Assembly (NCBI GenBank): GCA_965198025.1 | Contig: OZ240237.1 | Location: 1,689,093 to 1,753,092, forward strand | Origin: Terriglobia bacterium | Lineage (GTDB): Bacteria > Acidobacteriota > Terriglobia > 2-12-FULL-54-10 | Direction of reading: 5' to 3' | Length of the DNA stretch: 64,000 nucleotides | Shown here: piece after piece, positions 1-64,000 of the stretch | Position numbering within the stretch: position 1 is the first letter of the stretch | Layout: every line of letters starts with the position of its first letter | Position numbers and translations under genes: made by a program | The notes under the pieces: generated by a model | Told to the model about the DNA's origin: nothing | What the model saw: the letters and a program-made list of their open reading frames with translations, nothing else | Database searches by the model: none

Positions 1-669
1 GAGATATTGCCCTCCATCCTGTCGGCGGACATGGCGCGGCTTGGTGAGGCAATGGAAACCGTCAAGGCGGGCGGCGCGTCAGTCTTGCACGTCGACGTCA
101 TGGACGGGCACTTTGTCCCGAACATCACCATCGGACCTCCGGTGGTGAAATCCCTGCGGGCGGCCACCGATTTACTGCTCGACGTGCACCTGATGATCGA
201 GAACCCCGACCAGTACATCCCGGACTTCGTCAAGGCGGGAGCCGATTTTGTGTCGGTGCATCAGGAGGCGGTAACGCACCTCGACCGTACAATCAATCTG
301 ATCAAATCGAACGGCGCAGAAGCGGGCGTGGTGATCAACCCGGCGACTCCCGTGGAGGCGCTTTCTGTGGCCATCGAGATCGTGGATTATGTCCTGGTTA
401 TGACGGTTAATCCAGGCTTTGGCGGACAGACCTTTATCCCGTATACTTTGAGGAAGGTTCGGCAGCTCGATCAGATTCGTCGGAAACGGGCTCTGGACTT
501 CTGGATCGAGGTGGACGGCGGTCTGACGCCTGACAACGTAGGGGAGGCGGTCCGGGCCGGCGCGGATTGGATTGTGGCCGGTTCGAGCGTCTATCGTTCG
601 TCAGATCCCAGGCAGACAGTGGCCGAGATGCGTCGCTTGGCGAATGAAGCAACCCTGAGCCGAATTTGA
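1..669 (+). CDS. rpe: ribulose-phosphate 3-epimerase; the 5' end probably lies upstream of the window (track ORF begins at a TTG at 7, and the frame stays open back to nt 1)
   Basis: Translation ILPSILSADMARLGE...HVDVMDGHFVPNITIGP...VNPGFGGQTFIP...EVDGG matches the Rpe TIM-barrel signature motifs along its full length. Confidence 0.85.
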   Translation, partial: EILPSILSADMARLGEAMETVKAGGASVLHVDVMDGHFVPNITIGPPVVKSLRAATDLLLDVHLMIENPDQYIPDFVKAGADFVSVHQEAVTHLDRTINLIKSNGAEAGVVINPATPVEALSVAIEIVDYVLVMTVNPGFGGQTFIPYTLRKVRQLDQIRRKRALDFWIEVDGGLTPDNVGEAVRAGADWIVAGSSVYRSSDPRQTVAEMRRLANEATLSRI

Positions 670-702
670 CCGGTCCGGAGCAATCGGAAGCTGGTCCTGT
701 GA

Positions 703-1806
703 ATGGAGGCTGCGGTGAGAAGACAACAGTGGATCTTGCTGGTGCTTGTCGGTTTGGTCCTGCTCGGGGGCTGCGGGCTGCGCCGGAACCCGATGGAGAC
801 TCCCATCATCAGCGACTCACTGCAACCGGACCTGGATCTGTTCAACCGGGCGATGAACGACCTGGAACGGTCCCGGTACGACGTGGCGCGCTTGACGCTG
901 CAGACCCTCATCAACACCTACCCGGACAGTGAATACATCGCCCGATCCAAGCTGGCGATCGCCGATTCCTGGTATCGCCAGGGCGGCACGAACGGTTTGA
1001 TGCAGGCTGAGGCCGAATACCGTGATTTCATTACTTTCTTCCCTACCATGGCGGAAGCTGCGGAGGCCCAGATGCGCGTCGCCATGATCCACTACCGGGG
1101 AATGGAGAAGCCGGACCGCGACCCCACGCACGCCCGCCAAGCGGAACAGGAGTTCCAGCGCCTGCTGTTGAATTATCCCGATACGCCGTTTGTTCCGCTC
1201 GCGGAGCAGCGGCTCCGGGAAGTGCAGGAAGTTCTTGCCCAGGGCATGTTCGAGGTGGGACGATTCTATTTCATCCAGGGCGTTGATATCGCTGCCCGGC
1301 GGCGGCTGAAAGAGCTGGCGGAGCGATACCCGCAGTTCAGCGAAGCCGATACCACTCTCCTCCTCCTTGCCCGCTCTTTGGAGCGGAGCGGTGAGGTAAC
1401 GGCCGATGAGGCTCCTTCCTATTATGTGCAAATCGTCCGCGACTACCCCTTGAGCGAACATGTGGAAGAAGCCAAAGAGCGGCTTACCGCTATGGGAAGT
1501 CCGATTCCAGAAGCCAATCCCGCTGCGGTAGCTCGTATGACCTACGAAGACACGCACGGGCAATCCCCTGGCCTGTTTAGCAGGATGATGGGGGCGTTCA
1601 TCCGCAGACCCAATGTCTCGGCGGCTCAGGGGAAGATCGGCCTCCCAACGATGACGACACAGGGACCTGCGCAGGCCGCGGCGTTTCCGGGCGGCTCTCC
1701 TCCTACGGGCAGTTCCGGGACTGAGTCCGCTTCTTCCTCTTCTTCCAGTCCGCCTGCCACGATAGTCTTCGAATCCGTTGGCCCGGCGGAGGGGGAACAA
1801 CCCTAG
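703..1806 (+). CDS. bamD: BamD-like outer membrane assembly lipoprotein (TPR repeats) with a Ser/Pro-rich low-complexity C-terminal extension
   Basis: Signal peptide with lipobox LLGGC; TPR-like segments YDVARLTLQTLINTYPDSEYIARSKLAIADSWYRQG and AEAEYRDFITFFPT resemble BamD/YfiO; the gene follows rpe. Confidence 0.7.
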   Translation: MEAAVRRQQWILLVLVGLVLLGGCGLRRNPMETPIISDSLQPDLDLFNRAMNDLERSRYDVARLTLQTLINTYPDSEYIARSKLAIADSWYRQGGTNGLMQAEAEYRDFITFFPTMAEAAEAQMRVAMIHYRGMEKPDRDPTHARQAEQEFQRLLLNYPDTPFVPLAEQRLREVQEVLAQGMFEVGRFYFIQGVDIAARRRLKELAERYPQFSEADTTLLLLARSLERSGEVTADEAPSYYVQIVRDYPLSEHVEEAKERLTAMGSPIPEANPAAVARMTYEDTHGQSPGLFSRMMGAFIRRPNVSAAQGKIGLPTMTTQGPAQAAAFPGGSPPTGSSGTESASSSSSSPPATIVFESVGPAEGEQP

Positions 1807-2013
1807 ACGGGACCTTATTCGCAAGCCCTTTCTCCTGTGGTTGCGCCAGGACTGGTTGGTTGCGTCATCTTTGCGGGCGATTCCCTCCATGACATTGCAC
1901 TCTTTACTGAATTGGCTCACGCGCTGTCACCCCAATGGAGCCTGTATTGACATCACCGAATGGCCGGTGGTAAACAAGGAGCGACTCGCTGACTGGGGGG
2001 ATCGGAACAGGCC

Positions 2014-3357
2014 GTGGCGACAATTCTGTTAGCCGATGACAGTGGCACTGCCCAGCGAATGGGTGTACAGATTCTTTCCGCGGAAGGACATGAAGTCAAG
2101 ACGGTCAGCAATGGTCAGGCCGCCATCAAGATGCTGAGCCAGTTCTCCCCGGACCTGATCGTGGCCGACGTCTTCATGCCGGGGAAGACTGGCTACGAAG
2201 TGTGCGAGTTCGTGAAGTCCAACGCAGAATCCTCCTGGATTCCTGTGCTGCTGATCGTGGCTCCAATGGAGCCGTACGACGCGACCGAGGGGCAGCGCGT
2301 AAAGGCGGACGGCCTCGTTACCAAGCCGCTGGACAAGTCGAATCTGATCGAAACGGTCCAATCGTTGTTGGCTTCTACCGAAAAGCCCGCCGCGCAACAG
2401 CCGGAGCCTCCGCCTGAGCCCAACGAGTTGCACGAATTTTCCCGGGAAGAAGACCCTACCATCCTCGCGATCACCTCGCCCTTGACAGCGGAGATTGACA
2501 TTCCGGAAGAGATGATGAATCAGCCCATCAGTCTCGGCAGCGAGCTGCTCGAACCGGAGTCTGTCGAGACAGAACCGTCGGCGGGAGAACAACTGCTCGA
2601 ACCGGAACCTGTCGAAACGGAGCCGTCTGCGGATGAGGGGATGGCCGACGAAGCGCCCCCACCGGCCCTAGTAGAGAACGAATCCCCAGATATAGTGCAG
2701 GACCCCGTTTTCGTCTCGATATCAGAACCGGTTGAACCTGAAGAGATCGGGCGGATCTTTGCCGAAATCAAGGATTCCCCGGAGGAACAACCCTCTTTGG
2801 AGGAACCCGAGCCTCTTATCTCGGCAACTTTGGCCCATGAAACTGAGGAATCCGAAACGCCCGTCCCGGCGGTTTCGGCCCAGGAATCTGACTCCACACC
2901 GGAGGCCTCCTGGACCGGTGAGCTGGCCCAAGTACCGGAAGAAGACAAGAAGTTGTTTGTACCGCACCAGGACTGGCAAGGCCTTGTGAACATGGTCCAG
3001 GAGGCCGGCGAAGACGGGCAGTTTCCCGCCGTTTCTTCAGCCGGCGCCGGAGTGGACTCGGCCACTAAGACACCTGCCGAGGAACATCTATCCGAAGAAG
3101 CTGAACCCGCTGCCGCCCAACCGTCCGAAGAACCCAAATGGATTCCGCAGTTGGCGGCGGAAGAGCATACACCACCTGCCCAGCCAGAACCCTCTTCTTC
3201 CGCTGATACGACGGAGATGACGTTTCCACAGGTCGCACCGCTCAATTACGGCACGGTGGAACAGATTGTCCGGGAAACCATTGAAGGAGTCATGCCGCAG
3301 ATTGTGGAGCGCATCGCCAAGGCGACCGGAATCCAATTCCCGAAGGATAGGGACTAA
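2014..3357 (+). CDS. CheY-like response regulator receiver domain protein with a ~320 aa acidic Glu/Pro-rich disordered C-terminal tail
   Basis: N-terminus ILLADDSG...PDLIVADVFMPGKTGYEVCEFVKS is a REC domain with the phosphoacceptor Asp; the rest is low-complexity E/P/S-rich with no output domain seen. Confidence 0.8.
   Translation: MATILLADDSGTAQRMGVQILSAEGHEVKTVSNGQAAIKMLSQFSPDLIVADVFMPGKTGYEVCEFVKSNAESSWIPVLLIVAPMEPYDATEGQRVKADGLVTKPLDKSNLIETVQSLLASTEKPAAQQPEPPPEPNELHEFSREEDPTILAITSPLTAEIDIPEEMMNQPISLGSELLEPESVETEPSAGEQLLEPEPVETEPSADEGMADEAPPPALVENESPDIVQDPVFVSISEPVEPEEIGRIFAEIKDSPEEQPSLEEPEPLISATLAHETEESETPVPAVSAQESDSTPEASWTGELAQVPEEDKKLFVPHQDWQGLVNMVQEAGEDGQFPAVSSAGAGVDSATKTPAEEHLSEEAEPAAAQPSEEPKWIPQLAAEEHTPPAQPEPSSSADTTEMTFPQVAPLNYGTVEQIVRETIEGVMPQIVERIAKATGIQFPKDRD
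2536..2631 (+). repeat. in-frame tandem duplication of a 48-nt unit (LLEPE[S/P]VETEPSA[G/D]E x2) inside the response-regulator tail
   Basis: gagctgctcgaaccggagtctgtcgagacagaaccgtcggcgggagaa is followed by the near-identical caactgctcgaaccggaacctgtcgaaacggagccgtctgcggatgag. Confidence 0.7.
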
Positions 3358-3418
3358 TTCAGTCCCTCGGAGGTTGTGTCCGCACAAGGTCCTACGCGCT
3401 GCAGGGTGCGCGTTCCCG

Positions 3419-3727
3419 CTATTTCTTAAATAAGGAATCCCACTTTTTTCGGGCGTCGTCGCCGGATGCGCCGGCCTTGCGCACCAGATCGACATGGGTC
3501 GATGGCTCAAAGTAATCGCAATAATTGGCTCGGTCTTTGTAGCGCACCCACTCCGCTTGAGTTTCCCGGCACTCGTTGTGGGACGAGGGATCGAAAAACC
3601 GGCAATTCCGGCAGCAATGCAAGTCCGCGTTGCACTTCGAGCACGTATCGCTCTTGAGAACCTTTTGCGCCGTGATCAGCCGCACGGAGTTCCCGCATTG
3701 GAAGCAGGAAAAAACAACGTTCGGCAT
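3419..3727 (-). CDS. small cysteine-rich protein, predicted zinc-ribbon / metal-binding
   Basis: 102 aa with 10 Cys in CxxC-like pairs (CFQCG, CSKC, HCCRNC, HNEC), sitting in the gap between the response regulator and recG; no confident family assignment. Confidence 0.45.
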   Translation of the reverse strand: MPNVVFSCFQCGNSVRLITAQKVLKSDTCSKCNADLHCCRNCRFFDPSSHNECRETQAEWVRYKDRANYCDYFEPSTHVDLVRKAGASGDDARKKWDSLFKK

Positions 3728-3777
3728 GCCAAGAGTTTACCACGAAGCCGCTTGAGGCGAGCCGCCGCCCTTCCACT

Positions 3778-5949
3778 ATGATCACGCTTTCTTCCTCCGT
3801 TCAGTTTGTCAAAGGTGTGGGAGCCTCGCGAGCTGAAACCTTGCGGCAGAAGGCAATTCAGACGGTCGAAGATCTGCTGTTTTACCTCCCCTTCCGCTAT
3901 GAAGACCGCACACGTTTGCGCGGACCGTCCGAAGTGCGTGCTGGCGAAGTTGCCACGGTGATCGCCCGCGTGCGTTCGGCGGGAGCGCTTCCGGTGCGGC
4001 GAAACCGCGTAAAGATCTTTTGTGTCGACGTAGGCGAACGTGGCGCGTATTTTCGCTGCAAGTGGTTCAACTCCGCTTGGCTGGAGCGGATGATCCGGCC
4101 GGGCCAGTATATCGCGCTCCACGGCAAAGTGGAGTTCGACGCCTATGAGGGCGGCCTGCAGATGATGCAGCCGCAATTTGAGATTCTTCCGGAATTCACC
4201 GCCCCACTCGATACCGGCGGCATCAGCGCGGCCGGGCATTCGCTCGAAGTCGGGCGCATCGTTCCGATCTATGAAGCCGTCGGCAAGGGCCGCCTGACAT
4301 CGCGGTTCTTCCGAAATGCCGTCTATTCCGCGCTGGAATCCCTTTCCGGAATCGAGGACCCGCTGCCCCGGACCGTTTCCGAACCGCTCGGATTTCTCTC
4401 GCGCTATGAGGCGTTTCGCAACGCTCATTTTCCTCCCCCCGGCACGCGGCTCGCAGACCTGGATTCGTTCCGCAGTCCGGCTCAGATTCGGCTCATCTTT
4501 GAGGAATTTTTTCTGCTCGAAACAGGCCTCGCGCTCAAGAGAATGCGCGCCCATGAACAGCCCGGTATTGCCTTCCGTACCGACTCGCGCATCCGCGAAT
4601 CGCTCAAACGCATCCTTGCCTTTCGTCCGACCACGGCACAGAAGCGAGTGCTCGGCGAGATCGTAGAGGACATGCGGGCCTCTCGACCCATGCATCGGCT
4701 GCTCCAAGGTGATGTCGGCTGCGGAAAAACTCTGGTTGCGCTCCAGGCTGCCGTTGTTGCGATCGAAAACGGCTATCAGGTGGCCGTCATGGCGCCGACG
4801 GAGATCCTCGCCGCGCAGCACTTCTTCTATTTCCGACGGCTCCTCGCACGGTCCGGCTACACTTCAGCTCTATTGAGCGGAAGTGCAGGATCGCGGGAAA
4901 AGCGTGCGGTCAAGAAGCTGCTCCGGGAAGGAGCGGCCCAGATCGGCATCGGCACCCACGCCCTGATCGAGGGCGACGTCGAGTTCAAAGCGCTCGGTTT
5001 GGTGATCATTGACGAACAGCACCGCTTCGGCGTCATGCAGCGCCTGCGGCTAATGCAGAAGGCGCAAACCCCGGACACGCTCGTCATGACGGCTACTCCT
5101 ATCCCACGCACCCTGGCTCTGACCGTCTACGGCGACTTGGATGTTTCCGTGATCGACGAAATGCCTGCGGGCCGCCGGCCTATTCTGACGCGGCAGATAT
5201 CCAGTGAGGAAGCCGACCAGGCCTATGAATTCGCGCGATCGCAGGTCGCAGCAGGCGCTCAGGTGTTTGTCGTCTGCCCGGTCATCGAGGACACCTCCGT
5301 CCTGGGAGGGACTGCGTCGAGTCGCCAGACCCGCCGCGCGGCCAGTGATCTTAAATCTGCGCTGCGGATGCACGAGCATTTGGCGAAGCACGTGTTCCCG
5401 GGCATTCCGGTCGGCCTGCTGCACGGCAGGATGACGTCGGAGGAGAAGGAACGCACCATGGGCGCCTTTCAGGCTGGCGACCTGCCCATTCTGGTCGGTA
5501 CTACCGTGGTGGAGGTCGGCGTGGACGTGCCCAACGCCACCGTCATGATCATTGAACAAGCTGAGCGGTTCGGACTGGCGCAACTGCATCAACTGCGAGG
5601 CCGCGTCGGCCGAGGGGCCCGCCAGTCTCATTGTCTGCTGCTTGCCTCCCGCGATCTTTCCGATGCCGGCCGGCAGAGACTCGCCGCCCTGGAGCAAACT
5701 CTCAGCGGTTTCGAGATCGCCGAACTCGACATGCGCCTGCGCGGGCCTGGAGAGTTTTTGGGTACGCGTCAGTCGGGGCTTCCAGTGCTCCGCGTCGCCA
5801 ACTTGCTGCGCGATCGGGAAATTCTGGAGCAAGCGCGCCGCCTGGCTCTCGACTTTGTCGACCGCGGTGAGCGCAAGGAGCTGGATCGGCTGGCCAGTTA
5901 CATCAAAGGCAACTGGAACCGCCGCCAGGGTCTCATCCGGGTCGGGTAG
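3778..5949 (+). CDS. recG: ATP-dependent DNA helicase RecG
   Basis: 723 aa; N-terminal wedge/OB region, Walker A GDVGCGKT, DEQHRFG box, helicase C-terminal motifs (QLRGRVGRG) and a RecG-type C-terminus. Confidence 0.9.
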   Translation: MITLSSSVQFVKGVGASRAETLRQKAIQTVEDLLFYLPFRYEDRTRLRGPSEVRAGEVATVIARVRSAGALPVRRNRVKIFCVDVGERGAYFRCKWFNSAWLERMIRPGQYIALHGKVEFDAYEGGLQMMQPQFEILPEFTAPLDTGGISAAGHSLEVGRIVPIYEAVGKGRLTSRFFRNAVYSALESLSGIEDPLPRTVSEPLGFLSRYEAFRNAHFPPPGTRLADLDSFRSPAQIRLIFEEFFLLETGLALKRMRAHEQPGIAFRTDSRIRESLKRILAFRPTTAQKRVLGEIVEDMRASRPMHRLLQGDVGCGKTLVALQAAVVAIENGYQVAVMAPTEILAAQHFFYFRRLLARSGYTSALLSGSAGSREKRAVKKLLREGAAQIGIGTHALIEGDVEFKALGLVIIDEQHRFGVMQRLRLMQKAQTPDTLVMTATPIPRTLALTVYGDLDVSVIDEMPAGRRPILTRQISSEEADQAYEFARSQVAAGAQVFVVCPVIEDTSVLGGTASSRQTRRAASDLKSALRMHEHLAKHVFPGIPVGLLHGRMTSEEKERTMGAFQAGDLPILVGTTVVEVGVDVPNATVMIIEQAERFGLAQLHQLRGRVGRGARQSHCLLLASRDLSDAGRQRLAALEQTLSGFEIAELDMRLRGPGEFLGTRQSGLPVLRVANLLRDREILEQARRLALDFVDRGERKELDRLASYIKGNWNRRQGLIRVG

Positions 5950-5976
5950 AAAAACGCCGTTTCCGGCGTTTTTCGG
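5950..5976. terminator. bidirectional intrinsic terminator hairpin (A-tract, acgccg-tttc-cggcgt stem-loop, T-tract) immediately after the recG stop
   Basis: aaaaacgccgtttccggcgttttt begins right after the recG TAG; a perfect 6-bp GC-rich stem flanked by A and T runs. Confidence 0.6.
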
Positions 5977-6296
5977 TTCCTGCGGTAGATTCGGTTCTTG
6001 CGGTTCCTTCCGTTCCTTCGGAATACCAAATTCACTATAAAAACACTAAAAAAAGGGGCGTTTCGGGCCTTGCGGACGGTGCCTGGGTGGGGCCGGCGGC
6101 AAAGGGAACCAGCCCGGCACGCTGTGGCATAAAAATCACCCCCGGGACTTGGATAGCGGACCCGCGATTCGGGACTCGAAGAACAGACCCACGGCACAAC
6201 AAGCGTGCCGTGGCTACAGGACTCGAAGAATCAGTGCAGGCCGGAGGCCTGGCACTACTTGCGGGCTATACAGCAACGCTGAAAATGGTCTAGAAC
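5950..6296 (+). repeat. composite dispersed intergenic element, copy A: terminator hairpin + ggttcc-rich direct repeats + A/T-rich core + GC-rich tail ending gggctatacagcaacgctgaaaatgg
   Basis: About 190 nt are nearly identical to the reverse complement of 63420-63630 and the end motifs also match; a partial copy of the ggttc(c/t)ttcgg repeats occurs at 30470-30545. Confidence 0.6.
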
Positions 6297-9200
6297 GAGA
6301 GCCGCAGCGCAAACTGAATCTGGCGGGCTGTTCCAACGGTAGTGGAGAGCCGGCCGGCGCTCGAACTTCGACGGCCGGAGTTTCCCGAAAACACCACCAC
6401 GGTGTTTCCCTCATTCCGGTCAAAATTCGGGTGGTTCAGCAGATTAAAGAATTCCGCCCGGAACTGCAGCCGTTTTTGCCCATCAATCGAGAACTCCTTC
6501 TGCGCGGAAATGTCCGCGTTGAAGACGAACGGCGAGATGATGGTATTGCGCCCCACATTCCCCAGCGTTCCCGGTGGCGGAAGCGAGAAGGCGCAGGGAT
6601 CGAAGTATAGTTGCGGAGTTCCCAGCTCCTGGCCCGCCGCCACGCCCAGGCAGCCTTCCGTGACCCCTTCGGTCGGGTTCAGACTTTGCCCGGGGATCAG
6701 ATTGGGGCGAGTAGGCTCGAACAGGTATCCCGGGGTTCGGACGTTCACTTCCACCGTGGACGGCACACCAGTCCGGTAGGAGATGATTCCGCCCAGCCGC
6801 CAGCCCCCAAACACCGCCGAAAGAAACCCCGAGTTGAACCAGCGCTGCCCCGTGCCCAGCGGCGGACTCCAAAAGTAGTTCATGGCGATCCGGTGCCGGA
6901 TGTCGAAATTCGACAGGCCCCGGTCCAGCGTGCGCCTCCACCCAAACTGCGCAAGCCCGCTGCCCGGAGCGTTGGAATCATCATCCACCGACTTGCTGAA
7001 CGTATAGCGGAACTGTGCCGACATTCCCGACATCGGCCGCAGGTTGGCGGAAAGCTGCAGGGAGTTATAGAAGGATTGCGCGTCTGAGGCCAGCATCGAA
7101 ATCGCTCCGAACGCCGGATTCACAGGTCCCGCGCCCGGCCGGCAATTCGGCGAGGGCTGCTCACTCTTGCCACAGTCATCCGGGAAGAACAACGACCCGT
7201 CCGGCAGCGTGATCGGATAGGGAAACTGGTTCGTCTCATACCGGCGCAGCAGATGGTTCCCGCGCGCTCCTACGTACGACGCCTGCAAGCTCAAACCGCC
7301 AGCCAGTTCCTGTTGGACCGAGAAATTGTAGCGCATCACCGTCGGCGTCTTCAGGTCCTCGTAATCCACAATGTGAACGTGAGGTGGAAGCCCTCCGATA
7401 GTTGCCGTGGTGCCGACGATCGCATTGGGAAAAGTTTCTCGGGCGTCGAAATTCGGGTTCACCGCTACTTTGTTGAACGGGGCTGTGTTCTTCCTCCCGA
7501 CACCGATGTATCCCAACATCTGATCGTAATAGATCCCAAAGCCGCCCGCCAGCACCGTACTCTGTCCTGCGAACGGCGTCCAACGCCAGCCGATACGCGG
7601 CGCAAAATTGAAGCGCGACGGGTTGTCCCGCACAATCCGGTCTACCAGCACTTCCGTATCGCGCAACGTATCCGAAAGAGACGTCTGCTTCCCATGGATC
7701 TCATCGAGAACGCTTACGTACTCATAGCGCAGTCCCAGATTCAGATGGAACCGCTGGCTGACACGATACTGGTCTTCCAGATAGAGCGCGAACAGAGTCT
7801 GGCGGAAGTTCCGGTTATTGTCCCCGCCGGGCAAGGCCACCTCGACGCTCGTCCCCTGCGGTCCCCCCAGCAGAAAGTTCTCAAAACTGTTGAACCGCCA
7901 CTGCCCGGCTGACATGAAGAAATTTCCGACATCCCAACGGTAGCGATGCGCCTGCAACCCCATCCGCCAAAGGTGCGCTCCGCTCTGGATCACCGCGTCG
8001 GAGGCCGCCTGAAACGTGTTGGTCACCTTTCGATCCGGCAGTGCCGGGAATGTGCCCATGGGAGTTAAGGAGGGAATCTGAATCTGCCCAAACGCGACGG
8101 CGTTGGGAGTGAAGTACAACTCGGGCGGGATGTCCAGCAGCGTGAACTCCTCGTCCCTGGTGACGGGTCGGGTGTACCCCAGACGGACGACGATCAGCCG
8201 CCGCAGGTCGAAGATATGAGACCCGACAAGCGTTGCATAATGCTGGCGGCTTTCCGTCCTGCGCTGCCACAGATAATTATTGTCCGGCCGGTGCCCGGTT
8301 GCGTCGTCGAACGTATAGCGCGCAAAGAAGCTGTCCTGATCCGACAGCTTGTGATCCACGCGCGCCGTGAAGAAACTCTCGTCCGTGGGCAGAAAATCCG
8401 ATGCACGGTTCTCAGCGATCCCGCCTCCTCGGCAGGCCGAATTCGGCAGCGGATACAGCGCCAGATACGGCTGGATTTTAGGGTGCACCTCCAGCGACTG
8501 GATCACCTCGCCGTTGCAATCGGTCAGGATTCCCTGCCGGGAAAGGGCGTCCGGGAAGAAATTGACCTTCGTTTCGGTCAGCCGGTCTCGCAGCGCTTCA
8601 AAGCTCGCCATGAAAAACGTTTGATCTTTCCAGATCGGACCCGTGACCGTCGCCCCGAACTGGTTTCGCTTGAACGGAGTCGGCTCCGGCCCGGGATCGA
8701 AAAAGTTCCGTGCGTCCAGCTTGCTGTTGCGGAAGTACTCGAACAACGTTCCATGGAACTGTGGCGTTCCGGAGCGCGTGATCGAATCCAGCACCCCGCC
8801 GCTGCCGCGCCCATGTTCTGGTCCGAAGGACGTCAGCACTTGTACTTCCAGCACGGCGTCGGACCCTAATTGCACGCCTGCAGCGCTTCGGGGAACTTGA
8901 TTCCGCGCGTCCATGATGTTGGTTCCGTCGAGCAGAAAGTTATTGGAAGTAGAGCGTCCGCCCACCACCGTCAGGCTGCCGCTCCCTCCTCCCCGCGATG
9001 CCGAACCACCCGAGGGGTCTGACACGCCGGCCTGCAGCGTCGCGAGCTGGTTGTAGCTGCGCCCATTGAGCGGAAGTCCCGAAAGCTGAATTTCACTGAT
9101 CTGCTCAGCAGGGGAGGAAGTAGACGGAGGTTGGTCCGCAGTCCGTTCGATACTTGGCTCTTCGCCGGCGGCGCGGGGGCCTTCCGTCACGGTGGGAGCC

Positions 9201-9307
9201 GCCGGATCCTGTGCGTTCGATGAGCTGGATGAGTTCTGGCTCCACGTTCGGCCTGGACCGCACAGCACGAGGGCCAGCAAAACAGGCAAAGAAACTTTCC
9301 GAATCAC
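6290..9307 (-). CDS. TonB-dependent receptor-like outer membrane protein (plug + large beta-barrel, Acidobacteria type)
   Basis: Signal peptide; plug motif LSGLPLNGRSYNQLATLQAGV; 1005 aa; C-terminal barrel closure ...QIQFALRLSF; paralogous to the next gene. Confidence 0.85.
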   Translation of the reverse strand: MIRKVSLPVLLALVLCGPGRTWSQNSSSSSNAQDPAAPTVTEGPRAAGEEPSIERTADQPPSTSSPAEQISEIQLSGLPLNGRSYNQLATLQAGVSDPSGGSASRGGGSGSLTVVGGRSTSNNFLLDGTNIMDARNQVPRSAAGVQLGSDAVLEVQVLTSFGPEHGRGSGGVLDSITRSGTPQFHGTLFEYFRNSKLDARNFFDPGPEPTPFKRNQFGATVTGPIWKDQTFFMASFEALRDRLTETKVNFFPDALSRQGILTDCNGEVIQSLEVHPKIQPYLALYPLPNSACRGGGIAENRASDFLPTDESFFTARVDHKLSDQDSFFARYTFDDATGHRPDNNYLWQRRTESRQHYATLVGSHIFDLRRLIVVRLGYTRPVTRDEEFTLLDIPPELYFTPNAVAFGQIQIPSLTPMGTFPALPDRKVTNTFQAASDAVIQSGAHLWRMGLQAHRYRWDVGNFFMSAGQWRFNSFENFLLGGPQGTSVEVALPGGDNNRNFRQTLFALYLEDQYRVSQRFHLNLGLRYEYVSVLDEIHGKQTSLSDTLRDTEVLVDRIVRDNPSRFNFAPRIGWRWTPFAGQSTVLAGGFGIYYDQMLGYIGVGRKNTAPFNKVAVNPNFDARETFPNAIVGTTATIGGLPPHVHIVDYEDLKTPTVMRYNFSVQQELAGGLSLQASYVGARGNHLLRRYETNQFPYPITLPDGSLFFPDDCGKSEQPSPNCRPGAGPVNPAFGAISMLASDAQSFYNSLQLSANLRPMSGMSAQFRYTFSKSVDDDSNAPGSGLAQFGWRRTLDRGLSNFDIRHRIAMNYFWSPPLGTGQRWFNSGFLSAVFGGWRLGGIISYRTGVPSTVEVNVRTPGYLFEPTRPNLIPGQSLNPTEGVTEGCLGVAAGQELGTPQLYFDPCAFSLPPPGTLGNVGRNTIISPFVFNADISAQKEFSIDGQKRLQFRAEFFNLLNHPNFDRNEGNTVVVFSGNSGRRSSSAGRLSTTVGTARQIQFALRLSF

Positions 9308-9328
9308 CGTCTTCGCTTTCCGCCCTCG

Positions 9329-12300
9329 TCAGAAGGACAATCGCAACGCAAACTGGATTTGCCGCGACGTAGTAACCGTTTCGTTGATTCTACCCGCCGT
9401 CGGGTTCGGTCGGCCCGGATACGCTCCACTGAATACACCGCGCAAGGCCCGGCCGAAATTCGCCCGGTTGGGAACATTGAAGATCTCAGCACGGAACTGC
9501 AGCCGCCGCTTCGAATCCACCGTAAACTCGCGCTGTACCGACACGTCCACATTGAATACCCAGGGAGCCGTGAGCGTGTTGCGTCCCGCGTTCCCGATCG
9601 TGCCCGGCAGCGGCACGGAGAACGAACAGGGATCGAAATACATCTCCGGTCCGCCCAAGGGGATTCCCGCCGCAATGGTCGGCTGGCCCGTCCGCGGGTC
9701 GGCGCAGCCGGAAGAAACACCCTCGACCGGATTGTTCCTTCGTTCCGGCAACAGATTCGGTTGTGTCGCCGCAAACAGGTACCCCGGCGTTCGCACGCTC
9801 ACTCCAGCCGTAAACGGCGTCCCGGAACGCAGTGACAGGATGCCTCCAATCCGCCAGCCGCCGAACACCTTGGATGCGATCCCAGAATTCCACAAGGGCT
9901 GTCCTCCACCGAACGGCAGTGGATAGAGGTAGTTGAACGACAAACGGTGCCGCACGTCGAAATTCGACAACCCGCGCGCGAGAGTTCGGTCGAACCCGAA
10001 CTGCGTGCTCGCTTGGGAAGGATGGCTGGCATCATCCACCGACTTGCTGAAGCTGTAGCTGGCCCGCACGGACATCCCGCTCCCGGTTTGCCGCCCGCCA
10101 GAGATCTGCAAAGCGTTGAAGAACGATTGCGCGTCCATGCCACCGAACCCAAATTCGGAAAAGTGGGGATTCACCTGCGTCGTATCGGGCGGAAAGAACA
10201 GGCTGCCGTCTTCCTGGAGGATCGGAAACGGAAACTGCACGCCCTCGTAGGCCCGGATCAGGTGGTTTCCTCTTGCCCCCACGTAGGTCGCCTGCAAGCG
10301 CCAATCTTCCGGGAACGACTGTTGCACCGACGCCGTATATCGATACGTCACCGGCACGCGCGGGTTGAAATAATCCAGCGCCTTGCCATCATACGGTTGC
10401 CCGGCGACCGCCGCTGCCGAGTTCGGGAAAAACGAACTCGCATCGAAATTCGTCTTCACACCCCGGCTGTAGTACGGCGCGCTTGCGTCTCGTCCAAACA
10501 ATGCGTATCGCATGAGCGGGTCGTGATACACGCCGAATCCCAGACCGATCAAAGTGCCCGCCCGATTGCCAGGACTCCAGGTGAGACCGATCCGCGGCGC
10601 GAAGTCCTTCCCCGACGGATTCCGCGACAGTAAGCGCCCCCTAAAAGCCTCCGTGTCGTGCCACACGTCGGTTATATACGCGGTGTTGTTTTTCTGGTCG
10701 TGAATCAGCGTGGTGTATTCGTACCGAAGACCCAGGGAAAGGTGCAGGTTCGACCGCAACGCGATCGTATCCTGGAAATACAGACCCAGCAGCGTCTGCC
10801 GGTAAGCATGCGCCTTGTCCGATCCTTGCAGCGCGGCCCGGACATGGGTTCCTGTGATTCCGCCTTGCAAGAAGCTTTCCAAGCTGTTGAAGGTCCACTC
10901 CCCGGCCAGTGAGTTCTGACTGTCGGAATCCCAGCGATAGCGGTGCGCCTGGAATCCCCACTTCAACGTATGTTTGCCGTGCTGCACAAACGTATCGTTC
11001 GCGAACTGGAAGGTGTTGAGAATGCCTGTGTCCGGATGCTGCGATTCCGGACCGATGGTGCTCATACCCGAAACGCTGATCCGCCCAAACTTGAACGTCC
11101 CGGGTATCAGATACAGTTCCGGCGGAACGTCCGTACCCACCGAATCCCGGAATTGGGCGGAACGGGTGTAGCCAAACCGCAGGGCCGTCAATGCCCGCAA
11201 GTTAAAGATATGCGTCCCCACCACGGTGGCGTATTGCTGCCGACTAGTCGCGTCCGTCTGATAGAGCGTTGAGTCGCCCTTGCTCAAGCTTGTGGCATCG
11301 TCAAACGTATAGCGCGCAAACATGCTGTCCCGGTCCGATATCTCATGGTCCAGCCGCGTGGTAAAGAAGATTTCGTTGGTTGGCAGGAAGATGGTCGAGC
11401 GGTGCTCTGCGATCCCTCGCCCGAGCAGCGTGGAATTGGGCACCGGATAGAGATTCAGGTAATCCGGAATCCTCGGGTGGAGCGGGACCGTCGCGTTCCC
11501 GTTTGCGTCAGGAAATCCCAGCCGCGATTGCCCATCCGGGAAATAGTCCAGTTGGGTTTCCGACAGACGGTCCCGCAGGGCTTCCAGACTCCCCAGAAAG
11601 TACGTCGTGTCCTTGCGCACCGGCCCCGTCAGAGTGAATCCGAATTGGTTCCGCTTGAAGGGAGGGGGTTCGGCTTCCGGGTCGAAGAAATTCCGCGCGT
11701 CCAGCTTGCTGTTGCGCAAGTATTCGAACGCCGTGCCGTGGAACTCCGGCGTGCCGGAATGGGTGATCGAGTTCACCACGCCGCCGGCCCCCCGGCCATG
11801 ATCGGGTCCGAAGTAGGAGCTGAACACCTGCACTTCGTACACGGCATCCGAACCAAGCTGCACCCCGGCGGCGCTGCGGGGCACCTGGTTGCTGCTGTCC
11901 ATGATGTTCGTGCCGTCCAACAGAAAATTGTTCGAGGTCGGGCGGCCCCCTGCCACGGTCAGGCTGCCTCCACCGACGCCGCGCGAAGCCGAGGCGCTCG
12001 CGGTCTCCGTTACCCCCGCTTGCAGCGTCGCGAGCTGGTTATAGCTTCGGCCGTTCAAGGGCAGGCCCGACAACTGCGTGGAGTCAATCTGCTGGACCGA
12101 TGCTGCGGCCGCGCGGTCACCCCGTCCGACCGGGTCCTGCGAAGCAATCCGGCTTGCGAGTACCAGTTCGATCGTGGCTTCCTCCCCGGCCCCAAGCGCC
12201 CGTCGGAGTACGGAACTGCTTGCTCCCAAGACAGCCGCGATTTCATAGTTTCCCGGCGCAACCGCCGCGAATTCAAATCGCCCGTCTGCTTCCGTCGAGG

Positions 12301-12499
12301 CGCTGTGTTGCGCCCCTGTGGCAATGTTCCGCGCTGTTACCGTAGCGCCCGCAACCGGTGAACCCAGAGCGTCCATCACCCTTCCCTGCAATCTCCCGGC
12401 CCCGTCTTGTCCCTGGAGCGGCGCTGGTTGCCCCAGGGCCAAAACCATCCCGGCAAGCAGACAAGCAACTCGGAATAGAACCCAAAAATCTTTCTTCAT
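9329..12499 (-). CDS. TonB-dependent receptor-like outer membrane protein with N-terminal carboxypeptidase-regulatory-like domain
   Basis: Signal peptide; CarboxypepD_reg-like segment GRVMDALGSPVAGATVTARN...ADGRFEFAAVAPGNYEI; same plug motif and the same C-terminus QIQFALRLSF; only 21 nt from the downstream paralog. Confidence 0.85.
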   Translation of the reverse strand: MKKDFWVLFRVACLLAGMVLALGQPAPLQGQDGAGRLQGRVMDALGSPVAGATVTARNIATGAQHSASTEADGRFEFAAVAPGNYEIAAVLGASSSVLRRALGAGEEATIELVLASRIASQDPVGRGDRAAAASVQQIDSTQLSGLPLNGRSYNQLATLQAGVTETASASASRGVGGGSLTVAGGRPTSNNFLLDGTNIMDSSNQVPRSAAGVQLGSDAVYEVQVFSSYFGPDHGRGAGGVVNSITHSGTPEFHGTAFEYLRNSKLDARNFFDPEAEPPPFKRNQFGFTLTGPVRKDTTYFLGSLEALRDRLSETQLDYFPDGQSRLGFPDANGNATVPLHPRIPDYLNLYPVPNSTLLGRGIAEHRSTIFLPTNEIFFTTRLDHEISDRDSMFARYTFDDATSLSKGDSTLYQTDATSRQQYATVVGTHIFNLRALTALRFGYTRSAQFRDSVGTDVPPELYLIPGTFKFGRISVSGMSTIGPESQHPDTGILNTFQFANDTFVQHGKHTLKWGFQAHRYRWDSDSQNSLAGEWTFNSLESFLQGGITGTHVRAALQGSDKAHAYRQTLLGLYFQDTIALRSNLHLSLGLRYEYTTLIHDQKNNTAYITDVWHDTEAFRGRLLSRNPSGKDFAPRIGLTWSPGNRAGTLIGLGFGVYHDPLMRYALFGRDASAPYYSRGVKTNFDASSFFPNSAAAVAGQPYDGKALDYFNPRVPVTYRYTASVQQSFPEDWRLQATYVGARGNHLIRAYEGVQFPFPILQEDGSLFFPPDTTQVNPHFSEFGFGGMDAQSFFNALQISGGRQTGSGMSVRASYSFSKSVDDASHPSQASTQFGFDRTLARGLSNFDVRHRLSFNYLYPLPFGGGQPLWNSGIASKVFGGWRIGGILSLRSGTPFTAGVSVRTPGYLFAATQPNLLPERRNNPVEGVSSGCADPRTGQPTIAAGIPLGGPEMYFDPCSFSVPLPGTIGNAGRNTLTAPWVFNVDVSVQREFTVDSKRRLQFRAEIFNVPNRANFGRALRGVFSGAYPGRPNPTAGRINETVTTSRQIQFALRLSF

Positions 12500-12608
12500 C
12501 GCAATCGGTTCCTTATGTCCCAGTTTGACAGGAAGTTGCAGCGCGAACTGGAACGCCGCGTGGGAGCAATTGCGCTGTGAATTGGAATGCAGAAACTACA
12601 GTGAGGGT

Positions 12609-13052
12609 TCACGAAGCAAGGCCCTTTCCGCATTTCCCGCAGAACTGGTGGCCCGCAGGGTTCTCCGCCTGACAGAAAGGGCAGGTCTTCATGCTGGCGC
12701 GATGGGCCGATCCGGCTTTCACTTTCTCCTTGGTTTCCAAAGCACGCGGCTTAGCGGGCTTCGCCGTGGCGGCCTCTAAGCGCTCGATGGTGTCCATAAT
12801 TCCGGCTAAGTCCCCAAGGAAACCGGCTTTCAGCGACTGGTAATCGTCGTCGGAGAGCTTTCCTTGAAGGTATTCAAACTGCAAATCCTTCAAGTTGTCG
12901 TACAGGATCTGTCGTCTCCGTTCCAGATGCCGCAATTCAGGGTTCTCGAAAGGCAGGGGCGGAATATCCCGGTCCCGAACATACAACGTGAAACCGATTG
13001 CACCCACAGCCAACACTGCGCATACGAGCCAGATCACAGCTTCTCCTGGCAA
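12609..13052 (-). CDS. hypothetical single-pass membrane protein with a C-terminal zinc-ribbon (CPFC...CGKC)
   Basis: N-terminal TM helix, a charged/coiled middle and C-terminal CPFCQAENPAGHQFCGKCGKGL; lies immediately upstream (same strand) of the tandem receptor genes. Confidence 0.5.
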   Translation of the reverse strand: MPGEAVIWLVCAVLAVGAIGFTLYVRDRDIPPLPFENPELRHLERRRQILYDNLKDLQFEYLQGKLSDDDYQSLKAGFLGDLAGIMDTIERLEAATAKPAKPRALETKEKVKAGSAHRASMKTCPFCQAENPAGHQFCGKCGKGLAS

Positions 13053-13505
13053 TCCATCCCGCCACCTCGGCGCGCGCTGCCTTCATCCCCGATTTTGTCG
13101 GCAAGCCCCGCAGACAGGTACCAATCTTTGCAGACCACCAGTTTACACGCTTCGGTACCATTTCACACGCAAAAAGGTAGTGTTTGAGTTTCGCTGAGGG
13201 TCTCACCGGCTATACAAGCGGGCGTTTTCGGACCATTTGTGAGACATGGAAGCAACTGAGACACTACCCGCAACCTACCCATATGATTTCATGGAACTGT
13301 GGAAGCTGCCGTCGGCACGTGCGGTGCGTCCCACCTGGACCCCGGCGCCGTTCTGCCAAACCACATGCTGGCTGCGCTGTGCTCTTTCGGTAACCACTAA
13401 TCTTCTGCCAATGCGTCCCTAACCCATTGCCAGTGTCTCATTGCAACGTATTATAGAGCCTCGGATAGCTGCAAACCTTGACAACAATTTGGAGAGAGAG
13501 CCTTC

Positions 13506-13700
13506 ATGTCCTTCCTAGATGCTTCTCTGCGGGGTCCTCTCGAGCAGACCGAAAGACCAGAGCGATCCTCGGGCCCGGACTCTTCCACCGATTCAGCCCT
13601 GGCGCGGATCTGCATAGAACTTTTTACCCTGGCAGGCCTTTATGCTGCAGTGATTGGTTTAATTGCTGGGATCGGTGCGGCTCTCTTGTTTGCTGACTAG
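13506..13700 (+). CDS. possible small membrane protein (64 aa, C-terminal TM helix)
   Basis: Preceded by GGAGAGAGAG at RBS distance; C-terminal hydrophobic helix LAGLYAAVIGLIAGIGAALLF; no homology support. Confidence 0.3.
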   Translation: MSFLDASLRGPLEQTERPERSSGPDSSTDSALARICIELFTLAGLYAAVIGLIAGIGAALLFAD

Positions 13701-13802
13701 ATTCTGCCTTTCGCTTGCCTCCTCTTTCGGAGGAGTACCTCCCCCTTTCATATCCCGTACGTTTCGGCCCATAATGGACTCAGCGAGGCAACCACCTTTC
13801 CG

Positions 13803-15224
13803 ATGCGCAACCAGATTCAGCGAACGATTCGGCGGTTCCATATGATTTCCCCCGGGCAGCGTATCGCCGCGGCCTGTTCCGGGGGACCAGATTCAACGGG
13901 GTTACTCCTGATCTTGCAGCAGCTTGCCCCGGAATTGGGCTGCACCCTTGCGGTTGTACACTTCAACCATAAGTGGCGGTCTGCGGAATCCGATCAGGAT
14001 GAGCTGTTCGTCCGTAACCTCGCCGAACGGTTGGACTTGCCTTTTCATGCCGCGGCCGCCGACACGCGCACTGAGCGTACCCGGGGGAATCTTGAACAAA
14101 CCGCCCGCCAACTTCGCTACGACTACTTCTTCTCGCTGATCGAATCCGGCTGGGCCGACCGAATTGCTGTCGGCCATACTGCCGACGACCAAGCGGAAAC
14201 CGTCCTGCAGCGGTTGCTTCGAGGGGCTGGGAATCGCGGCCTGGCAGCCATTTATCCCACTCGAGAGAACTGGCTGATTCGCCCGCTGCTGGATACGAGC
14301 CGACAGGATGTCCTGGACTGGCTCCAGAGCCGCGGGCAGAGCTGGAGGGAGGATTCGAGCAATCAGGATTCCCGCTACATGCGAAATCGGATCCGACAGC
14401 AGTTGTTGCCGGTTCTGACCGAATGGAATCCTTCCATCGTAAGTGTTCTCACCCGCAGTGCAGAGATCGCGCGGGACGAGGAAGCGTTTTGGGGCGAGTA
14501 TCTGAACCCTCTTGTACAGCAATACCTCCACAAGAGTGAAGGGATCTTGCGAGTTGAGATTGGCCCCTTGCGGAACATGCCGGTGGCTGTTGCCCGACGG
14601 TTCCTTAGGCATGCCCTGGAAGAGACGGCCTTGAGCGATGCTAGCGATGGACAACGCAGAAGGCAGGGGCGCTCCACTGGGGCGTCCGACTTTGGTTCTG
14701 TTCAAAGAGTCCTTACCCTGGCATTGAGCGGACGAAGTGGAACGACTCTTTTTCTCCCGGGACGCATCCGGGTAAGGAAAGAATTCACCACCCTCTTGCT
14801 GGAAAGGTCGGATGCAGACCAAGCTGCCTTTGCAGGGTATTCATACAAGGTAACCATCCCGAAAACGGTACGGGTGCCGGAGATCCCCAGTTTGTTTGCG
14901 TTCGAATTAATCCCTTTGGCATCCGGGTCGGCGCGCTATAATGGGAAGCGGGAGAATTTGTTAGATCTCGGAATCATGCGGGAATCGCTGGTCTTGCGAA
15001 ATTGGCAGGCCGGAGATTCCTACCGTCAAGAGGGACAGCGAAAACCGCGGAAAATCAAGGAACTTTTCCAGCGCTGGCGCGTCTCTAGAAGTGAGCGGCA
15101 GTCCTGGCCGGTAGTAGTGGCTGGCGGTCAGATTGTCTGGAGCCGCCGGTGGGGAGTCGCGGAAGGATTCGCGCCCCGCCCAGGAAGTACGGAGGCGCTT
15201 TGCATTCGGGAGCAGGTTGACTAG
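13803..15224 (+). CDS. tilS: tRNA(Ile)-lysidine synthetase TilS (alternative start at 13842, MISPGQ)
   Basis: PP-loop SGGPDS, the ...VVHFNHKWR... block and C-terminal substrate-binding region; located upstream of ftsH as in many bacteria. Confidence 0.85.
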   Translation: MRNQIQRTIRRFHMISPGQRIAAACSGGPDSTGLLLILQQLAPELGCTLAVVHFNHKWRSAESDQDELFVRNLAERLDLPFHAAAADTRTERTRGNLEQTARQLRYDYFFSLIESGWADRIAVGHTADDQAETVLQRLLRGAGNRGLAAIYPTRENWLIRPLLDTSRQDVLDWLQSRGQSWREDSSNQDSRYMRNRIRQQLLPVLTEWNPSIVSVLTRSAEIARDEEAFWGEYLNPLVQQYLHKSEGILRVEIGPLRNMPVAVARRFLRHALEETALSDASDGQRRRQGRSTGASDFGSVQRVLTLALSGRSGTTLFLPGRIRVRKEFTTLLLERSDADQAAFAGYSYKVTIPKTVRVPEIPSLFAFELIPLASGSARYNGKRENLLDLGIMRESLVLRNWQAGDSYRQEGQRKPRKIKELFQRWRVSRSERQSWPVVVAGGQIVWSRRWGVAEGFAPRPGSTEALCIREQVD

Positions 15225-15318
15225 GGAACTGAGATTGAAAGTAGTCTTCCATTATGTAGCGGAACTTCCGGCCGAAGCATCGAATTAGGTGGGGAACTGA
15301 GAGGGGATTGCAACAGAA

Positions 15319-17238
15319 GTGAACTCCACTGTAAGAACCATCGTATTCTGGGTCGTGATGCTGGCAACCGCCCTGCTGCTCTGGCAGGTGGTCAAGACCG
15401 GCAGCCCGACCCGCGAGCGGGAACTCTCGTTTACCCAGTTCATGACGGACGTCGAAGCAGGCAATGTTGCCGAGGTCACGATCTACGGTAACAACGAAGT
15501 CCGAGGCCAGTTCAGGCGGGACGACACCCTTCTGAAGACCGTGGTTCCAACCGACTATCCAGACCTGATCCGAATTCTGCGCGAACAAGAAGTGATTATC
15601 ACCGTCGAGGAAAGCTCCACCAGTTCCTGGGTGAGCATTCTCCTGAACGCTTCCCCCTTCCTGCTGCTGATCGGATTCTGGATCTTCATGATGCGGCAGA
15701 TGCAGACCGGCGGCAATAAGGCGTTGTCCTTCGGCAAGAGCCGCGCCCGCTTGCTCTCCTCCCAACAGAAAAAGCTTACCTTCAAAGATGTCGCCGGGGT
15801 TGACGAAGCGAAGGAAGAACTTCAGGAGATTATCGAGTTTCTTCGTGACCCGCGGAAATTCCAAAAGCTGGGCGGCCGCATTCCCAAGGGGGTATTGCTG
15901 GTTGGCCCACCGGGAACGGGCAAGACTCTTCTGGCCCGCGCGGTTGCGGGAGAAGCCAATGTCCCCTTCTTCTCGATCAGCGGCTCTGACTTCGTCGAGA
16001 TGTTTGTCGGAGTCGGGGCGAGCCGTGTCCGCGACCTGTTTGGGCAAGGAAAGAAGAATGCCCCCTGCATCATCTTCATAGACGAAATCGACGCCGTCGG
16101 CCGCCACCGCGGGGCAGGCCTGGGAGGCGGACACGACGAGAGGGAGCAAACGCTCAATCAACTGCTGGTAGAGATGGACGGCTTTGAGTCGAATGAAGGC
16201 GTCATCCTGATGGCCGCCACCAATCGGCCGGATGTTCTCGATCCGGCGTTGCTGCGCCCCGGACGCTTTGACCGCCGGGTTGTCGTGCCGCGGCCCGACG
16301 TCAACGGACGCACCGGAATCCTGCAGGTGCATGTCCGCAAGGTCCCCACGGCGGATGACGTGGAACTTTCCGTGATTGCGCGTGGGACGCCGGGATTTTC
16401 CGGGGCCGATCTTGCCAATGTGGTAAACGAGGCCGCGCTGATTGCCGCGCGGCAAGGGCGCCGGGCCGTTATGATGGCCGATTTCGAGATGGCTAAGGAC
16501 AAGGTCCTGATGGGCGTCGAGCGCCGGTCCATGATCCTGAGCGAGGAAGAAAAGAAAACCACCGCGTATCACGAAGCCGGCCACGCACTGGTAGCCATGG
16601 TGACTCCGAACGCCGACCCGGTCCATAAGGTGACGATTATTCCGCGCGGTATGGCGCTGGGCGTCACAATGCAGCTGCCTGTGGACGATAAACACAATTA
16701 CACCAAGGCATACCTGGAGAGCCGCGTCACGGTCATGATGGGCGGGCGCGCGGCCGAGGAATTGTTCCTTACCCATCAAACCACCGGCGCCGGAAACGAC
16801 ATCGAGCAGGCCACCGAGATTGCGCGCAAGATGGTATGCGAATGGGGTATGAGCAACCTGGGTCCGATCACGTTCGGGAAGAAGGAAGAGCAGATTTTCC
16901 TCGGGCGCGAGATCGCCCAGCATCGGGACTACAGCGAGGGCACGGCCATCCGGATTGACAATGAAGTGCACCGCATCGTCGACACGGCCTACCAGCAGGC
17001 CAAGACCATCATCGAGGAACGGCGCGATGTTCTGGTTCGAATTGCAGAGGCACTGCTCGAGCGCGAGGTGCTCGACGCGCATGAAGTCCAACTGCTGATC
17101 GAAGGCAAGCCCCTGGCGAAGCCGGTTGTCCAGAAACCTCCCTCTGAAGAGCCAGTGGAAACGCAGGAAGTCCTCAAGCCGGTGGCGCGGAATCCTGAGA
17201 AACCGCTCACCGAGGGCGAAAAGCCCGCTCCTGCCTGA
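15319..17238 (+). CDS. ftsH: ATP-dependent zinc metalloprotease FtsH (GTG start)
   Basis: Two N-terminal TM segments; AAA+ Walker A GPPGTGKT; second-region-of-homology motif; zinc site HEAGHA; 639 aa. Confidence 0.95.
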
Positions 17239-17720
17239 ATCCATTTGGATGCCGAACCTTCGGTTCCAGTGAGCCTTCCCTCCCAAGGAGGGATTCGCAG
17301 TGCCACGGAGTCTCATTGAGGTCCCTTTTCCAGAGAAGTAGGTGCTTCGTTCAGGTCTTTCTTGCCACGGGATCTCGTTTTCTGACGCATGCCGACTGGG
17401 ATTGGCATGAATGGTGATCGCCGATGCTGGATCATCGTGGAGACTGACACTACGGAAGAAGCTCGAAACATTCTCCCGCCGACGTTTCGCCTCCGAAGCA
17501 AGAATCTGCGGACTAAAACGGTTTACCATGGAACAGATCGAAGATATTCTTGCTCGCCATAAGTCGTCCTGAGCGTGGCCCCAAGGCGACTTCGCATAAG
17601 GTGCGAACCAATCGAGCGAGCGCCCGCGGAGCATTGCAGCATTTGCCTCTTCCCCGACGCAACGCCTTCTCACTGCAGCTTCCCCGAAGGACCCTGTCGC
17701 TTGGAAACCGAACGCTCGTG

Positions 17721-18575
17721 ATGGGAATTCTGAACGTCACCCCGGATTCGTTTTCCGAGCAGGGGCGCTACTTGGACCACAAGGCCGCCGTCGCACGAGG
17801 TCTTGAAATTGAGCGGGAAGGAGCTGACCTGGTCGACATCGGTGGTGAGTCTACACGTCCGGGCGCCTTGCCCGTCGACCTCGAAGAGGAGTTGGACCGC
17901 ACCATCCCCGTGATCGAGGCGCTGCGGGCAAGAGGCCTTCGCATCCCTATTTCGATTGATACTTACAAGGCACAAGTGGCCGAGAGGGCGATCGAGGCCG
18001 GGGCGGAGATTGTGAACGACGTAAGCGGTTTGCGCTTTGGCACTTCGATGGGAGCAACGGTGGCGCGGTCCAGAGCTGCGATCGTCTTGATGCACATGCG
18101 CGGAACGCCACGAACAATGCAGCAACTGCGGCCGGTCCAGAATAGTGTGCCCATCGTTCGGCGAGGCCTTGCTGAGGCTCTGCGAAGGGCGCTGCGCGCG
18201 GGCATTCGAAAGCGGAAGGTCATGCTCGATCCGGGAATCGGCTTCGGCAAGACTGTGGGGCAGAACTTCGAGATCCTCAACGCCCTCCACCGCTTCGCCA
18301 CACTGGGTTACCCGATCCTGGTAGGTCCCTCCCGGAAATCCTTTATCCAGGCGACAGTCGCGGATCTACCGGCAGCGCGGGCCGGCAAACTGAAGCAGCG
18401 GGCAACCGAGGCGAAACGGCACGCTAGCCCCGTGCCGGAGGAATTGTTCTTTGGCACGGCCGCCGCAGTCACTGCCGCCGTCCTGCACGGCGCCCACATT
18501 GTGCGCCTTCACGACGTGCGGCAGATGTTACCCGTCGTGCGTGTTGCAGATCAGTTCCTGGCTGCCGGTTCGTGA
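17721..18575 (+). CDS. folP: dihydropteroate synthase (track ORF extends upstream to 17550; ATG at 17721 fits the family N-terminus)
   Basis: MGILNVTPDSFSEQG...DIGGESTRPGA... is a pterin-binding DHPS signature; directly downstream of ftsH (classic ftsH-folP synteny). Confidence 0.9.
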   Translation: MGILNVTPDSFSEQGRYLDHKAAVARGLEIEREGADLVDIGGESTRPGALPVDLEEELDRTIPVIEALRARGLRIPISIDTYKAQVAERAIEAGAEIVNDVSGLRFGTSMGATVARSRAAIVLMHMRGTPRTMQQLRPVQNSVPIVRRGLAEALRRALRAGIRKRKVMLDPGIGFGKTVGQNFEILNALHRFATLGYPILVGPSRKSFIQATVADLPAARAGKLKQRATEAKRHASPVPEELFFGTAAAVTAAVLHGAHIVRLHDVRQMLPVVRVADQFLAAGS

Positions 18576-18634
18576 GGCGCCAGATCGTAACGATGGCTCC
18601 GATTTTTGGCCCGGAACTTTCCAATCCGGAGCCG

Positions 18635-20692
18635 CTAGCCTATGGCAATCAGCGGAGCGATGATCAGAGAGACCACCGCCATTAACTTGATCAGGATGTT
18701 CATGGAAGGGCCGGACGTGTCTTTGAACGGATCGCCTACCGTGTCGCCGACGACGGCGGCTTTGTGAGCGTCGGTTCCCTTCTTCTCCCCTGCGACTCCT
18801 CCCTGCTCGATCAGCTTCTTGGCGTTGTCCCAAGCACCACCCGCATTGGCCATCATCAGGGCCAGCAGCACTCCCGTTACCGTGGCTCCGGCTAGCATTC
18901 CACCCAGCGCCTCCGGCCCCAAGGCATATCCGACAATCAATGGCGATGCTACAGCAGTTATTCCGGGAGCTATCATTTCTCCTAACGCAGCCCTCGTGGC
19001 AATGTCTACGCAGCGCGCTGCATCCGGCTTGGCGGCTGGGTCCCCTTGCAGCAGGCCGGGAATTTCACGGAACTGGCGGCGAATTTCATCCACCATCCTT
19101 CCCGCTGCATTGCCGACGCTGGTCATGGTCAGGGCTGCAATAAAGAACGGCAACGTTCCGCCAATGAACAGACCAATCACCAGATTCGGATCGGTGATCT
19201 CCAGAACAATCGGAGAAAGGTCATTCCGGTCCCGCACAAAATTCACTGCCTGGGTGTAAGCAGAAAACAGCGCGAGCGATGTCAGCGCAGCCGACCCAAT
19301 GGCGAACCCTTTGCCGATTGCAGCGGTGGTGTTCCCCAGTGAATCCAGCTTGTCGGTAATCTTGCGAACATCCGGACCCAGGCGGCTCATCTCGGAGATG
19401 CCTCCCGCATTGTCAGCAATGGGACCATATGCGTCCACGCTCATCGTAATTCCGACCGTCGCTAGCATGCTCACTGCAGCGATTCCGATTCCGTACAGGC
19501 CGCCGACCTGGTTTGCCACGTAAATCGCGGCGCAAATCGTCAGGGCCGGCAGCGCACAGCTCTCCATGCCCACCGCGATTCCCCGAATGATGTTCGTTGC
19601 AGAACCCGTCTTCGAGGCTTCCGCAATCGAATGAATCGGACGGTTGGACGTATAAAATTCCGTCAGCAGCCCGATGGCAATGCCTCCGATGACACCGGCT
19701 ACCACCGCCCAAAACACATTGGCATTGACCGCAGATTGCGATATCAAATAGTAGGCTGCAGCCAGGAACAGAGCGGCCGCCAGAATGGTCGCGTTGCGTA
19801 ATGCCCCGGCAGGACCAAATGCCTTGAGTACCCGCATGGCAGCGATTCCTACCAAAGAAGCGAACAGACCCAGGACAGCGAGCGTCAGCGGGAGTGCCAT
19901 TAACACGGCCACCGGGACAGCCGCTGTAGCTGCGTCGCTCAAGGTCTGCAATCCCGCAGGGGTCAGCGTGGCGGCGATCGCGATGGTCGCTACGATGGAT
20001 CCGACGTAAGACTCAAAAATATCTGCTCCCATTCCGGCTACGTCCCCGACGTTATCACCCACGTTATCGGCAATTACTCCGGGATTGCGAGGATCGTCTT
20101 CTGGGATGCCTGCTTCCACTTTCCCTACGAGATCGCTACCGACGTCCGCCGCCTTTGTAAAAATTCCTCCGCCAACTCTGGCAAAAAAAGCAATGGAACT
20201 GGCGCCCATGGCGAAGCCGTTCAAGTGCATCGCCGTTTCCGGATTGCCGAAAAAACCGTAAACAATGCCGAGCCCCAATAGCCCCAGGCTGGCCACGGCC
20301 AATCCCATGACCGTGCCTCCGTCAAAAGAGACCAGCAATGCAGAGCCCTCACCACCCGACCGGGCTGCTTCTGCCGTGCGGACGTTCGCCTTGGTGGCTG
20401 CCTTCATACCCAAGAAGCCCGCCAGGGCCGAGCAGATGGCTCCGCTGATAAAACAAACCGCAGTCAACACGTGTAGCCGCCAAGCGAGCAGAACCGCCAC
20501 CACCAGAACAAACCCGGCCAGTATGCTGTATTCACGTTTCAAAAAGGCCATGGCACCGGAGTGAATGCGTTCTGCGATTTCCCGCATCAGCTCGTTGCCG
20601 TCACCTCGCCGAACGATTGCCATGTAGATGGCAAGGGCAACGGCCAGTCCAAAAACTCCCGCGTAGGGAGCTATGGAAGTTAGATCGTCCAT
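18635..20692 (-). CDS. hppA: membrane-bound proton-translocating pyrophosphatase (H+-PPase)
   Basis: 685 aa polytopic membrane protein with [10 protein letters not shown] (H+-PPase signature) and [15 protein letters not shown] motifs. Confidence 0.95.
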
Positions 20693-21003
20693 TGGAATGA
20701 GAAGCCCTCCGTTACAGATGTCGTCAAAGCAAAGAAATGTTCGTGTGTCCCTGCCGGCCGCAGGCTACCACGTCCTCCTCCACATGATCCCTTAGTGTGA
20801 AGCATTAACGGACGGAAAGAGAACATTTCGCAAGCAGTATCGGCGGGCGTTGCTACACTCGCCAAGATTTCGCTCGGTCTTTCCTTTCCTTGTGGTCAGG
20901 ATCGTGCCCGGATGATTATCTGTCGCGCGAAACCAACCCTGCGTCATGGCAAGTACCGCTTTCCTCGCTCTCTCGCCATGCGCAGAGAATCGCCGCGTCA
21001 CCG

Positions 21004-22296
21004 TCATGCCAGCAAATCGTCTTCCCAATTCTCCAGATACTGCTTCACGGCGGCCATAAACTGGTCCGCCACCGCGCCGTCGATGACCCGGTGATCATAG
21101 CTCAACGAAAGATGCGCTATCGACCGGATGGCGATGGCGTCGCTAATGACCACAGGGGTCTTCGCGATGGTGCCTACCCCCAGAATGCCGACTTGCGGCT
21201 GATTGATGATGGGCATGGCAAACAGGCTTCCATAGAGCCCGAAATTCGTGATCGTAAACGTGCCGCCCTGCACTTCGTCCACCGCCAGCTTCTTTCCCCG
21301 GGCGCGGTAAGCTAGATCATTCACCGCGCGTGATAGTCCCAAAAAGCTCTTTTCACCCGCATGGTGAATGACCGGCACGATCAAGCCCCACTCCAGCGCG
21401 ACGGCGATTCCCAAGTGGATGTCTTTCTTGTAAACGATGTTGTCTCCGGAGATGGAACTGTTCAACACAGGAAACCGCCGCAACCCGTCGATCGCCGCCC
21501 GCGCAAAGAAGGGAGTATACGTCAGCCGGGTGTCTTGCTTCTTCTCGAAGCGTTCCTTCTCGCGGCGGTAAATGTCTACGACGCGCGACATATCCACCTG
21601 GAACACGGTCGTCACGTGTGCGGAAGTTCTTCGGCTCAAGACCATATGTTCCGCAATTCTCTTGCGGATAGGGCTCATCGGAACGATTTCTTCTCGTTTT
21701 CCTGCGGCCGATCGGGGAGCTTCCCGCTGGACCGCCTGCTTCGGCGTTGGTGCGAGAGATGCGGTTGTCCGCGGTCGTTCGATGTAGGCCAGCAAGTCTT
21801 CCTTGGTGATCCTTCCTCCCGATCCCGTACCATTTACCTGCGACAAATTCACCCCGTGTTCTTTGGCCAACCGCCGGACCAGAGGGGAGGTTCGAATATG
21901 GGTTTCTTCCTCACCCCGCTCCGTCCCCACGGGCACCCGCGCCTGCGAGCTTGCTCGGGCAGGGGGCGGCGCTTTTTCAACGGGACCAGCGCTCTGCGCC
22001 GGAGCAGGAATCGATGGAGATGCTTGGGCCGGCAGAGATGAGGCAGGCCCGGCAGCAGAGTCCGCTTCAATTTGCGCTACTACGGCTCGCACCGAAACCG
22101 TCTCTCCCTCCTGAACCAGGATGTTGGCAAGAACCCCGGCGACGGGTGACGGAATCTCGGCATCCACCTTCTCCGTGGAGATTTCAAACAACGGCTCGTC
22201 CTTTCCAATCGAGTCGCCGACTTTCTTCAGCCATCGGGTCACAGTCCCTTCGGCAATACTTTCCCCCATCTGAGGCATCAGCACTTCGGTCGGCAT
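21004..22296 (-). CDS. dihydrolipoamide acyltransferase (E2) of a 2-oxoacid dehydrogenase complex
   Basis: Lipoyl domain MPQMGESIAEGTVTRWLKK with lipoyl-Lys context; peripheral subunit-binding domain; catalytic DHRVIDGA motif. Confidence 0.9.
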   Translation of the reverse strand: MPTEVLMPQMGESIAEGTVTRWLKKVGDSIGKDEPLFEISTEKVDAEIPSPVAGVLANILVQEGETVSVRAVVAQIEADSAAGPASSLPAQASPSIPAPAQSAGPVEKAPPPARASSQARVPVGTERGEEETHIRTSPLVRRLAKEHGVNLSQVNGTGSGGRITKEDLLAYIERPRTTASLAPTPKQAVQREAPRSAAGKREEIVPMSPIRKRIAEHMVLSRRTSAHVTTVFQVDMSRVVDIYRREKERFEKKQDTRLTYTPFFARAAIDGLRRFPVLNSSISGDNIVYKKDIHLGIAVALEWGLIVPVIHHAGEKSFLGLSRAVNDLAYRARGKKLAVDEVQGGTFTITNFGLYGSLFAMPIINQPQVGILGVGTIAKTPVVISDAIAIRSIAHLSLSYDHRVIDGAVADQFMAAVKQYLENWEDDLLA

Positions 22297-23063
22297 GGCT
22301 CACTCCTTTTCCGGCTGCCGGTTCGCTCGGCAATCATTTGAAGACCCAGCACATCGCCGAGATGTTGTGCCAGCGACTCCTCTACGCGAAACCGATCCAC
22401 CGGCCGACCCAACAATTCGCTCGCAGAGGTTACCGGCGCATCAGCAATTCCACAGGGAACAATATGCTGGAAAAAACTGAGGTCCGTCTCTAAGTTCAGT
22501 GCAAAGCCGTGCGAGGTAACCCAGCGGCTCAAGTGTACTCCGAGCGCGGCCAGTTTAGCCTTGCCTACCCAGACACCAGGCATACCTGTGCGCCGTTCCG
22601 CCGTGATCCCGAACTCACCCACCGTTCGGATCAAAGCTTCCTCCAGTGTCCGAACGTACCAGACTACGTCTTTGCGGATCAAGCCAAGGTCGAGGATCAG
22701 GTAACCCATCAACTGCCCCGGCCCGTGAAACGTAACGTCACCACCCCTGTCGGTTTCGACCAGTTCGATGCCAAGGCGGCTAAGCATTTCTAGTGGACTC
22801 AGCAGATGCTCTGCACGGGCGTTCCGACCCAGCGTGATCACTGGCGGATGCTCCAGAAACAGCACGGTATCCTGGATTGACCGGCGCTTCCGCTGTTTGA
22901 CGAGCCTTCGTTGCAGATCCCATGCCTGCTGAAAGGGGATTTTGCCCAAGCTGAAGACCGAACAGCTATTGTCTTTCCCCACCGGCCCGGACGCTTTCCT
23001 CCTGCTCGCAGTGACCTGCATCATTAAGCTGTTGGTTCCCTGCACTGAAACGCGTTCAAGCAT
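22278..23063 (-). CDS. lipB: lipoyl(octanoyl) transferase LipB
   Basis: LipB family blocks FLEHPPVITLGRN..., ...RGGDVTFHGPGQL... and ...VPCGI...; overlaps the lpd stop by ~8 nt and the E2 start by ~19 nt. Confidence 0.85.
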   Translation of the reverse strand: MLERVSVQGTNSLMMQVTASRRKASGPVGKDNSCSVFSLGKIPFQQAWDLQRRLVKQRKRRSIQDTVLFLEHPPVITLGRNARAEHLLSPLEMLSRLGIELVETDRGGDVTFHGPGQLMGYLILDLGLIRKDVVWYVRTLEEALIRTVGEFGITAERRTGMPGVWVGKAKLAALGVHLSRWVTSHGFALNLETDLSFFQHIVPCGIADAPVTSASELLGRPVDRFRVEESLAQHLGDVLGLQMIAERTGSRKRSEPCRPKC

Positions 23064-24453
23064 TGATCGTTACTGAATAGACCGAGTTGGCGGCGTCAAA
23101 GACTGCCTCGGCGAGTGTGGGATGCGCATGCACCGTGTACATGATGTCCTCAGCCGTTCCCTCCAGCCGCATCGCGATCACAATTTCCGCAATCAGCTCG
23201 GTGACGGACGGGCCGATCATGTGAGCGCCGAGAATCTCGCCGTATTTTTCTTCACAAACAAGTTTAATGAACCCCCCTTCTGCACTCAATATACTAGCTT
23301 TGCTGCTTGCCTTGAACGGAAACTTCCCGATCTTGACCGCAAAACCGGCCTCGCGTGCCTTGGCTTCTGTCAGTCCCACGGAAGCCACTTGAGGCTCGCA
23401 GTAAACGCAGTCGGGAACTTGACGGTAATTGATAGGTGGAACTGGCTTTCCACAGATTCGTCCCACCGCCACAATCCCTTCCATGGAGGCGGCGTGGGCC
23501 AGTTGGGGCGTGCCTGCCACGATATCTCCGATGGCGTACAGGTTGGGTTCCACCGTTTGCATGTACTTGTCAGTCTTGACAAATCCACGGTCGGTTTCGG
23601 CCTTGGTGTTCTCCAAGCCGACACCCTCCGTGTTCGGCTTGCGGCCCACGGCCACAAGGGTTCGCTGAGCCCTGAATATCTGGGACTTATCGTTCTGGAG
23701 GACCTCAACCTCGACACCAGATCCCTTCTTCTGAACGTGTTGGACCTTGGCCCCTGTCAGGATCTGGATGCCCTGCTTTTTCAAGGACCTTTCAAGTTCC
23801 TTGGAGATTTCCTCGTCCGCCAGCGGCAGGATCCGGGGAAGCATCTCGATCAGGACTACCTCGGAGCCGAAACGGCGGTATACAGAGGCAAACTCCACCC
23901 CCACCGCCCCCGCGCCAATGATCACAATGGACTTGGGGATGCTCTTGATCTCCAGGATCTCCCGGTTGGTGAGAATACGTTCCGGGTCGGCTTCCAGCCC
24001 TGGAATCATGCGCGCTTCGGACCCGGTAGCCAGCAGGATATGTTTGGCGCGGATTTCCCGTTCGCCCTCCGGTCCTTTGACGTGGACCCGCCCATTACCC
24101 TGGAGTCGCCCAAAGCCGCGGATGGTCTCGATTTTGTGCTTGCGAAACAGGAACTCGACGCCCTGGTTATGTTTGCGAACCACTTGCTGTTCGCGGGCCA
24201 CAACCGCGTCCCACTGAACCTTGATGTCCGGGCTCTCGATTCCAAAGGTTTTGCCATGCCGAAAATAATCGTGTAAATCGGCTGCAAACAGCAGTGCTTT
24301 GGTAGGAATACATCCGACGTTCAGACAGGTGCCTCCCAGTCGGCCGTCCTTCTCCACCACGGCCGTCTTGAGGCCCCACTGGGCGGCGCGAATCGCCGCA
24401 ACATAGCCTCCTGGGCCGCTGCCCACAATGACAAGATCGAGTTCGTCAGCCAT
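23056..24453 (-). CDS. lpdA: dihydrolipoyl dehydrogenase (E3)
   Basis: FAD site VIVGSGPGGYVAA; redox disulfide GGTCLNVGCIPTK; NAD site GAGAVGVE; C-terminal HAHPTLAE. Confidence 0.95.
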   Translation of the reverse strand: MADELDLVIVGSGPGGYVAAIRAAQWGLKTAVVEKDGRLGGTCLNVGCIPTKALLFAADLHDYFRHGKTFGIESPDIKVQWDAVVAREQQVVRKHNQGVEFLFRKHKIETIRGFGRLQGNGRVHVKGPEGEREIRAKHILLATGSEARMIPGLEADPERILTNREILEIKSIPKSIVIIGAGAVGVEFASVYRRFGSEVVLIEMLPRILPLADEEISKELERSLKKQGIQILTGAKVQHVQKKGSGVEVEVLQNDKSQIFRAQRTLVAVGRKPNTEGVGLENTKAETDRGFVKTDKYMQTVEPNLYAIGDIVAGTPQLAHAASMEGIVAVGRICGKPVPPINYRQVPDCVYCEPQVASVGLTEAKAREAGFAVKIGKFPFKASSKASILSAEGGFIKLVCEEKYGEILGAHMIGPSVTELIAEIVIAMRLEGTAEDIMYTVHAHPTLAEAVFDAANSVYSVTINA

Positions 24454-24752
24454 AAAAAGGCCTCCCGAAAGAAGAACCTCTTTCAGGAGGTTCGGGGAAG
24501 TCCGGCCGCCGCATGACAGCGCCCGGAATCTAGCGAAGCAGTGATTCTAGCAGCATTCAGGGTCCGCAAACAAACCGGATGAACACGGCTCCTTTAGGCC
24601 GGTACTTATCCGCAAAGCCCTGGGCTTAGGAACTGTCGGGAGCGCTGGAACCTGCAGAAAAATCCCTAGACGCGAAGGTCAGCCCTCCAGCACGGTTCCG
24701 CACGGCTTCCTGACCCAGCCCAGAGCGGTATCGTTGGTGATCCCTCTTCGGG

Positions 24753-25733
24753 TCACTTCACACGTCCCAAGTACCCCTGCGCGAGCATCTGGACCCGAAA
24801 CGTCGCACCACGGCCGACGATGTATAGCATCCTCTTATCCTGACCGGAAAACGCGAGGTTCTGAGGCCGCCGGGAAACCGGAATGGTCCCGAGGTGTTCG
24901 CCCTGCGGGCTGAATACATCCAATCCGGCATTCGAAGTGGTATAGACGCGGCCCTCGTTATCAACGGCCAGGCCGTCGGCTCCGCTGCGGATCTCTCCGC
25001 CTTCCCGCTGGACTCCGGCATACTGGGCGAAGTTGCGGCGGTTTTGGAGCATTCCATCGGGCTGGACATCGAAGGCGATCATATACTCCCCACGCGAGTC
25101 GTTGACGTACAGGGTACGCTCGTCCGGGCTGAGTTGGATGCCGTTGGGCCGTGTGATGCCGGTGGCTACCTGGATTGACTCTCCACCCGCAGGAATGTAA
25201 TACACGGCTGCCGGCAAAGGTGGAGGAGGCGACCCCGGTTCGGCATTCGGTCCGGGATCGGTGAAGTAGACGCCACCCTTCTGATCCACCACGAGATCGT
25301 TGGGCCGGCCATAGGGTTTCCCCTGATAGTTGTTCGAGAGAACTTCTTCTTGACCGGCAGGATAGATAACCGAGACTGCCGTCTCGCCCGGTACCGTCTG
25401 CACCGCAATCAGGCGGCGCTCGGTGTCAAAGGCAAGGCCGTTAGCCCCGTTCGTATTGAAGAGCCATCTGGAACCGTTCCCGTCCTGGTCCACCCGCATG
25501 AGGCGGTTGCGCTGGGTTTCGGTAAAGACAATGCTACCATCCGGCAGGGCAATAGGGCCTTCCGTGCCCCGATACCCGTCATCGAGAAACTGAATCTTTG
25601 CGCCCTCCGCAATCACGCCCGGGATAGCTGTGGCATATGTGTCGTAATCGGGATTTCCTTCTGCTACCTGAGCCGAAGCTGTTACCGAAAACAAAAAGCT
25701 CCCGATCAGAACCAACATCGCTTTCAATTTCAT
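24753..25733 (-). CDS. SMP-30/gluconolactonase/LRE-like six-bladed beta-propeller (predicted lactonase/hydrolase), secreted
   Basis: Signal peptide MKLKAMLVLIGSFLFSVTASA; GGAGG RBS 7 nt upstream of ATG 25733; SMP-30 family blocks (TEGPIALPDGSIVFTE, PNDLVVDQKGGVYFTD, RPNGIQLSPDERTLYVNDS). Confidence 0.8.
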   Translation of the reverse strand: MKLKAMLVLIGSFLFSVTASAQVAEGNPDYDTYATAIPGVIAEGAKIQFLDDGYRGTEGPIALPDGSIVFTETQRNRLMRVDQDGNGSRWLFNTNGANGLAFDTERRLIAVQTVPGETAVSVIYPAGQEEVLSNNYQGKPYGRPNDLVVDQKGGVYFTDPGPNAEPGSPPPPLPAAVYYIPAGGESIQVATGITRPNGIQLSPDERTLYVNDSRGEYMIAFDVQPDGMLQNRRNFAQYAGVQREGGEIRSGADGLAVDNEGRVYTTSNAGLDVFSPQGEHLGTIPVSRRPQNLAFSGQDKRMLYIVGRGATFRVQMLAQGYLGRVK

Positions 25734-25819
25734 GGCCACCTCCTTCGATAGGAAATAGATCAAATCTCGACCAAGAGAATTCCAACAGCACGAAGATCGT
25801 GCCGTGCCCAACTGTGAGA

Positions 25820-26809
25820 TTACTTCACCCGGCCCATGTATCCCTGCGCCAGCATCTGGAGCTTGTAAGTTGCGTTGCGCCCAACCAGATAAAGAGTCCT
25901 CTTATCCGGCCCCGCGAAAGCAAGATTCTGAGGATGCTGCGGAGTATGGATGGTGCCGAGGTGCTGTCCTTGTGAGTCGAAGACATCCACGCCGGCATTT
26001 GAGGTTGTGTACACGCGCCCTTCGCTGTCCACAGCCAGTCCGTCAGCCCCGGCGGCGAAGCCCCCCTCGGGCCTCGTTCCAACGCCCACATACTCGGCAA
26101 AATTGCGGCGGTTGCGTAGCGTCCCGTCCGGCTGTACGTCGTAGGCAACCAGGTATTCCCCGCGTATATCGTTGACGTACAAGGTTTGCTCATCCGGGCT
26201 GAGCTGAATGCCGTTGGGACGGGTAATGTTATCCTGCGCACCATCGGCAACCAGCATGGCTTCCCCGCCCGGAGGAATATAGTAAACCCGCCGGGGACCC
26301 GGATCGGTGAAGTAGACCCCGCCTTTCTTGTCTATGACGAGGTCGTTGGGGCGGTCGAACGGTTCCCCCTGATACTCGCTCGCCAGGACCATCTCGCTCC
26401 CCTCGGGGTAGATGACGGCGATGCCGGTCTTGCCCTCGAGCGTCTGGGTGGCGATCAGGCGTCCCTCTGAGTCAAACCCGATGCCGTTCGATCCGCCGGA
26501 AGGCTCAAGGAAGATAGACGTGGTGTCGTCCAGAGCAATTCTGGTGATGCGGTTGCCGCGAATCTGCGAGAAGATCAGACTGCCATCCGGCAAGGGAGCC
26601 GGCCCTTCCGTTCCCTCAAACCCATCTTCGATGAATTCGATCGGTGTCCCGTCTGCAACGACGCCCGGAATGTCTGGAGCAATGCCATCGGCTGCGGGCG
26701 ACTCTGCGATTTGATCCTGGCTCATTTGTCCCTGGCTGCAAGCCATGAGGGACACAATTAACACGCCTGTCGGGAAGATACTCGCCTTCGATTTCAGATT
26801 TACCCTCAT
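25820..26809 (-). CDS. SMP-30/gluconolactonase/LRE-like beta-propeller lipoprotein, paralog of the preceding gene
   Basis: Lipoprotein signal ...LIVSLMAC; the same family blocks (TEGPAPLPDGSLIFSQ, PNDLVIDKKGGVYFTD, RPNGIQLSPDEQTLYVND) and the same C-terminus as the neighbour. Confidence 0.8.
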   Translation of the reverse strand: MRVNLKSKASIFPTGVLIVSLMACSQGQMSQDQIAESPAADGIAPDIPGVVADGTPIEFIEDGFEGTEGPAPLPDGSLIFSQIRGNRITRIALDDTTSIFLEPSGGSNGIGFDSEGRLIATQTLEGKTGIAVIYPEGSEMVLASEYQGEPFDRPNDLVIDKKGGVYFTDPGPRRVYYIPPGGEAMLVADGAQDNITRPNGIQLSPDEQTLYVNDIRGEYLVAYDVQPDGTLRNRRNFAEYVGVGTRPEGGFAAGADGLAVDSEGRVYTTSNAGVDVFDSQGQHLGTIHTPQHPQNLAFAGPDKRTLYLVGRNATYKLQMLAQGYMGRVK

Positions 26810-27019
26810 ATGTGTTTCCTTTTGCATTTAGAATGAGGGGTGTATTCCGACCCCCCCCTTGAGTTTTCTAATCGCCCGCCGTGAACCCTGGCTGCCTGCC
26901 AGTATACGGGTCTTTTCCTGATTTTGAAATGGGAAGCTGGGGATGGCAACCCGGATTTCTGCAGGGGCAATATGAGGCAACATTCTACCTGCGGGAGGCT
27001 TCGAGGCGTCGGAGCTATA

Positions 27020-28531
27020 ATGGCGACTATGAAACCGGCGTCATCGCAGGAGGATTTGAAAGACCGGATCGAGTATTTTCTGTTGGGGCTTCGGCGACCT
27101 ATTCTGACTGAGCCCGGACGGGCAGTGCTGGATCTTTCTTCCTGCCGTTATTCGCTTTCCACCCAGTACAACAAGCTGCTCTGGCATGTCTGGAACCATC
27201 AGACCAATCTGGTGCGCCAGATCACGGAAATTCGGAAGGAAACGCCGGGGCGCATGGAGCTTCGATTCCAGAAATTCGGTAAAGGGCCTCCGGGGACCCT
27301 GGTTCTTTCCGAGACTCGTGCCGCTCCGGAACAGATGGCCCGTCGGAGCCAGCGTACCCGCTACGCGCAGACGTTGCGGCACATACTCGGGCAACTGTTT
27401 CCCCAATGGAAAGTAGAAGAGTTGAGCGTAGAACCCGACCATAAGCATTCTATCTCCGGGCGCTACGCGCGAGCGCTGCTGCGGCGTGGCCAGCAGACCT
27501 GGGCCGTGGTCGGGTCCGGAGAACACGAGGATGTATCGGCGGCAGACGCCATCCTGACGCACGGGTTGATCTGGCTCGATTGGCTGCGCCGCAGCCAGCA
27601 GAATCGAGTCATTACCGGTCTCAAGGTATTCGTTCCTGCAGGCCGGGCCGATACGACTCTTCACCGCATCGCGTGGCTCGATTTCGAGGCGGCTCAATGG
27701 GAAGTTTATGAGACCGGTGAGGAAACATGCCGCTGCGACCCGGCTGACGCGGGAAACCTAAAGACCAGCCTGGGTCCAGCCGAGCCGGTGCACCGGCCGT
27801 CCGTTTCTTCCATTTCTTCGGAATGGAATCAGAGAATGGGGGCCGTGTGGCTGGACATGCAGAGGCAATCGGCAGGGGATGGATTCGCTCACTGGACGGT
27901 ACACGGGATCCCGGTAGCACGGGAGACTGCGAGTGGCTTGGTGTTTGGCATCGGCCAGTCCGAGACCCCGTTGACGGAAGAAACCTTTGCCGAATTCGAA
28001 CAACTGGTTCATAAGCTCTTTCACTGGCGCCGCTCAGACTCCCCCGATCGCCATCATCCCTTTTATCGACTGTGGCCGGAACGATGGATGCAAAGCCAGA
28101 TCGTCCAGCAAATTGACAAACTCGGTTACGACCTGCTTCCCGGAGCGGTGTATCAGCAGGTGCCAGCCGTATCGGGCGCCGAGCGTGGGGTGCTGGATTT
28201 GCTGGCGATTGACTCCCGAGGCCGCCTCGCCGTGGTGGAACTGAAAGCTTCCGAAAGCATCCACCTTCCGCTCCAAGCGCTCGATTATTGGATGCGTGTG
28301 CACTGGCATCTGGAGCGGGGCGAATTCGAACGCGGGCGATACTTCCCAGAACGGCAACTGAACCCGTCACCGCCGTTGCTGCTGCTGGTGAGTCCCGCGC
28401 TGCAGATTCATCCGGCTTGCGAGACTGTGCTGCGATATTTCTCGCCAAAGATCGAGGTTGTCCAGATCGGGTTAAATGAAGATTGGCGGGGACAATGGCA
28501 GGTTGTCTATCGCTCCCGCAGCAAACTGTGA
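27020..28531 (+). CDS. hypothetical ~500 aa protein with a C-terminal PD-(D/E)xK (NucS/Hjc-like) nuclease motif
   Basis: C-terminal block GVLDLLAIDSRGRLAVVELKASESIHLPLQALDYW has the catalytic pattern D...D...E-x-K followed by a Q..Y element; an upstream segment looks like a degenerate copy; GGAG RBS before ATG 27020. Confidence 0.5.
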   Translation: MATMKPASSQEDLKDRIEYFLLGLRRPILTEPGRAVLDLSSCRYSLSTQYNKLLWHVWNHQTNLVRQITEIRKETPGRMELRFQKFGKGPPGTLVLSETRAAPEQMARRSQRTRYAQTLRHILGQLFPQWKVEELSVEPDHKHSISGRYARALLRRGQQTWAVVGSGEHEDVSAADAILTHGLIWLDWLRRSQQNRVITGLKVFVPAGRADTTLHRIAWLDFEAAQWEVYETGEETCRCDPADAGNLKTSLGPAEPVHRPSVSSISSEWNQRMGAVWLDMQRQSAGDGFAHWTVHGIPVARETASGLVFGIGQSETPLTEETFAEFEQLVHKLFHWRRSDSPDRHHPFYRLWPERWMQSQIVQQIDKLGYDLLPGAVYQQVPAVSGAERGVLDLLAIDSRGRLAVVELKASESIHLPLQALDYWMRVHWHLERGEFERGRYFPERQLNPSPPLLLLVSPALQIHPACETVLRYFSPKIEVVQIGLNEDWRGQWQVVYRSRSKL

Positions 28532-28550
28532 AAAGTCTTACTGGGGGTGC

Positions 28551-29117
28551 TCAGCCCTGCGGCGGGCTCAAGTCCACGGTGACGCGGAAGACCGGGATGA
28601 CGAGGTAGGGGTCAGTGGGGAGGCGGCTTTCGAGCACCACGGCCGTGCTGGGAGCCGTGGCCTCGACGTTCTTCTCGGCCGTAACGAGCAGGCCGAAAAC
28701 GCGAAGCGGGATCCGCAGGTTCCATTTTGCCGCGTCCCCGGACAAGGGGACAGCACCGAGATTCCTGATCCGCTTTTCCTCGTCGATCGCCCAAAGAACA
28801 TACTGCATTCCTGGCCAGCCCATAGCCTGCGCGGAGGGCAGATTCACAATCTCGATCTCCATCGTCGCGCCCTCGTTCTCATACTTGATTTTGCTCAAGC
28901 CTTTGGAAGTCAGCGTACGTTCTCCCCCGCCCAGAGTCACAGAAACGTCCCGGTCGGGCGGATAAGCAATGACGAGGAGCTCCCATTGATTGTTCGGGAG
29001 CAACCCTGCAGCCAGCACGGCTGAAACCGTCAGCAGCAGCCAGAGACACAGTGATGCCGCCTTCCTGGTCATTTGATTGATCGAGCCGCATACGGGTTTG
29101 GACAGATTCAAATTCAC
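28551..29117 (-). CDS. hypothetical secreted protein
   Basis: 188 aa with N-terminal signal/TM LCLWLLLTVSAVLAAG; same strand as and immediately downstream of the 29136-29927 gene. Confidence 0.5.
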   Translation of the reverse strand: MNLNLSKPVCGSINQMTRKAASLCLWLLLTVSAVLAAGLLPNNQWELLVIAYPPDRDVSVTLGGGERTLTSKGLSKIKYENEGATMEIEIVNLPSAQAMGWPGMQYVLWAIDEEKRIRNLGAVPLSGDAAKWNLRIPLRVFGLLVTAEKNVEATAPSTAVVLESRLPTDPYLVIPVFRVTVDLSPPQG

Positions 29118-29135
29118 GGCAGAAACGGGAGGAAC

Positions 29136-29927
29136 CTAGTGGGTCATCGCGTAGATAAAATAATTGATGCCAAATCGGAGCGCTTCGGTCGAGGGTTCCA
29201 GCGGATACATGGGCAAGTCAATCCACTCCCAGAAGTCCCCGATGTCGGTGTTGTGGTTGATAATCATCAAAAGCCGGCCTTCGTCATCATAATAGCCGTA
29301 AAACTTAGGCGGACCTTCGTTCGGGTACGGTGAAGTAACATCCAGCGTCTGCATCTCGTAGAACGTATGATAAATCGGATGATCGATGGTCATCTCAACC
29401 AGGCTTCGGTCGGGAAACACTTTCCGCATCTGGCTGGCGAGCCAGTCGAGCTCCCACTGCCGGTCGAAATCGTCCACCATGGCGAAGCCACCGCGATTGA
29501 AGTACTCGCGGAGGTTGGCAATTTCCTTTTCGTTCATGTCCATCTCGGCCGGTTCGCTGATGTAGACAAACGGATACTTGAATAATTCCTCGCTATCGAG
29601 ATCCACAATTACGTAGGACTGCTTGCTGACATTCATCCCCGTGGCCTCGTCGGCCACCTGCAGAATGTGCTCCTCCGCTGCAGGATAATCATGAGCCCAG
29701 CCCGGCATTCCGCCGAATCCGAAAAACCCTCCTCGATTGCCCCCGCTGAAGCGCACCCGGGCGAAAATGAACTCCGTTCCCTCCGGCGGCTGGCGGTTCG
29801 TCCGGACATCTTGCAGCATTCGCCGCATTTCGTAATTCAACCGCTGTTGCTGCGCAATCCCGCTCACGACGAAAAGGCCGGACAGGATCAGAACGCCCGC
29901 CACAGCTAGAATCAGCCTTTTCGGCAT
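29136..29927 (-). CDS. secreted protein, DUF4159-like
   Basis: Signal peptide MPKRLILAVAGVLILSGLFVVSGIAQ; GGAG RBS upstream of ATG 29927 (the track ORF begins 15 nt further up at a GTG); conserved hypothetical family typical of Acidobacteria/Bacteroidetes. Confidence 0.5.
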   Translation of the reverse strand: MPKRLILAVAGVLILSGLFVVSGIAQQQRLNYEMRRMLQDVRTNRQPPEGTEFIFARVRFSGGNRGGFFGFGGMPGWAHDYPAAEEHILQVADEATGMNVSKQSYVIVDLDSEELFKYPFVYISEPAEMDMNEKEIANLREYFNRGGFAMVDDFDRQWELDWLASQMRKVFPDRSLVEMTIDHPIYHTFYEMQTLDVTSPYPNEGPPKFYGYYDDEGRLLMIINHNTDIGDFWEWIDLPMYPLEPSTEALRFGINYFIYAMTH

Positions 29928-30091
29928 ACCTGAGTTCTCCACCCAGTTCCAGGGTACCTAAGAACACCGTAAGTTAGCTTCCCGGAAGTTGTCAATCCCC
30001 AAAACCGCCAAGAAGCAGGCTTTGGCAGGCAGCAAAAGGTAACGCCCGGGCCCTCCACATGGACCTGCGATTCTTCCAGTGCACCGTCTGG

Positions 30092-30445
30092 TTATGCCAG
30101 TGGGGAGAGGTAGCGAACTTCAAATGTGACGCAGCCTTCCGGCGACTTCCAGGGACCGTGCTTCATGCCAGGCGGGCGGCAGGCGTACATCCCGGCAGTG
30201 AAGTTCCGCCCCAAGGTTATATCGTAGATTGCTCCCTCCAGGATGTACACCTCTTCCCAGAATTCATGCGTCAGGACGCCGTTGGGTGAGGTGTCCGTCC
30301 CGGGACTAAAGCGCAGAATTCGAGTGGCTATGCCGGACTCGGGATCGCCTGCCAGAATGCGCTCGTGCAATCCGGGCACTCCTCCCGGGACCGGAGTCCA
30401 GGCGACGTCGGCCACGGGGAAGAACTCGAATTCAGGCTTACTCAC
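30092..30445 (-). CDS. cupin domain protein
   Basis: 117 aa with a cupin-like double-stranded beta-helix motif region HEFWEEVYILEGAIYD...GMYACRPPGMKHGPW. Confidence 0.65.
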   Translation of the reverse strand: MSKPEFEFFPVADVAWTPVPGGVPGLHERILAGDPESGIATRILRFSPGTDTSPNGVLTHEFWEEVYILEGAIYDITLGRNFTAGMYACRPPGMKHGPWKSPEGCVTFEVRYLSPLA

Positions 30446-30544
30446 ATGACACCTCCTCGGAAAATTCGGACCCTTGGGGACTCTCGGTAATTTCGGTATT
30501 TGCGGTTCTTTCGGTTCCTTCGTTTGCGCAAAATCACCGCAAAA

Positions 30545-32008
30545 TCACCCAGTTTTGGTGGAAAAAGGGGCCCCGTAGCGGCTCATAAACTCCTCCGCGC
30601 TGCGCAGGGCTTCCTCATAGCCATAATTCCGAAACGCGTAGCCCTTAGCGACAAACGGAGCACCCGCGTAGAACATCTCATACTGGAGATGGCGGCCCGC
30701 GAACTCGGAGCCGACAATGTCCCATGCCAATTTGAAGAGCTTGACCCTTTCTTCCGAAGACGTATTGGGAGAGCGCAGATAGCGGTCCATGTCCGATTTG
30801 GTCAGGTCGCTGGTGAGATCGCGCCAGGACGCAGGAAGCTGGATGACACCTCCGCCGGCCAGTTCACGCAGCAGGAGGGTGGCTCGCGGATAGAGCTCGG
30901 CCTGGAGTCCCATCGCCCCATAGAGGAAGCGTGGGTTGGGTTTTGCTACGCCGTGGGCATCGAGTGAAAACGTGGACTCCGAAGCCAGGACCATTCCTTC
31001 GACCATACCGGCGAGCGAAGCGAGGTCGCCGAGCTTTTCCTGTACAGCGGGAATTTTTTCGATGCCGGTCACTTGCGTGATACGCCGGGCAACACCCAGC
31101 AGGAACTTCATTTTGACGGTCAGGCGAATCTGCGCCTGGGCGTTTCCGAGAACATGCGCTGCGGTCTCGAAGAATTGCCGGCGGACTTGCTGTACGTCGC
31201 GAAAAACAAATACGTTTTCCCAGGGGATCCACACATGATCGAAGACGATCAGGGCGTCGGTTTCATCAAAACGAGTCGAGAGCGGATAGTCGAAGCTGCT
31301 CGGCTGGTCGGAGGCGTAGGGCCGGCGGCAATAGACCTTGAGACCCGGCGTGCTCAACGGAACGACAAAGGAGACGGCGTATTGCTCGTCCTGGGGCGTG
31401 AGCGGCTTGATGCAACTGACGAAAAGCCAATCGGAAACAGCCGTGGCCGTGCCGAGCATCTGCGAACCGCACACGACCATGCCGCTTTCCTGTTCCTCCA
31501 GGACGCCGACCTGGAGCAGTTCTTCTCCCCAGCCGTGCGCCGTGACGCTGCGGTCGATCTGCGGTGGGATAATGACGTAGGTGACGAACAGGTCTTCTTC
31601 CACCACCTTGCGATAGAAGCGCGACACGTTTTGAGCGAATGGCCGGCCGGCTTGGTCGAAGATTTCCGGGGCACTGGCGAAACCTGCCAGAAAGCTTCCG
31701 ACGTGGTCCGGGCTGCGGCCTACGAAACCTTTTGAGACTTCCGCCCAGGTAGTAATGGCTCGGCGGCGTTCCTGCAGGTCGTCGAGCGACCGAGGGATCA
31801 TGAAGACCTTGTTCGCCGGCTTGCCGGTTTCCGGAGAGGTGCAGATCATTCCCTTCTCCGGATTGGCAGCCACGTCGTACAAGGTTGCGACTGTATCCGC
31901 AATGCCCTGGAAGGCCGGATGGCGGGAAACATCCAGCACGCGGGCGCCGTCGAGAATAACGGTCCTGTCATCTGCCAGCGATTGCAAGTACTCGGAACCG
32001 GTCCTCAT
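30545..32008 (-). CDS. 4-hydroxyphenylacetate 3-monooxygenase oxygenase-component (HpaB) / 4-hydroxybutyryl-CoA dehydratase family protein
   Basis: 488 aa from ATG 32008 (MRTGSEYLQSL...); the HpaB-family N-terminus and acyl-CoA-dehydrogenase-like fold blocks; the ATG overlaps the TGA of the upstream gene (ATGA). Confidence 0.8.
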   Translation of the reverse strand: MRTGSEYLQSLADDRTVILDGARVLDVSRHPAFQGIADTVATLYDVAANPEKGMICTSPETGKPANKVFMIPRSLDDLQERRRAITTWAEVSKGFVGRSPDHVGSFLAGFASAPEIFDQAGRPFAQNVSRFYRKVVEEDLFVTYVIIPPQIDRSVTAHGWGEELLQVGVLEEQESGMVVCGSQMLGTATAVSDWLFVSCIKPLTPQDEQYAVSFVVPLSTPGLKVYCRRPYASDQPSSFDYPLSTRFDETDALIVFDHVWIPWENVFVFRDVQQVRRQFFETAAHVLGNAQAQIRLTVKMKFLLGVARRITQVTGIEKIPAVQEKLGDLASLAGMVEGMVLASESTFSLDAHGVAKPNPRFLYGAMGLQAELYPRATLLLRELAGGGVIQLPASWRDLTSDLTKSDMDRYLRSPNTSSEERVKLFKLAWDIVGSEFAGRHLQYEMFYAGAPFVAKGYAFRNYGYEEALRSAEEFMSRYGAPFSTKTG

Positions 32009-32712
32009 AGACGCACCTCCACGCCAGAAAGCTGCTGCGGTTCGGCTGGACGGCGCATGCGGCACTCATACGAGAGCTTGCCGAAGCCGGGGACTTCCAG
32101 CTCACAGGCAAAGTAATCCGTGAAAGCAAATTTCCCGGACTGCAACGGAAGGGTTCCCATCAACAGGACTGTTCCCGCAAGGCCGGACGACAAATGCAAG
32201 CTTGTCAGGAGGTTCTGTGGGGCTAGCAACTGGCCGAGCTTACCGCATTGATAGAGCTCGCGGTCCGGTCCGGGCGCGGCCCAACTGCGCATCGTAATCT
32301 CGTCCCATACAGCGGCTATGTCATTGTACCGCCATACGTTCTTGCTCAGCGGCTTGGGCAGCTCCTTGGAACGAGCAATCGAGCGGCGCTCCTGTTCGCG
32401 ATCCGTAAAGTCCACGATCACTGACACCAGCGCGTCGTCCAGGCTGTCGCCGCGGAACAGAAGTGCCGGCTCGACTTCGCCCGAGATGGGGGCAACCGGA
32501 AACTGCAGATCCGTCTCTGTGGTGACCCACTCGGAAGCGAGGGGAAACAATGCCGGGACGCAGTCGGGAGGAGCAATGCCCTGCCGCTCCAGTTCCGCGA
32601 TGTGGGCGCGCATCTGCTCCCTATCGCGTCCGGTGTATCCGGCCACCAGAATCCGCCGGACGGAGAACTCGACCGGTGAATCATCCAGTTCGAGGATCAG
32701 CTGTTTTGCCAC
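32005..32712 (-). CDS. hypothetical protein, translationally coupled to the HpaB-like gene
   Basis: 235 aa with no recognisable catalytic motif; its stop overlaps the downstream start; possibly a conserved DUF that pairs with HpaB-like enzymes. Confidence 0.5.
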   Translation of the reverse strand: MAKQLILELDDSPVEFSVRRILVAGYTGRDREQMRAHIAELERQGIAPPDCVPALFPLASEWVTTETDLQFPVAPISGEVEPALLFRGDSLDDALVSVIVDFTDREQERRSIARSKELPKPLSKNVWRYNDIAAVWDEITMRSWAAPGPDRELYQCGKLGQLLAPQNLLTSLHLSSGLAGTVLLMGTLPLQSGKFAFTDYFACELEVPGFGKLSYECRMRRPAEPQQLSGVEVRL

Positions 32713-32789
32713 TGGGAAAGGCTACACCGAATCGGTAAAACTCCGCAACGCAGACGCAACGGCATTCTACTACGGCGGCTCAGGGGAGG

Positions 32790-33015
32790 CAGGAATGCCT
32801 GCCCCTACTTTAGGACAGGCGAAGAGCAGATCCCTCGTCACTGCGTTCCTCGGGATGACACGGCAAAGGAGAGTGGATAGGGAGATGGAACACAGGCCCT
32901 GGCGGGCTGTGCTCGAAGGGGACAGGCCAGAGGCCTGTCGCTACTTAGGACAGGCAAGAATGTTGGTCGCTGCCTGGTCGACAGGCCGGAGGCCTGTCGC
33001 TACTTGGCAGGCAGG
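32790..33015 (+). repeat. cluster of REP/MITE-like palindromic repeats (ggcaggaatgcctgcc hairpins; gacaggcc-nga-ggcctgtc-gctactt hairpins; a ~60-nt unit shared with 35737-35795)
   Basis: ggcaggaatgcctgcccctactt occurs at both ends of the region; gacaggccagaggcctgtcgctactt and gacaggccggaggcctgtcgctactt occur inside; gatgacacggcaaaggagagtggat.gggagatgga.cacaggccctggcgggctgtgctc is duplicated at 35737. Confidence 0.6.
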
Positions 33016-33034
33016 AATGCCTGCCCCCACTTGA

Positions 33035-34513
33035 CTACTCCCAGCCGTACTCCGGCCAGCGGCGGTCGACAAGTTCTTCATCTTCCGGAGCGGGTTGGAC
33101 GGTGGGGGGGAAACGCCCGCCCCATTCGGGCTTGGGATCGTACATCCAAGTGCGGGTGGCGTCGATCAAAACGCGGTTCCAGATGCCGGAGCCGAGCTTG
33201 CCCACGTCGCGTTCCTCCAGGGGCGAGGAAGGGTCGGCCGGGGAGCCGAACGAGCCGGGGAACACGACAAGATCGTCCTTGCCGGCGTTGACTCGGTACG
33301 CAATAGCCCAGTCGAGGGCTTCATAGTTGCTGATGTCAATGTCATCGTCGGTGACGATGACGTGCTTGTACCGCCAGCTGGCAGCGCCTGAGCCCCACAG
33401 AGCGGCGGCCACCTGCTTGGCATGTCCCTGGTAGCGTTTATTGATGGCAACACAAATATTGGTGCCGTTGGTCACCGGATGAACATGCACATTGGCGATG
33501 CCGGGAATGCCCTGCTGTTCGAGGATGTTCCACGCGATGGCCGCCCGCTGGATGGACGACATCATGCTATTTTCGGTGTAAGACCCGGGGAGGGTACCCT
33601 CCTGGGTGCCGCGCAGAATGGGATTGTTACGGTACGTGATGCACTCGACCCGGATGACCGGACGCGGCGTAGGAACGTCACCGGTGTGGCCGGTGTATTC
33701 GCCGAACGGACCTTCCGGCTCAAAGGTTTTGGGGTCCGGATCAATTACACCCTCGATGACAATTTCGGCGGCGGCGGGGACCAACAGATCACTGGTTTCG
33801 CAGCGCACTACGGAAAGCGGCTCGCCGCGGTAGCCGCCCATCACGTCGTATTCGCAGACGCCCGCCGGAACCGGGCTGCCGCTCAGGAAATCCATGATGG
33901 GATCGTAGCCGATTACGGCGGCAACGGGCATCGGCTGCTTTCTCTGGCGGTACTTGGTGAAGGTCTGGCCGCCGTGCTGGCTGGCGACAATCAGAACCGG
34001 GATGGTGCTGCGGCGTCCGATCATGCCGCGGTAGGTGCCGATGTTCTGGACGCCGGTGTCGGGGTCGCGCGTGACGATACCCGCGAAGGTAAGCAGGTAG
34101 CGGCCGCCGTCGCGGAAGTGCCATTTGGGCGCCGGGAACTGAGCAAGGTCCACCGCCTCCCCGCGCACGATGTTTTCCTTGACCGGACCCGTTTTCACTT
34201 CGGCTGGCGGGATCGCCTCGCGATTCTTTCCGCGGACGTACTGCACCAGATCGCGCGTAGGCACGTCCGGCGGCAGGCCCAGAACCATGGCCAGCCGGGA
34301 CCGCTTGTGCAGCAGGGCCGCAGCGAGCCTCCGGCAGGCAGTGTTGCGATGGTCCTGGATGTTCTCAAAGAGCAGCGCCGGGCCTTTGGAGGTGAACGAG
34401 CGCCGGGCAATCGCGCCAATTTCGCGGTCCCAGTTCACGACTGCGTTGATGCGCTTCAATTCCCCGGCCGCTTCAAAGCGGTCGAGCCAAGTTCTCAGAT
34501 CAGCGAATCCCAT
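33035..34513 (-). CDS. UbiD-family (prenylated-FMN dependent) aromatic acid decarboxylase
   Basis: 492 aa; UbiD N-terminal block MGFADLRTWLDRFEAAGELKRI...; conserved family regions along its length; no ubiX adjacent. Confidence 0.9.
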   Translation of the reverse strand: MGFADLRTWLDRFEAAGELKRINAVVNWDREIGAIARRSFTSKGPALLFENIQDHRNTACRRLAAALLHKRSRLAMVLGLPPDVPTRDLVQYVRGKNREAIPPAEVKTGPVKENIVRGEAVDLAQFPAPKWHFRDGGRYLLTFAGIVTRDPDTGVQNIGTYRGMIGRRSTIPVLIVASQHGGQTFTKYRQRKQPMPVAAVIGYDPIMDFLSGSPVPAGVCEYDVMGGYRGEPLSVVRCETSDLLVPAAAEIVIEGVIDPDPKTFEPEGPFGEYTGHTGDVPTPRPVIRVECITYRNNPILRGTQEGTLPGSYTENSMMSSIQRAAIAWNILEQQGIPGIANVHVHPVTNGTNICVAINKRYQGHAKQVAAALWGSGAASWRYKHVIVTDDDIDISNYEALDWAIAYRVNAGKDDLVVFPGSFGSPADPSSPLEERDVGKLGSGIWNRVLIDATRTWMYDPKPEWGGRFPPTVQPAPEDEELVDRRWPEYGWE

Positions 34514-34699
34514 CAGGTACTCCCGTGCCGTGCGAAACTCCGATTATAGACAAGAACGGACACGGAGACACGGTGATACTGAAATTCGGTAGTGTCTTAA
34601 TTTGGAGGGGAGGGCGATGGCTACTGAAAATCCGCCATGTTGACAATCTAATTGGAAGAACCGGATACTAACGGTACGGTGGGAAAGAGGGGGGGCGAG

Positions 34700-34978
34700 A
34701 TGTCACTGGCTGATCCCAGGGAAATCGCTAGAATTGCTGAGGAAATTTACAGGCAGAAATATAAAGAGCATTTCGAGAAAGCTCACTCTGGCAAGTTCGT
34801 TGTAATTGACATCCGAAGCAAAGAAGCTCATATAGGAGATTTCGCCGAGGAAGCGTTCGAGATAGCCAGAAAGAAAGCCCCCCATGGCGTATTCCACCTA
34901 ATTCGCATTGGCGCTCCAGGCGCATTCAGGGTGGGCTATGCCGGACAACAAGAAGACATCTGGGATTGGACACTTTGA
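34700..34978 (+). CDS. small hypothetical protein (~92 aa) of the kind found paired with retropepsin-like proteases (DUF5678-like; tentative)
   Basis: Strong RBS GAGGGGGGG before ATG 34700; protein MSLADPREIARIAEEIYRQKYKEHFEKAHSGKFVVIDIRSKEAHIGDF...; its 3' end overlaps the next ORF. Confidence 0.45.
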   Translation: MSLADPREIARIAEEIYRQKYKEHFEKAHSGKFVVIDIRSKEAHIGDFAEEAFEIARKKAPHGVFHLIRIGAPGAFRVGYAGQQEDIWDWTL

Positions 34979-35360
34979 CCAGCAGGGTAATGCTTGTTTG
35001 AAACTCCATATATGCGGGGTAAGGCATGATCCGCCAGGTCCAGAGTACGAAGCGATAATCGACACGGGATTCACTGGATTTATTCAACTCCCGTTGGCAG
35101 AAGCGTTGTCGCTTTCTCTTCCTTTGGAGGGAACCAACTCGGTGACATTGGCTGATGGAAAAAGCTTGGTCATGCTCACCGCGCTGGCTTGGGTGACTCT
35201 GATGGAAAGAACAGAAGCCGGAGTGGTTTTGTTGTCGATGTCCTCCAATGACATTCTTGTTGGAATGGATTTCTTGAGGCGATTTGAGAGATCATTGGTG
35301 GTTTCCAGACAATTAGGGGTTGTCCTGGTAGAAGAAAACGCGTGGCAGAAAAAGCCTTAA
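34938..35360 (+). CDS. retropepsin-like (clan AA) aspartic protease domain protein; start uncertain (34908 or 34938)
   Basis: Active-site motif IIDTGFTGFIQLP and a downstream LVGMDFLRRF flap/dimer region typical of bacterial retropepsin-like proteins. Confidence 0.65.
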   Translation: MPDNKKTSGIGHFDQQGNACLKLHICGVRHDPPGPEYEAIIDTGFTGFIQLPLAEALSLSLPLEGTNSVTLADGKSLVMLTALAWVTLMERTEAGVVLLSMSSNDILVGMDFLRRFERSLVVSRQLGVVLVEENAWQKKP

Positions 35361-35611
35361 TGCCCTGGAACCAGCCGGGACACCTCCCACACCTGCCTTA
35401 GCTGTCAAACGATTTTCCCATGAGGGCCTCTAGCGCCCTTCCAATCCCCTCGACGATACTCTTGTCCTCATCCTTCCAAGGATACCCGCCACGGGAAGAA
35501 ATCGATAGAGTGCTTAGCGGGATTCGCAGATGCCGGAACCTGCAGAACCCATCATGGAATCGCTCGACGATTTGGGCCTGCGGCCCTAAAGCCAAATCAG
35601 GACACTACCGG

Positions 35612-35830
35612 TTGGTGTCTTAATTTCAAAAGAGAAGAGCAGATCCCTCGTCGCCCCTCACCAACGGCTCGGCGAAACGACATCAATATGTCCGAAACGA
35701 CATCAATATGTCGTTTCGTGTCCTCGGGATGACACGGCAAAGGAGAGTGGATCGGGAGATGGAGCACAGGCCCTGGCGGGCTGTGCTCTATGGAGACAGG
35801 TCGGAGGCCTGTCGCTACTTTGCGGCTGCG
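35612..35830 (+). repeat. MITE/structured-element copy related to 32805-32950, plus a local direct repeat and perfect palindrome (gaaacgacatcaatatgtc x2)
   Basis: Shares gagcagatccctcgtc, gatgacacggcaaaggagagtggatcgggagatggagcacaggccctggcgggctgtgctc and gacaggtcggaggcctgtcgctactt with the 32.8 kb cluster. Confidence 0.55.
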
Positions 35831-35972
35831 CTACACCAAACCCTGAAAATGGTCTAGAATTCAGGCTGAGGAATTATCGAAGGCAACTGACAATACGAGA
35901 TACGCTATCGAAGGGACTTGCCATGTCGGGCCTCTGTAGCTACTATAGGGCTACATATTGGGAGGCGTCCAG

Positions 35973-36230
35973 ATGAGTTCCGATACGGTCGTTCGCGCTC
36001 GGATCGATAGCGACACTAAAGCACGGGCTACGGAAGCGCTTCAAGCCATGGGCCTGTCGGTATCCGATGCCATCCGTCTGCTGTTGCTGCGAGTGGCGAA
36101 TGAGAAACGGCTGCCATTCGCCGTCCGGGTGCCGAATGTCGCTACGGTCAAGGCAATGGAGGAACTGGGCGAGGGCAAGGGCAAACGCTTCGGCAACTCC
36201 GAGGAACTGTTCCGGGATCTCGGCGTCTGA
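35973..36230 (+). CDS. dinJ: type II antitoxin, DinJ/RelB family
   Basis: MSSDTVVRARIDSDTKARATEALQAMGLSVSDAIRLLLLRVANEKRLPF matches the RHH DinJ antitoxin fold; 2 nt upstream of the yafQ-like gene. Confidence 0.8.
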   Translation: MSSDTVVRARIDSDTKARATEALQAMGLSVSDAIRLLLLRVANEKRLPFAVRVPNVATVKAMEELGEGKGKRFGNSEELFRDLGV

Positions 36231-36232
36231 CA

Positions 36233-36499
36233 ATGCTGACCCCGGTTCGATCCACGCAGTTCAAACGCGACGTAAGAAGAGCCCAGAAGCGCGGCAAAGA
36301 TCTGATCAAGCTGCGGGTGTTGCTGGCGTCGTTGATCCAGCAGGAGCCGTTATCCGCCCGCTATCTCGATCATCCACTCAGGGGATTTGGGAAGGGCTAT
36401 CGGGAGGCCCATCTCGAGCCGAACTGGCTTTTGATTTACCGCACCGAAGGAGATGAATTGCATCTGGTCCGTACCGGCTGCCCATTCCGATCTCTTTAA
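36233..36499 (+). CDS. yafQ: type II toxin YafQ (RelE/ParE superfamily mRNA interferase)
   Basis: FKRDVRRAQKRGKDLIKLRVLLASLIQQEPLSARYLDHPLRGFGKGYREAHLEPNWLLIYR...LVRTGCPFRS is closely similar to YafQ proteins. Confidence 0.85.
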   Translation: MLTPVRSTQFKRDVRRAQKRGKDLIKLRVLLASLIQQEPLSARYLDHPLRGFGKGYREAHLEPNWLLIYRTEGDELHLVRTGCPFRSL

Positions 36500-36801
36500 G
36501 GAGTAAATCAGGAAGAGAGCTCTATTTATTTCGGCCTTATCTTTGAGAGCTTGCGACAGGCGCTACGACAGGAAGAGCACAGGCCAGTACGACAGGCCGG
36601 AGGTCTGTCGCTACCTGGGACCAGCGGGATGCTGGCGCTACGCTCTTCGGGATGACATGCTTTTGGTGGTGTCCTAATTTTTGCAAAATCAAGACACCGC
36701 CAAAATGGAAGATGCGGTGAAACAACCCTGTCGTTATAATAGAATAGTTACCAGACCGCCTTGGCGCTGCATTACGAAGCGACTTCCGGGAGGGCGAACC
36801 G

Positions 36802-38262
36802 ATGACACGAAGACAAGTTGGGATGGATTCCAAGGAAATTTTTTCCGCAGCCTTGGCCGGGATCATTGTGCTGAGCGCCGCCGTATTGTGGATGCGCTCC
36901 GTCCCGCTGCGCGAGTTACAAGCCAGCGCGGAGCGGGCAGGCCGGCAGCCGACGGGCACTGCGCAACTGGTCGCCGTGCAGACGATCCCGGGATGGGCGG
37001 AGGGCGAGATGTGCGAGTGGGTTCCGGCGAGCGCGGGATCGAACTTGCTGTCGTTGCTGCCGGAACCGCAGTCACAGGACGTGCCCACACGGAGCGGACC
37101 GGCACCGACACCAACCCCCGAGGAATTCGCAGAAGTCAACGCGCGTTCCCCGTTGCGCATGGTCAAGGACCACTATCCCTCCTACAGTTCGGTGGCGGTC
37201 GATTTGAAGAACAACGAAGTGATCATGACCGACGAGAGCACCTTCTCGATCCTGACCTATGACCGCATGACGAACACGCCGGCGAGCGCTGCGTTCAGCG
37301 AGCCGAAGCGGCGCATCGGCGGGCACCAGACCTGGATCGAGTATCAATGCGGCGTCTACGTGGATCAGGCCTCGGGGGACATCTATGCGGTAAACAACGA
37401 CACCGTGGACCGTCTGGTAGTCTTCTCTCGGGAGGCGCGGGGGGACGTGCCACCCGATCGCATCCTGCATACGCCGCACACGACCTACGGGATTGCGGTG
37501 GACGAGCCGCACCAGGAACTCTTTATGACGGTGCAGGAGGCGGCCGCGGTCAGCGTGTTTCGGAAGTTCGCCGCGGAGCACGAAGAACCGATCCGCCTGC
37601 TGCAGGGAGAGCGAACGCTGCTGGCGGACCCGCACGGGATTGCGGTGGACTCAACACGCGACCTGCTGTTCGTATCCAATTTCGGTTCCGTCTCCAGGAA
37701 AGACCCGACCCAGATCCGAGAAGACGCCACCGGATACTACGAGGGGACGGACAAGGCCAACTGGCCGCTGTCGCGGAACGCCGCCATCCCGGGGAGCGGC
37801 AAGTTCCTGCCTGCTTCGATTACCGTCTACCCGCGCGACGCCGAGGGTGACGTGGCCCCGATGCGCAAGATCGAAGGCTCCCGAACACAGTTGAACTGGC
37901 CGACGGCGCTGGTGGTGGATCCGGAGCGGGGAGACCTGTTCGTGGCCAACGATACCGGAGACTCCATCCTTGTGTTTGACGTCATGGCAAGCGGCAATGT
38001 GGCTCCCAAGCGCGTCATCAAAGGCCCACAGAGCATGATCAAGAGTCCCACGGGCGTCTTCTACGACTGGGAGCACGATGAGCTCTGGGTGGCGAATTTC
38101 GGGAATCACACGGCCACCGTCTATCCTGCCACGGCGTCGGGCGACGTGGCGCCTCTGCGCGTGGTTCGCAGCGCTCCGCGTAACACAGGCACGCCCAATA
38201 TCGGCAATGCCTATGCTCCGGCGTATGACTCGCGGCGTGATCAGATCATGGTGCCCAACTGA
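36802..38262 (+). CDS. membrane-anchored YVTN-like beta-propeller repeat protein, N-terminal part; ends at an in-frame TGA in the middle of a blade (probably one gene with 38263-39069)
   Basis: GGGAGGG RBS; N-terminal TM helix; repeated ~48-aa blades of the form GDVAP.R.I.G..T.L..P.G...D....EL.VAN......VF; the ORF stops at TGA 38260-38262 right after a ...MVPN turn. Confidence 0.7.
   Translation: MTRRQVGMDSKEIFSAALAGIIVLSAAVLWMRSVPLRELQASAERAGRQPTGTAQLVAVQTIPGWAEGEMCEWVPASAGSNLLSLLPEPQSQDVPTRSGPAPTPTPEEFAEVNARSPLRMVKDHYPSYSSVAVDLKNNEVIMTDESTFSILTYDRMTNTPASAAFSEPKRRIGGHQTWIEYQCGVYVDQASGDIYAVNNDTVDRLVVFSREARGDVPPDRILHTPHTTYGIAVDEPHQELFMTVQEAAAVSVFRKFAAEHEEPIRLLQGERTLLADPHGIAVDSTRDLLFVSNFGSVSRKDPTQIREDATGYYEGTDKANWPLSRNAAIPGSGKFLPASITVYPRDAEGDVAPMRKIEGSRTQLNWPTALVVDPERGDLFVANDTGDSILVFDVMASGNVAPKRVIKGPQSMIKSPTGVFYDWEHDELWVANFGNHTATVYPATASGDVAPLRVVRSAPRNTGTPNIGNAYAPAYDSRRDQIMVPN
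38260..38262 (+). other. in-frame UGA inside a beta-propeller blade: candidate selenocysteine codon or programmed readthrough site
   Basis: TGA is followed directly by GTG in the same frame; the identical arrangement (aac tga gtg ... cac ccg cag att gc) is seen in the paralog at 59111-59113. Confidence 0.4.
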
Positions 38263-39069
38263 GTGTCCCACCCGCAGATTGCCATCTTCGCCAGGCTGGC
38301 GGATGGAAATGCAGACCCGGTTCGAGCCATTGCGGGCCAGAAATCACTCCTCGCCCGTTCGACGCACGGCATCGCGTACGACCACATCCGGGACCTGATT
38401 CTGGTGCCGAATTTCTACGCGCAGGCGATTCAGTTTTTCCCGGGAGACGCGAATGGCGAAGTGGCCCCGGAACGGATCATTCAGGGTCCTCTGACCCAGT
38501 TGAACAATCCGGACAAGCTGATGCTCGACGCCGTAAACAACGAAATCCTGATCCCGATGCGGGACCGCCTGCTGGTGTTTGACGGCAGCGCCGAGGGGAA
38601 CGTGGCTCCCAAGCGCATCCTGGGTCCGCACCCGGACTTGGGGGCACAGGTGGTGGCCGCCGACCCAGTGCATGATCTGCTGGTGTTGGCGGGACGCGGG
38701 GGCGGCTACGGCGGGCGGTTCCAGATTTTCGACCGTACCGCGTCGGGCAACGACGAACCCAAGTGGGTGATCGCCGGTCCGAACACCGAACTGCAACGGT
38801 TCATGGGACCGATCGAGGTGCAACCCACACGCGGTTTGATCGTCGCCGGGATTCGGACCAATGCGGAATTGGGCGGCCCGGATAACTTCGTCGGGGTGTG
38901 GGACATATTCGCGCGCGGAGACGCCCGGCCGATTTACCGCATTGGAGGCCCTAACGTGCTCCTCGAACAAGTGCGCGGTATCACCTTGAATCCCAAACAC
39001 AAGGAGCTGATCGTTTCCGACAAGCGCATCAACGGAGTGATGACCTACTACTTCCCGGAGATTTTCTAG
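38263..39069 (+). CDS. beta-propeller repeat protein, C-terminal part; same frame as 36802-38262 and continuing the interrupted blade (VSHPQIAIFA...)
   Basis: Begins at GTG immediately after the TGA with no RBS; five further blades of the same repeat type; ends ...YYFPEIF like its paralog. Confidence 0.7.
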   Translation: MSHPQIAIFARLADGNADPVRAIAGQKSLLARSTHGIAYDHIRDLILVPNFYAQAIQFFPGDANGEVAPERIIQGPLTQLNNPDKLMLDAVNNEILIPMRDRLLVFDGSAEGNVAPKRILGPHPDLGAQVVAADPVHDLLVLAGRGGGYGGRFQIFDRTASGNDEPKWVIAGPNTELQRFMGPIEVQPTRGLIVAGIRTNAELGGPDNFVGVWDIFARGDARPIYRIGGPNVLLEQVRGITLNPKHKELIVSDKRINGVMTYYFPEIF

Positions 39070-39087
39070 CGCGGTTGGCCAGAAAGA

Positions 39088-39134
39088 GCAAAACCCCCTC
39101 CCCACTTTTCGTGGGGAGGGGGTTCTTGTTTGTC
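39088..39134. terminator. bidirectional intrinsic terminator (12-bp stem ccccctccccac / gtggggaggggg) between convergent genes
   Basis: agcaaaa ccccctccccac ttttc gtggggaggggg ttcttgtttgtc lies between the propeller gene end (39069) and the receptor gene end (39152). Confidence 0.65.
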
Positions 39135-39151
39135 AACCGGACCGGCTCCGC

Positions 39152-42100
39152 CTAGAAGGTGAACTTCAGGCCGAACTGGATCTGCCGGGCGGTGGTGGTC
39201 AATTCGTCACCGGGAATGCGCCCGGCATGCGGGAGGTAGCGGGTGATTCCATCGCCGGCCGCATCCGGGTCGAATACATCTGCTTCCGGCAGACCCAGGT
39301 TTGGACGGTTGAGGAGGTTGAAGAATTCAGCCCGGAACGTCAGGTCCTTTTCTTCACCCATCTGGAACCGCTTGGTTAGCGTGAAGTCCAGGCTGATCAG
39401 CCGGGGTCCGATCATCGTGTTTCGGCCGATATTCCCGAAGAAGCCCGGTTGCGGCACAGCCAGTCCCAGCGGATTGGGCAGCGCGAACGCGTTCGGGTCG
39501 AACCACTGGTCCGGGCTTCCAATGATGGGGTTGAGGACATTGCCCGTATAGTTGGGATTGACATCAGGACGCTCCGAGCCCCCGCTATTCCCCTGCCGGG
39601 ACCAATCGAATCCCATGTCGGGGGTGAAGGGCTGTCCGGCCAGCGCCGTGAAGACCCCGCTGACAGTCCAGCCGCCCAGAATCGCATTGGCGGCGCCGCT
39701 CTCAAACTGGAACGGCAGCGGAAGCGTGCCCGTCGACGTGAACACGTGCGTGGAGTCGAAGGCCGCCCGCCCCCAATCTCTGGTCAAATTAAACGGGTCC
39801 TGGGAGGTGCCGGGGTCCCGCGTCCCGTTGTCGCTGCTGTTCAGACCGCCCTGTTGGTTCATGACCTTGGAATAGGTGTAGTTGGCCTGGAAGAGCGCAC
39901 CGGCAACGGTCTGGCGCGAAAACCGAACTTGCAGACCGTTGTAGTTGGCGTTCGCATCGTCGGCTCTCTGCCGGACGCGGTCCCAGTTGGGGTTGCGGCG
40001 GATGCCCGTGGTCGAGGTCGAGGGGCACCGGCGGGCAAGACTCGATACCCCATCCCACCCACCATACGGCGCAGGCAGGCAGACCTCGGAGCCGCCGCTG
40101 CGCGAAGGACGGTAAACGACGCCATTCGACAGGAGTTCGGGTATGGGGGAATTGAGCTGGAAGTAGCGTTCGAGGTGGCGCTGCTGGGAGCCGACGTACG
40201 CGATCTCGACCACGCCCCGCGCCCCTAATTGCTGCTGCAACGCCAGGGTGTAGCTGTACTTGGTCGGCTGGTCCATGTGCGGCAACAGCGGTTCAGTCCG
40301 CAGCCGCACGGCGTCGCCCGTCACAACCCGTGAAGTCAGCGGGAAGGTGTTCGCCAGCACATCCTCGTTCCGAATCCGGGCCCGCGAGTAGAAGGGAGGA
40401 TACTTCGACAGGCTCTGCGTGTAGTAGGAGGGCAGAATCAGGTCATGGTAAACGCCGACGCCGCCGCGCAACACCCGCGAAGCGCTGTCGTCCAACTGCC
40501 ACGCAAACCCGAACCGCGGCTGGACGTTCTTCCTGCCCATCTCCGTGAACGCGTACAGATCCGGTCCGATGTTATCCGGATATCCAGGATATCCAGAGGT
40601 TCTTTCCACCCTCCAATCCGGATGGAGACCTAATTGATTCTCGTTATGGTTGATATCGAGCAGATTGGAGATCCGGTTGTTGGCTTCGGTGGGGTCGGTG
40701 ATCCACTCCCAGCGCAGCCCCAAGTTCAGCGTCAGCCGCGGGTTCACCTGCCAGTCATCCTGGAAGTAGACCCCGTACATCGTGTTGCGGAGGCCCTTGT
40801 AGCCGGTCTGCCCGGGCAAGGTCCCGGACCACTCGTGAGGTTGAGCCAAGAGCAGGTTCTCGGGGGTCTCGAAGGCGTAAGCCGCTCGAGTATCCGTCTG
40901 CACGTTCATGTTGTTCTGGACGCGCCGGATCGAACCGCCCCACTTGAACGTGTGCGTACCCCGGACGTAGGTCATGTCGTCGCCCCACTCCCAGAGGTTG
41001 TATTTCCACCATCGGGGCCGCGTGCCGTTGCTCCCGCCTTCATCGTAAAACAGGATGCCGTTGATTTCTCCGACGATGATCTCGCCGATTACCTGCCCCG
41101 GGACCCAGGAAAGCCCCTCCAAGCCAGAATTCGTGAGAATTGCATCCTGGACCTGCGCCGTCCGATTGAGAGCGACTCGGGCCGAATTGACAATGGTCGG
41201 CGAGACCACCGAGTTGGCTTGCAACGTAATGTACTGCCGCCGCGCCTCGTTTGTATTCAGAAAGGCTTCTTGTTCATCGGGGTTATTCCGACTGTCGTCA
41301 TCGAAGGAGTAGCGGCCAAAGATGTTGGTCGAGTTCGTGAGCTGATGGTCCACCCGGCCCATGAAGTAATCCTGCCGGCTGGCTTGATTGGGCGCCGAAA
41401 AGTAGAGGCCCACCGAACTGTCCAGCCCCCCCGGGTCATTGGGGTCAAACGGCAAGATCTGGTGCGGGTCCGGATAGAGTGCAAAGAAGGGCACCACACG
41501 GGGGTCGGGCGTAACCATGTAGGTGCCGCTGCCGTCGGCCAGGGGCAGGATTCCCTGCTTGACCGCCGGGGTCGGCACGCGGACCTCTGTGCTTTGGCTC
41601 AACGCCTCGCGCAACCCTTCATAGCCGGCGAAGAAGAACGTCCGGTCCCGGATGATCGGCCCGCCGATGGTGCCGCCGAACTGGTTCCGGCGGAACGGCG
41701 GAACGTCCCCCGTGCCGTCCCCGTCGAAGTCCAGGTCATCCCGGAACTTCCGCGCATCGAACGCGCTGTTGCGCAGGAACTCGAACGCCGTTCCATGCAC
41801 CTGGTTGGTGCCGGTCCGGGTGACCGCCGAGATCACCGCCCCGGATGCCCGCCCGTATTCGGCGCTGAAGGTCGAGGCCACGATCTTGAACTCCTTGATC
41901 GTATCCACGCCCATGTTGGTTCCCGCCGCGCCGCCCGGCGTGTTGTTCGACGCATCGTTGATGTCCGTCCCGTCCAGCAGAAAGCTGTTCGACGTCGCCA
42001 GACTGCCCGACGCGCTGAATTTGTTTCCCCCCGGGCTGCCGTTAAAGCTCTGGCCCGACGTCGTGTACTTGACAATCCCGGGTTGCAGCAGCGCCAGCTG

Positions 42101-42559
42101 GTCGTAGCTCCGGCCGTTGAGCGGCAACTCCCGGATCGTCCGGTCGTCCACCAGGCCCGTGATGTTGGCGTTCGTCAACTCGATCAGCGGAGCCTCGCCA
42201 GTCACTTCCACCGTCTGCGTGACCGCCCCCACCTGCAGCGTGAAATCAACGACTGCGGCCCGGCCCACCGTCAGGACGATTCCTGAGCGGACCGCCGTTT
42301 GGAACCCATCGAGTTGGGCTCGCACTTCATAGTTGCCTAAGCTGAGCGCCGGAGCCGAATACCGCCCCGCTGCATTGGCTGTTACCGTACGGGTGATCCC
42401 CGTATCCTGATTGGTGAGTACCACATTGGCTCCCGGAAGCACCGCGCCCGATTCATCGCGCACCGTCCCCGAGATGGTTGCCGTGTTCACCTGCGCCCAC
42501 ACCAGTGAGCTGCAAAAGGCGAACGCCAACGCCAGCATTGCAATTCTTCGCGTCGCCAT
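39152..42559 (-). CDS. TonB-dependent receptor-like outer membrane protein with CarboxypepD_reg domain (1135 aa from ATG 42559)
   Basis: GGAGG RBS before MATRRIAMLALAFAFCSSLVWAQ signal peptide; CarboxypepD_reg segment SGTVRDESGAVLPGANVVLTNQDTGI; plug motif LPLNGRSYDQLALLQPG; C-terminus QIQFGLKFTF. Confidence 0.85.
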   Translation of the reverse strand: MATRRIAMLALAFAFCSSLVWAQVNTATISGTVRDESGAVLPGANVVLTNQDTGITRTVTANAAGRYSAPALSLGNYEVRAQLDGFQTAVRSGIVLTVGRAAVVDFTLQVGAVTQTVEVTGEAPLIELTNANITGLVDDRTIRELPLNGRSYDQLALLQPGIVKYTTSGQSFNGSPGGNKFSASGSLATSNSFLLDGTDINDASNNTPGGAAGTNMGVDTIKEFKIVASTFSAEYGRASGAVISAVTRTGTNQVHGTAFEFLRNSAFDARKFRDDLDFDGDGTGDVPPFRRNQFGGTIGGPIIRDRTFFFAGYEGLREALSQSTEVRVPTPAVKQGILPLADGSGTYMVTPDPRVVPFFALYPDPHQILPFDPNDPGGLDSSVGLYFSAPNQASRQDYFMGRVDHQLTNSTNIFGRYSFDDDSRNNPDEQEAFLNTNEARRQYITLQANSVVSPTIVNSARVALNRTAQVQDAILTNSGLEGLSWVPGQVIGEIIVGEINGILFYDEGGSNGTRPRWWKYNLWEWGDDMTYVRGTHTFKWGGSIRRVQNNMNVQTDTRAAYAFETPENLLLAQPHEWSGTLPGQTGYKGLRNTMYGVYFQDDWQVNPRLTLNLGLRWEWITDPTEANNRISNLLDINHNENQLGLHPDWRVERTSGYPGYPDNIGPDLYAFTEMGRKNVQPRFGFAWQLDDSASRVLRGGVGVYHDLILPSYYTQSLSKYPPFYSRARIRNEDVLANTFPLTSRVVTGDAVRLRTEPLLPHMDQPTKYSYTLALQQQLGARGVVEIAYVGSQQRHLERYFQLNSPIPELLSNGVVYRPSRSGGSEVCLPAPYGGWDGVSSLARRCPSTSTTGIRRNPNWDRVRQRADDANANYNGLQVRFSRQTVAGALFQANYTYSKVMNQQGGLNSSDNGTRDPGTSQDPFNLTRDWGRAAFDSTHVFTSTGTLPLPFQFESGAANAILGGWTVSGVFTALAGQPFTPDMGFDWSRQGNSGGSERPDVNPNYTGNVLNPIIGSPDQWFDPNAFALPNPLGLAVPQPGFFGNIGRNTMIGPRLISLDFTLTKRFQMGEEKDLTFRAEFFNLLNRPNLGLPEADVFDPDAAGDGITRYLPHAGRIPGDELTTTARQIQFGLKFTF

Positions 42560-43089
42560 AGTCACCCTCCTCCTGTTGGATTTGGTTAGCGGCGAAACCT
42601 GCTGCGCCTGGTTATTGTTCGGACGGAAGCCTGCTTCTGCACGAACTGTCACTATCCCAACCCGACCCGTAGAACTCAGTCTCTTCCCTGTCCAGTACGG
42701 CGGCTCTTCGGTTCCCGTTACCCAATTCCCCAAATTTGTAAAGACCTGACACCGCCTCTCGATGTTCATCATACGCCACTGCAGCCGAGACCACAATCAG
42801 CTTTGCAATGTATATTTGCCAATTAGCTATACGGGTTTTGGCAGTCCAAACCCTGAGTCTGAACCGGCAATTCGTCCAAATTTCGGTGTTCGAACCGCTA
42901 TGACGTGATGAGTCTTGCCGACATGGCAGAATGAGGATGTGCGGGCGAAGTGGTAGCCAAAACGTCTGCCTCTCGCGGTACTCCAGGTGGGGATTGACGA
43001 AGCCAGGACACGCGAAGTAGGATTGCCGTAACCGGGGAATCGGCCGGTGCTGTTACGTGTTCTGCTAATCGTCCGGCGAGTCAGGCAGG

Positions 43090-43530
43090 ACGGACGCCGG
43101 CGCGGGTGAGGGAACGCGGAGCGATGCGCAAGAGTTCTTTGCAGGGAAGTCTCCAAGTCGCTACGCTAGCGTGGTGCGCGTGCTGCAAAGCATTCCACGG
43201 GATCGGGGTAGGCCGAAGCGGCTGTTCTGTGACAACGGATCGGAGTTCTCCAGTCAAGTGCTGGACCTGTGGGCCTATCAGAACGGGGTGAAGATCGATT
43301 TTTCTAGGCCCGGCAAACCGACCGACAACGGGCACATCGAATCGTTCAATGGGACGTCCCGGGAAGAATGCCTGAACACCCATTGGTTCACAACACTGGG
43401 AGAAGCCAGGCAGATCATCGAAGCTTGGCGGAGGGAGTACAATGAGAGTCGACCTCACCGGGCCCTGGGGGAGCAGATCGCAGCTAGCTGCGATCTGAAA
43501 GGCCTGCAAAACCCGCAAGACTCACCCTGA
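43090..43530 (+). pseudogene. IS3-family transposase remnant (C-terminal part of a DDE/rve integrase core only)
   Basis: Translation ...YASVVRVLQSIPRDRGRPKRLFCDNGSEFSS...FSRPGKPTDNGHIESFNGTSREECLN...ESRPHRALG matches the rve-core second half of IS3/IS407-like OrfB; no N-terminal half, OrfA or inverted repeats were seen. Confidence 0.7.
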
Positions 43531-43624
43531 CCCTGGTACAGAATTCCTGGACCCTTCAAGTGATGTAGACTCTATCACAAGGATTGGTACAAAAACTCGG
43601 TCTGGTCAAACCGATGTTTAAACC

Positions 43625-45592
43625 TCACGGAAGCGGTCCAAAGTCAGGTGGTGGTATGCGGTGTTTCGTTGATGCCTCATAGGCAGAAGCTATCTTGATG
43701 AGTGTTGGCTCACCAAAATGCGGGCCGGCGAAGGTAATGGACACGGGCAGCCTTGCAGGAATAGGTCCCACCAGTTTCCCATCTCCATCACGGTCAAACA
43801 CATGGGACGTAAATCCTGCCGGGACGTTCATCGTGGGAAAGCCGCCATCTCTACCCATTACTCCCCAAATGCTATGATGGTTCGGACTATTGTACCTTGA
43901 AGGTTCCGAAGGATTCCCAAGCACATGGGCGACATGGATACTGGACGGATAGGTCACAGCATGAAGGTCGAGCATTGTCATGCATTGCAGGAAGACGGTC
44001 TTATAGGCAAGCCTGTCCTGAAAAAGGCTGGCCAGATCCAGCGTCATGGCGGCATTAATGCGCTCCAGCTGTACTTTAAAACTCGTGAAATCGGTGCCGG
44101 GACGAATATCAGTAAAGAAATTCGCCTTGTTAATCATATCCGTGACGCTTTGGATATTCGAATCGCCCCGCTCTCGCAGATAACGGTTCAGGAAGTATTT
44201 ATTTTCTCCGATGATGAACTTCGGTCCCAGACTCCTGATATTCGGAACTCCACTTTCCGTATGCGGAACTAGCGATGGATCGAAGTACATATCCACCAAG
44301 CGTTGGATGGGGTCTTCTCCTGGTGGAAATTGATCTGGGAACTGGTTGATGAATAGCTGGTTGCGATATATTGGAACATACTTATCAACACATTCCTGGA
44401 ACAGGGCGCCATGCTCGCCTGGATCAATGATAGTCGCGCCAAGGCCGCGCAGATCGTCAATGGCTCTGTCCACAATATCGATGCTCTGGAACGAAGCCTC
44501 ATTGAAAAGATCTTTATCCATGAACTCGCGGACCACCCCGATACGCATACCCTTCAGGGGCTCCTTGTTGACATCTTCTTCAGCGACTACAAAGTTATGG
44601 TAGGGTTCTTCCGGGGTACGGCCAATGCTATAGACAGTCCTCTCATCCCTGGGGTCATACCCGGCGATGACATCAATCACACGGGCAGCGTCCTCTACTG
44701 TGCGACATATGGTTCCGGTTCGGTGATTAAACGCCTCTCCAAACATACCGTCCTGACTCACCAGTTCCTGCGTCGGTGCTATCCCGACAGCGCTGGCATT
44801 TCTGGCGGGGTGAAGGATCGATCCACCGGTCTCCTCCGCAATAGCACACGTGACCAAATTCGCTGCCACGGACGAGCCGGAGCCACCACTTGAACTACCG
44901 GGGGATCGGGTCGTATCGTGGGGATTACACAATGTCCCGCCAAAAGAGCTCCTGGATCTTTGTGAGCCGCCTTCTCCCAGATTAGCTTTAGCCAAAATAA
45001 TAGCCCCTGAATCTCTGAGTCTCGTTATGACATTGGCATCATCCGGCGGACGGTCATTTTCATAAAAGGCATCCATGCCAAGCGTAGTGCGCATATCAAA
45101 CGTGTCATACTGGTCCTTAATACTAAATACGACACCATGCAATGGGCCCACTAATTTTCCTGTCCTGGCAAACTCTTCATCCAGCGCAGCTGCAACTTCC
45201 AGCGCGTCAGGCATGTCAGGGGCGTTGTCTTCAAGGTCCGTCATGCTGCGTGCCTTACGTTCGTCAAAGCCCCATACTTCTCTGTGCTCAGGCCTGAGGT
45301 TCAAAGTCATTAGCGCATTGATTTGACCTGCATTTGGAATTATCGAGACAGGTCCAAGGATCCCTTCAGGTTGATTCACACATACCCCGTTATATGCTTT
45401 TATTCGCTCAAGGTACATGTGAACTACGTCTGTAGCAGTAATCTGTTTTGTCGTTATTGCCTTTTGGATATCCTCAATGGTCGCTTCTAACAGGTTAAAA
45501 GGCTTTTCCTGACCATGGGCAGGAGATACGACCGAGAGTAATACATATAGAAGCAAGGTCGACTGAGCAAGCCCTGAACAAGAACTCTTCAT
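43625..45592 (-). CDS. secreted amidase-signature (AS) family amidase
   Basis: Signal peptide; amidase signature GGSSGGSGSSVAANLVTCAIAEETGGSILHPA; 655 aa. Confidence 0.85.
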   Translation of the reverse strand: MKSSCSGLAQSTLLLYVLLSVVSPAHGQEKPFNLLEATIEDIQKAITTKQITATDVVHMYLERIKAYNGVCVNQPEGILGPVSIIPNAGQINALMTLNLRPEHREVWGFDERKARSMTDLEDNAPDMPDALEVAAALDEEFARTGKLVGPLHGVVFSIKDQYDTFDMRTTLGMDAFYENDRPPDDANVITRLRDSGAIILAKANLGEGGSQRSRSSFGGTLCNPHDTTRSPGSSSGGSGSSVAANLVTCAIAEETGGSILHPARNASAVGIAPTQELVSQDGMFGEAFNHRTGTICRTVEDAARVIDVIAGYDPRDERTVYSIGRTPEEPYHNFVVAEEDVNKEPLKGMRIGVVREFMDKDLFNEASFQSIDIVDRAIDDLRGLGATIIDPGEHGALFQECVDKYVPIYRNQLFINQFPDQFPPGEDPIQRLVDMYFDPSLVPHTESGVPNIRSLGPKFIIGENKYFLNRYLRERGDSNIQSVTDMINKANFFTDIRPGTDFTSFKVQLERINAAMTLDLASLFQDRLAYKTVFLQCMTMLDLHAVTYPSSIHVAHVLGNPSEPSRYNSPNHHSIWGVMGRDGGFPTMNVPAGFTSHVFDRDGDGKLVGPIPARLPVSITFAGPHFGEPTLIKIASAYEASTKHRIPPPDFGPLP

Positions 45593-45832
45593 AGAAGTAC
45601 CTCCTGGGTTCTATTACCGATCCTGAAGGCCACATTGCGGGGCAGGCGGGTATCCTCAGCCTTGTGGACGACACCCATGCTGCCTGTGTCGAGATGGCCC
45701 AAAACTTCATATTGGTTCAGCCACGTGCCTGGAGAAAGAGCCACAGCGTACCCCCGCCGGTGCAATCCTGTGGGCTGCTATGAATCGGTGCGCACCTAGC
45801 TTATCGGAAGGCCACGGTGCGGGGCAAGCGGT

Positions 45833-47527
45833 CTATGGATTCCCGGGCACTGGTGGGGCGCTTCGCTTCTCTGTACGGGTCACAGGCGTGGCGCCCAATC
45901 GGAGAAGCAATTCCGCCGTGCTCTTGTGCTCATTGGCTGAGCCGCGATAGCGCTTGTCGCGCCGGTCCACGAAGCCGGAGGGGTCTCCCTGCGCGATACT
46001 GAGCGGCGTCTGGCCATAACGATCCTTCGGGTCGAGGCGGGCACCTCGGCTTACCAGGAACTCGATGATGGCATTGGCCCCCCGATAGGCGGCGCCGTGC
46101 AGCGCGGTCTGGCCGTCTTTGTCAGCTGCGTTGACGTCGACTCCGAGTTCAACTGCCAGCTGAACGGCTTCCAGAGCATTGGCTTCTTCGGCTGGCGTGC
46201 GGTCTTCGAGCTGGCCCAGGCCGGCGGCCACGATAAGCGGCGTCACTCCATCCTGGGTCGCCAGCAGGGGATTCGCGCCAGCCCTCACGAGGGTTTGCAT
46301 GGCCGCGACATCGCCCGACGCAGCCGCCAGCAGGAACGGAGTTGCGCCAGGCTGCCGCAGATGCGGCATATTGTTGATATCGGCGCGGGCGAAGGGCGGG
46401 TAGTTGAAGGGTGGAAAACCTTTACCGATGCGGGCGTTTGGATCGGCTCCCCGCGCCAGAAGGGCCTGCAGTAAGTCGGGCATGTTGGGGAAGATCCATT
46501 CCTCGTCAGTTGGAATTCGCCCTCGGGCCATGCCGATTGCCGCACTGCCTTCACGCACCGCGTAGTGCAGCGGGGTCAGACCCCATCCATCCGTCAGGTT
46601 TGGATTCGCGCCCTGTTCAAGCAGGAAGAGCGCCAGCGTCTCGTATCCGTTGGCTGCTGCCACCAGCAGCGCATTGCCGTAGTCTGGGGTGGCGGAATCG
46701 AGATCCGCCCCCGCCTCCAGCAGCATTCTGGCTGTTTCCAGATCGCCGTGCATGCTGGCGAACATCAGCGGCGTAAACCCGCCCTTGGAAGAGACTGGGT
46801 CCCGATGAAAGTCCTCCGCATCTCGCCGGCCCATTCTGCCTGGGACATGCTCGTGAACTCCGAAAGTAGCATACAGCAGTGGCTGGAAGCCTTCGGTCAG
46901 ATGCGACGCGGCATCGACGTCTGCCCCGCGAGCGATGAGCATCCGCACGATTTCCGGACGCTTCTGCGCTGCAGCCCACATCAGCGCCGTCTGCCCGCGG
47001 CGGGTCGCTCTGTTAACATCCGCACCGTGTTCCAGCAGCGCTCGCACCGCATCCGCATTGCCCGTCCGTGCGCAGACCATGAGCGGTGTCGCCCCGCTCC
47101 ACCGAGCAGCGTTCGGATCGGCCCCCCCCTCCAGCAGCTTCTCTGCCATGGTGTGGCTCCGATTGGTGCAGGCCAGGGAAAGAGGTGTGACACCATAATC
47201 GTTCGCCAGATTTGGATCGGCGCCCGAGCGGATCAGAAGGTCCGCCATTCTCAGGTCGTCCCAGCGGGCCGCCCACGCCAGCGCCGTCGTTCCGTCCAGC
47301 TGAGCTGCATTCACATCCACATGCTGTTCCAACAGAGCCAGCGCAGTCGCCCAGTCGCGACTCTTGACTGCCTCCGCCAGCCGCAAATCGCCGGGGGGAG
47401 ACGAAAAGCTCATCGCCGAAAAGATGATCGAAAACGCGGCCGACAGAAGGAAATTCTTTGCCCCGCCGTTGGAACGCATCGTGCTGTGGTCCATCCAGAT
47501 CCCTTTCTGCACCTGCTTTTCAGGCAC
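45833..47527 (-). CDS. ankyrin repeat protein, secreted (signal peptide)
   Basis: At least 10 ankyrin repeats (G.TPL..A...G......LL..GAD.N); N-terminal signal sequence; starts 9 nt after the DUF1552 gene stop. Confidence 0.85.
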   Translation of the reverse strand: MPEKQVQKGIWMDHSTMRSNGGAKNFLLSAAFSIIFSAMSFSSPPGDLRLAEAVKSRDWATALALLEQHVDVNAAQLDGTTALAWAARWDDLRMADLLIRSGADPNLANDYGVTPLSLACTNRSHTMAEKLLEGGADPNAARWSGATPLMVCARTGNADAVRALLEHGADVNRATRRGQTALMWAAAQKRPEIVRMLIARGADVDAASHLTEGFQPLLYATFGVHEHVPGRMGRRDAEDFHRDPVSSKGGFTPLMFASMHGDLETARMLLEAGADLDSATPDYGNALLVAAANGYETLALFLLEQGANPNLTDGWGLTPLHYAVREGSAAIGMARGRIPTDEEWIFPNMPDLLQALLARGADPNARIGKGFPPFNYPPFARADINNMPHLRQPGATPFLLAAASGDVAAMQTLVRAGANPLLATQDGVTPLIVAAGLGQLEDRTPAEEANALEAVQLAVELGVDVNAADKDGQTALHGAAYRGANAIIEFLVSRGARLDPKDRYGQTPLSIAQGDPSGFVDRRDKRYRGSANEHKSTAELLLRLGATPVTRTEKRSAPPVPGNP

Positions 47528-47535
47528 TGGTTTGT

Positions 47536-48873
47536 CTAGACGACGGAGAGCAGTTCCAGTTTTCCGGTACTGTCGCCGAAGTGATCCACCGGAACCCCGA
47601 CCCGGTCGAGCAGCGTCAAAAACAAATTCGTCACCGGCGGGCTGTTCGGATACATGAGGTGCCGTCCACCCTTGAGGCCTTCGGCACCGCCCGCCACCAG
47701 CAGCGGCAGGTTGGTTGGGTTATGCCGGCTGCCATCGCTCAAGCTGCTCCCGTACAGGATGATGGAACGATCCAGCAGCGAGCCGTCGCCATCCGGGGTG
47801 GTGTGCAGCTTTTCCAGAAAATACGCAAACAGCTTCGTATGATAGAGGTCGATCTGGGCAACTTTCGCAACCATAGCCGGATTGTTGTCGTGGTGCGACA
47901 AGGCATGGTGCCCTTCCTCCATGCCGATCTCCCGATACGCTCGCTCGCTCTTTTCCCGAGCCATCAGGAACGTACTCACGCGAGTCAGATCGGCCTGGAA
48001 GGCCAACACCTGCAAATCGGCCATGAGCTGGGCGTGCTCGTCGTAGGTGGCCGGGACGCCCGCGGGCCGGTCCATCACCAGAATATCCCGGGACGAGTTC
48101 TCCTCCGCATTCCGGATGCGGTGCTCCACATCGCGGATGCCATCGAGGTACTGTGAGAGCTTTCCTCGGTCGCCGGGTCCGAGCCCGCCGAGCAACCGTC
48201 TGAGTTCCTCGGTCACCGAATCCAGGATGCTGCGGTCCTGCTGAATGCGTCGGCGACGCTCGGCAGGGTCCGTGCTCTCATCTGCCCCAAAGAGCCGTTC
48301 GAACACTTTGCGCGGATCATTTTCGACCGGCAGCGGCGTCGTGGCGTTGCGCCAGGACATCGTATTGAGGTAGGCATCCGTATCGGCGGCATCAGCCCCA
48401 GCGCCCTGTTCGCCCAAATCCAAAGTCACTTCGAGCGAGGCCAGTTGCGTATCCTTGCCCAGCTCTTTGGCGGCAATCTGGTCCAGCGAAATGCCGGCCT
48501 GGGCCGGCGGCTTCGGGTAAACACCCGTCAGAAAGGCGCCACTCGCGCTGGCGTGCGGGCCAGCGGGGCGCTCCCCTTTGGGGGGAACAGCAGCATGGTT
48601 GGCGAGTCCGCTCACCAAGAGAATCTGGTCTCGAAAAGGCGCGACGGGCTTCAGCGTCGAAGGGATTTCGAAATTGGCCCCTTCCCCTGTAGGCGTCCAG
48701 TGTTCCATAATGATGCCGTTCGGGACATAGACAACGGAAAGCCGGGATGGCCGGGCCGTCGTAGCCTGCGGGCCGGCGAATGCAGGCGTCATCGAATCCA
48801 GCAGCGGCAGCGCCAATGTCGTTCCAATTCCGCGCAGAAACGTGCGACGGGGAATTGCCTTCTTGAAAATCAT
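47536..48873 (-). CDS. DUF1552 family protein (Tat signal), partner of the DUF1592 protein
   Basis: Twin-arginine signal RRTFLRGIGTTLALPLL; family typical of Planctomycetes/Acidobacteria, always paired with DUF1592 proteins. Confidence 0.75.
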   Translation of the reverse strand: MIFKKAIPRRTFLRGIGTTLALPLLDSMTPAFAGPQATTARPSRLSVVYVPNGIIMEHWTPTGEGANFEIPSTLKPVAPFRDQILLVSGLANHAAVPPKGERPAGPHASASGAFLTGVYPKPPAQAGISLDQIAAKELGKDTQLASLEVTLDLGEQGAGADAADTDAYLNTMSWRNATTPLPVENDPRKVFERLFGADESTDPAERRRRIQQDRSILDSVTEELRRLLGGLGPGDRGKLSQYLDGIRDVEHRIRNAEENSSRDILVMDRPAGVPATYDEHAQLMADLQVLAFQADLTRVSTFLMAREKSERAYREIGMEEGHHALSHHDNNPAMVAKVAQIDLYHTKLFAYFLEKLHTTPDGDGSLLDRSIILYGSSLSDGSRHNPTNLPLLVAGGAEGLKGGRHLMYPNSPPVTNLFLTLLDRVGVPVDHFGDSTGKLELLSVV

Positions 48874-48889
48874 CTTGGGACCTCCTCCT

Positions 48890-51316
48890 CTATGGCGTCC
48901 TCCTCATCTGGAATGGCGTGCTTTCAACTATGCCTTCAATCAGGGACGACCACCGGTAGCCCTCCGGGGCGGCATCTCGCACGATCTTTCGGACAACCGG
49001 CTGGTCGTAATGTTCAAGTCCTCGGCCCAGGGCATACAGCAGAAGTTTTTCGGTAACTGTAATGACGAACTGCTCCCGTCGGCTCAAGAGGATCTCACGA
49101 AGTTCTGCCGGACCCCGGAACTCGGTGCCGTCAGGAAGTTGGCCCGACGAATCGATAGGCGTCCCCCCCACGGAAGTCCGCCATTTGCCCAGCGCATCGA
49201 AGTTTTCGAGCGCAAAACCGAGCGGGTCCATGTAGCTATGACAAGCCGCGCAGACGGGATTCGCGCGGTGCTGCTCCAACCGCTGGCGCATGGTCAGCAC
49301 CTGCCCTTCCTCGCCGTCCTCCTCCCCGAGCGACGGCACGTTGGGCGGCGGCGGGGGAGGCGGCGCCCCCATGATATTGTCGAGCAGCCACTTGCCCCGG
49401 ATCGTCGGCGCCGTCCGATTGGAGTACGACGTCACCGTAAGCACGCTTCCCTGACCGAGCAACCCTCTGCGCTCCTCATTCTGTAAATCCACGCGGCGAA
49501 AATGACTCCCGAAAACATCCGGAATCCCGTAGTGCTGGGCCAGACGCTCGTTCAGGAACGTATAGTCGGCGTCCAGCAGGTCCAACAGGCTGCGGTCCTC
49601 CCGCAGCGTGCTCTCAAAGAACAGTTCTGACTCTTCCCGCAGAGCCTGCCGCAGATTGTCATCGAAATCGGGAAAGACTTTCGGGTCCGGAGAAATATCT
49701 TGCAGGTTTCGCAGGGAGAGCCACTGCCCGGCGAAATTTTCTACCAGCATCCGGGAGCGCACGTCGTCCAGCATTCGCTTCACTTGTTGCTTCAGCACAG
49801 TGGGATCTTTGAGTTTGCCATGTTCGGCCAGCGTAAGAAGTTCGTCGTCCGGGATGCTGCTCCACAGGAAAAACGCCAGACGCGATGCTAGCTCGAGATC
49901 GCTGATGTGATAGGGCCTGTCCGGCACCGCGTCTGGTGGGTCGCGTTCGATCCGGAACAGGAACTCCGGTGAAACCAATATTCGTTGTAGTGCGCCTCGA
50001 ATGCCGACTTCGAATCCCCCGTCCCTACGTCCCGCATTGTAGAAACCAAGCAGAACCTGAAGGTCCGCTTCGGTCACCGGCCGGCGATACGCCCGGCGCG
50101 CCAGCTTGGACAGAATCTCTCGGGCGCAGGCTTCCTCGTCCCCGGCACCATTAGGAGTGCACACCAGAATCTTGGCGCGGCTAGCCGTTTCCCCCACTCC
50201 TGTCGCGTCGTAGGGTCCACGGATCGAGACCTGGTCGACGGCCGGTGGGCCGCCCTTGTAGCCGCTGGCTGTGAGTTCATCACGCAACTGGCGCGGCATG
50301 ACTTTCCCTTCGGGTTCGAAGATTTCATGCAGGAAAGCCACCTGCACCAGGCGTGTCCCTGCCTTCGACGGGAAGCGCACTTCCAAGTCCTCATCAACGG
50401 TGAGTTCGTATCGCTCCTGTTCGGGATCGCCCCGGTAGTCGGGAAGAATAAAGGAATACAAGGGGCCCGACACGCCCCTGTGCTCTCCCCCCACCGGGAA
50501 CAGCTTGATTCGCGCGCCGTCTAGACGAACATCGAGTTGATGCGGCTCTGCCAGCCCGATGATGTAATTATCCTTGTTTCGCTGCAGCCGGATCGTCAGA
50601 ATATATTCGCCGTCGAGCGGAAAATGATGCCGGACCGCGATTCCCCCTCGCGATCCGAGCGGGAGGTCTTCGCTCATGCGGCCGGTCTGCACGAGATCGC
50701 GCGACACATCGTAAGTCTCCGTGAACGGACTCACGTTCGGATCTCCCAGCGCTAGGCGGGTAATTCTGCGCGCCGCGAACATATACCGCTCCACCAACAG
50801 CGGCGATACCGAAAGCATTTCGGCGATGTTGTCGAAGCCGTGGCCCGCATCGTCGGCGGGCAGCAGTGTTACCCCGTCGATTTCCACGGCCAGCAAATCA
50901 CGGATGGCGTTGGCGTATTCCACCCGGTTCAGCCGGTGGACGGCGGGCCGGCCCGGATTCGGGTCAGCGGCTGCGGCGCGGTCGAGCTCCACTTCAATAT
51001 AGGTGGCAAGCGAGTCGTAGGACGCTGCATCAGGCCGCGGCATCCCCGCCGGCGGCATCGATGCCGTCCGCAGTTTCCTCACTACTTTTTCCCATATGGG
51101 TGCTGCCGCTCTGACGTCCTCGATGTCCACTCGGTCGAGCATCAGCCCCGCCGTTTGGAGCCTTTCGTTGTGGCAGGTAACGCAGTAGCGATTGAGAAGC
51201 GCACGCTGCGGCGAGGCGGCGGATTGAGCTGTGCTCGAAGCCAATTGCCCCGTGGCCCCCAGGGAGGCAGAGGCCAAGAAAAGGATTCCGCAGCCCGTCA
51301 GTATCGTCCGTAACAT
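48890..51316 (-). CDS. DUF1592/DUF1585/DUF1587/DUF1588/DUF1595 multi-domain protein with a cytochrome c-like CxxCH motif
   Basis: Signal peptide; heme motif CVTCHN near the N-terminus; 808 aa architecture typical of the DUF1592 family. Confidence 0.75.
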   Translation of the reverse strand: MLRTILTGCGILFLASASLGATGQLASSTAQSAASPQRALLNRYCVTCHNERLQTAGLMLDRVDIEDVRAAAPIWEKVVRKLRTASMPPAGMPRPDAASYDSLATYIEVELDRAAAADPNPGRPAVHRLNRVEYANAIRDLLAVEIDGVTLLPADDAGHGFDNIAEMLSVSPLLVERYMFAARRITRLALGDPNVSPFTETYDVSRDLVQTGRMSEDLPLGSRGGIAVRHHFPLDGEYILTIRLQRNKDNYIIGLAEPHQLDVRLDGARIKLFPVGGEHRGVSGPLYSFILPDYRGDPEQERYELTVDEDLEVRFPSKAGTRLVQVAFLHEIFEPEGKVMPRQLRDELTASGYKGGPPAVDQVSIRGPYDATGVGETASRAKILVCTPNGAGDEEACAREILSKLARRAYRRPVTEADLQVLLGFYNAGRRDGGFEVGIRGALQRILVSPEFLFRIERDPPDAVPDRPYHISDLELASRLAFFLWSSIPDDELLTLAEHGKLKDPTVLKQQVKRMLDDVRSRMLVENFAGQWLSLRNLQDISPDPKVFPDFDDNLRQALREESELFFESTLREDRSLLDLLDADYTFLNERLAQHYGIPDVFGSHFRRVDLQNEERRGLLGQGSVLTVTSYSNRTAPTIRGKWLLDNIMGAPPPPPPPNVPSLGEEDGEEGQVLTMRQRLEQHRANPVCAACHSYMDPLGFALENFDALGKWRTSVGGTPIDSSGQLPDGTEFRGPAELREILLSRREQFVITVTEKLLLYALGRGLEHYDQPVVRKIVRDAAPEGYRWSSLIEGIVESTPFQMRRTP

Positions 51317-51648
51317 CGTAGTGGCTACCTTCCCTTGCTAACCGCGAGCAAGTGCGCTGCAGACAGGAGTAAGAGCGTAGGGAAGCAGCATCCCCGTGCT
51401 TGCCAATTTACTGATGCGCCAACCGATCAGCATTTTATCATAGCCCAGCACCCGGTATTCGGAACTAGTGTGCCAAGCCACCGGATTTGATTCAGAACTC
51501 TCTGACAATCCAAACTATACTCCCTTGTGAGTTATCCAGTGCAATATTTCCCTTCGCTAAGTCCCCCTCCTGGGAAGCGTGGACAACTGGTTTGCCTGAC
51601 CAACGGCGGAGCCAGCCGGATTCGTAAGGCGTTGGGATCAGATCATCT

Positions 51649-52650
51649 CTAGTCTTTCCAGTAAAAGGAATAAGGGTCTTCTTCAGGAACCGCTTTCGCC
51701 TCAATTTTCAACACAAGGTCTCTGTCAACTTTGAGGACATGCTCGGGAGCCTCACGGTTTTCCTTCCAGATCATCATTTTGAAGTCCCCACCCGGCAGTC
51801 TAAAGCGCACCACTCCCCCTTCGTCAGTGGCGGCCCGGTGCGGACCCAGCCTGACTTGAGCATTAGGGATGGGTGCACCCGTTTCCTTTGCGACGATCTC
51901 GATTGCGACGAGGTGTTCCGGTGAATTCATGGTCACGAAGCTGAAGGAGGCCGGACTCGGCTTGCCGTGCGGGAGACTGCGTTCCGGAGCAACCATTCGG
52001 ACCGACCAGCGAAAATGTCCCACTACAGCCGGGGCCGAGACTTCGACTGTAGTCCAGTACAGCCCGTGCGTTCCCTGCCAGGGAGTTTCGCCCAGTACGG
52101 CTTGCGCAACGACGGCTCCGTCCGCGTTGAGAACCTCGATGGTCTCCCCCGAAAGCGGGCACCCGGCTGTGCATCTGGCGCCGGCCTTGAATCGGAATCT
52201 GGCGCCGATCGCCACCGGCGTCGGGTTGTGCCAGACCGCAAGGCTCGCGGAGTGCTGCTTGGTCGCAAATCCGATGGCCAGCGACGCCGCCCCGTGACGA
52301 ATGTTGCCGGTCACATGTTCCGGCAAGATGAACGTCCAGGCGAAGGAACCAATCTTCGTGGGGGCCGTGACCGTAATCTCAGCAGAGTCTCGCAAGTCGA
52401 CCGGGCCGTGGCGCGGATCATACGCCTCCGATTCCGGTGTCATGCGGACGATGCTTGGCAGTTCTCCTCGGGCCACAATCTCGCCGGCCTCGTCGGTAAC
52501 ATAGAAGGGAGAGCCGGCAAGATCACAGCCGGAAGCAGTCTCCACGGCAATCGTGAAAGTGAACGGGGCGCCGCAGTCCACCGTCTCGGGGAAAGGCTGC
52601 TTCAGATCGAGCCGGATCGGGAAAACGGGCGCTTCATCAGCCATCGTCAT
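51649..52650 (-). CDS. hypothetical protein
   Basis: 333 aa open frame with codon usage typical of the window; downstream of and same strand as the FAD oxidoreductase; no recognised motif. Confidence 0.45.
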   Translation of the reverse strand: MTMADEAPVFPIRLDLKQPFPETVDCGAPFTFTIAVETASGCDLAGSPFYVTDEAGEIVARGELPSIVRMTPESEAYDPRHGPVDLRDSAEITVTAPTKIGSFAWTFILPEHVTGNIRHGAASLAIGFATKQHSASLAVWHNPTPVAIGARFRFKAGARCTAGCPLSGETIEVLNADGAVVAQAVLGETPWQGTHGLYWTTVEVSAPAVVGHFRWSVRMVAPERSLPHGKPSPASFSFVTMNSPEHLVAIEIVAKETGAPIPNAQVRLGPHRAATDEGGVVRFRLPGGDFKMMIWKENREAPEHVLKVDRDLVLKIEAKAVPEEDPYSFYWKD

Positions 52651-52736
52651 ATCGGATTCGATTGGGAGATCTCGGCACCTGCCGGAAAGATCCGAGCCGG
52701 GCCTCTTTGCAGGTCTTTCCCGATCCAGCTAGTCGT

Positions 52737-54464
52737 TTACTGCCGTGGCGTTTTGGAGGCGGCGCGCACGCATTCCATGCCGGCCACGCGGCCGGTTGTG
52801 ATGCAGCGGCCCAGGCCATGCTGCTTGATCCCACCCGCGGATTCACCGGCACAATAGAGACCTGGGATCTCGCGTCCTGTTAAGTCGACGACTTGGCAGT
52901 TGGAGTTCACCCGGAGCCCGGTATAGGAATCATGGAGAGCAGGCGTGGACCACGCCGCATAGAAGGGCGGCGTCTGGATCTTGTACGGAAGATCCGTTCG
53001 CCCAAATTCTTCATCGGTCCCGGTATCGACGAAAGAATTGAAGCGCTCCACGGTCTCGCGCAGGACGTCACCGGGCATCGGACGCAGCTGATAGAAGTTG
53101 CGGATGAGCTGGCCAGCCAGTTCCTCCAGCGTCTCGCCGCTGAAGAAATAGCCCCCGGCGCGGTCGACATCGGGATAGCCGGTCCCGTAGCCTTTTCGCT
53201 CGACGGCATCCTGGTCGAATATCGCCCACACTGGGCCGCCGCCCAGCAGCTTACCGGGAACCCCCGTGGGTTGCAAGGCATGGGCGAAATAGCCGTCCTG
53301 ACTGTTGTCGGTTTCATCCCAGAACCGGCGGCCGTTCTCTTTGACCAGGATGCAATCCGGCCAGCTCGCTACCAGTCCTGACGCGCGATGCCGGAAGAAG
53401 GTCGCACTCTCGGGTGTCTGGGCGCCTCGGACATAATTGTCGCGCACGCCCCAGCGCCCCTTGTTAGCCCTCACGCCGGTCCCCGATTGAGTCTCATTGC
53501 CCGCGGAACCGAGGGCAGCCCCGATCTTCATGGCGGCAATGGAGGGGGCGGCATTGGCCGGGGCAGTGTTCTGGCCGTGCCATTGATACTCCTCGGTCAG
53601 CCGCGGGTCGAACATGGTCCGAAACGCCACATTATGGCCATGCCCGCCGCTGCAGATGATGACGCCCATGCGCGCGCGAAGGTTCAAGGCGCGGCGCGTC
53701 GGTTGGAACCAGCGGTCCACCTCCTCCACGCGCACGCCGGTGATGCGCCCGGCGTAGGGCTGCTCCCGGTAAATGTCAGTGAGAGTGTGCGAGAGCAGGA
53801 ATTCCACTCCTTTGTCGCGGGCGCTCAATTCCAGAGGCCGGACGATGCCCGAGCCGTTGCGGCCCTGGTCGTGCGAAACCACACTGACGCGAACAGGCCA
53901 CTCATGCGGCCTCACCTGCGTCGGGCTGACGACTCCCGTCTCATATTCAGACGGCACCTCGGTCCCGTGCCGGTCAAAATTGACGCCGTTGGCCTCCAGA
54001 AAATCGAAGGCCGCCACCATCTCGTCGCAATAGCGCCGCACCAGATAGACATCTGTGAAGCGGTGCTCGATCGGATCGGTTAGCCCGGCGAAACGCAGGT
54101 CCGGCGAATCCTGCTGGCCCGCTTCCTTTTGCAGCCGGTTTCCGCCGCCGAAGGCGATGGCTCCGCCGCTCATGATGGCGATCCCGCCGACGTCGAAGTG
54201 ATGTTCGACGACCAGCACTTCGGCGCCAGTGTCACGCGCCGCAATGCAGGCGGGTAGGCCGGACGCGCCGGCGCCGATGACAATCACATCGGCCTCGGCG
54301 TCCCAACGGATCTCCTCGGCTCGTGCTTCACGAGCGCTAAGGCCGGTCAGCGCTACCGCTCCCCCGACGCCAGCCTTGACAGCACCTCCGAGAAAGCGCC
54401 TTCTGCTTATCGAAGCGGCCGATTCGTCGCTGCGCGCAATCTTGGCTGTTTTCTTGTCGCCCAT
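52737..54464 (-). CDS. Tat-secreted FAD-dependent oxidoreductase (fumarate reductase / KstD-like FAD_binding_2 family)
   Basis: GGAGG RBS before ATG 54464; twin-arginine signal SRRRFLGGAVKAG; FAD dinucleotide-binding motif VIVIGAGASGLPACIAA...E; C-terminal FAD-contact region GLYCAGESAGG. Confidence 0.8.
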   Translation of the reverse strand: MGDKKTAKIARSDESAASISRRRFLGGAVKAGVGGAVALTGLSAREARAEEIRWDAEADVIVIGAGASGLPACIAARDTGAEVLVVEHHFDVGGIAIMSGGAIAFGGGNRLQKEAGQQDSPDLRFAGLTDPIEHRFTDVYLVRRYCDEMVAAFDFLEANGVNFDRHGTEVPSEYETGVVSPTQVRPHEWPVRVSVVSHDQGRNGSGIVRPLELSARDKGVEFLLSHTLTDIYREQPYAGRITGVRVEEVDRWFQPTRRALNLRARMGVIICSGGHGHNVAFRTMFDPRLTEEYQWHGQNTAPANAAPSIAAMKIGAALGSAGNETQSGTGVRANKGRWGVRDNYVRGAQTPESATFFRHRASGLVASWPDCILVKENGRRFWDETDNSQDGYFAHALQPTGVPGKLLGGGPVWAIFDQDAVERKGYGTGYPDVDRAGGYFFSGETLEELAGQLIRNFYQLRPMPGDVLRETVERFNSFVDTGTDEEFGRTDLPYKIQTPPFYAAWSTPALHDSYTGLRVNSNCQVVDLTGREIPGLYCAGESAGGIKQHGLGRCITTGRVAGMECVRAASKTPRQ

Positions 54465-54997
54465 CCAAATCTCCTCCCGGTTCCTCGCGGCACTAGTCTG
54501 GCCTGTGACCCAGGACATGTTTGCTGAATTGCTGGATCCGGAATTTCCAGCAAGGCCTTCCGGCTGCCCCTAATGATACACCCATCAGCCTGCGGTGGAG
54601 CACATTTTGATGCCTGGAAATTGGTATGGAAGCGCGGCGACTATATAGCCAAGAATCAGTACCACCAAGCGGTTTGGGAGGTGACTCCCAGCACCAGAAT
54701 GGTTTCTCTACCCTCTGAAGAGTGTTTCTGGAGACTCAGTCGTAGATCCTTGCCCTGCGGTGGAGGCTTTCGATAAGCTAGGTCTGAACTAAGCAGACTT
54801 CAGGTTCCACCGGCGGGGGCGTAAGACTGTGGCTCTTTCTCCAAGCACGTGGCTGAACCACCATTCCCTAAATCTCTCCCATCGATTCGGAAGGGATAGG
54901 CGGAAGTGCGATGTGCCTGCGACACGCGGCGAAGCAAGAGTAATTCAGGCAGGAATTGCTTCTAATTCACTATCCAAGACTGTGAGCGGAGAAACCT

Positions 54998-56089
54998 ATG
55001 GTGTTGCTGATTCGACCCCATGAAATGGGCGGACTGATTTCGATGAAGGAAGCAATCGAAGCTGTGGAGGAGAGTTTCCTGCAATGGGCACAGTGGCCGG
55101 GCATCAATGCCCCCCGGCGACGCGTTCATGTTCCTTCCGGGGTGCGGGTGAGTGTCCATCAAGGAGGTGTTCCGGGCTTGGGCTGCACCGGCCTGATGAC
55201 CCATTGCGAGCATGTCGCCATCCGAGAGGACGGCACGCAGCAATACCCCTTGCGCGGACGTCCAGTCCAGGTCCTCTACAGCGCCGAGACGGGAGAGCTG
55301 TTGGCTTTGTTGGTCGGAGAGCCCCAGCCGAAGGAGCTACAGCTGAACGGGGTGACCGCCTTGCGCACTGCCGCCACGAGTGCCGTTGGAACCAAGCACC
55401 TCGCACGGCCCGATTCTCGCCGGTTGGGGATACTGGGCTCCGGTGCCCAGGCTCGCTATCATTTGGCGGCCTTCGCTCAGCTTTACTCCCTGAAGTCGGT
55501 AAAGGTTTACAGTCGCGATCCGGAGAAACGTGCGGCGTTCGCCAGGGAAATGTCCTCCGCGCAACTTGCGGTGCAACCAGTCGAAAGCGCCCGCGATGCA
55601 GTTGGGGGCTCGGACATCGTTCTAGCGGCCACTAATTCGAACACGCCGGTTCTGGACGGATCGTGGCTCGAAGCCGGCGCGCACGTAACCTCGATCGTGG
55701 CGAGCAACGTGGGTCTCCAGCAAGGTGGCTTTATCCGGGAAAAGCGGCGCGAACTGGACGACGAGACCATCCGGAAAGCCGACCGTATTGTCGTCTGCTC
55801 GCGAGAGCAGGCCCGTCAGGACCAGCAAGCCGACATCTATGACCGCGTTGAGAAAGGCTTGCTTGGCTGGGATCAAGTCTTTGAATTACCGGAAATTTTG
55901 TCTGGCAAGGCGGCGGGGCGCACGGCTCCCCAGCAGATCACACTGTTCAAGAACAACGCAGGACAGGGTATCTGCGATGTTGCACTGGGGGCGCTCCTCT
56001 ATCGGCGCGCCACCGAACAGGGGATTGGGCTCGCACTCGACCTGGATGGTGCGGAGTACCGCATGGCGGCCCCCCGGGGGACGAAGTGA
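54998..56089 (+). CDS. ornithine cyclodeaminase / mu-crystallin family protein
   Basis: Rossmann motif GILGSGAQARYHLAAF; family blocks along its length; 363 aa. Confidence 0.85.
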   Translation: MVLLIRPHEMGGLISMKEAIEAVEESFLQWAQWPGINAPRRRVHVPSGVRVSVHQGGVPGLGCTGLMTHCEHVAIREDGTQQYPLRGRPVQVLYSAETGELLALLVGEPQPKELQLNGVTALRTAATSAVGTKHLARPDSRRLGILGSGAQARYHLAAFAQLYSLKSVKVYSRDPEKRAAFAREMSSAQLAVQPVESARDAVGGSDIVLAATNSNTPVLDGSWLEAGAHVTSIVASNVGLQQGGFIREKRRELDDETIRKADRIVVCSREQARQDQQADIYDRVEKGLLGWDQVFELPEILSGKAAGRTAPQQITLFKNNAGQGICDVALGALLYRRATEQGIGLALDLDGAEYRMAAPRGTK

Positions 56090-56445
56090 TCGCCATAACC
56101 AAGTCCTCTGCGAATGTTGCGAAACCCCTTGCCCTGCGGCATGGCCTGCCGATAAGCTAGAACGTGAAATGATTCATGGCAGCCTGCAGGTCGTCCGCTG
56201 GCGGGAGGCAAGTCTGTGGCTTTTTCTCCAGGTACGTGGCTGAACGATTGCGAACTCCTCGCTCCCATCGGCTCCGGGGGCAGGGGCGAAGTGATGCTGC
56301 GCGACCGGATCAAGCGTGGACCGGTTCCCATGGAGGAAGCCCTCCACATCGCCGGTTCCGACGGAGGCCCGATGATCCGCCGTTTGTGAAGAGAAACTCA
56401 GAACTGTATCCCAAGCTGTACGATCGCGGAGGGAGGAATCTTGGA

Positions 56446-57192
56446 ATGGCTAATCGCTTGATGGGTTTGATTCTTGGGGTGGCGGTGGTGCTGGTCACCT
56501 CCCCCGTTCTGTTTGCCCAGACCACAGTGGACCTGTCGGGGACCTGGGCGACCGATGAGAACATCCGCCGGTTCAATCGGGAAGAGATGCCTTCGCTGAC
56601 GCCCCAGGCAGCAGAAATATTTAGATCCAATCGCCAGGGGCTGGCGAACCAGACGTCCTCAGGACTCGATGAGATGGATCCAACCATTTATTGTCTCCCG
56701 GACGGTTTTCCGCGAGTCTATCTCTCCAACTATGCGTTCGAGATCTATCAGGTCCCTGACAGGGTGCTCGTGGTCTACGAGCGGAACCACACAGTGCGGC
56801 GGATCTATCTGGACGGTCGAACAATGCCGGACGGTTTTCCTCCTTCTTTTGCCGGGTACTCGACGGGCAGGTGGGACGGAGACACGCTCGTCGCCGAGAC
56901 CGTGGGTCTCAACGACCTGAGCTGGCTGGATCGCCTCGGCACGCCCCATACAGACCAACTGCATGTCGTGGAGCGAATTCGGCGTGTGGCCCACGACATG
57001 TTGGAGATCGATTTCCTGTTCGATGATCCAGGTGCGTTTACGAAGCCTTTCGAAGGAAAAGGAGTCTACCAATTGCGGACGGATTGGGACATCCTGGAAC
57101 ACAACAATTCCTGCGTGGACCGCCACCGCTACGAGTATTCGCAAAAGTCGCTTCTCGGAACAACGGAATGGACCAATCCCGAACAATACTAG
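56446..57192 (+). CDS. hypothetical secreted protein
   Basis: GGAGGGAGG RBS; signal peptide MANRLMGLILGVAVVLVTSPVLFAQ; 248 aa; the track ORF extends upstream but the RBS and signal support ATG 56446. Confidence 0.55.
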   Translation: MANRLMGLILGVAVVLVTSPVLFAQTTVDLSGTWATDENIRRFNREEMPSLTPQAAEIFRSNRQGLANQTSSGLDEMDPTIYCLPDGFPRVYLSNYAFEIYQVPDRVLVVYERNHTVRRIYLDGRTMPDGFPPSFAGYSTGRWDGDTLVAETVGLNDLSWLDRLGTPHTDQLHVVERIRRVAHDMLEIDFLFDDPGAFTKPFEGKGVYQLRTDWDILEHNNSCVDRHRYEYSQKSLLGTTEWTNPEQY

Positions 57193-57691
57193 TGTTCTGT
57201 CCTGGAAGTACGGTGATTCAGTTTCGGAGCGCAACGGCGCTGGATTGGGGGGAGAGACGACGAGCCAATGCTCATTCATTGCGAGGAGGAGCGACGCCCA
57301 AGACGGCGCCGTTCCGCCCGAACTCGTAGAGCCGATGGACGTTGCTCACGCTACGGAAACGCGGCCCCGGAACCCGTTGCGATTTGGGAGGCGTGGACGC
57401 TGTCGGTTCCTCAACAGCCACGTCCATCGGAATGAATGAGCGTATTTCCGGGACAGGACACTAGCTCTCATCGTTTTCCCTCGGCGCAGGCAGGCAAAGC
57501 GCTCCGCAGCAGATCCATCGCGTTCAGAATTTGGTTTGGTGAGCTAAAGCAGCCTGTGCCAGCGCCTGAATCCGAGACGCGGCCCGAACCGATATTCAAG
57601 ATTGATGTCCTTCAGGAAGCGGTTGCTCTTACGAGCAATTCTAAGAGCGTATTGGGGAGACATGAGAATAGGAGATAGGAGGAGCGAGGTG

Positions 57692-59113
57692 ATTCGACAT
57701 TCCCGATCGAAGCGTAGAAAAATCCGTGAGATTGTAATTCTTGGTTCCCTGACCGCAGTTGCCGGCTGGCTTGTCTGGAGCGGAAGCAACGGAATCGATC
57801 TGGAGCGGGAAAGGACGGCTCATCCTCGCCTGGTTTCGATTCAGCCGCTGCCGGAGCTTGGTTCGGAAATGGCTGGCGCGATGTGCGAGTACATGCCCGC
57901 CAGCGCGACTCCCTCGCTGCTTCTGGCCCTGCAGGAATCGCAGGCGGCGCGGGAGCCATACCCAGGTGCTGCTGAGCAGGAAGCCGCCTCGAAGCGGCTC
58001 CCGATCCGGACCATGCGAGACCCCTACTCCTCTTTCAGCGCGGTGGCAGTGGACCCCACCAACGACGAAGTGGTCATGACCGACGAGAATCTGTTCAGCA
58101 TTCTCAGCTACAATCGCACAGACAACACGCCGCCTGCCGCTCGCATGACCGAGCCCAAGCGCATCATCCGCGGTGAGTCCACCAACATCGAGTTTCAATG
58201 CTCGCTCTATGTGGACCCGGTCAATGGCGACGTCTACGCCGCCAACAATGATACCCTTGGCAAGCTGGTCGTTTTCTCGCGGCAGGCCCGCGGCGACGTG
58301 GCCCCCGATCGTTCTATCAACACTCCCCACACCACTTTTGGCATTGCCGCGGATGAAAAGACCCAGGAGTTGATGCTGACGATCCAGGATGATGCTGCCG
58401 TGGTCACCTACGCCAAGACAGCCCAGGACGACGATCCGCCGATCCGGCTGCTGCAAGGCGAGAAGACCCTGCTCGCCGATCCGCATGGCATTACGATTGA
58501 CAAGAACAAAGACCTGCTCTACGTGTCGAACTGGGGCACGGTCAATATTCACCGTGCACCGCCGGATGGGGCCAAGGCCGGAACCCTCGGACGGGGCAAC
58601 GGGCATCCCAATTGGCCCATCGGCCGGAATTACACCATCCCGGGCTCCGGTGTGGCGAACCCGCCCTCCATCACGGTATATCCGCGAGATTCGCGCGGAG
58701 ATGTCGCTCCGCTGCGCGCCATCCAGGGTCCCAGGACGCAGTTGAACTGGCCCACGTCTCTCTCGGTAAACCCTGCCAACGGTGAGCTTTTTGTTGCTAA
58801 TGACACCGGGCACTCCGTCCTGGTCTTCGGCCCGGATGCCGACGGCGACGTCGCGCCAATCCGAGTCCTCAAGGGCCCCAGAACCTTGATCCAGAACCCC
58901 ACAAGTGTATTCTTCGACGAGAAAAACAACGAGCTATGGGTTGCCAATTTCGGCAACCACACGGCCACGGTCTATCGGCCGGACTCCTCTGGCGACACGC
59001 CGCCGCTTCGCGTGATCCGCAGTGCTCCGTTCGAAGCTCCTACTCCTATGCTCGGCAATCCGCACGTGGTCACCTACGACAGCCGCCGTGAAGAGATCAT
59101 GGTCGCCAACTGA
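57692..59113 (+). CDS. membrane-anchored YVTN-like beta-propeller repeat protein, paralog of 36802-38262, N-terminal part; ends at an in-frame TGA (track ORF starts at 57602; AGGAGG precedes GTG 57692)
   Basis: TM helix IVILGSLTAVAGWLVW; the same blade repeats and the conserved MCE(Y/W)xPASA segment; stops at TGA 59111-59113 after ...IMVAN. Confidence 0.7.
   Translation: MRHSRSKRRKIREIVILGSLTAVAGWLVWSGSNGIDLERERTAHPRLVSIQPLPELGSEMAGAMCEYMPASATPSLLLALQESQAAREPYPGAAEQEAASKRLPIRTMRDPYSSFSAVAVDPTNDEVVMTDENLFSILSYNRTDNTPPAARMTEPKRIIRGESTNIEFQCSLYVDPVNGDVYAANNDTLGKLVVFSRQARGDVAPDRSINTPHTTFGIAADEKTQELMLTIQDDAAVVTYAKTAQDDDPPIRLLQGEKTLLADPHGITIDKNKDLLYVSNWGTVNIHRAPPDGAKAGTLGRGNGHPNWPIGRNYTIPGSGVANPPSITVYPRDSRGDVAPLRAIQGPRTQLNWPTSLSVNPANGELFVANDTGHSVLVFGPDADGDVAPIRVLKGPRTLIQNPTSVFFDEKNNELWVANFGNHTATVYRPDSSGDTPPLRVIRSAPFEAPTPMLGNPHVVTYDSRREEIMVAN
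59111..59113 (+). other. in-frame UGA inside a propeller blade (second occurrence): candidate selenocysteine / readthrough codon
   Basis: aac tga gtg gct cac ccg cag att gcg; the downstream ORF continues in frame with no RBS and encodes the rest of the blade (VAHPQIAAF...). Confidence 0.4.
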
Positions 59114-59980
59114 GTGGCTCACCCGCAGATTGCGGCCTTCCCCAGGTTGGCGGAAGAAAACGCGAGAGCCACTCGGGCCATTGCCGGACAGCACACGCTC
59201 ATAACGCGCACCATTCACGACATGGCCTACGATCCGGTCCGTGATGAAATCGTCGTTCCCCAGTTCTACATGCAGGGCATACTCACCTTCCGGGGCGCTG
59301 CCAACGGGGATGAAGCGCCCATCCGCGTTATCAGCGGTCCTCGCACAGAGATTGCAAACCCGACTCGGATTGCCCTCGATCCCATCAATAACGAAATCTA
59401 TATCCCGATGAATCACCGCCTGCTGGTCTTCGATCGCTTTGCCGAGGGTAACGTAGCTCCCATTCGAACCATAGAAGGGCCGGATACGGAAATGTCCGCG
59501 GGCGTTGTCCAGGTGGACCCGGTGAACAATTTGGTCGTTGTTGGTGGATACAGCGTGGCCGGGGGTCGCGGAGATGCGGCGCAGATCGCCAGAGGACAGG
59601 TCCTCAGCGGAGACCGCAGCGGCCGGGGCGGCCAAATCCTCATCTTCGACCGGACTGCTGCCGGCAACGCCAGACCGTTGCGCATCATCCGCGGCCCCAA
59701 CTCGAAGCTCTCCCGCGTCGGGCTGATGGCCCTCTATCCACCCCGGCAGTTGATCGTCGCCAGCGTCCCGGCGGGCCAGACAACATCACCCGAAAATTTT
59801 GTCGGCGTATGGAGCGAGCTGGACGATGGCGATGTCCCGCCCCGCTGGTTGCTCGGCGGTCCGAACTCTGTTCTTCGTCAAGCCCGTGGCATCACGCTCG
59901 ACCCTGCGAACAAGAACGTGATCGTTTCGGACAAGTACGTCAATGCCGTGATGACATTTCACTTTCCGGAGATATTTTAG
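59114..59980 (+). CDS. beta-propeller repeat protein, C-terminal part; same frame as the upstream ORF; paralog of 38263-39069
   Basis: Homologous along its length to 38263-39069, including the C-terminus ...TFHFPEIF. Confidence 0.7.
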   Translation: MAHPQIAAFPRLAEENARATRAIAGQHTLITRTIHDMAYDPVRDEIVVPQFYMQGILTFRGAANGDEAPIRVISGPRTEIANPTRIALDPINNEIYIPMNHRLLVFDRFAEGNVAPIRTIEGPDTEMSAGVVQVDPVNNLVVVGGYSVAGGRGDAAQIARGQVLSGDRSGRGGQILIFDRTAAGNARPLRIIRGPNSKLSRVGLMALYPPRQLIVASVPAGQTTSPENFVGVWSELDDGDVPPRWLLGGPNSVLRQARGITLDPANKNVIVSDKYVNAVMTFHFPEIF

Positions 59981-60050
59981 CCAGTCCGGAAGGCGTGGAT
60001 AAGCTCTGTTTGCAACGCGACGGTAGCACAAGTCGCGAGAGGAGAAGAAG

Positions 60051-61703
60051 ATGTCCTTTTGTGGCGCCCCGCTGATATCTCGATGCATAACGGCGGGCCT
60101 CATTGCCTGTCTGCTGCCGGCAGCTGTTCTAGGGCAGACCGCAGGGGATTCCTGTGATGAATATCTACCGCCGTTACGAGACACCGAAGGAGGAAAGGTC
60201 GGACCTGAGTCCTGCCGGAAACTGGAAAGGAGTTTTCGACTCGACAGCCGGAACCTGCGGAGATTCGACATCGGGCTCAGCGGGACGACAGACGGGTTCG
60301 TGACTCGTGGCGGTGACTACAGTGAATACCTGAGCAGCGCGCCGGACCTCGTTTTTCCCCAGACATCGGACCTGAGCCGGCCGTTGCATGCTGTTGCGCG
60401 CTACGAACGGGAGAAGGGCGCTTCGATGACCGTCGTTTTCCCCGCCACCGCAGCGGACTGGAACGGAAAGATGTGGGTTACGGTCCACGGACGCGGCCGT
60501 TCGTTCACGAACGGAAACCTGAAGGCATGGGACAAGAATCTGGACCCGGCGGAGCCGGCAGCGGATTTGAACCAGTACGACAAAGTAATCTTGGGAAAAG
60601 GGTATGCGCTGGTAAAGACTCACCGTACCTCTGCCGAGGGGCTGGGAGAGATTCAGGCGACTTTGGAGAACGGACTGCAAGTAGATGATGTAGCGTTCAA
60701 CGATACGCATCATTACATCAAGGATTTTGCGACTGTGGCCGAAACGGTTCTGGCAAGTCAACTCGGTGAGGCGCCCCGGCGAACGTACTTCTATGGTCAT
60801 TCGGCAGGTGGCAGGATGGGACGAGGATTCAACTACACGCCGGGCCTCAATCGGGATGCGGAAGGCAAGCCCTTTTTCGATGGAATTCTTGTGGACGATT
60901 CCGCCGCGGGTACATGGCTTCCGGTAGTGATGGAGAACGGCGTGGACATCGCGTTGCAAAGCGATGAAGATCGGGCCGCATTCGTGCCGCAGATTGATGT
61001 AACTCACCAGATGTACAACAACATCTGGCGGCCGCAACGGGCCGAGTGGGTCTCCAACAGCTTTCTGGAAAACAAGCGGCGGAACGCTCGCATCTTGCGC
61101 GACAAGGGAATGACGTCGAAACATCGCATGTACGAAGTGCGGAGCATCAGCCACTCGGGCGGCGAATCGTTGCCCGACGGACGGTCCGGGGATCTCCAGA
61201 TTCTGGACCTGTCGCTGATGATGGGTCAATTCATTGACATGCTCGACAACTGGGTGGAAAAGGGCCAAGCCCCACCGCCGACGGGCTCGGATTGGGCTGA
61301 GCTGGGTGATGCCGACAGGGACGGGCAGGTTGAAAACCCGGGCATTTCATTTCCCGAAGTCGCGTGTCCTTTGGGAGTTTATTACGCTTTCCCGATGAGC
61401 AGGGGAGAAAACGGAATCGGCGTGACATCGTTCGCTCCGTTTAGCGGCGAGGGATTGGAACCACTGGATGGGCGAGAGGTTTTCGTGGATATGAACCGCA
61501 ACGGAGTCTGGGACCGCGTGGAAACTCCCAGCCAAGCCTGGCAAAGACTTGGACTGCTGGCAGACGGCGAGGAACTGACCAGGGACCGCTATGTCGCCTG
61601 CGTGGAAGACGCCACTGCCAGTCTTCGGCGCGATGGTTTCTTCAGCGAAGAGACTGGCAGTAAGTATATGGAGCGCGCTCAAACTGTTGATTTGTCCCCT
61701 TGA
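60051..61703 (+). CDS. secreted alpha/beta-hydrolase-like protein (GHSAG serine nucleophile motif)
   Basis: GGAG RBS; signal peptide; YFYGHSAGGRMGR nucleophile-elbow motif; 550 aa. Confidence 0.55.
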   Translation: MSFCGAPLISRCITAGLIACLLPAAVLGQTAGDSCDEYLPPLRDTEGGKVGPESCRKLERSFRLDSRNLRRFDIGLSGTTDGFVTRGGDYSEYLSSAPDLVFPQTSDLSRPLHAVARYEREKGASMTVVFPATAADWNGKMWVTVHGRGRSFTNGNLKAWDKNLDPAEPAADLNQYDKVILGKGYALVKTHRTSAEGLGEIQATLENGLQVDDVAFNDTHHYIKDFATVAETVLASQLGEAPRRTYFYGHSAGGRMGRGFNYTPGLNRDAEGKPFFDGILVDDSAAGTWLPVVMENGVDIALQSDEDRAAFVPQIDVTHQMYNNIWRPQRAEWVSNSFLENKRRNARILRDKGMTSKHRMYEVRSISHSGGESLPDGRSGDLQILDLSLMMGQFIDMLDNWVEKGQAPPPTGSDWAELGDADRDGQVENPGISFPEVACPLGVYYAFPMSRGENGIGVTSFAPFSGEGLEPLDGREVFVDMNRNGVWDRVETPSQAWQRLGLLADGEELTRDRYVACVEDATASLRRDGFFSEETGSKYMERAQTVDLSP

Positions 61704-61780
61704 GAGCTCTGTGTCGGTGATGCCGTGAATCGTTGTTTGAGGATGGCCGGAGTGCACTTCTGCAAAAGGGAGATGGACTT

Positions 61781-62788
61781 ATGAAGTGGTTTGTTCGATC
61801 GACGGTTTTTTGCGCGGTTCTTGTTGTGGCTGTTCCCGCTGCAACGGAAACCCACGAGTTAAACCTCACTCCCGGTAACGTCCATTGGGGTTATTACGAC
61901 GCGAGCATCCAACCTGTTTTGCACATCGCGTCCGGGGATACCGTTCGCATCGAAACACTGCCGGCGAGTGGTATAGCCCGATTAATCCAAGCCGGGGCTT
62001 CGGAGGAAGAGATTCCGAGCAACCTCCGGGAAGTGGACAATGCGATTACGGAGCGCGGACCGGGCGCGCATCCTCTTACAGGACCCATTTACGTCGACGG
62101 GGCGGAACCTGGAGACGTGCTGGAAGTGCGGATTCTCGGCTACGACTTTCTGCATCCTTTCGGCAGGGTAAGTTTCTCCGCGCGTGGCGGCACGTTGCCG
62201 GACGAATTTCCCTACGAGGGGATCCGCCTGATCCGTTTTGATCCCGCTTCCGGGACCGCGGAATTCGCCCCGGGAATCACACTGCGGCTGGCTCCCTTCT
62301 TTGGCTCGATCGGCGTCGCTCCGGCTCGAAGACGCATTTCGAGCAGCCCTCCCGGGCCGCACACCGGAAACATCGACAATAAGGATTTAGTGGCCGGATC
62401 TACGCTCTATTTGCCCGTCCATGTGCCGGGCGCCTTGCTGTCGATGGGAGACGGTCATGCGATGCAAGGTGACGGGGAAGTGACCGGCAGCGCATTGGAA
62501 ACTTCTCTCCGCGGCACGGTCCAGATTCACCTGCGCAAGGGACAGCGGCTGCGCTGGCCCCGTGCGGAGACACCGACTCATTTCATTGCAATGGGCTTGC
62601 ATCCTGATCTGGATGAGGCGGCTCGCATGGCCACGAGGGAAATGATCAACTTCCTGGTCACAGAAAAGGGCATGTCCCGTGATGAGGCCTATCTTTTGTG
62701 CTCACTTGCAGTGGATCTTCGTGTAACCCAGGTAGTGGACGGCACGAAAGGAATCCATGCAATGCTCCCCAAGTCGGTTTTCCAGTAG
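61781..62788 (+). CDS. acetamidase/formamidase (FmdA_AmdA) family protein, secreted
   Basis: Signal peptide MKWFVRSTVFCAVLVVAVPAA; FmdA_AmdA family blocks (LTGPIYVDGAEPGDVLEV, ...HTGNID..., ...MGDGHAMQGDGEV...). Confidence 0.8.
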   Translation: MKWFVRSTVFCAVLVVAVPAATETHELNLTPGNVHWGYYDASIQPVLHIASGDTVRIETLPASGIARLIQAGASEEEIPSNLREVDNAITERGPGAHPLTGPIYVDGAEPGDVLEVRILGYDFLHPFGRVSFSARGGTLPDEFPYEGIRLIRFDPASGTAEFAPGITLRLAPFFGSIGVAPARRRISSSPPGPHTGNIDNKDLVAGSTLYLPVHVPGALLSMGDGHAMQGDGEVTGSALETSLRGTVQIHLRKGQRLRWPRAETPTHFIAMGLHPDLDEAARMATREMINFLVTEKGMSRDEAYLLCSLAVDLRVTQVVDGTKGIHAMLPKSVFQ

Positions 62789-62838
62789 TGGAAGCCGCTG
62801 GAACCGTGAAACGATTGTTCCGTCCCGTATGGAGGTGA

Positions 62839-63288
62839 ATGATGAACAGAAGTCCTGCAGTGCTCATCCTGGCTCTATTGTTCGTTAGCGGAGCCTCCGC
62901 TCAGAAGCTGGAGTTTGCGAATCCGGAAGGGATATCTACTCCGGAGCGATACTCACACGTCGTGAAGGCGGGAAACATCATTTTTGTTTCCGGGCAGGTC
63001 GGCCGCGATTCCAACGGACAGATCGTGGGAGAGGGTATGCGGGAGCAATTCGACCAGACCTTGAAGAACGTGATCACGGCAATCCAATCCCAGGGAGCCG
63101 ATGTTGGCCATATCGCCAAGATTACGACCTACGTGACCGACATGGACGAGTATCAGAGCCCGGAAGTCCGGGCCATTCGCACCCGGCACTTTGGAAATCA
63201 CAAACCTGCGAGCACATCCGTCGAAGTTGTGGGGTTGGCGAATCCGGCCTACAAAGTGGAGGTCGAAGCCATCGCCATTCTGCCTTAG
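62839..63288 (+). CDS. RidA/YjgF/L-PSP family protein with signal peptide
   Basis: VKAGNIIFVSGQVGRD...ITTYVTDMDEY...VEVEAIA is the RidA family pattern; N-terminal signal MMNRSPAVLILALLFVSGASA. Confidence 0.85.
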   Translation: MMNRSPAVLILALLFVSGASAQKLEFANPEGISTPERYSHVVKAGNIIFVSGQVGRDSNGQIVGEGMREQFDQTLKNVITAIQSQGADVGHIAKITTYVTDMDEYQSPEVRAIRTRHFGNHKPASTSVEVVGLANPAYKVEVEAIAILP

Positions 63289-63289
63289 A

Positions 63290-63632
63290 TCATTTTCAGC
63301 ATTGCTGTATAGCCCCCAAGTAACGACAGGCCTCAAGTAGGGACAGGCCTCTGGCCTGTCCCCTTCGAGCACAGCCGACAGGCCGCCAGGTCTGTACTCG
63401 CAAGCCCAGGTGTTGCGGGTCCGCAATCCAAGTCCCGGAGGTGGTTTTTAGGCCACAGCGTGCCGGACTGGTTCCCTTTGCCGCCGGCCCCACCCATGCA
63501 TCCCCCGCAAGGCCCGAAAACACCCCTTTTTTAGTGTTTTTATAGTGAATTTGGTATTCCGAAGGAACGGAAGGAACCGCAAGAACCGAATCTGCCGCAG
63601 GAACCGAAAAACGCCGGAAACGGCGTTTTTTC
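63290..63632 (-). repeat. composite dispersed intergenic element, copy B (inverted relative to 5950-6296), including the terminator hairpin aaaaacgccggaaacggcgttttt
   Basis: The reverse complement is nearly identical to 5950-6140 and shares the end motif gggctatacagcaa.gctgaaaatg; its middle contains gacaggccagaggcctgtcc-ctactt hairpins of the REP-like family. Confidence 0.6.
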
Positions 63633-63865
63633 TATACCAACCCTGAAAATGGGGTAGCCCGCGCTGAACGTCTGCTCTCAGCAAGCCTGCATCAACTTCA
63701 TCTCTTCCTCACCATCGAAACATGAGTAGTCGGCGTTCGATGCGGCCGTTCAACGAATGATCGGCTCGTAGCAGGATTCGTATGTGTTCTGGGGGAATGG
63801 ATGGTGTGCCCCGCGAAAGCCCTCTGATGAGGACCTTCGCGGGGGGTGATTGCAAATTACGCTGA

Positions 63866-64000
63866 TTAGAAGATGAACTTCAGGCCGAACTGGATCTGAC
63901 GAGCATCGGTCGCGGTTTCCCGAATTTCGCCAGCTTGCTCGTTCGGTCTTCCGTCGTCCAAGAAAAGAGCATCGGTGTCCGGCACTCCGAAGTTGGCCCG
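63866..64000 (-). CDS. 3' end (C-terminus) of another TonB-dependent receptor-like gene; partial, continues beyond the window
   Basis: The reverse strand encodes ...QIQFGLKFIF-stop; its nucleotides are nearly identical to the 3' end of the 39152 gene (gaacttcaggccgaactggatctg). Confidence 0.55.
   Translation of the reverse strand, partial: RANFGVPDTDALFLDDGRPNEQAGEIRETATDARQIQFGLKFIF

Follow-up and report, generated by a model that had tools for sequence, protein, structure and literature searches.

Two copies of a mosaic intergenic repeat with a terminator-shaped hairpin between convergent genes of a soil acidobacterium

Results

The locus and its two element copies

The analyzed window comprises 64,000 nt of the genome of an uncultured soil acidobacterium and carries an intergenic element in two copies, each located between convergent genes. 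Copy A (5950-6292, plus strand) lies between recG and the gene of a 1005-aa TonB-dependent receptor, copy B (63286-63654, minus strand) between the gene of a 1143-aa TonB-dependent receptor and a RidA-family gene. Inverted-repeat alignment of the window defined two core arms (5950-6165 and 63415-63630; 216 nt, 94% complementary) and two end arms (6244-6292 and 63286-63334; 49 nt, 88% complementary), and between core and end arms the two copies do not align. This anatomy bears out the original prediction of about 190 nearly identical nucleotides, a variable middle, and matching termini. The predicted ~340-bp element with an inverted recurrence at 63290-63632 is likewise real, but copy B is longer, owing to an extra inverted terminal module at 63632-63654. 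The complete element, represented by copy B, spans ~63289-63654, and the size across copies is ~345-365 bp. The following features were delimited (window coordinates, strand):

5950-5973 (+): copy A hairpin, A5-CGCCG-TTTC-CGGCG-T5, directly after the recG stop codon TAG (5947-5949)
5974-6021 (+): copy A array, five 9-bp units CGGTTCCTG CGGTAGATT CGGTTCTTG CGGTTCCTT CCGTTCCTT, then CGG
6022-6054 (+): copy A A-rich spacer, AATACCAAATTCACTATAAAAACACTAAAAAAA
6055-6165 (+): copy A GC-rich, hairpin-prone segment (~110 nt), the right half of the 216-nt core
6166-6262 (-): copy A variable middle with two GTAG-tagged REP-type hairpins (6189-6217 and 6236-6258), tag on the minus strand
6263-6289 (+): copy A right terminal module, GGGCTATACAGCAACGCTGAAAATGG, ending 1 nt before the TonB-receptor stop (CTA, 6290-6292)
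30449-30544 (+): solo array and A-rich fragment with a diverged 9-bp array
35795-35858 (-): solo REP hairpin and terminal module, CCATTTTCAGGGTTTGGTGTAG, of the same subtype as the left module of copy B; TCTAG on the flank, core lacking
63289-63315 (-): copy B right terminal module, GGGCTATACAGCAATGCTGAAAATGA, adjoining the RidA-family stop (63286-63288)
63316-63414 (+): copy B variable middle, a REP doublet with a GTAG hairpin at 63337-63361
63415-63606 (-): copy B core, with array (63559-63606), A-rich spacer (63527-63558), and GC-rich segment (63415-63526)
63607-63631 (-): copy B hairpin, A6-CGCCG-TTTC-CGGCG-T5
63632-63654 (-): copy B left terminal module, CCCCATTTTCAGGGTTGGTATAG, inverted relative to the right module

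The element is thus a mosaic of separable modules, i.e., hairpin, 9-bp array, A-rich spacer, GC-rich stretch, REP-type hairpins, and terminal module. The array of copy B differs from that of copy A at a single position (CGGCAGATT for CGGTAGATT) and is otherwise identical. Together with the recG stop codon, the hairpin of copy A forms a GTAG followed by a perfect 10-bp stem. Within the window, the end motif GGGCTATACAGCAACGCTGAAAATGG was found only at 6263-6288 and 63290-63315, with 0 occurrences expected from shuffles, and the pattern of the left module matched three times (0.26 expected), one match being located exactly at the boundary of copy B.

Several of these modules were found on their own. 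The 9-bp repeat pattern matched copy A, copy B, and 30494-30521 only (0.03 expected), and the element profile extended the third match to 30485-30570 (nhmmer, E=1e-7, model positions 54-129), confirming the repeat fragment predicted near 30470-30545. Its neighbors, assigned by Pfam, are an HpaB-like gene (30545-32065, minus strand) and a cupin gene (30092-30445, minus strand). REP hairpin plus terminal module without any core were recovered by the profile search at 35759-35858. The variable middle is not unique DNA either: its REP-type hairpins recur at 32783-33032, 35795-35818, and 36590-36614, and the middle of copy B is 98% identical to 32905-32946. These units of 23-29 nt are all extragenic, number at least eight in 64 kb, and occur as singles, doublets, and clusters with linkers (e.g., GTAGCGACAGGCCTCCGGCCTGTCG at 32979-33003 and GTAGGGACAGGCCTCTGGCCTGTCC at 63337-63361). 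REPs are defined by their GTAG tag (Di Nocera et al. 2013, PMC3733652). The hairpins of the variable middle, like the related units elsewhere in the window, are 20-40-nt imperfect palindromes ending in GTAG; the core itself is no REP. The same survey lists GTAG repeats for Proteobacteria, Cyanobacteria, Chloroflexi, and PVC, and for Acidobacteria only tyrosine transposases flanked by terminal inverted repeats (TIRs).

Reading was extended by ~9 kb on either side of the window, and the resulting ~83 kb of the 2.93-Mb source contig contained no further full copy, leaving the number of full copies there at two. A local segmental duplication including the flanks is ruled out because the flanking genes of copy A and copy B are unrelated. 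The idea that the inverted pair encloses an invertible or composite segment of 57 kb was also considered and rejected, since both junctions keep the same neighbors in relatives. GC skew across the window gave no informative signal.

A hairpin shaped as a two-way terminator

A bidirectional intrinsic terminator consists of a GC-rich stem-loop followed by a U-tract, the A-tract upstream of the stem serving as U-tract on the other strand. The hairpin AAAAACGCCGTTTCCGGCGTTTTT has this shape, with an A5-6 tract, the GC stem CGCCG TTTC CGGCG, and a T5-6 tract, and folds stably on both strands (-12.9 to -19.2 kcal/mol, z -3.1 to -4.8). Values for copy A are -19.2 (plus) and -18.0 kcal/mol (minus) with z of -4.3 and -4.6, those for the two strands of copy B -12.9 and -15.6 kcal/mol. 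The ready-made bidirectional terminator of the original prediction is therefore confirmed in shape, and its termination activity is predicted, no other activity being evident from the sequence. A dedicated terminator scan of the window did not call the core hairpin, presumably because the A and T runs lengthen the stem and leave no free T run; within the variable middle of copy A, the hairpin at 6213-6189 was flagged as terminator-like. A related genome carrying the element (L106, see below) has one substitution in the hairpin, which keeps a G.U pair on the recG-sense strand and introduces an A.C break on the opposite strand.

Presence and divergence in related genomes

Comparison with related genomes revealed presence/absence polymorphism at both sites. 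The genome L106 (RecG 92% identical) carries the element at the orthologous recG/TonB site with 86% identity and a middle resembling that of copy B, again between convergent genes, as is the case at all three occupied sites. The same site is empty of the element in two other relatives (L107 and L108). At the RidA/TonB site, the element is present in the window genome and two additional assemblies of it (L104 and L105) and missing from L109 (RidA 90% identical). There, homology to the window breaks exactly at the outer end of the left terminal module of copy B, and 165 nt of unrelated sequence with an inverted pair of GTAG units take the place of the element, so that L109 does not offer a clean empty site; the RidA stop codon is TAG in the window and TGA in L109. 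The original prediction that this is not unique spacer DNA is upheld: the element is a non-coding intergenic module that is dispersed and either recombinogenic or mobile, and one of its copies is missing from the orthologous site of a close relative. Derivation of the recG 3' end from the left terminal module was rejected, since RecG homologs all keep the ...RVG-stop end, those of element-free genomes included.

The core differs at 18 sites between copies A and B, at 29 between A and L106, and at 25 between B and L106; therefore, copy B branched off the A lineage only after the species had separated. In line with this, presence of the element in the window genome and L106 at site A and its absence from site B of L109 identify copy B as the later, DNA-level copy. 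Divergence is unevenly distributed. In the GC-rich part (core alignment columns 108-225) A and B share 86% identity and compare with L106 at 78-82%, which, measured against 80-87% identity at 4-fold degenerate sites as neutral benchmark, suggests divergence at about the neutral rate. The left ~107 nt (hairpin, array, and spacer) are conserved somewhat above neutral sites (96% between A and B, 90% to L106), which could mean a function beyond termination.

Searches for further copies and a mobilizing enzyme

An exact 22-mer of the core had no match in the GTDB species representatives, and an exact 20-mer had four in the metagenome collection, all considered chance hits in AT-rich contigs. The 9-bp array pattern was found at no fewer than 97 loci (at least) of the GTDB representatives, with almost all of the matches listed coming from unrelated phyla; they cover the array part only, often in coding repeats, and only one Terriglobia genome (L058:6226-6300) looked homologous. 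This metagenome-assembled genome (MAG) shares the array, including the CGGTAGATT variant unit, with homology limited to it. In the viral collection, exact search gave no match for the right terminal module, one chance match for the left module inside a phage structural gene, and 44 matches for a 16-mer, a number expected by chance. Plasmid and phage blastn returned nothing. Translation of the core in six frames found no homolog among 5.8 billion proteins, a search of limited sensitivity for copies with indels. No transposase with matching ends was present among the window ORFs scanned and the loci surveyed, no Y1 transposase or RAYT gene among the ORFs scanned in available DNA, and no matching termini in 0.94 Mb of loci. 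The short-read scaffold of L106 runs straight through the core, which suggests that the core is not multi-copy in that genome.

Discussion

Preferred reading and its alternatives

We read the element, with roughly even confidence, as a non-coding mosaic repeat of intergenic regions that is restricted to its lineage and belongs to the REP/BIME/MITE-like kind. The recG/TonB copy would predate the split from the nearest sampled relative, and the RidA/TonB copy would have been made later by DNA-level copying from the same sequence lineage. The borders of copy B coincide with short REP-type/terminal modules, and through these modules the unit, being devoid of an enzyme of its own, may have been mobilized or recombined in trans. 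For this route of copying we infer two options, namely the action of a REP-associated HUH/Y1-type transposase or of some other transposase, and ectopic recombination among resident modules. The hairpin should terminate transcription of both convergent genes, for which it would be placed directly after recG in copy A and 260-320 nt past the TonB and RidA stop codons in copy B; the rest of the element would be passenger DNA.

The MITE-like nature proposed originally holds in part, as the element is small, non-coding, and equipped with TIRs in copy B, but these are confined to one copy and are accompanied by neither a clean target-site duplication nor a known partner transposase, and the modules occur alone. 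Its size (below ~500 bp) and the lack of a transposase gene or conserved ORF fit MITE definitions (Delihas 2011, PMC3184786); frames open in both window copies are shifted by 2-, 3-, and 1-nt indels in L106. A classical MITE, i.e., a ~365-bp unitary non-autonomous transposon with imperfect ~23-bp TIRs and a DDE transposase elsewhere, would target TA/CTA(G), often at stop codons in this genome of 59% GC, and would leave copy A as a 5'-truncated member. The inverted termini of copy B (63632-63654 versus 63290-63315; CATTTTCAG..TTG..TATAG) indeed pair in the fold, and the homology to L109 breaks exactly at the left terminus. TCTA(G/A) follows each of the three right-hand termini (those of copies A and B and that of the solo module at 35838), and CTA (or TA) is found on both flanks of copy B (GGGCTA/CCCC... 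and ...ATGAT/CTAAGG, the slash marking the border). The flank of copy A, TCTAGAAC, is the native TonB gene end, also present in L108 without the element, and hence target sequence rather than part of the element. However, the two inverted arms of copy B represent distinct subtypes of a module also found singly, and the left terminal module is missing from copy A as well as from its L106 ortholog. Copy B was consequently not copied from copy A by a TIR-dependent mechanism, so that a hidden third copy or recombination must be assumed. Copies A and B are also closer to each other than copy A is to its ortholog, which fits descent of copy B from an old, independent master copy only if gene conversion is invoked. 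Neither an unambiguous target-site duplication nor a clean empty site was found, and the lack of a partner IS, of any other copy in the exact-pattern, blastn, and six-frame searches, and of signs of a multi-copy core in L106 also speaks against a unitary transposon, which we consider unlikely.

The well-conserved left unit comprises the tagged hairpin, the A-rich stretch, and the (CGGTTCCTT)n array, in which CGGTAGATT is a variant unit. We regard it as improbable that this unit constitutes a portable functional cassette rather than junk, for which two forms are conceivable. It could be a single-strand mobile element of the HUH/Y1, IS200/IS605-PATE-like type delivering a two-way terminator; such an element could insert 3' of (G/A)TAG, with subterminal hairpins and without duplication. 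It could also encode an ~85-nt array-plus-terminator RNA titrating a GGA-binding protein. In either form, it would represent a class of element new to Acidobacteriota. Part of the left unit recurs in the Terriglobia MAG mentioned above and at 30449-30544.

An even smaller chance is given to a functional RNA locus, either as an ~85-nt small RNA on the strand opposite recG, composed of A-rich region, 9-nt array, and terminator, the repeated A(A/C)GGAAC motifs of which could bind a protein such as CsrA, or as a conserved 3'-UTR element of the flanking genes. The better-kept left ~107 nt, the strong predicted terminator at the end of the array on the strand opposite recG, and the homologous array in the other Terriglobia MAG fit an RNA. 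The original suggestion of a conserved 3'-UTR or sRNA nevertheless found no backing, given that there is no Rfam match and no covariation on either strand, and that the GC-rich half diverges like neutral sequence. At the gathering threshold, Rfam 15 gave no match in the whole window, and even at E<=10 the matches stayed at chance level (11-18 bits versus cut-offs of 45-93). The covariation analysis, of low power with three sequences, counted one (plus) and zero (minus) compensatory pairs versus ~10 broken pairs on either strand, and the covariation term was positive, i.e., a penalty, in the folds of both strands. A promoter scan of the element detected no sigma-70-like promoter on either strand, and the only -10-like hexamer, TATA(A/G)T-like and located in the A-rich spacer, is deleted in L106. 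The hairpin substitution of L106 breaks its pair on the very strand of the supposed sRNA and not on the recG-sense strand. A signal peptide likewise contains the 9-bp array, in frame as (G-x-F)n and with unit numbers varying between relatives, which points to a DNA-level repeat. Two further candidates were rejected: a sigma-54-like GG-N9-GC in the core, discarded by eye with its spacing one base short and the motif destroyed in L106, and a small protein G-S-C-G-R-F-G-S-C-G-S-F, which has no start codon and loses its frame in L106.

A role as a regulatory or 3'-end module dedicated to TonB-dependent receptor genes, suggested by the one such neighbor that copy A, copy B, and the L106 copy each have, is highly improbable, because opposite ends of the element face the TonB gene in copies A and B, the orthologous TonB-1143 gene of L109 and two other TonB-receptor 3' ends in the window (9329 and 39152) are without element, and TonB genes take part in ~3 of the 6 convergent junctions of the window, making two such sites by chance unsurprising (p ~0.2). 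The original prediction that both copies abut TonB-receptor 3' ends is correct for copy A only, which reaches the receptor stop codon (6290-6292) with recG on its other flank; copy B abuts the RidA-family stop, and its other end is 213 nt away from the TonB-receptor stop at 63867. With two copies in opposite orientation, the link to TonB looks weak and coincidental.

Implications and comparison with known systems

As bacterial "junk/utility" repeats go, the mosaic intergenic repeat is ordinary; it adds a new member, limited to its lineage, to the MITE/REP-BIME/SPRITE kind and opens no long-standing question. If our reading is correct, it provides a documented example, from the poorly studied Acidobacteriota, of short mobile or recombinogenic modules building mosaic spacers between convergent genes, and of the way in which such spacers can donate a ready-made two-way terminator. 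It also indicates that GTAG-tagged REP-type hairpins are common in at least this Terriglobia lineage, the phylum of which was not listed for them in the 2013 survey (PMC3733652). In terms of annotation, such spacers should not be read as sRNAs or TonB-specific regulatory elements. The element furthermore accounts for breaks of short-read contigs at these sites, with the Logan contig L105 ending inside the REP part.

Among known systems, SPRITE elements, reported in a 2011 study as summarized by Delihas (2011, PMC3184786), are ~105 bp long and high-copy in Firmicutes. Judged by that summary, the likeness lies in the hairpin, here terminator-shaped on both strands, and in the location at convergent junctions (all three occupied sites, too few to show a bias), whereas the present element is ~350 bp long, mosaic, known from two copies, and located in Acidobacteriota, and no sequence relationship is expected. 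REPINs and BIMEs are built from GTAG-tagged palindromes mobilized by RAYT Y1 transposases (Nunvar 2010, PMC2817692; Di Nocera 2013, PMC3733652), and the variable middle resembles them by its GTAG-tagged 23-29-nt extragenic hairpins, arranged singly, as doublets, or clustered, as does the inverted GTAG pair at L109. In contrast, the 216-nt core is far longer than a BIME linker and not palindromic. REPs are extragenic, number more than 100 per genome, and come with a cognate RAYT gene flanked by REPs; no RAYT was seen in available DNA. With the Correia elements of Neisseria and other MITEs, the element shares small size, lack of a transposase, TIRs (in copy B), TA-containing flanks, and intergenic location. 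Correia elements are able to supply transcription signals to neighboring genes; they measure 104-157 bp, reach hundreds of copies, and have 26-bp near-perfect TIRs and a TA duplication, compared with imperfect TIRs in one copy, an ambiguous duplication, and an apparently low copy number here. The BOX elements of S. pneumoniae (boxA-boxB(n)-boxC) are abundant, have a proposed partner IS, and consist of unrelated modules, but offer a parallel in their modular build, with variable internal units between conserved ends.

A dispersed repeat at two unrelated sites

Repeat search and pairwise alignment revealed that positions 5950-6165 are 94% complementary to 63415-63630 (216 nt) and positions 6244-6292 are 88% complementary to 63286-63334 (49 nt), with the ~80-100 nt between the two blocks not aligning between the copies, bearing out the inverted, near-identical blocks with a variable middle described in the original prediction. 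The copies, A (5950-6292, forward) and B (63286-63654, reverse), have the following neighbors:

3778-5949, + strand, recG, left of copy A
6290-9307, - strand, 1005-aa TonB-dependent receptor gene, right of copy A
62842-63288, + strand, RidA-family gene beside copy B
stop at 63867, - strand, 1143-aa TonB-dependent receptor gene (TonB-1143), on the other side of copy B

The genes flanking A are unrelated to those flanking B, which argues for a dispersed repeat rather than a segmental duplication including flanking genes. The end motif is confined to the two copies (shuffles expect 0), and matches to the 9-bp repeat pattern are confined to A, B, and 30494-30521 (0.03 expected). Two full copies lie within the ~83 kb of source genome covered (the window with two further loci, L103 and L158); the scans of sequence collections used exact patterns and were capped in number, so that diverged copies elsewhere would escape them. 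The searched plasmids and phages did not contain the element. The window belongs to a metagenome-assembled genome (ENA ERZ25072076), in which it lies on a contig of 2.93 Mb; the genome is placed by its RecG homologs in Acidobacteriota/Terriglobia (closest named relative “Acidobacteria bacterium RIFCSPLOWO2_02_FULL_61_28”, 74% identity). Copy B recurs unchanged in another assembly of this species (99.3% identical) and in a short-read contig.

Modular anatomy

The element is composed of the following parts:

5950-5973, copy A, (a) hairpin, AAAAACGCCG-TTTC-CGGCGTTTTT
5974-6021, copy A, (b) array of five 9-bp units, CGGTTCCTG / CGGTAGATT / CGGTTCTTG / CGGTTCCTT / CCGTTCCTT
6022-6054, copy A, (c) A-rich spacer
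6055-6165, copy A, (d) GC-rich segment
6189-6217 and 6236-6258, within 6166-6262, copy A, (e) two hairpins, GTAG plus palindrome on the opposite strand
6263-6289, copy A, (f) terminal module
63632-63654, copy B, left module, 23-nt imperfect inverted copy of the right-end motif

Copy B, originally delimited as 63290-63632, is extended by this additional left module. Terminal modules fall into two subtypes, CAGC(G/A)TTGCTGTATAG at the right ends of A and B, and CAGGGTT(T)GGT(A/G)TAG at the left end of B and solo at 35838-35858 beside a REP. REPs are defined by a terminal GTAG tetranucleotide, and unit (e) has their defining architecture (PMC3733652). Since relatives of its hairpins lie at 32783-33032, 35795-35818, and 36590-36614, and the middle of copy B is 98% identical to 32905-32946, the variable middle represents a slot taken by a separate, commoner repeat family. 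A profile built from the element also detected the array and A-rich part (30485-30570, E=1e-7) and a REP with terminal module (35759-35858, E=1e-5), each without the rest of the element. As its modules also occur separately, the element is a mosaic of them.

GTAG-tagged REP-type hairpins (example GTAGCGACAGGCCTCCGGCCTGTCG, variant GGCAGGCAGGAATGCCTGCC) were located at:

32783-32808, 32920-32944, 32979-33003, 33006-33032, 35795-35818, 36590-36614, tag on - strand
63337-63361, + strand
6080-6200 and 6590-6650 of L058, another Terriglobia MAG

All are extragenic, commonly in doublets or clusters, and they fill the 322-nt DUF2848/UbiD spacer. A 2013 survey does not list GTAG repeats among its entries for Acidobacteria (PMC3733652).

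A homologous 9-bp array, including the odd unit CGGTAGATT followed by TTCGGAAT, stands beside REP hairpins in L058, and shorter arrays follow recG in the relative L107 and a glutamate dehydrogenase gene in the relative L108. An array of the CGGTTCCTT type also runs in frame through the signal peptide (GLFGLFGLFGSFGSF) of a Tricorn/PD40-like protein (L103:16890-16960 and, in the relative L109, 7251-7326), encoding a (G-x-F)n core and differing by one 9-bp unit between the two. Use in both coding and non-coding DNA points to a slippage-prone, DNA-level repeat.

Other repeats nearby

A separate dispersed repeat, GAAGAGCAGATCCCTCG ... CCTCGGGATGACA, occurs at 32826-32870, 35626-35735, L104:18040-18070, and L104:19010-19100, in places with a hairpin (CGAAACGACATCGATATGTCGTTTCG) of which 35676-35722 holds a tandem duplicate. 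Two toxin-antitoxin cassettes are flanked by this repeat: RelB/YafQ in the window (35958-36499) and a ~1-kb HigB/HTH cassette present in strain assembly L104 and missing from L103, the two being otherwise 99.3% identical. A third repeat (~35-75 nt, 71-85% identical, direct and inverted; 45674-45832, 54748-54860, 56124-56286) occupies the spacers preceding the genes at 45833 (-), 54998 (+), and 56176 (+), where it could serve these genes as a common promoter or operator region. Two copies of a block of two genes (NHL/lactonase-like gene and 268-288-aa ORF) lie 20.85 kb apart (37283-38619 and 58134-59462; matching stretches of 40-89 nt, 65-79% identity). The 48-nt-period direct repeat at 2545-2632 (40 nt, 85% identical), within the response-regulator gene 2014-3357, is presumably a coding linker repeat.

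Presence in relatives and conservation

In L106 (RecG 92% identical) the element occupies the same recG/TonB spacer, its core (the 216-nt block) being 86% identical to A and to B, its middle B-like and its left terminal module absent. L107 (RecG 83%) and L108 (RecG 80%) carry different DNA after recG. In L109 (RidA 90% identical, same RidA/TonB-1143 synteny) site B is free of the element: alignment with the window covers the 228 nt that follow the TonB stop, as far as GGGCTA(C/T), and gives way to 165 nt of unrelated sequence holding an inverted pair of GTAG units; homology restarts at the final RidA codons. The break coincides exactly with the outer end of copy B's left module. The absence of the element here supports the notion of a mobile or recombinogenic intergenic module rather than unique spacer.

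The GTAG-tagged unit GGTAGTGTCCTA / TAGGACACTACC (L109:905-965; window 35603-35613 and 36668-36700; L104:18900-18960) is present at this L109 site as two inverted copies that match perfectly over 12 bp around a 14-nt loop. A native GC-rich 10-11-bp hairpin (CCCCGCGAAGG...CTTTCGCGGGG; 63805-63847, -; kept in L109:1185-1225), ~20 nt past the TonB-1143 stop and devoid of a U-tract, may belong to the 3' end of TonB-1143 itself, separate from the element.

Among the differing sites of the core, 18 are L106-specific, 11 A-specific, and 7 B-specific; B and the A lineage therefore parted later than the two species did, consistent with the absence at the L109 site. Because A and its ortholog have no left module, B cannot have been made from A via a mechanism requiring both termini. 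Two origins are conceivable: a complete third copy somewhere else in combination with gene conversion that held the copies alike, or recombination using resident modules.

Fourfold degenerate sites between window and L106 served as neutral benchmark (recG 80%, TonB gene 87% identity). The GC-rich half evolves at this rate (78-82% identity to L106). Conservation is higher in the 107 nt on the left, made up of hairpin, array, and spacer: they are 90% identical to L106, and A and B agree there at 96%. This better-than-neutral conservation leaves room for function.

Association with TonB-receptor genes

Both copies had been described as abutting TonB-receptor 3' ends, which holds for A; copy B adjoins the RidA stop, its other end lying 213 nt from the TonB stop. 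The window, its edge included, has four TonB-receptor 3' ends (6290, 9329, 39152, 63867), two of them with no element. About three of ~6 convergent junctions in the window involve a TonB gene, giving a chance probability of ~0.2 for both elements. Given this value, the TonB gene facing opposite element ends in A and B, and the element-free L109 ortholog, we consider the proposed link coincidental. Common to all three occupied sites (A, B, L106) is a convergent-gene junction. The tandem paralogous TonB-receptor genes 6290-9307 and 9329-12499 share 298-nt and 262-nt stretches of 72% identity.

Candidate functions

The hairpin stands between a run of A5-6 and a run of T5-6 and folds stably whichever strand is read (-12.9 to -19.2 kcal/mol). 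Bidirectional intrinsic terminators have just this shape in textbooks, in line with the original proposal, and the hairpin probably acts as one. In copy A its first base directly follows the stop codon of recG. L106 differs in the hairpin by one substitution, which leaves a G.U pair on the recG-sense strand and disrupts pairing on the opposite strand; this fits use as recG terminator. In copy B it would end the TonB transcript ~260 nt and the RidA transcript ~320 nt after their stops. The unit itself most likely spread by a DNA-level event tied to its REP-type and terminal modules.

An sRNA or conserved 3'-UTR, the other reading put forward, gained no support from the suggested folding and Rfam searches: whole-element z-scores reach only -1.9 to -2.7, of the two consensus folds, one has a single compensatory pair and the other 0, with many pairs broken, and Rfam yields 0 matches at the gathering threshold; relaxing it to E<=10 adds only matches of 11-18 bits, where the cut-offs are 45-93. 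Scans of the element found no tRNA, tmRNA, or sigma-70-like promoter. Protein coding can be dismissed, as a start codon is missing from the long open frames of both copies, which indels in L106 put out of frame, and translation in all frames found no protein homolog.

Overall, the element is a genuine mosaic repeat, non-coding and restricted to its lineage, which probably carries a two-way terminator and adds a new member to a familiar kind of intergenic repeat in bacteria. REP/BIME mosaics and the modular, MITE-like BOX and Correia elements are among its closest structural analogs. Its closest functional analog is the pneumococcal SPRITE repeat, described in PMC3184786 as likewise terminator-like and biased toward convergent 3' ends.

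Follow-up and report, generated by a model that had tools for sequence, protein, structure and literature searches.

NucS, like most restriction-type enzymes, forms dimers that have two active sites, and a C-terminal sliding-clamp-binding motif is a defining trait of NucS. A QxxxY element after the ExK motif is the signature of RecB/NucS-type enzymes, and the full set of E, D, ExK and QxxxY is that of active RecB/NucS-type DNases. NucS has not been reported in Acidobacteriota, the phylum in which the family described here is found. In a 2026 preprint, PDC-S11 is presented as 'Madara', an experimentally supported, modification-dependent defence nuclease that joins a NucS-like N-terminal nuclease to an EVE-like C-terminal reader and is encoded beside BREX; in a second preprint, a NucS-like nuclease has as its fusion partner an EndoIII-like sensor that is inactive (NucS-iEndoIII, 'END'). 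RecC has been described as carrying an inactivated nuclease-like domain within RecBCD. Against this background we analysed a gene for a protein of ~500 aa, and its relatives, within a 64-kb stretch of DNA that we call the window.

The gene and its start site

The + strand holds one long open reading frame that ends at 28531, and its longest form begins at a TTG at 26924. The initial annotation had started the gene at ATG 27020, which gives a product of 503 aa, and both the ~500-aa frame and the peptides quoted from it were recovered: ARALLRRGQQTWAVVGSGEHEDV...ILTHGLIWLDW occupies aa 150-188, and GVLDLLAID...LAVVELK...QALDYW is found at aa 390-424. The + strand frame is supported because there are thousands of full-length homologues. 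All residues are numbered from ATG 27020; relative to a start at 27029, this adds Met-Ala-Thr. At 0.59, the GC content of the gene agrees with that of the DNA on either side. An exact-sequence look-up of the window protein returned no record, and tRNA and Rfam scans of the 64-kb window were empty. The coding sequence and the element that bears on its start are as follows.

27029-28531, + strand: most likely coding sequence, 500 aa, beginning MKPASSQ, with its stop codon at 28529-28531 (from the ORF list, the translations, the N-termini in A1, an alignment of 38 family sequences, and the -10 geometry)
27016-27021, + strand: TATAAT, a -10-like hexamer that overlaps ATG 27020 and lies 7 nt before ATG 27029; probable leaderless-mRNA promoter

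The gene had been credited with its own ribosome-binding site. That assignment became doubtful once it was seen that TATAAT overlaps ATG 27020, that the next ATG is at 27029, and that the same geometry recurs in orthologues. In a promoter set of 80 loci, made up of 79 orthologue loci and that of the window, TA[TAC]AAT occurs near the start in 28; shuffled sequences gave 2.0 on average and never more than 8, and a control region from -250 to -150 gave none. The start codon lies 7-13 nt past the hexamer in 24 of the 28 loci that carry it, and no more than 13 of the 80 show an SD-like motif. Because the conserved TATAAT lies 7 nt before ATG 27029, a leaderless mRNA is suggested; the gene is probably served by a conserved -10 box of its own and expressed as a leaderless mRNA from ATG 27029, and the GGAG at 27011-27014, which had been taken for the ribosome-binding site, is probably incidental.

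SOS regulation was considered and set aside. No LexA box of the E. coli type, the Cheo-box type, the alphaproteobacterial GTTC-N7-GTTC type or any other known type was present within 250 nt upstream in the 80 loci, a weak negative result, as these motifs may not be the ones that these orders use.

Domain architecture and active site

AlphaFold2, run on A1, gave a confident full-length model with a pLDDT of 89.0 and a pTM of 0.81, in which four domains can be delimited. They are listed here with the residues of the putative active site; the fractions refer to 222 aligned sequences, namely the window protein and 221 homologues.

27020-27319, + strand: domain D1, aa 1-100, an N-terminal helix and a seven-strand beta-rich module
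27320-27769, + strand: domain D2, aa 101-250, a restriction-endonuclease-like fold (alpha-beta-beta-beta-alpha-beta) predicted to be catalytically dead; it holds the segment initially annotated as a 'degenerate copy'
27782-28045, + strand: domain D3, aa 255-342, a small alpha-beta4-alpha insert
28046-28528, + strand: domain D4, aa 343-503, a predicted NucS/RecB-type PD-(D/E)xK nuclease with an intact active site
28079-28081, + strand: E354 of the PERW helix, the conserved acidic residue of the first helix (219/222; from the translation)
28196-28198, + strand: D393 of GVxDLLA, putative catalytic Asp (218/222), aligned with the Asp of 'IVDVMG' in Pyrococcus abyssi NucS
28238-28246, + strand: E407-L-K409, the ExK motif (E 218/222, K 217/222), aligned with 'ELK' of NucS
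28274-28288, + strand: Q419-A-L-D-Y423, the QxxxY element (Q 218, Y 218 of 222), followed by the invariant W424 (218/222)
28409-28411, + strand: H464 of SPALxFHP, after beta4, near-invariant (219/222)

The proposal that the protein carries a PD-(D/E)xK motif is borne out beyond chance, since 217-219 of the 222 sequences retain each of E354, D393, E407, K409, Q419 and Y423; these residues, together with D422 and W424, are invariant in A1. The pattern had been read as D, D, ExK. Its D393, E407 and K409 stand, at 217-218 of 222, but that reading fails because D398, the Asp of 'AID', is variable, being Asp in only 110 of the 222 and otherwise mostly T, N or E. The true pattern is E...D...ExK...QxxxY. 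Two further details need correction: the motif is found 80-115 residues before the C-terminus and not within the last 60 aa, and the Q..Y element, which had been likened to NucS/Hjc-type nucleases, is a QxxxY of the RecB/NucS type, so that the comparison with Hjc has been dropped.

An HMM alignment places aa 381-408 on NucS residues 155-183, and D393/E407/K409 fall on the D-x13-E-x-K of P. abyssi NucS ('IVDVMG...VLELK'). In the AlphaFold2 model the catalytic residues of D4 lie on strands 392-398 and 403-408. The αβββαβ (alpha-beta-beta-beta-alpha-beta) core of the PD-(D/E)xK superfamily is present, as are, in D4, its conserved Asp and (D/E)xK, and D4 is predicted to be a metal-dependent nuclease.

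The restriction-endonuclease-like fold that the initial annotation expected from structure prediction also emerged from a Foldseek search with the model, which returned EndoMS at a probability of 0.99; D2 is therefore a nuclease fold. Conserved in D2 are R112, R120, S144, S146, R151, W185, R190 and R216 and a D243-x-G-N-L-x-T motif. On beta2 and beta3, R151 and A162 occupy the positions of the Asp and the ExK, and because they stand in for these residues D2 is considered catalytically dead. The suggestion of an upstream degenerate copy thus survives as a second restriction-endonuclease fold that has lost catalysis, but not as a duplication visible in sequence: hhalign gave a probability of 0.1% for D2 against D4 and ≤3.8% for all domain pairs, and BLASTP found nothing. 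It is the modelled fold that would make D2 a 'copy' of D4. In the model, then, each chain has two restriction-endonuclease folds, of which only the C-terminal one has an intact conserved centre.

D1 has invariant residues of its own in A1 (F20, E31 and G33 within LxEPGE, W58 and R66). D3, which follows a low-confidence linker at aa ~245-262, is dispensable and is missing from family members of ~420 aa. The pTM of the full-length model suggests that the domains are held in a fixed arrangement.

The family, its genomic context and its inheritance

The protein had been called an orphan, a description that cannot be kept. A search of ~5.8 billion proteins yielded 2,090 homologues, and the best 120 of these are mostly full-length (~480-540 aa) and 40-91% identical; they are unnamed or 'hypothetical', those with a named source come from Acidobacteria, Terriglobia or Bryobacteraceae, and none of the 120 has a precomputed Pfam domain. 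A profile search run exhaustively against 1.84 billion representatives gave 2,242 cluster representatives at E ≤ 1e-3, of which 666 reached E ≤ 1e-30. When one genome per GTDB species was scanned, at least 588 loci were found in these species-representative genomes, a figure that counts genomes and is not a fraction of the phylum. The 80 loci retrieved from these at least 588 come, with the exception of one record, from metagenome-assembled genomes of Acidobacteriota (Terriglobia, Bryobacterales, Solibacteraceae). The exception is titled 'Bordetella parapertussis' and is evidently mislabelled.

Assignment to a curated family was attempted and abandoned, as Pfam, NCBIfam and PDB sequence searches all remained below threshold. 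Pfam gave nothing significant for the window protein; among 38 family members it gave sub-threshold matches to NucS_C and MmcB-like, in nine members each (best E for NucS_C, 0.0087), and no match to NucS_N. The NCBIfam model of NucS (NF003270) scored 11.9 bits against a cut-off of 216. A PDB search with the single window sequence found nothing, and one with the family profile reached NucS at an E of 0.36 over a short alignment. Longer variants (521-648 aa), examined for extra domains, had no Pfam match. No curated model that we tested and no paper that we found matches the family, its four-domain architecture or its spread across the phylum. The fold and the chemistry are well known and the advance is incremental. 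Acidobacteriota rank with the most abundant bacteria in soil and have poorly annotated genomes, and a family of thousands of ~500-aa members now gains an annotation that can be tested: at D393/E407/K409 a NucS/RecB-type active site, beside a dead restriction-endonuclease fold.

In the window, the gene is flanked on one side by two divergently oriented SMP-30/gluconolactonase-like genes and on the other by a convergent set encoding a 188-aa protein of unknown function, DUF4159, a cupin and HpaB. Further out lie genes for RecG, TonB-dependent receptors, an H+-pyrophosphatase, an amidase, and ankyrin and PSD-domain proteins. A 77%-identical relative has the same neighbours, at 77-90% identity compared with 77% for the target itself, and in a 58% relative the 188-aa protein (62%) and DUF4159 (59%) are both still near. 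Clustering of neighbours over 72 loci revealed, in Bryobacterales, a long conserved order of peptidase, glycosyltransferase-like, target, c1, c4, DsbA-like and SDR genes. More divergent family members are likewise found among housekeeping genes.

The protein c1 (~290 aa) was considered as a conserved partner, as its gene directly follows the target in 41 of the 72 loci, all of the Bryobacterales type. It had no Pfam, NCBIfam or PADLOC match, its DUF697 family label comes from one source only, and it was rejected because the 64-kb window has no copy of it, so that it gives no clue to function there.

Because synteny is conserved, the neighbours diverge like the target, and GC content equals that of the flanks, we conclude that the gene is vertically inherited and chromosomal and is not defence-island cargo. 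The defence-island association that had been raised for its homologues was examined with PADLOC on the neighbours in the window and the orthologue loci (~80), with no match; these neighbours are metabolic or envelope genes. A defence neighbourhood was rejected on the same grounds, none of the lactonases, HpaB, cupin, DUF4159, SDR, peptidases and DsbA being in PADLOC. Carriage on mobile elements was also rejected, as no relatives were present in IMG/VR, among INPHARED phages or among PLSDB plasmids. No repair gene was found as a conserved neighbour.

These observations bear on the possibility that the protein is a stand-alone type IV (modification-dependent) defence nuclease, in which D1-D3, the ~340 N-terminal residues, would sense modified or foreign DNA and the NucS-like domain would cut it, on the model of Madara or the NucS-iEndoIII fusions. 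PDC-S11 HMMs match the nuclease core in 37 of the 38 family members, with E-values down to 8e-9. PDC-S11/Madara restricts glucosyl-hmC T4 via its NucS-like N-terminal nuclease, in defence enzymes there are fusions of NucS-like nuclease domains with other modification sensors, and the gene stands alone, under a promoter of its own. However, only positions 18-94 of about 358 in the PDC-S11 profile are matched, the remaining architecture is unlike and the nuclease is C-terminal here. Furthermore, synteny with metabolic genes is kept with divergence in step, neither defence genes nor a methyltransferase lie nearby, the viral, phage and plasmid collections hold no copies, and composition is not atypical. 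We therefore regard a defence nuclease, the main alternative, as unlikely; as between defence and repair, the balance leans to a chromosomal housekeeping role. Should the protein prove to be a fixed type IV-like nuclease, it would be a case of a defence-type effector that became a core gene through domestication.

Proposed function and comparison with known systems

The reading that we prefer, with a probability of roughly one in two, is that the protein is a chromosomal DNA endonuclease in the form of a single-chain pseudo-dimer with one active site, most plausibly a repair or recombination nickase. D4 would be a metal-dependent DNA endonuclease with a single catalytic centre, and the dead D2 would stand where dimeric nucleases such as NucS have their second subunit, yielding an intramolecular pseudo-dimer; we infer this arrangement from the presence of two nuclease folds in one chain and from the pTM of 0.81. 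With one catalytic centre, the enzyme would be expected to nick DNA, or to cut one strand at a time, at a DNA structure or lesion recognized by D1-D2, perhaps with D3. Its most likely role would be in DNA repair or recombination rather than in phage defence. We favour a nickase because of the inferred pseudo-dimer and the housekeeping-like inheritance. Points that speak against this reading are the lack of a repair gene among the conserved neighbours, the lack of a known LexA box upstream in the 80 loci, the sequence link of the nuclease core to PDC-S11/Madara, and the use of NucS-like domains as effectors in other type IV-like defence enzymes; moreover, Acidobacteriota probably carry MutS/MutL, so that no gap would call for a NucS-like mismatch-repair role.

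A narrower version of this proposal can be offered only tentatively, and we think it rather unlikely as it stands: that the family is a single-chain NucS, a hitherto unrecognized, phylum-specific repair or recombination enzyme in which gene fusion and the inactivation of one fold converted a symmetric double-strand cutter to an asymmetric nickase that works alongside canonical MutS/MutL. If true, a single-chain NucS would add a new activity to DNA repair in a phylum that ranks among the most abundant in soil, with a mismatch, a lesion or a branched structure as its target. A repair nickase in this family would extend the NucS story beyond Archaea and Actinobacteria.

The protein might instead act on RNA, or be chiefly a non-catalytic scaffold for nucleic-acid binding or regulation, with its 'active site' used for binding. 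In favour of this, half of the protein (D2) consists of a nuclease fold that has lost catalysis and keeps a conserved, Arg-rich surface. Nevertheless, the full E/D/ExK/QxxxY set is kept in ~98% of members, and the closest relatives by structure and sequence, NucS and Madara, are DNA endonucleases, which makes this reading improbable. A toxin-like tandem-nuclease effector similar to Wolbachia CinB/CidB or to CdiA-CT toxins is more improbable by far: CinB/CidB have been described as tandem NucS/EndoMS-like PD-(D/E)xK proteins with one conserved and one cryptic domain, and Foldseek lists their chains over 390-514 aligned columns, but with probabilities of only 0.03-0.18 and TM-scores ≤0.15, and the gene is vertically inherited among housekeeping neighbours and has no adjacent antidote or immunity gene, secretion signal, delivery domain or mobile context.

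The proposed endonuclease with one active site can be set beside several described systems, among them monomeric or asymmetric restriction-type nickases (N.BspD6I, FokI/PaqCI-type cleavage domains). In these the matched domain is active, whereas D2 is without catalytic residues; identity is 5-9%, and the family protein has neither similarity to their recognition domains nor a methyltransferase partner. RecC and CinB/CidB provide another analogy, in that, as they have been described, a dead fold is kept beside or together with a live one for DNA handling, much as D2 and D4 might be. No sequence relationship of either to the family is detectable, and both belong to different settings, RecC to helicase-nuclease machines and CinB/CidB to eukaryote-targeting toxins, the family protein being neither. 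Membership of the CinB/CidB group is not indicated: tandem folds are present, but Foldseek probabilities do not exceed 0.18, no conserved upstream partner was found, and the clade of the window has no conserved small partner gene. With RecB, Cas4 and AddB the family shares QxxxY; the four-Cys Fe-S cluster is absent (no Cys is among the invariant or near-invariant columns), as are a helicase domain and a conserved helicase neighbour.

PDC-S11 is the only significant link by sequence, aa 347-427 of the window protein matching profile positions 18-94 at an E of 1.5e-7. The match covers ~77 of about 358 positions, and the family does not extend it to the whole profile with its EVE-like reader. In Madara the nuclease is N-terminal and is joined to that reader, whereas here it is C-terminal and follows D1-D3; Madara lies in a BREX defence island, whereas the family gene lies among metabolic genes and outside any defence island.

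NucS/EndoMS (PDB 2VLD, 5GKJ) is, with Madara, the closest relative by structure and sequence. It is a protein of ~250 aa with two domains that forms a homodimer, whereas the family has ~500 aa, four domains and two folds per chain, one of them dead. Scores against the curated NucS models are far below their thresholds, and the C-terminal clamp-binding tail of NucS is not conserved, as the C-termini vary in A1 with no motif after R498. Nevertheless, a beta-rich domain precedes a restriction-endonuclease fold in NucS as D1 precedes D2 here, and the two share the same D...ExK arrangement with QxxxY after it, in an alignment that runs residue for residue over aa 381-408.

Start region of the nuclease gene

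The initial annotation started the nuclease gene at the ATG at 27020, which overlaps a perfect promoter-like hexamer.

Window 27016–27031: perfect TATAAT hexamer overlapping the annotated ATG (TATAATG), with the candidate start codons

The alternative ATG, at 27029, lies 7 nt after this hexamer. The same arrangement, a -10 element followed by an ATG, was found in 28 of 80 loci when about two would be expected, and these include orthologues of distant clades. SD-like motifs are rare at the starts of these genes (13/80 loci). Taken together, the recurrent geometry and the scarcity of SD-like motifs suggest that leaderless transcription is conserved in these Acidobacteriota.

Dispensability of the D3 domain

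Family members of about 415–430 aa match the family profile in two stretches, at about 5–255 and 345–495, and lack D3, the small alpha-beta4-alpha insert domain (P0129, P0144, P0149, P0156, P0162, P0164 and others). These shorter members show that D3 is dispensable for the nuclease family.

Genes beside the nuclease

In the clade of the window, the nuclease gene has nearby a conserved gene pair encoding a 176–188-aa protein, for which no family match was found, and a DUF4159 protein.

Window 28551–29942 (−): 188-aa protein and DUF4159 protein
L081 (77%-identical relative) 11588–12970: the same pair
L083 (58%-identical relative) 16000–17508: the same pair

The pair is convergent with, and immediately 3′ of, the nuclease gene in the window and in L081; in L083 it lies ~4.5 kb 3′, despite the 58% identity of the nuclease itself.

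In Bryobacterales-type loci the position directly 3′ of the nuclease gene is occupied by c1, a protein of roughly 290 aa (41 of 72 orthologue loci).

L060 9453–10331 (+): c1, directly 3′ of the nuclease gene
L084 1439–2257: c1

Here c1 is encoded on the same strand as the nuclease, after a gap of about 10–90 nt, and is possibly its operon partner. It has more than 4,500 homologues and no match in Pfam, NCBIfam or PADLOC; the label ‘DUF697 family’ comes from one JGI record. No copy is present beside the window nuclease gene or in the rest of the 64 kb. A typical Bryobacterales-type nuclease locus is also carried by CALQCC020000016.1, a GTDB species representative titled ‘MAG: Bordetella parapertussis’, a record that is probably mislabelled or mis-binned.

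SMP-30/gluconolactonase-like genes also adjoin the locus.

Window 24753–26827 (−): two tandem paralogues
L081 1211–9846 (matching region): four copies, with a DDE transposase and the gene of a PQQ-repeat protein lying between them

The difference between two copies and four interrupted ones points to an expansion of the gene family, or to IS activity, at this site.

The wider window

Window 15085–17673 (−) and 15319–17238 (+): overlapping long ORFs
Window 3778–5949 (+): RecG helicase gene
Window 6290–12499 (−) and 39152–42796 (−): three genes for very large outer-membrane proteins (TonB-dependent/OMP_b-brl_4)

Pfam gave no match for the 862-aa ORF on the minus strand. Searches of the whole 64 kb yielded no tRNA, Rfam RNA or defence gene. 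The RecG and outer-membrane protein genes confirm that the region is ordinary chromosomal DNA.

Follow-up and report, generated by a model that had tools for sequence, protein, structure and literature searches.

GTAG-tagged hairpins in an uncultured member of the Acidobacteriota have the features of repetitive extragenic palindromes

What are the short hairpins with a common CTACTT tail that lie between genes in the genome of this uncultured, soil-type member of the Acidobacteriota, and how might they have come to be there? The window, that is, the whole 64-kb stretch of DNA analyzed here, holds eight copies at five intergenic loci (Table 1), each a unit of 23–26 nt that consists of a G+C-rich stem of 8–9 bp, a loop of 3–4 nt, and CTACTT. 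All eight hairpins listed in a preliminary description of this DNA exist, and they were placed correctly except for two positions (32795 and 32918) that were a few bases off. The same description spoke of perfect stems with a shared CTACTT tail, which has to be relaxed: one tail reads CCACTT and one CTACCT, two copies carry a G.T mismatch, and the copy at 6235 retains only a 6-bp perfect core. Both orientations do occur, as had been claimed, with seven of only eight copies (four of the five loci) sharing one strand and the copy at 63335–63360 lying on the other. Counting half, partial, and collapsed copies as remnants, the total in the 64 kb plus 6 kb that were read is eight copies and four remnants, at five loci over 57 kb. 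REPs (repetitive extragenic palindromes) usually number more than 100 copies per genome.

Table 1. Hairpin copies, their remnants, and the repeat modules beside them in the window
Feature	Position	Strand	Canonical orientation (tag first)	Plus strand	Remarks
REP copy 1, degenerate	6235–6260	−	AAGTAG-TGCCAGGCC-TCC-GGCCTGCA	tail CTACTT	6-bp perfect core CAGGCC/GGCCTG, bulged extension; DNA fold −9.2 kcal/mol, z −3.4
REP a, stem type 2	32788–32810	−	tag GTAG	GGCAGGAATGCCTGCC-CCTACTT	GGCAGG-aatg-CCTGCC or AGGCA/TGCCT register
REP b, type 1	32921–32946	−	AAGTAG-C-GACAGGCC-TCT-GGCCTGTC	GACAGGCC-AGA-GGCCTGTC-G-CTACTT	perfect 8 bp
REP c, type 1	32980–33005	−	AAGTAG-CGACAGGCC-TCC-GGCCTGTCG	GACAGGCC-GGA-GGCCTGTC-G-CTACTT	perfect 9-bp stem; DNA fold −10.9 kcal/mol, z −5.5
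REP d, type 2	33006/33010–33032	−	AAGTGG-G-GGCAGGCA-TTCC-TGCCTGCC	GGCAGGCA-GGAA-TGCCTGCC-C-CCACTT	tag GTGG; perfect 8 bp; tail variant CCACTT (33006–33032)
REP copy	35795–35820	−			single G.T stem mismatch (plus strand)
REP copy	36591–36616	−		tail CTACCT	single G.T stem mismatch (plus strand)
REP copy, opposite orientation	63335–63360	+	AAGTAG-GGACAGGCC-TCT-GGCCTGTCC		perfect 9–10 bp; DNA fold −12.3 kcal/mol, z −5.0
Partial REP	63318–63334	+	AAGTAAC-GACAGGCC-TC		tag and 5′ arm only; head-to-tail with full copy at 63335
5′ half-sites	32812–32820, 32947–32955				AGGACAGGC
Collapsed arm-plus-tag	36555–36566				GACAGGCGCTAC
Mosaic module 5′ of REP b	32821–32920				GAAGAGCAGATCCCTCGTC ... CCTCGGGATGACACGGCAAAGGAGAG ... 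CACAGGCCctggcGGGCTGTG
Mosaic module, second copy	35634–35794				directly 5′ (plus strand) of REP at 35795
Accessory box beside REP	6261–6295				GCGGGCTATACAGCAACGCTGAAAATGGTCTAGAA; recurs at 35821–35859 and 63286–63317

The recurrence of these hairpins exceeds what chance would yield. In the window, the type 1 pattern, with up to three mismatches, matched six times against 0.00 expected from 100 shuffles, and the stem type 2 pattern matched twice, again against 0.00 expected by chance. A scan of the window for any hairpin followed by C[TC]AC[TC]T returned exactly these eight copies and no others. Folded as single-stranded DNA, the better six copies reach −7.4 to −12.3 kcal/mol, with z of −2.9 to −5.5; the two copies with a G.T mismatch fold more weakly (z about −2). 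No Rfam 15 covariance model matched the window, at its whole length, at the gathering score, and none did so at E <= 1.

To which class of repeat do the hairpins belong? The tail reads AAGTAG or AAGTGG on the opposite strand, so that an unpaired GT[AG]G comes before every hairpin. In each of the eight copies, this tag (GTAG in seven, GTGG in one) lies 0–1 nt from the stem, on its 5′ side, and it stays free of pairing in the folds. The consensus reads 5′-(A)AGT[A/G]G-[C/G]-GACAGGCC-TC[C/T]-GGCCTGTC-3′, with a second sub-type, GGCAGGCA-TTCC-TGCCTGCC, that carries the same tag. Two positions of the stem distinguish the two types, each change being compensated in the opposite arm, and the closing pair across related REPs is C-G, A-T, T-A, or G-C, complementary in every case. 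In an alignment of related REPs, 97% of the cells were paired, and the observed covariation score was matched by no shuffle, the aligned sequences having been gathered with a hairpin filter.

REPs of the GTAG type are defined by an unpaired terminal GTAG, with stems of 6–13 bp, loops mostly of 2–3 nt, and GTGG variants (PMC3733652). The 23-nt REP of Stenotrophomonas maltophilia, the “group 3” model, consists of GTAG, a perfect palindrome of 8 bp, and a 3-nt loop; the RAYT (or TnpA-REP) enzyme of this species binds the folded single strand and cuts at CT, and the GTAG tag is required for cleavage (PMC8266576). The hairpins of the window share the marks of this super-family, namely a short palindromic stem-loop, an unpaired tag, and an extragenic position near 3′ ends. 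The preliminary description had read them as REPs, and its own evidence goes further than it said, because CTACTT is the reverse complement of AAGTAG and thus contains the defining GTAG (GTGG in one copy). We conclude that the hairpins are very probably REPs of the GTAG super-family, in the short perfect-palindrome format of group 3, and that they were presumably spread by a cognate RAYT.

How are the copies placed relative to genes? Pfam matches and the gene calls in sister assemblies served to identify the neighboring genes. The coding share of the window is about 88% by a greedy ORF cover, and all eight copies lie outside called or Pfam-supported genes, which bears out the earlier statement that they are intergenic. 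The REP loci lie between convergent or same-strand genes, and at four of them the nearest upstream stop codon is 2, 29, 46, or 92 nt away. The cluster of four (32788–33032) is set between two minus-strand genes: 2 nt separate REP d from the stop of a UbiD-family gene (33035–34513, minus), and REP a lies 75 nt upstream of the start (32712) of a DUF2848 gene on the same strand. The 6235 copy is located between the convergent recG and TonB-dependent receptor (6290–9307, minus) genes, 29 nt past the stop of the latter; the 63335 copy, also between convergent genes, follows the stop of a RidA/L-PSP gene (62839–63288, plus) by 46 nt. The 36591 copy lies 92 nt past the stop of yafQ (36499), and the 35795 copy lies upstream of relB (35973). 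GTAG REPs likewise favor intergenic gaps between convergent or same-strand genes, near 3′ ends (PMC3733652). Read along the transcript of the nearest gene upstream, six of what are only eight copies have the tag on the 5′ side and two have it on the 3′ side. Both degenerate copies have their G.T mismatch on the transcribed strand, so that it would be a G.U pair in RNA.

Two further features of these gaps deserve mention. A spurious ORF on the plus strand (32318–33034) spans the REP cluster. In addition, a relB/yafQ toxin–antitoxin pair (35973–36499) sits between two REP-bearing mosaics (35600–36690 of the window). On either side of the pair, near 35607 and near 36671, stands the short direct repeat ggtgtc[t/c]taattt, which suggests insertion or recombination at the repeats.

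Are the hairpins solitary, or do they belong to larger units? They form the conserved end of longer mosaic repeats. The two copies of the module 5′ of REPs are 93% identical over 100 bp, and the copy at 35634–35794 has a 68-nt palindromic insertion in its first loop. Beside REPs at three loci lies the GCGGGCTATACAGCAACGCTGAAAATGGTCTAGAA box, whose end is the TAG stop of the convergent gene. Adjacent REPs are all head-to-tail, both the four at 32788–33032 and the partial and full pair at 63318–63360, and the window has no inverted REP doublet. Head-to-tail is a rare type of REP dimer (PMC3733652). Adjacent REPs that alternate in orientation at regular spacing, as in BIMEs and REPINs, were thus not found. 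The label “BIME-type” in the preliminary description therefore fits insofar as the REPs are embedded in mosaic repeats but not for the cluster, which is head-to-tail rather than alternating.

Several other repeats accompany this family or lie apart from it. A box CATTTTCAG(S)(R)TTG(S)TGTATAG occurs four times (6266–6287, minus; 63291–63312, plus; 63630–63651, minus; and about 35829–35851, minus), in two cases directly after a TAG stop (those of the TonB-dependent receptor and RidA genes). In a composite at 63.3–63.65 kb, this CATTTTCAG..TATAG box stands at both ends, inverted, like terminal inverted repeats. An intergenic composite of ~345 bp is present as two inverted copies 57 kb apart (5950–6295, plus; 63286–63630, minus), which share a 216-bp core at 93.5% identity. 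The composite begins with a bidirectional terminator-like hairpin, AAAAACGCCGgaaaCGGCGTTTTT, contains an A/T-rich box, ttcactataaaaacactaaaaaaagggg, and has a REP near its other end; it has no Rfam match and may represent a MITE-like element or a small RNA gene that has escaped annotation. The three copies of another repeat family, GGTTCAGCCACGTGCCTGGAGAAAGAGCCACAG (45713–45762, plus; 54808–54860, minus; 56214–56245, minus; 88–94% identity), are unrelated to the REPs, and their position relative to genes is inconsistent. Finally, an isolated 90-aa rve_3 integrase-core fragment at 43258–43530 is an IS remnant that contains a perfect 24-nt palindrome (43474–43497); a look-up of its protein led to the same locus in sister assemblies only.

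How stable is the family among close relatives? Two long-read metagenome contigs in ENA, of 1.34 and 2.93 Mb, match the window at 99.2–99.9% identity, and a Logan contig matches it at 100%. The RecG protein of the window has an identical counterpart on a 3.76-Mb contig. By RecG, the nearest named relatives are Acidobacteria bacterium RIFCSPLOWO2_02_FULL_61_28 (74%), Terriglobia (67%), and Bryobacteraceae (55%). Among three strains of 99.2–99.9% identity, we found no polymorphism in REP presence or absence. Their differences at REPs amount to one SNP in REP a (32799C>T), which, unlike the G.T mismatches, would not give a G.U pair in RNA, and two SNPs just outside the 35795 copy, which is itself kept in strain L058. 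With no gain or loss of REPs among the three strains, there is no sign of recent mobility. The syntenic 22-kb loci of two relatives (RecG 83% and 74% identical) contain no REP copy, which fits the usual species-specificity of REPs, and the 6.2 kb upstream of the window start also has none. Near one of the mosaics lies a strain-variable cassette (34552–35573, against 1120–2308 in L058): in the sister assembly ERZ25072076, an unrelated segment of 1.19 kb takes the place of the lower-GC one, which includes an aspartyl-protease-like ORF, and one boundary of the cassette and the REP mosaic at 35634 are about 60 nt apart.

Is there a transposase to which the hairpins could be tied? Neither the 64-kb window nor the 6 kb beyond its start has a gene for a RAYT or another Y1 transposase, and a tblastn search of the window with E. 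coli, Stenotrophomonas, acidobacterial TIRYT, and new RAYT proteins found nothing below E = 0.1. Among the best 120 of 3,944 matches to a RAYT profile, none lay on a contig of a length known for this organism (3,763,783, 2,929,911, or 1,341,140 bp). The exact motif has only two single matches in 185,579 species genomes, one in a gammaproteobacterial MAG and one in an Omnitrophota MAG. It also occurs on 45 metagenome contigs of 32–73% G+C, and at 7 of these 45 loci the hairpin lies next to or within a Y1_Tnp ORF. On one such contig, L015, two GTAGG-GCAGGCC hairpins come before the RAYT gene, and GTAGG-GACAGGCC-gct-GGCCTGTCC and an inverted copy come after it. The family of this RAYT has thousands of members, many of them called RayT by JGI, and resembles the Stenotrophomonas group 3 RAYT more closely than it does the E. 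coli RAYT.

Starting from the proteins instead, we inspected four family members on long contigs (L051, L054, L056, and L057). L051, from a member of the Vicinamibacterales (Acidobacteriota), has three copies of GTGG-CACGGGCG-TCC-CGCCCGTG on each side of the RAYT gene, inverted between the sides, and in L056 this layout recurs with the stem GGGCGGGC. In L054 (Binataceae), one AGTGG-GACAGGC-GTCCCT-GCCTGTC lies on each side of the RAYT gene, again inverted. L057 carries at least 14 copies of GT[AG]G-GACAGGC[A/T]-TC[C/T]-[T/A]GCCTGTC around its RAYT gene, partly in alternating arrays with a period of 112 nt; this REP differs from that of the window only in the closing base pair and the 1-nt spacer, and the TCC/TCT loop is common to both. 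The L054 and L057 proteins score above the cut-off of NCBIfam NF047646 (“REP-associated tyrosine transposase”), and the proteins beside near-identical hairpins reach 83–86 bits with the RAYT model vs. 27–30 bits with the IS200 model. The sequences thus give indirect support to a link between the window hairpins and a RAYT, because RAYT genes that pass NF047646 are flanked elsewhere by almost the same hairpin.

The RAYT loci hold observations of their own. On low-GC metagenome contigs, the RAYT ORF itself contains the same REP hairpin, in frame and directly behind the HUH motif (L029 3009–3503, L038 271–867, L017 2–490, and L020 985–1497), where the hairpin encodes peptides such as GQALGLSL, GTGQRPVPT, and GTGHCPV; some RAYTs are known to carry REP insertions (PMC6006769). 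In L054 (5800–7005), the RAYT gene and its two REPs (about 1.1 kb) are flanked by a 60-bp direct duplication of the 3′ end of a DAHP synthase gene, and in the sister contig L055 a reverse transcriptase gene of the group II intron type lies just downstream of the RAYT gene. The called RAYT ORF of L057 (3001–3200; P0273) runs 5′ through the upstream REPs, yielding the peptides DRLEARPT and GTGILPV, and this 5′ extension is a gene-calling artefact caused by REPs.

How might such a family have arisen? A cognate RAYT (TnpA-REP, an HUH/Y1 enzyme) may have seeded the hairpins and spread them in this genome. It would bind the folded single-stranded hairpin, read the GTAG tag, and cut at a nearby CT, and copies would then spread by single-strand cleavage and joining. 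The gene for this enzyme would be expected as a single copy elsewhere in the genome, or it may have been lost. Once in place, copies would be transcribed within 3′ UTRs or intercistronic RNA, where their stem-loops could slow 3′ exonucleases or pause or terminate transcription. The stem-loops of REPs in Proteobacteria are known to have such effects on exonucleases and transcription.

Could the hairpins be something else? One alternative is that they are ordinary terminators or mRNA 3′ stabilizers that arose locally and resemble each other through functional constraint, with no link to a transposase. Most copies do lie just past stop codons, and the REP cluster folds well as RNA (−118.8 kcal/mol, z −4.6). 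However, a T/U run follows none of the copies on either strand, a terminator and promoter scan of 32000–37000 called no REP, and a conserved unpaired tag of 6 nt on one side only is not a feature of terminators; two copies, moreover, are upstream of genes, half and collapsed copies exist, and the same sequence flanks RAYT genes elsewhere. On this evidence, we regard local terminators or stabilizers as improbable. Intrinsic (Rho-independent) terminators in particular were considered and rejected, the tails being CTACTT or, on the other strand, non-T.

There is similarly little probability that the hairpins derive, as remnants or in miniature form, from an IS200/IS605-type insertion sequence and were mobilized by a classical TnpA rather than by a domesticated RAYT. 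The Y1 transposases of IS200/IS605 also use subterminal hairpins, the window has no RAYT, and the inverted CATTTTCAG..TATAG boxes bound the composite copy near 63286–63651, yet the hairpin-adjacent proteins score far better with the RAYT than with the IS200 model, the GTAG tag and short perfect stem are REP features, and neither tnpB nor IS ends were seen. Operators for a dimeric DNA-binding regulator of the adjacent genes would account for perfect 8-bp inverted repeats with a fixed spacer of 3 bp and for the two copies upstream of genes (DUF2848 and relB). They would be hard to reconcile with four tandem copies immediately after a stop codon, copies between convergent genes, two stems that differ by compensatory changes and share an asymmetric tag, functionally unrelated neighboring genes, and syntenic DNA of close relatives that lacks any copy, and this explanation is very improbable indeed.

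What does this family add? The window hairpins add one more example to a well-known kind of element rather than founding a kind of their own, and they reveal no new mechanism. To our knowledge, nearly all work on REPs and RAYT enzymes has dealt with Proteobacteria. With a GTAG-type REP family in an uncultured member of the Acidobacteriota, the system would extend to a major soil phylum, and the link to a RAYT clade also found in Binataceae and Vicinamibacterales supports this extension. On the practical side, REPs can serve as markers of gene-caller and assembly errors, as with the spurious ORFs across the cluster and the RAYT ORFs extended through REPs, and they are candidate 3′ UTR structures for work on gene expression.

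The core itself raises a broader question. GT[AG]G followed by GACAGGC(N), often with a TCC/TCT loop, occurs in this member of the Acidobacteriota, in the Binataceae MAG, in Omnitrophota-like contigs (32–47% G+C), and in several high-GC contigs, and the RAYTs beside this core are only 17–29% identical to each other. The recurrence could reflect transfer, an old recognition code, or convergence. That different phyla share one REP core because RAYT–REP pairs move between them, or because an old recognition code has been frozen, seems to us unlikely, if worth keeping in mind. In the current picture, domesticated RAYTs are inherited vertically, and REPs are species-specific and fast-evolving; a shared core that did not arise by convergence would speak against it.

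How do these elements compare with known systems? The preliminary description held that such repeats are not characterized for this lineage, which is fair for an uncultured host: in a survey that found tagged REPs in eight phyla, only TIR-flanked Y1 transposases were reported for Acidobacteria (PMC3733652), and a 2025 tool paper counted palindromic elements in three acidobacterial genomes and did not describe families. Those TIRYT/TIRtron systems of Koribacter, Terriglobus, Acidobacterium, and Granulicella are from the same phylum and consist of Y1 relatives with flanking repeats. Some of their TIRs have a GGGGWSAS motif, which GGGGACAG fits in two window copies, a resemblance by motif alone. 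Their flanks, by contrast, are long TIRs described as unrelated to GTAG REPs (PMC3733652), and the window has no TIRYT genes. As in the BIMEs of E. coli and the REPINs of Pseudomonas fluorescens, REPs and short conserved motifs combine in the window into mosaics that recur at several loci, but adjacent copies are in direct orientation, whereas BIMEs and REPINs have alternating or inverted REPs.

REPtrons are RAYT/TnpA-REP genes flanked by their own REPs (Nunvar et al. 2010, PMC2817692; Ton-Hoang and co-workers), and the RAYT genes of L057, L054, L015, L051, and L056, flanked by inverted sets of GT[AG]G-tagged hairpins, have this layout, with a window-like GACAGGC(N) stem in L057, L054, and L015. 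The window differs in having dispersed REPs only, and the REPtron loci come from other organisms (one from Binataceae, one from Vicinamibacterales). From the GTAG-tagged REPs surveyed by Di Nocera, De Gregorio, and Rocco 2013 (PMC3733652) and the group 3 REPs of S. maltophilia (SMAG) and Pseudomonas (Corneloup et al. 2021, PMC8266576), the window family is set apart by its stem, GACAGGCC, by a 1-nt spacer between tag and stem, and by a head-to-tail cluster where theirs are head-to-head or tail-to-tail; its host, moreover, belongs to a phylum without GTAG REPs in the 2013 survey. It shares with GTAG and group 3 REPs an unpaired GT[AG]G at one end, a perfect G+C-rich stem of 8–9 bp, a loop of 3 nt, and a unit of ~23–25 nt. 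As with GTAG REPs in general, it also has sub-families with compensatory stem changes, remnant and clustered copies, and an intergenic position near 3′ ends, between convergent or same-strand genes, with the TAG of the tag close to stop codons.

Follow-up and report, generated by a model that had tools for sequence, protein, structure and literature searches.

The window (the whole stretch of 64,000 nucleotides analyzed here) carries a compact two-gene cassette in which a small partner protein and a predicted retropepsin-fold aspartic protease are encoded in overlapping frames, and the same pair recurs in hundreds of environmental bacteria belonging to many phyla. Sequence comparisons indicate that partner and protease diverge in step, keep the same order and are almost never found apart. 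The reading that we favor, with a probability of roughly 0.45, is that the partner binds the protease and restrains or regulates it, and that the two genes together form a self-contained, horizontally mobile module resembling toxin-antitoxin (TA) systems.

Both open reading frames (ORFs) are real genes rather than chance ORFs, and they lie on the plus strand where the earlier sequence-only reading had placed them (Table 1). The overlap, put at about 40-70 nt in that reading, is 41 nt counted from the protease ATG and 71 nt from an alternative TTG at 34908, which would extend the protease from 140 to 150 aa; the alignment of homologue N-termini favors the ATG. In frame 0 the 41 nt encode the disordered tail of the partner, and in the +1 frame they encode the protease N-terminus as far as the conserved GxGHxD strand. 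The partner start is preceded by a purine-rich SD sequence, GAGGGGGG, and by a promoter candidate about 30 nt upstream. The long out-of-frame overlap often leads gene callers to omit one cassette gene or the other: the gene calls of the source assembly contain the partner and lack the protease, and the partner is missing from the calls at two other loci (L082 and L083).

Table 1. Features of the partner-protease cassette; positions are those of the window.
Feature	Position	Strand	Basis and remarks
Sigma-70-like promoter candidate	34640..34669	+	TTGACA, 18-nt spacer, GATACT; consensus scan 10/12; pattern match only
Partner gene (ORF1), 92-aa cytosolic alpha/beta protein (MSLADPREIARIAEEIY...)	34700..34978	+	ORF list, homologues and AF2 model; ATG at 34700, TGA at 34976-34978
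Out-of-frame overlap, 41 nt	34938..34978	+	Sequence; partner in frame 0, protease in +1
Retropepsin-like (clan AA) aspartic protease gene (ORF2)	34938..35360	+	Family-model hits, AF2 model and Foldseek; from ATG
CTT TGA C at the partner stop	34973..34979	+	Same as the E. coli prfB +1 frameshift heptamer; a curiosity
Catalytic Asp-Thr-Gly codons (D42-T43-G44 of IIDTGFTGF)	35061..35069	+	Sequence; invariant in alignment
GMDFLRRF, second retropepsin signature (hydrophobic-hydrophobic-Gly, then helix)	35262..35285	+	Sequence, alignment and model

As modeled, the ORF2 product is a soluble aspartic protease of retropepsin fold whose DTG active-site motif is intact. Its AF2 model (pLDDT 87, with a helix at residues 110-116) adopts the retropepsin fold of clan AA, the beta-barrel half of a pepsin, and its best Foldseek match in the PDB is XMRV PR (3slz; E 2.8e-4, TM 0.59/0.70), followed by Rickettsia APRc (5c9b), with RloA (9g58) also listed; the Foldseek probability is 1.00 for the matches to XMRV PR, APRc, Ddi1 RVP and HIV-1 PR. 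Both clan AA motifs, D42-T43-G44 and L107-V108-G109-MDFLRRF, are present, and the retroviral-type protease that had been proposed from the IIDTGFTGF and LVGMDFLRRF regions is thus borne out by motif and by modeled fold. In the protease alignment, G109, M110, D111, F112, L113, R114 and F116 are invariant or nearly so, and DTGF[TS]G is retained in 65 of 67 intact homologues. Scores against Pfam PF13975 (gag-asp_proteas, 25.3 vs. 28.2 bits) and PF13650 (Asp_protease_2, 23.9 vs. 24.3 bits) fall below the gathering thresholds, and some homologues have precomputed matches to both families, of which the window protease appears by sequence to be a borderline relative. The best NCBIfam match is TIGR03698 (clan_AA_DTGF, E 8.5e-10), and because its score of 38.9 bits lies under the family cutoff of 57.35, the protease is assigned to a related but distinct clade. 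Its homologues form at least 181 clusters (lowest E-value 1e-64), and a scan of 185,579 species genomes found a protease of this clade in more than 400.

No transmembrane segment is predicted in the protease, which is predicted to be cytosolic. APRc, Pseudomonas RimB and RloA-C share its fold, but none of them is accompanied by the partner of the cassette, and their settings differ: APRc is membrane-anchored, RloA-C are secreted or periplasmic, and RimB acts in a RimABK complex on the ribosomal protein RpsF (PMC12239564, PMC11957791). A closer likeness is found in proteins of the COG5550/TIGR03698 (AF_0612) type, which have a length of about 130-150 aa, a DTGF motif, a retropepsin fold and no signal peptide; the difference is the obligate upstream partner with its overlap, which was not found described in the literature for COG5550. 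To our knowledge, no function has been established for the bacterial and archaeal cytoplasmic retropepsin-like proteases of the COG5550 and TIGR03698 types in the roughly 20 years since these were first noticed. Of prokaryotic single-domain clan AA peptidases it has been written that "little is known" (PMC2642776).

The partner had been described as a small alpha-helical protein, a description that the AF2 model (pLDDT 79.7) does not uphold: the predicted fold is mixed alpha/beta, with two helices and three to four strands. Its conserved core reads GKFVVIDV...P.GVFHLIRIGAPGAF(R/K)V and is followed by a disordered, variable C-terminal tail. On the evidence of sequence homology it belongs to a large unannotated family, comprising 651 homologous clusters at 90% identity and 1394 representatives at 50% identity. 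No relative was found in the PDB, and no Pfam family, DUF5678 included, matches the window protein at E<=1. The suggested relationship to DUF5678 (PF18929) therefore holds in a weak form only. DUF5678, a family itself without known function, has a similar size and a similar layout of helix, beta-hairpin, helix and strand; when the partner model is compared by Foldseek with the viral structure library BFVD, the top match is a DUF5678 protein (E 0.012, TM 0.55/0.60), and DUF5678 is the sole Pfam family matched by more than one partner homologue. However, it is matched by just 2 of 30 diverse homologues (best E 0.0049), and every such match lies under Pfam significance.

The association of the two genes, which the sequence-only reading had called recurrent, was confirmed by gene neighborhoods assembled from both sides. 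Among 80 species genomes found via the protease, 78 loci could be evaluated for the partner, and in all 78 it lies directly upstream on the same strand. These loci span Acidobacteriota, Alpha- and Gammaproteobacteria, Rhodothermota, Chloroflexota, SAR324, Cyanobacteria, Binatia, Eisenbacteria and others. Among 61 metagenome loci found via the partner (scanned with partner alignment A1, A3 being too diverse to use), the protease lies downstream in 55, or 55 of the 59 testable, and the loci without it are contig edges or protease deletions. Pairwise identities of partner and protease are correlated (r = 0.67), with mean divergences of 37% and 36%, respectively. All-against-all clustering of flanking ORFs from the 80 loci yielded no conserved third gene; a cluster of minus-strand ORFs within the module was rejected as a gene and treated as antisense shadows, its positions and lengths being heterogeneous. 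The pair was not found described in literature on DUF5678, TIGR03698, COG5550, clan AA proteases, or retropepsin together with antitoxin or operon.

The arrangement of the genes is likewise conserved, with a +1-frame overlap, mostly of 23-56 nt, in 71 of 79 protease-seeded loci and the protease in the +1 frame in 50 of 55 partner-seeded loci; at some loci (L074, L080, L019, L061 and L078) the genes overlap by 4 nt or are separated by short gaps, in frames other than +1. This layout recalls retroviral and LTR-retroelement Gag-Pro expression, in which a retropepsin ORF likewise begins before an upstream ORF has ended, in a different frame, and the upstream protein connects near the N-terminal strand of the protease, here by analogy the dimer-interface strand. 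A Gag-Pro-like recoding, in which ribosomes would make a programmed shift into the +1 frame at CUU UGA C, where the partner ORF ends, and yield a low-frequency fusion as in Ty or prfB, is nevertheless highly improbable. The frame bias, the prfB heptamer at the end of the window partner and natural fusions with junctions inside the overlap would suit it, but CTT TGA C occurs at only 4 of 70 loci (the window and three others), among 46 different stop heptamers. Partner stops are by-products of the F/Y-D and G-N codons of the protease (His-Phe-Asp in the window), nearly every protease ORF has its own ATG at the conserved N-terminus, and the loci with 4-nt overlaps or short gaps use other frames. 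The frameshift was rejected on the lack of conservation of the heptamer. In the window itself, a +1 slip at the heptamer would fuse the partner to the protease frame.

Natural fusions of both domains in a single ORF are represented by P0248 (258 aa), P0301 (251 aa; 5 members on 5 contigs from JGI and ENA) and P0349 (193 aa; 3 members); a fused partner-protease polypeptide occurs in at least two lineages. Two longer partner homologues (P0143 and P0147) were rejected as fusions, being merely upstream mis-starts. The fusions indirectly suggest that partner and protease associate physically. They also bear on a polyprotein-like alternative, in which the partner would be the substrate or pro-domain of the protease, cut within a conserved hydrophobic stretch, PGAF↓R/K-V-S; cleavage would mature or release one or both proteins, and the split overlapping genes would derive from a single precursor. 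No other part of the partner is as conserved as this stretch, which follows strand 3 in a lower-confidence loop (pLDDT 63 for the block 71-80), and in the fusions PGAF(R/K)VS is joined to the protease N-terminal strand via just about 8 residues. Retropepsins cleave extended hydrophobic sites, for example PGNF↓LQS in HIV. A precedent for modules of a protease and a substrate partner is provided by COG2856 (ImmA/IrrE Zn-protease)-Xre (ImmA/ImmR), likewise a mobile unit of a protease and a small partner that is frequently fused, in which the protease cleaves its own partner (PMC2701414). However, that enzyme is a metalloprotease paired with an HTH repressor, whereas the cassette pairs an aspartic protease with a DUF5678-like alpha/beta protein lacking an HTH. 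The conservation of PGAF may reflect only fold or interface, and because the two proteins are separate in most lineages, processing is unneeded for separating them; this alternative is accordingly considered unlikely.

Decay of the module is one-sided. Among the protease-seeded loci, the partner is intact and the protease broken at 8, both are broken at one, and a broken partner beside an intact protease occurs at none. These numbers are modest, the protease gene has 1.5 times the length of the partner gene, and many genomes in the set are indel-prone long-read MAGs. A syntenic slot between ruvC and trmB illustrates the sequence of states, with intact pairs in L011, L013, L014 and L017, a frameshifted protease in L051, and the partner alone after deletion of the protease in L129, L130 and L135. 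We propose that the partner is kept after protease loss, and never the reverse, because an unrestrained protease would act as a toxin. The opposite assignment, in which the small protein is harmful and the protease is an antidote that degrades it, draws on the fact that a protease could in principle destroy a toxin and that pairing alone assigns no roles. It is very improbable given that orphan partners outlast deletion or frameshift of the protease, that no intact protease lacks a partner, and that the partner, upstream and with the better SD, occupies the usual antitoxin position.

Under the favored reading of a partner that restrains its protease, the partner would act by direct binding as an inhibitor or as a pro-domain supplied in trans. 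An SD-like motif precedes 43 of 70 partner starts and 26 of 70 protease starts, and because the partner has its own promoter-proximal SD and the protease start lies inside the partner tail, often without an SD, the partner would be produced in surplus, with protease synthesis coupled and low. On depletion of the partner, the protease would dimerize and cut cytoplasmic targets in a toxin-like manner. A more specific version, possible but doubtful, makes the cassette a new class of TA or abortive-infection-type system, with a cytoplasmic retropepsin effector held inactive by the DUF5678-like partner at or near its N-terminal strand. In retroviral proteases this strand forms the dimer interface, and the version extends that analogy to the cassette protease. 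If true, the system would be a bacterial counterpart of the restraint of retroviral protease in the Gag-Pro precursor, and would provide the first toxin that is an aspartic protease as well as the first protein dedicated to regulating a bacterial retropepsin.

Several features point to horizontal mobility. The GC content of the cassette is about 50%, compared with 60-65% in the flanks; cross-phylum relatives are up to 72-78% identical; neighborhoods vary, some containing IS1-like, Transposase_31 or Transposase_mut genes; and tandem copies of the module occur in L019 and L045. DNA homology to the closest relatives is confined to 34697-35336 and stops at the ORF ends, on which grounds terminal repeats or conserved non-coding ends were rejected. 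The cassette had earlier been called repeat-flanked, which is loosely true in that repeats lie nearby; they are copies of a dispersed REP-like hairpin, present five times in the window, rather than ends of the cassette. Neither plasmids nor phages yielded a copy: tblastn found no relative in 72,556 plasmids (PLSDB) or 50,697 phage records (INPHARED), a pattern scan did not find the module in IMG/VR, and a PHROGs scan returned nothing for the cassette proteins. In some lineages, among them Thermoanaerobaculia with the ruvC-trmB slot, the pair looks vertically stable.

This stable slot and the absence from plasmids and phages would suit a conventional cellular protease that has an accessory factor of its own (an adaptor, chaperone or specificity subunit), serves a niche physiology and is neither selfish nor toxic. 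Strict pairing, co-evolution and fusions are expected of any obligate two-subunit enzyme, and other bacterial retropepsin-like proteases, such as RimB and RloA-C, are physiological (PMC11957791, PMC12239564). We nonetheless regard this explanation as rather unlikely, in view of the patchy, phylum-crossing distribution at high identity, the atypical GC content, the variable, IS-rich neighborhoods and the tandem copies. The repeated loss of the protease with the partner kept also argues against it, as a partner serving only the protease should decay too.

The cassette shares with type II TA systems a compact, autonomous and tightly linked two-gene operon in which a small, protective-looking gene comes first, the genes overlap and translation is probably coupled, as well as a patchy horizontal spread, variable neighborhoods and decay of the presumed effector with survival of the partner. 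It differs in that the effector would be an aspartic protease, of which none is listed in the TA compendium checked (PMC2701414), and in its overlap of 23-56 nt as opposed to 1-4 nt. Other observations speak against a TA-like reading. Classical type II antitoxins bind DNA and autoregulate, whereas the partner shows no recognizable DNA-binding fold and its pI, about 6, is near neutral; stable fusions of partner and protease would be unusual for toxin-antitoxin pairs; plasmids and phages, in which addiction modules are usually common, lack the cassette; and neither protein matches a defence model in PADLOC-DB 2.0 at E<=1. The resemblance to addiction or defence modules noted in the sequence-only reading therefore stands for several mobile, addiction-type features and fails for defence models and for plasmid, phage or viral copies.

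With these results, a large clade of bacterial cytoplasmic retropepsin-like proteases acquires an obligate partner, and the two-protein unit offers a concrete handle on the function of these enzymes as well as a first genomic context for a DUF5678-like fold. Should the partner prove to be an inhibitor or an antitoxin, TA or defence effectors would gain a new enzymatic class, and the partner would count among the rare natural proteins that inhibit aspartic proteases. A RelB/YafQ toxin-antitoxin pair downstream of the cassette, whose proximity had been taken as part of a recurring pattern, is real; it has no homologue at the 152 other loci, and its adjacency to the cassette is unique to the window.

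The sequence-only reading had described a cassette of two overlapping ORFs carrying the motifs IIDTGFTGF and LVGMDFLRRF, and both ORFs and both motifs were found in the window sequence (see table). ATG 34938 was taken as the start of the downstream ORF, the protease, because its homologues start a few residues from that ATG; the overlap with the upstream ORF, the partner, spans 41 nt from this codon and 71 nt from the TTG, the protease frame being offset by +1 from that of the partner. At its 3' end the partner ORF carries CTT TGA C (34973-34979), the E. coli prfB +1 frameshift heptamer, at which a +1 slip would lead into the protease frame. At the exact locus in the public assembly (L001), the partner is called as a gene and the protease (L001 4239-4660) is uncalled, and no protein identical to the window protease occurs in a 5.8-billion-protein collection (best match, 81%). 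The reverse annotation gap occurs in two related loci, L082 and L083, where the partner (about 4750-5040) is missing from public gene calls. Public callers thus drop one gene of the overlapping pair, and the module is therefore under-annotated in databases.

Features of the cassette and its surroundings (window coordinates) and transposase genes near related modules (coordinates within the named locus)
Feature	Position	Strand	Details
Partner ORF	ATG 34700 to TGA 34976-34978	+	92 aa
Purine-rich Shine-Dalgarno sequence GAGGGGGG	upstream of partner ATG 34700	+	sequence
Candidate sigma-70-like site TTGACA-18-GATACT	34640-34669	+	consensus pattern match
Protease ORF	TTG 34908, ATG 34938, end 35360	+	140 aa from ATG
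Catalytic DTG of protease	35061-35069	+	sequence
UbiD-like gene (island flank)	33035-34513	-	
NHL-repeat gene (island flank)	36802-38262		
RelB antitoxin	35973-36230 as called; longest ORF from TTG 35958		E 8e-21
YafQ toxin	36233-36499		E 3.5e-24; 2 nt after RelB
REP-like hairpin GACAGGCC-NNN-GGCCTGTCGCTAC	32921-32944, 32980-33003, 35795-35818, 36591-36614	+	
REP-like hairpin, same sequence	63337-63360	-	
IS1/IS1595-like or Transposase_31 gene near module	L002 1547-2527; L015/L153 3663-4616; L084 3602-4522; L152 5497-6399; L082/L083 3393-4343		

Profile matches of the protease are sub-threshold in Pfam (gag-asp_proteas, 25.3 bits vs a threshold of 28.2; Asp_protease_2, 23.9 vs 24.3 bits) and under the family cutoff in NCBIfam (TIGR03698 clan_AA_DTGF, E 8.5e-10). 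Its AlphaFold2 model, built with 34 homologues as input, is confident (pLDDT 87), and a Foldseek search of solved structures ranked XMRV protease, the Rickettsia retropepsin-like APRc, Ddi1 RVP domains and HIV-1 protease at the top. Residues D42, T43 and G44 and the GMDFLR-F signature are invariant in the alignment, DTGF[TS]G is kept in 65 of the 67 intact homologues, and no transmembrane or signal-like segment was found in this set. Judging from these profile matches, model, structural hits and motifs, and from the lack of such segments, the protein is a soluble aspartic protease of retropepsin fold that looks catalytically competent. Proteases of this kind are already known and uncharacterised; the window protease is related to, yet distinct from, the COG5550/AF_0612 group, of which "little is known" (PMC2642776).

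The partner had been described as a small alpha-helical protein, possibly of the DUF5678 family. Its AF2 model (pLDDT 79.7) is instead alpha/beta, with a helix (residues 6-28), a hairpin (33-37/42-46), a second helix (49-59), a strand (64-69), a short strand (78-80) and a disordered tail (82-92). No match to the window protein was found in Pfam, NCBIfam or PADLOC, and no meaningful one in PHROG. Membership of DUF5678 is tentative, with two weak, independent hints in its favour: DUF5678 was the sole Pfam family with more than a single match among 30 diverse homologues (2/30, best E 0.0049), and the top Foldseek hit in a viral structure library was a Pandoravirus "DUF5678 domain-containing protein" (E 0.012, TM 0.55/0.60), weakly suggesting a DUF5678-like protein. 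Relatives are numerous, rising from 17 close clusters with a single-sequence query to 651 with a profile query, and an exhaustive HMMER search gave a family of 1394 representatives at 50% identity; a Pfam domain or informative name is absent from all members listed.

Surveys seeded with either gene bore out the recurring association of the two. A scan of one genome per species across 185,579 species matched at least 599 stretches, at least 441 of them encoding a protease relative, and a six-frame profile search of the best 80 of these at least 441 loci located the partner just upstream of the protease, in the same orientation, in 78, the protease lying at the very contig edge in the other two. 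Hosts among these best 80 include Acidobacteriota (several classes), Alpha- and Gammaproteobacteria, Rhodothermales, Chloroflexota, SAR324, Binatia, Eisenbacteria, Kapaibacterium and the cultured cyanobacterium Leptolyngbya PCC 6406. Conversely, the protease lies directly downstream in 55 of 61 partner-seeded metagenome loci (two are contig ends; it is missing from four). These counts clearly contradict a lack of co-occurrence among homologues, which the sequence-only reading had named as a possible refutation. Partner and protease identities co-vary (r = 0.67) with equal mean divergence, and the pair therefore moves as a unit. The pair is obligate, co-evolving and sometimes fused, combining a seemingly DUF5678-like protein with a competent-looking cytosolic retropepsin. 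The pairing is solid, widespread and directly testable, and the literature yielded no account of the partner family, of its obligate pairing, of a conserved +1 overlap or of fused forms.

The overlapping architecture is also conserved. A +1 offset of the protease frame from the partner frame is seen in 71/79 genome and 50/55 metagenome loci, with overlaps mostly of 23-56 nt (modes 29 and 38); exceptions are 4-nt overlaps of ATGA type (L074, L080) and short gaps (L019, L045, L061, L078). The shared stretch specifies the partner tail, which is disordered and variable, and the protease N-terminus, of which residues 1-7 are modelled with low confidence before a conserved GxGHxD strand; the partner W-x-W and stop codon are by-products of the protease G-x-G and F/Y-D or G-N codons. 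A programmed +1 frameshift yielding a Gag-Pro-like fusion, as the prfB heptamer at the end of the window partner might imply, is very improbable, since 70 loci show 46 different stop contexts, that of the window in just 4 of them, and nearly every protease ORF starts with an ATG of its own. Shine-Dalgarno-like motifs precede the start of 43/70 partners and 26/70 proteases, an asymmetry suggesting that translation of the protease may be weaker and coupled to that of the partner.

Both domains occur in one polypeptide in three of the best 150 partner-family representatives (P0248, 258 aa; P0301, 251 aa; P0349, 193 aa). The 90% cluster of P0301 has five members from five contigs and two data sources, and that of P0349 has three, so these fusions are real genes and not isolated sequencing errors. 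About eight residues join the partner segment ...PGAF(R/K)VS... to the N-terminal strand of the protease. "Rosetta stone" fusions of this kind speak for a physical joint action of partner and protease.

Decay of the module is one-sided. Eight protease-seeded loci combine an intact partner with a protease that is frameshifted or truncated, and in one both genes are broken; the opposite case, a broken partner beside an intact protease, occurs nowhere in this set (L067 and L073 were left out, their "split" being an insertion inside a single ORF). Three of the four protease-less partner-seeded loci (L129, L130 and L135, about 2400-2840) are deletions, in which the partner ORF reads on into what is left of the protease N-terminus (...GHFDSLRNPS...); they occupy the same ruvC-trmB slot as intact pairs (L011, L013, L014, L017) and a frameshifted protease (L051). 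In Thermoanaerobaculia-like genomes, this slot thus holds a natural decay series from intact pair through frameshifted protease to partner only. With the caveats that the counts are small, that the protease gene is 1.5 times longer and that long-read MAGs are prone to indels, one-sided decay is the pattern expected of a dispensable or dangerous protease with a protective partner, and the orphan partners argue against a reversal of these roles. Our leading reading, drawn solely from genomic behaviour and given a probability of roughly 0.45, is that the partner would bind the protease and restrain or regulate it, that it would be made in excess from its upstream start, and that the protease, once released, would act in a toxin- or effector-like manner. 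One alternative is a plain two-subunit housekeeping enzyme. Another is that the partner may be a substrate or pro-domain cut at the conserved PGAF|RV segment, by analogy with ImmA/ImmR-type pairs, which likewise comprise a protease and a partner and are also often fused (PMC2701414). We rate the module as TA-like or, alternatively, as a protease with a dedicated regulator; the main TA compendium contains no aspartic protease (PMC2701414).

The cassette is autonomous and horizontally spread. DNA similarity of the window to its nearest relatives (75%) is limited to 34697-35336, that is, to the two ORFs, and among the matches listed the closest protease relatives span phyla (78% identity in Terriglobia, 76% in Alphaproteobacteria, 72% in Pseudomonadales). 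Clustering of flanking ORFs revealed no conserved third gene; beyond the module pair itself it recovered just an antisense "shadow" and, among close relatives, small syntenic groups. The nine annotated neighbourhoods all differ (metabolic genes, radical SAM genes, TPR-CHAT, AAA_14/DUF4143, NYN, Uma2), and IS1-like, Transposase_31 or Transposase_mut genes adjoin the module in several of them. IS1/IS1595-like or Transposase_31 genes flank about 10 of 80 loci, within about 30-220 nt and in variable orientation; the module may travel as a passenger of IS elements or mark an insertion hotspot. Searches of sequenced plasmids, phages and IMG/VR contigs yielded no copy of the module. Tandem amplification occurs in L019 (1745-2950; three partner copies in a row, then one protease) and L045 (1984-3366; a partner and protease fragment, then a second complete module).

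The cassette has a GC content of about 50% vs 60-65% in its flanks. A low-GC island (34500-36750, about 49-56% vs 60-68%) extends over the cassette and a repeat-rich spacer and partly over the RelB/YafQ region, and its position between the UbiD-like and NHL-repeat genes suggests a hotspot of acquired small modules. The neighbouring RelB/YafQ pair is a genuine TA system, as claimed from sequence; no homologue of either occurs in the other 152 loci, so the adjacency, unique to the window's genome among 153, is incidental, perhaps reflecting a site at which small mobile modules accumulate.

The repeats said to flank the cassette are dispersed elements and not its ends. The REP-like hairpin has five copies in the window (none expected by chance), four of them clustered in the intergenic spacers that adjoin the UbiD-like gene, the cassette and RelB/YafQ, and is nested in a longer intergenic repeat (32847-32946/35721-35820, 100 nt, 93% identical), possibly a MITE-like or REP-associated element. 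Also part of this longer repeat (32821-32946, 35634-35820), which translates as LGMTRQRRVDREMEHRPWRAVL in two spurious ORFs, is an exact 19-mer, GAAGAGCAGATCCCTCGTC, at 32821 and 35634. Between the cassette and the long repeat lies an exact tandem 20-nt repeat (CGAAACGACATCAATATGTC x2, 35673-35718), also an imperfect palindrome (35673-35692/35699-35718). A 19-nt inverted repeat, CGGTAGTGTCTTAATTTGG/CCAAATCAGGACACTACCG (89% complementary; 34587-34605 and 35592-35610), brackets the cassette and is not conserved at the DNA level in related loci; GTGTCTTAATTT is repeated in direct orientation at about 35611.
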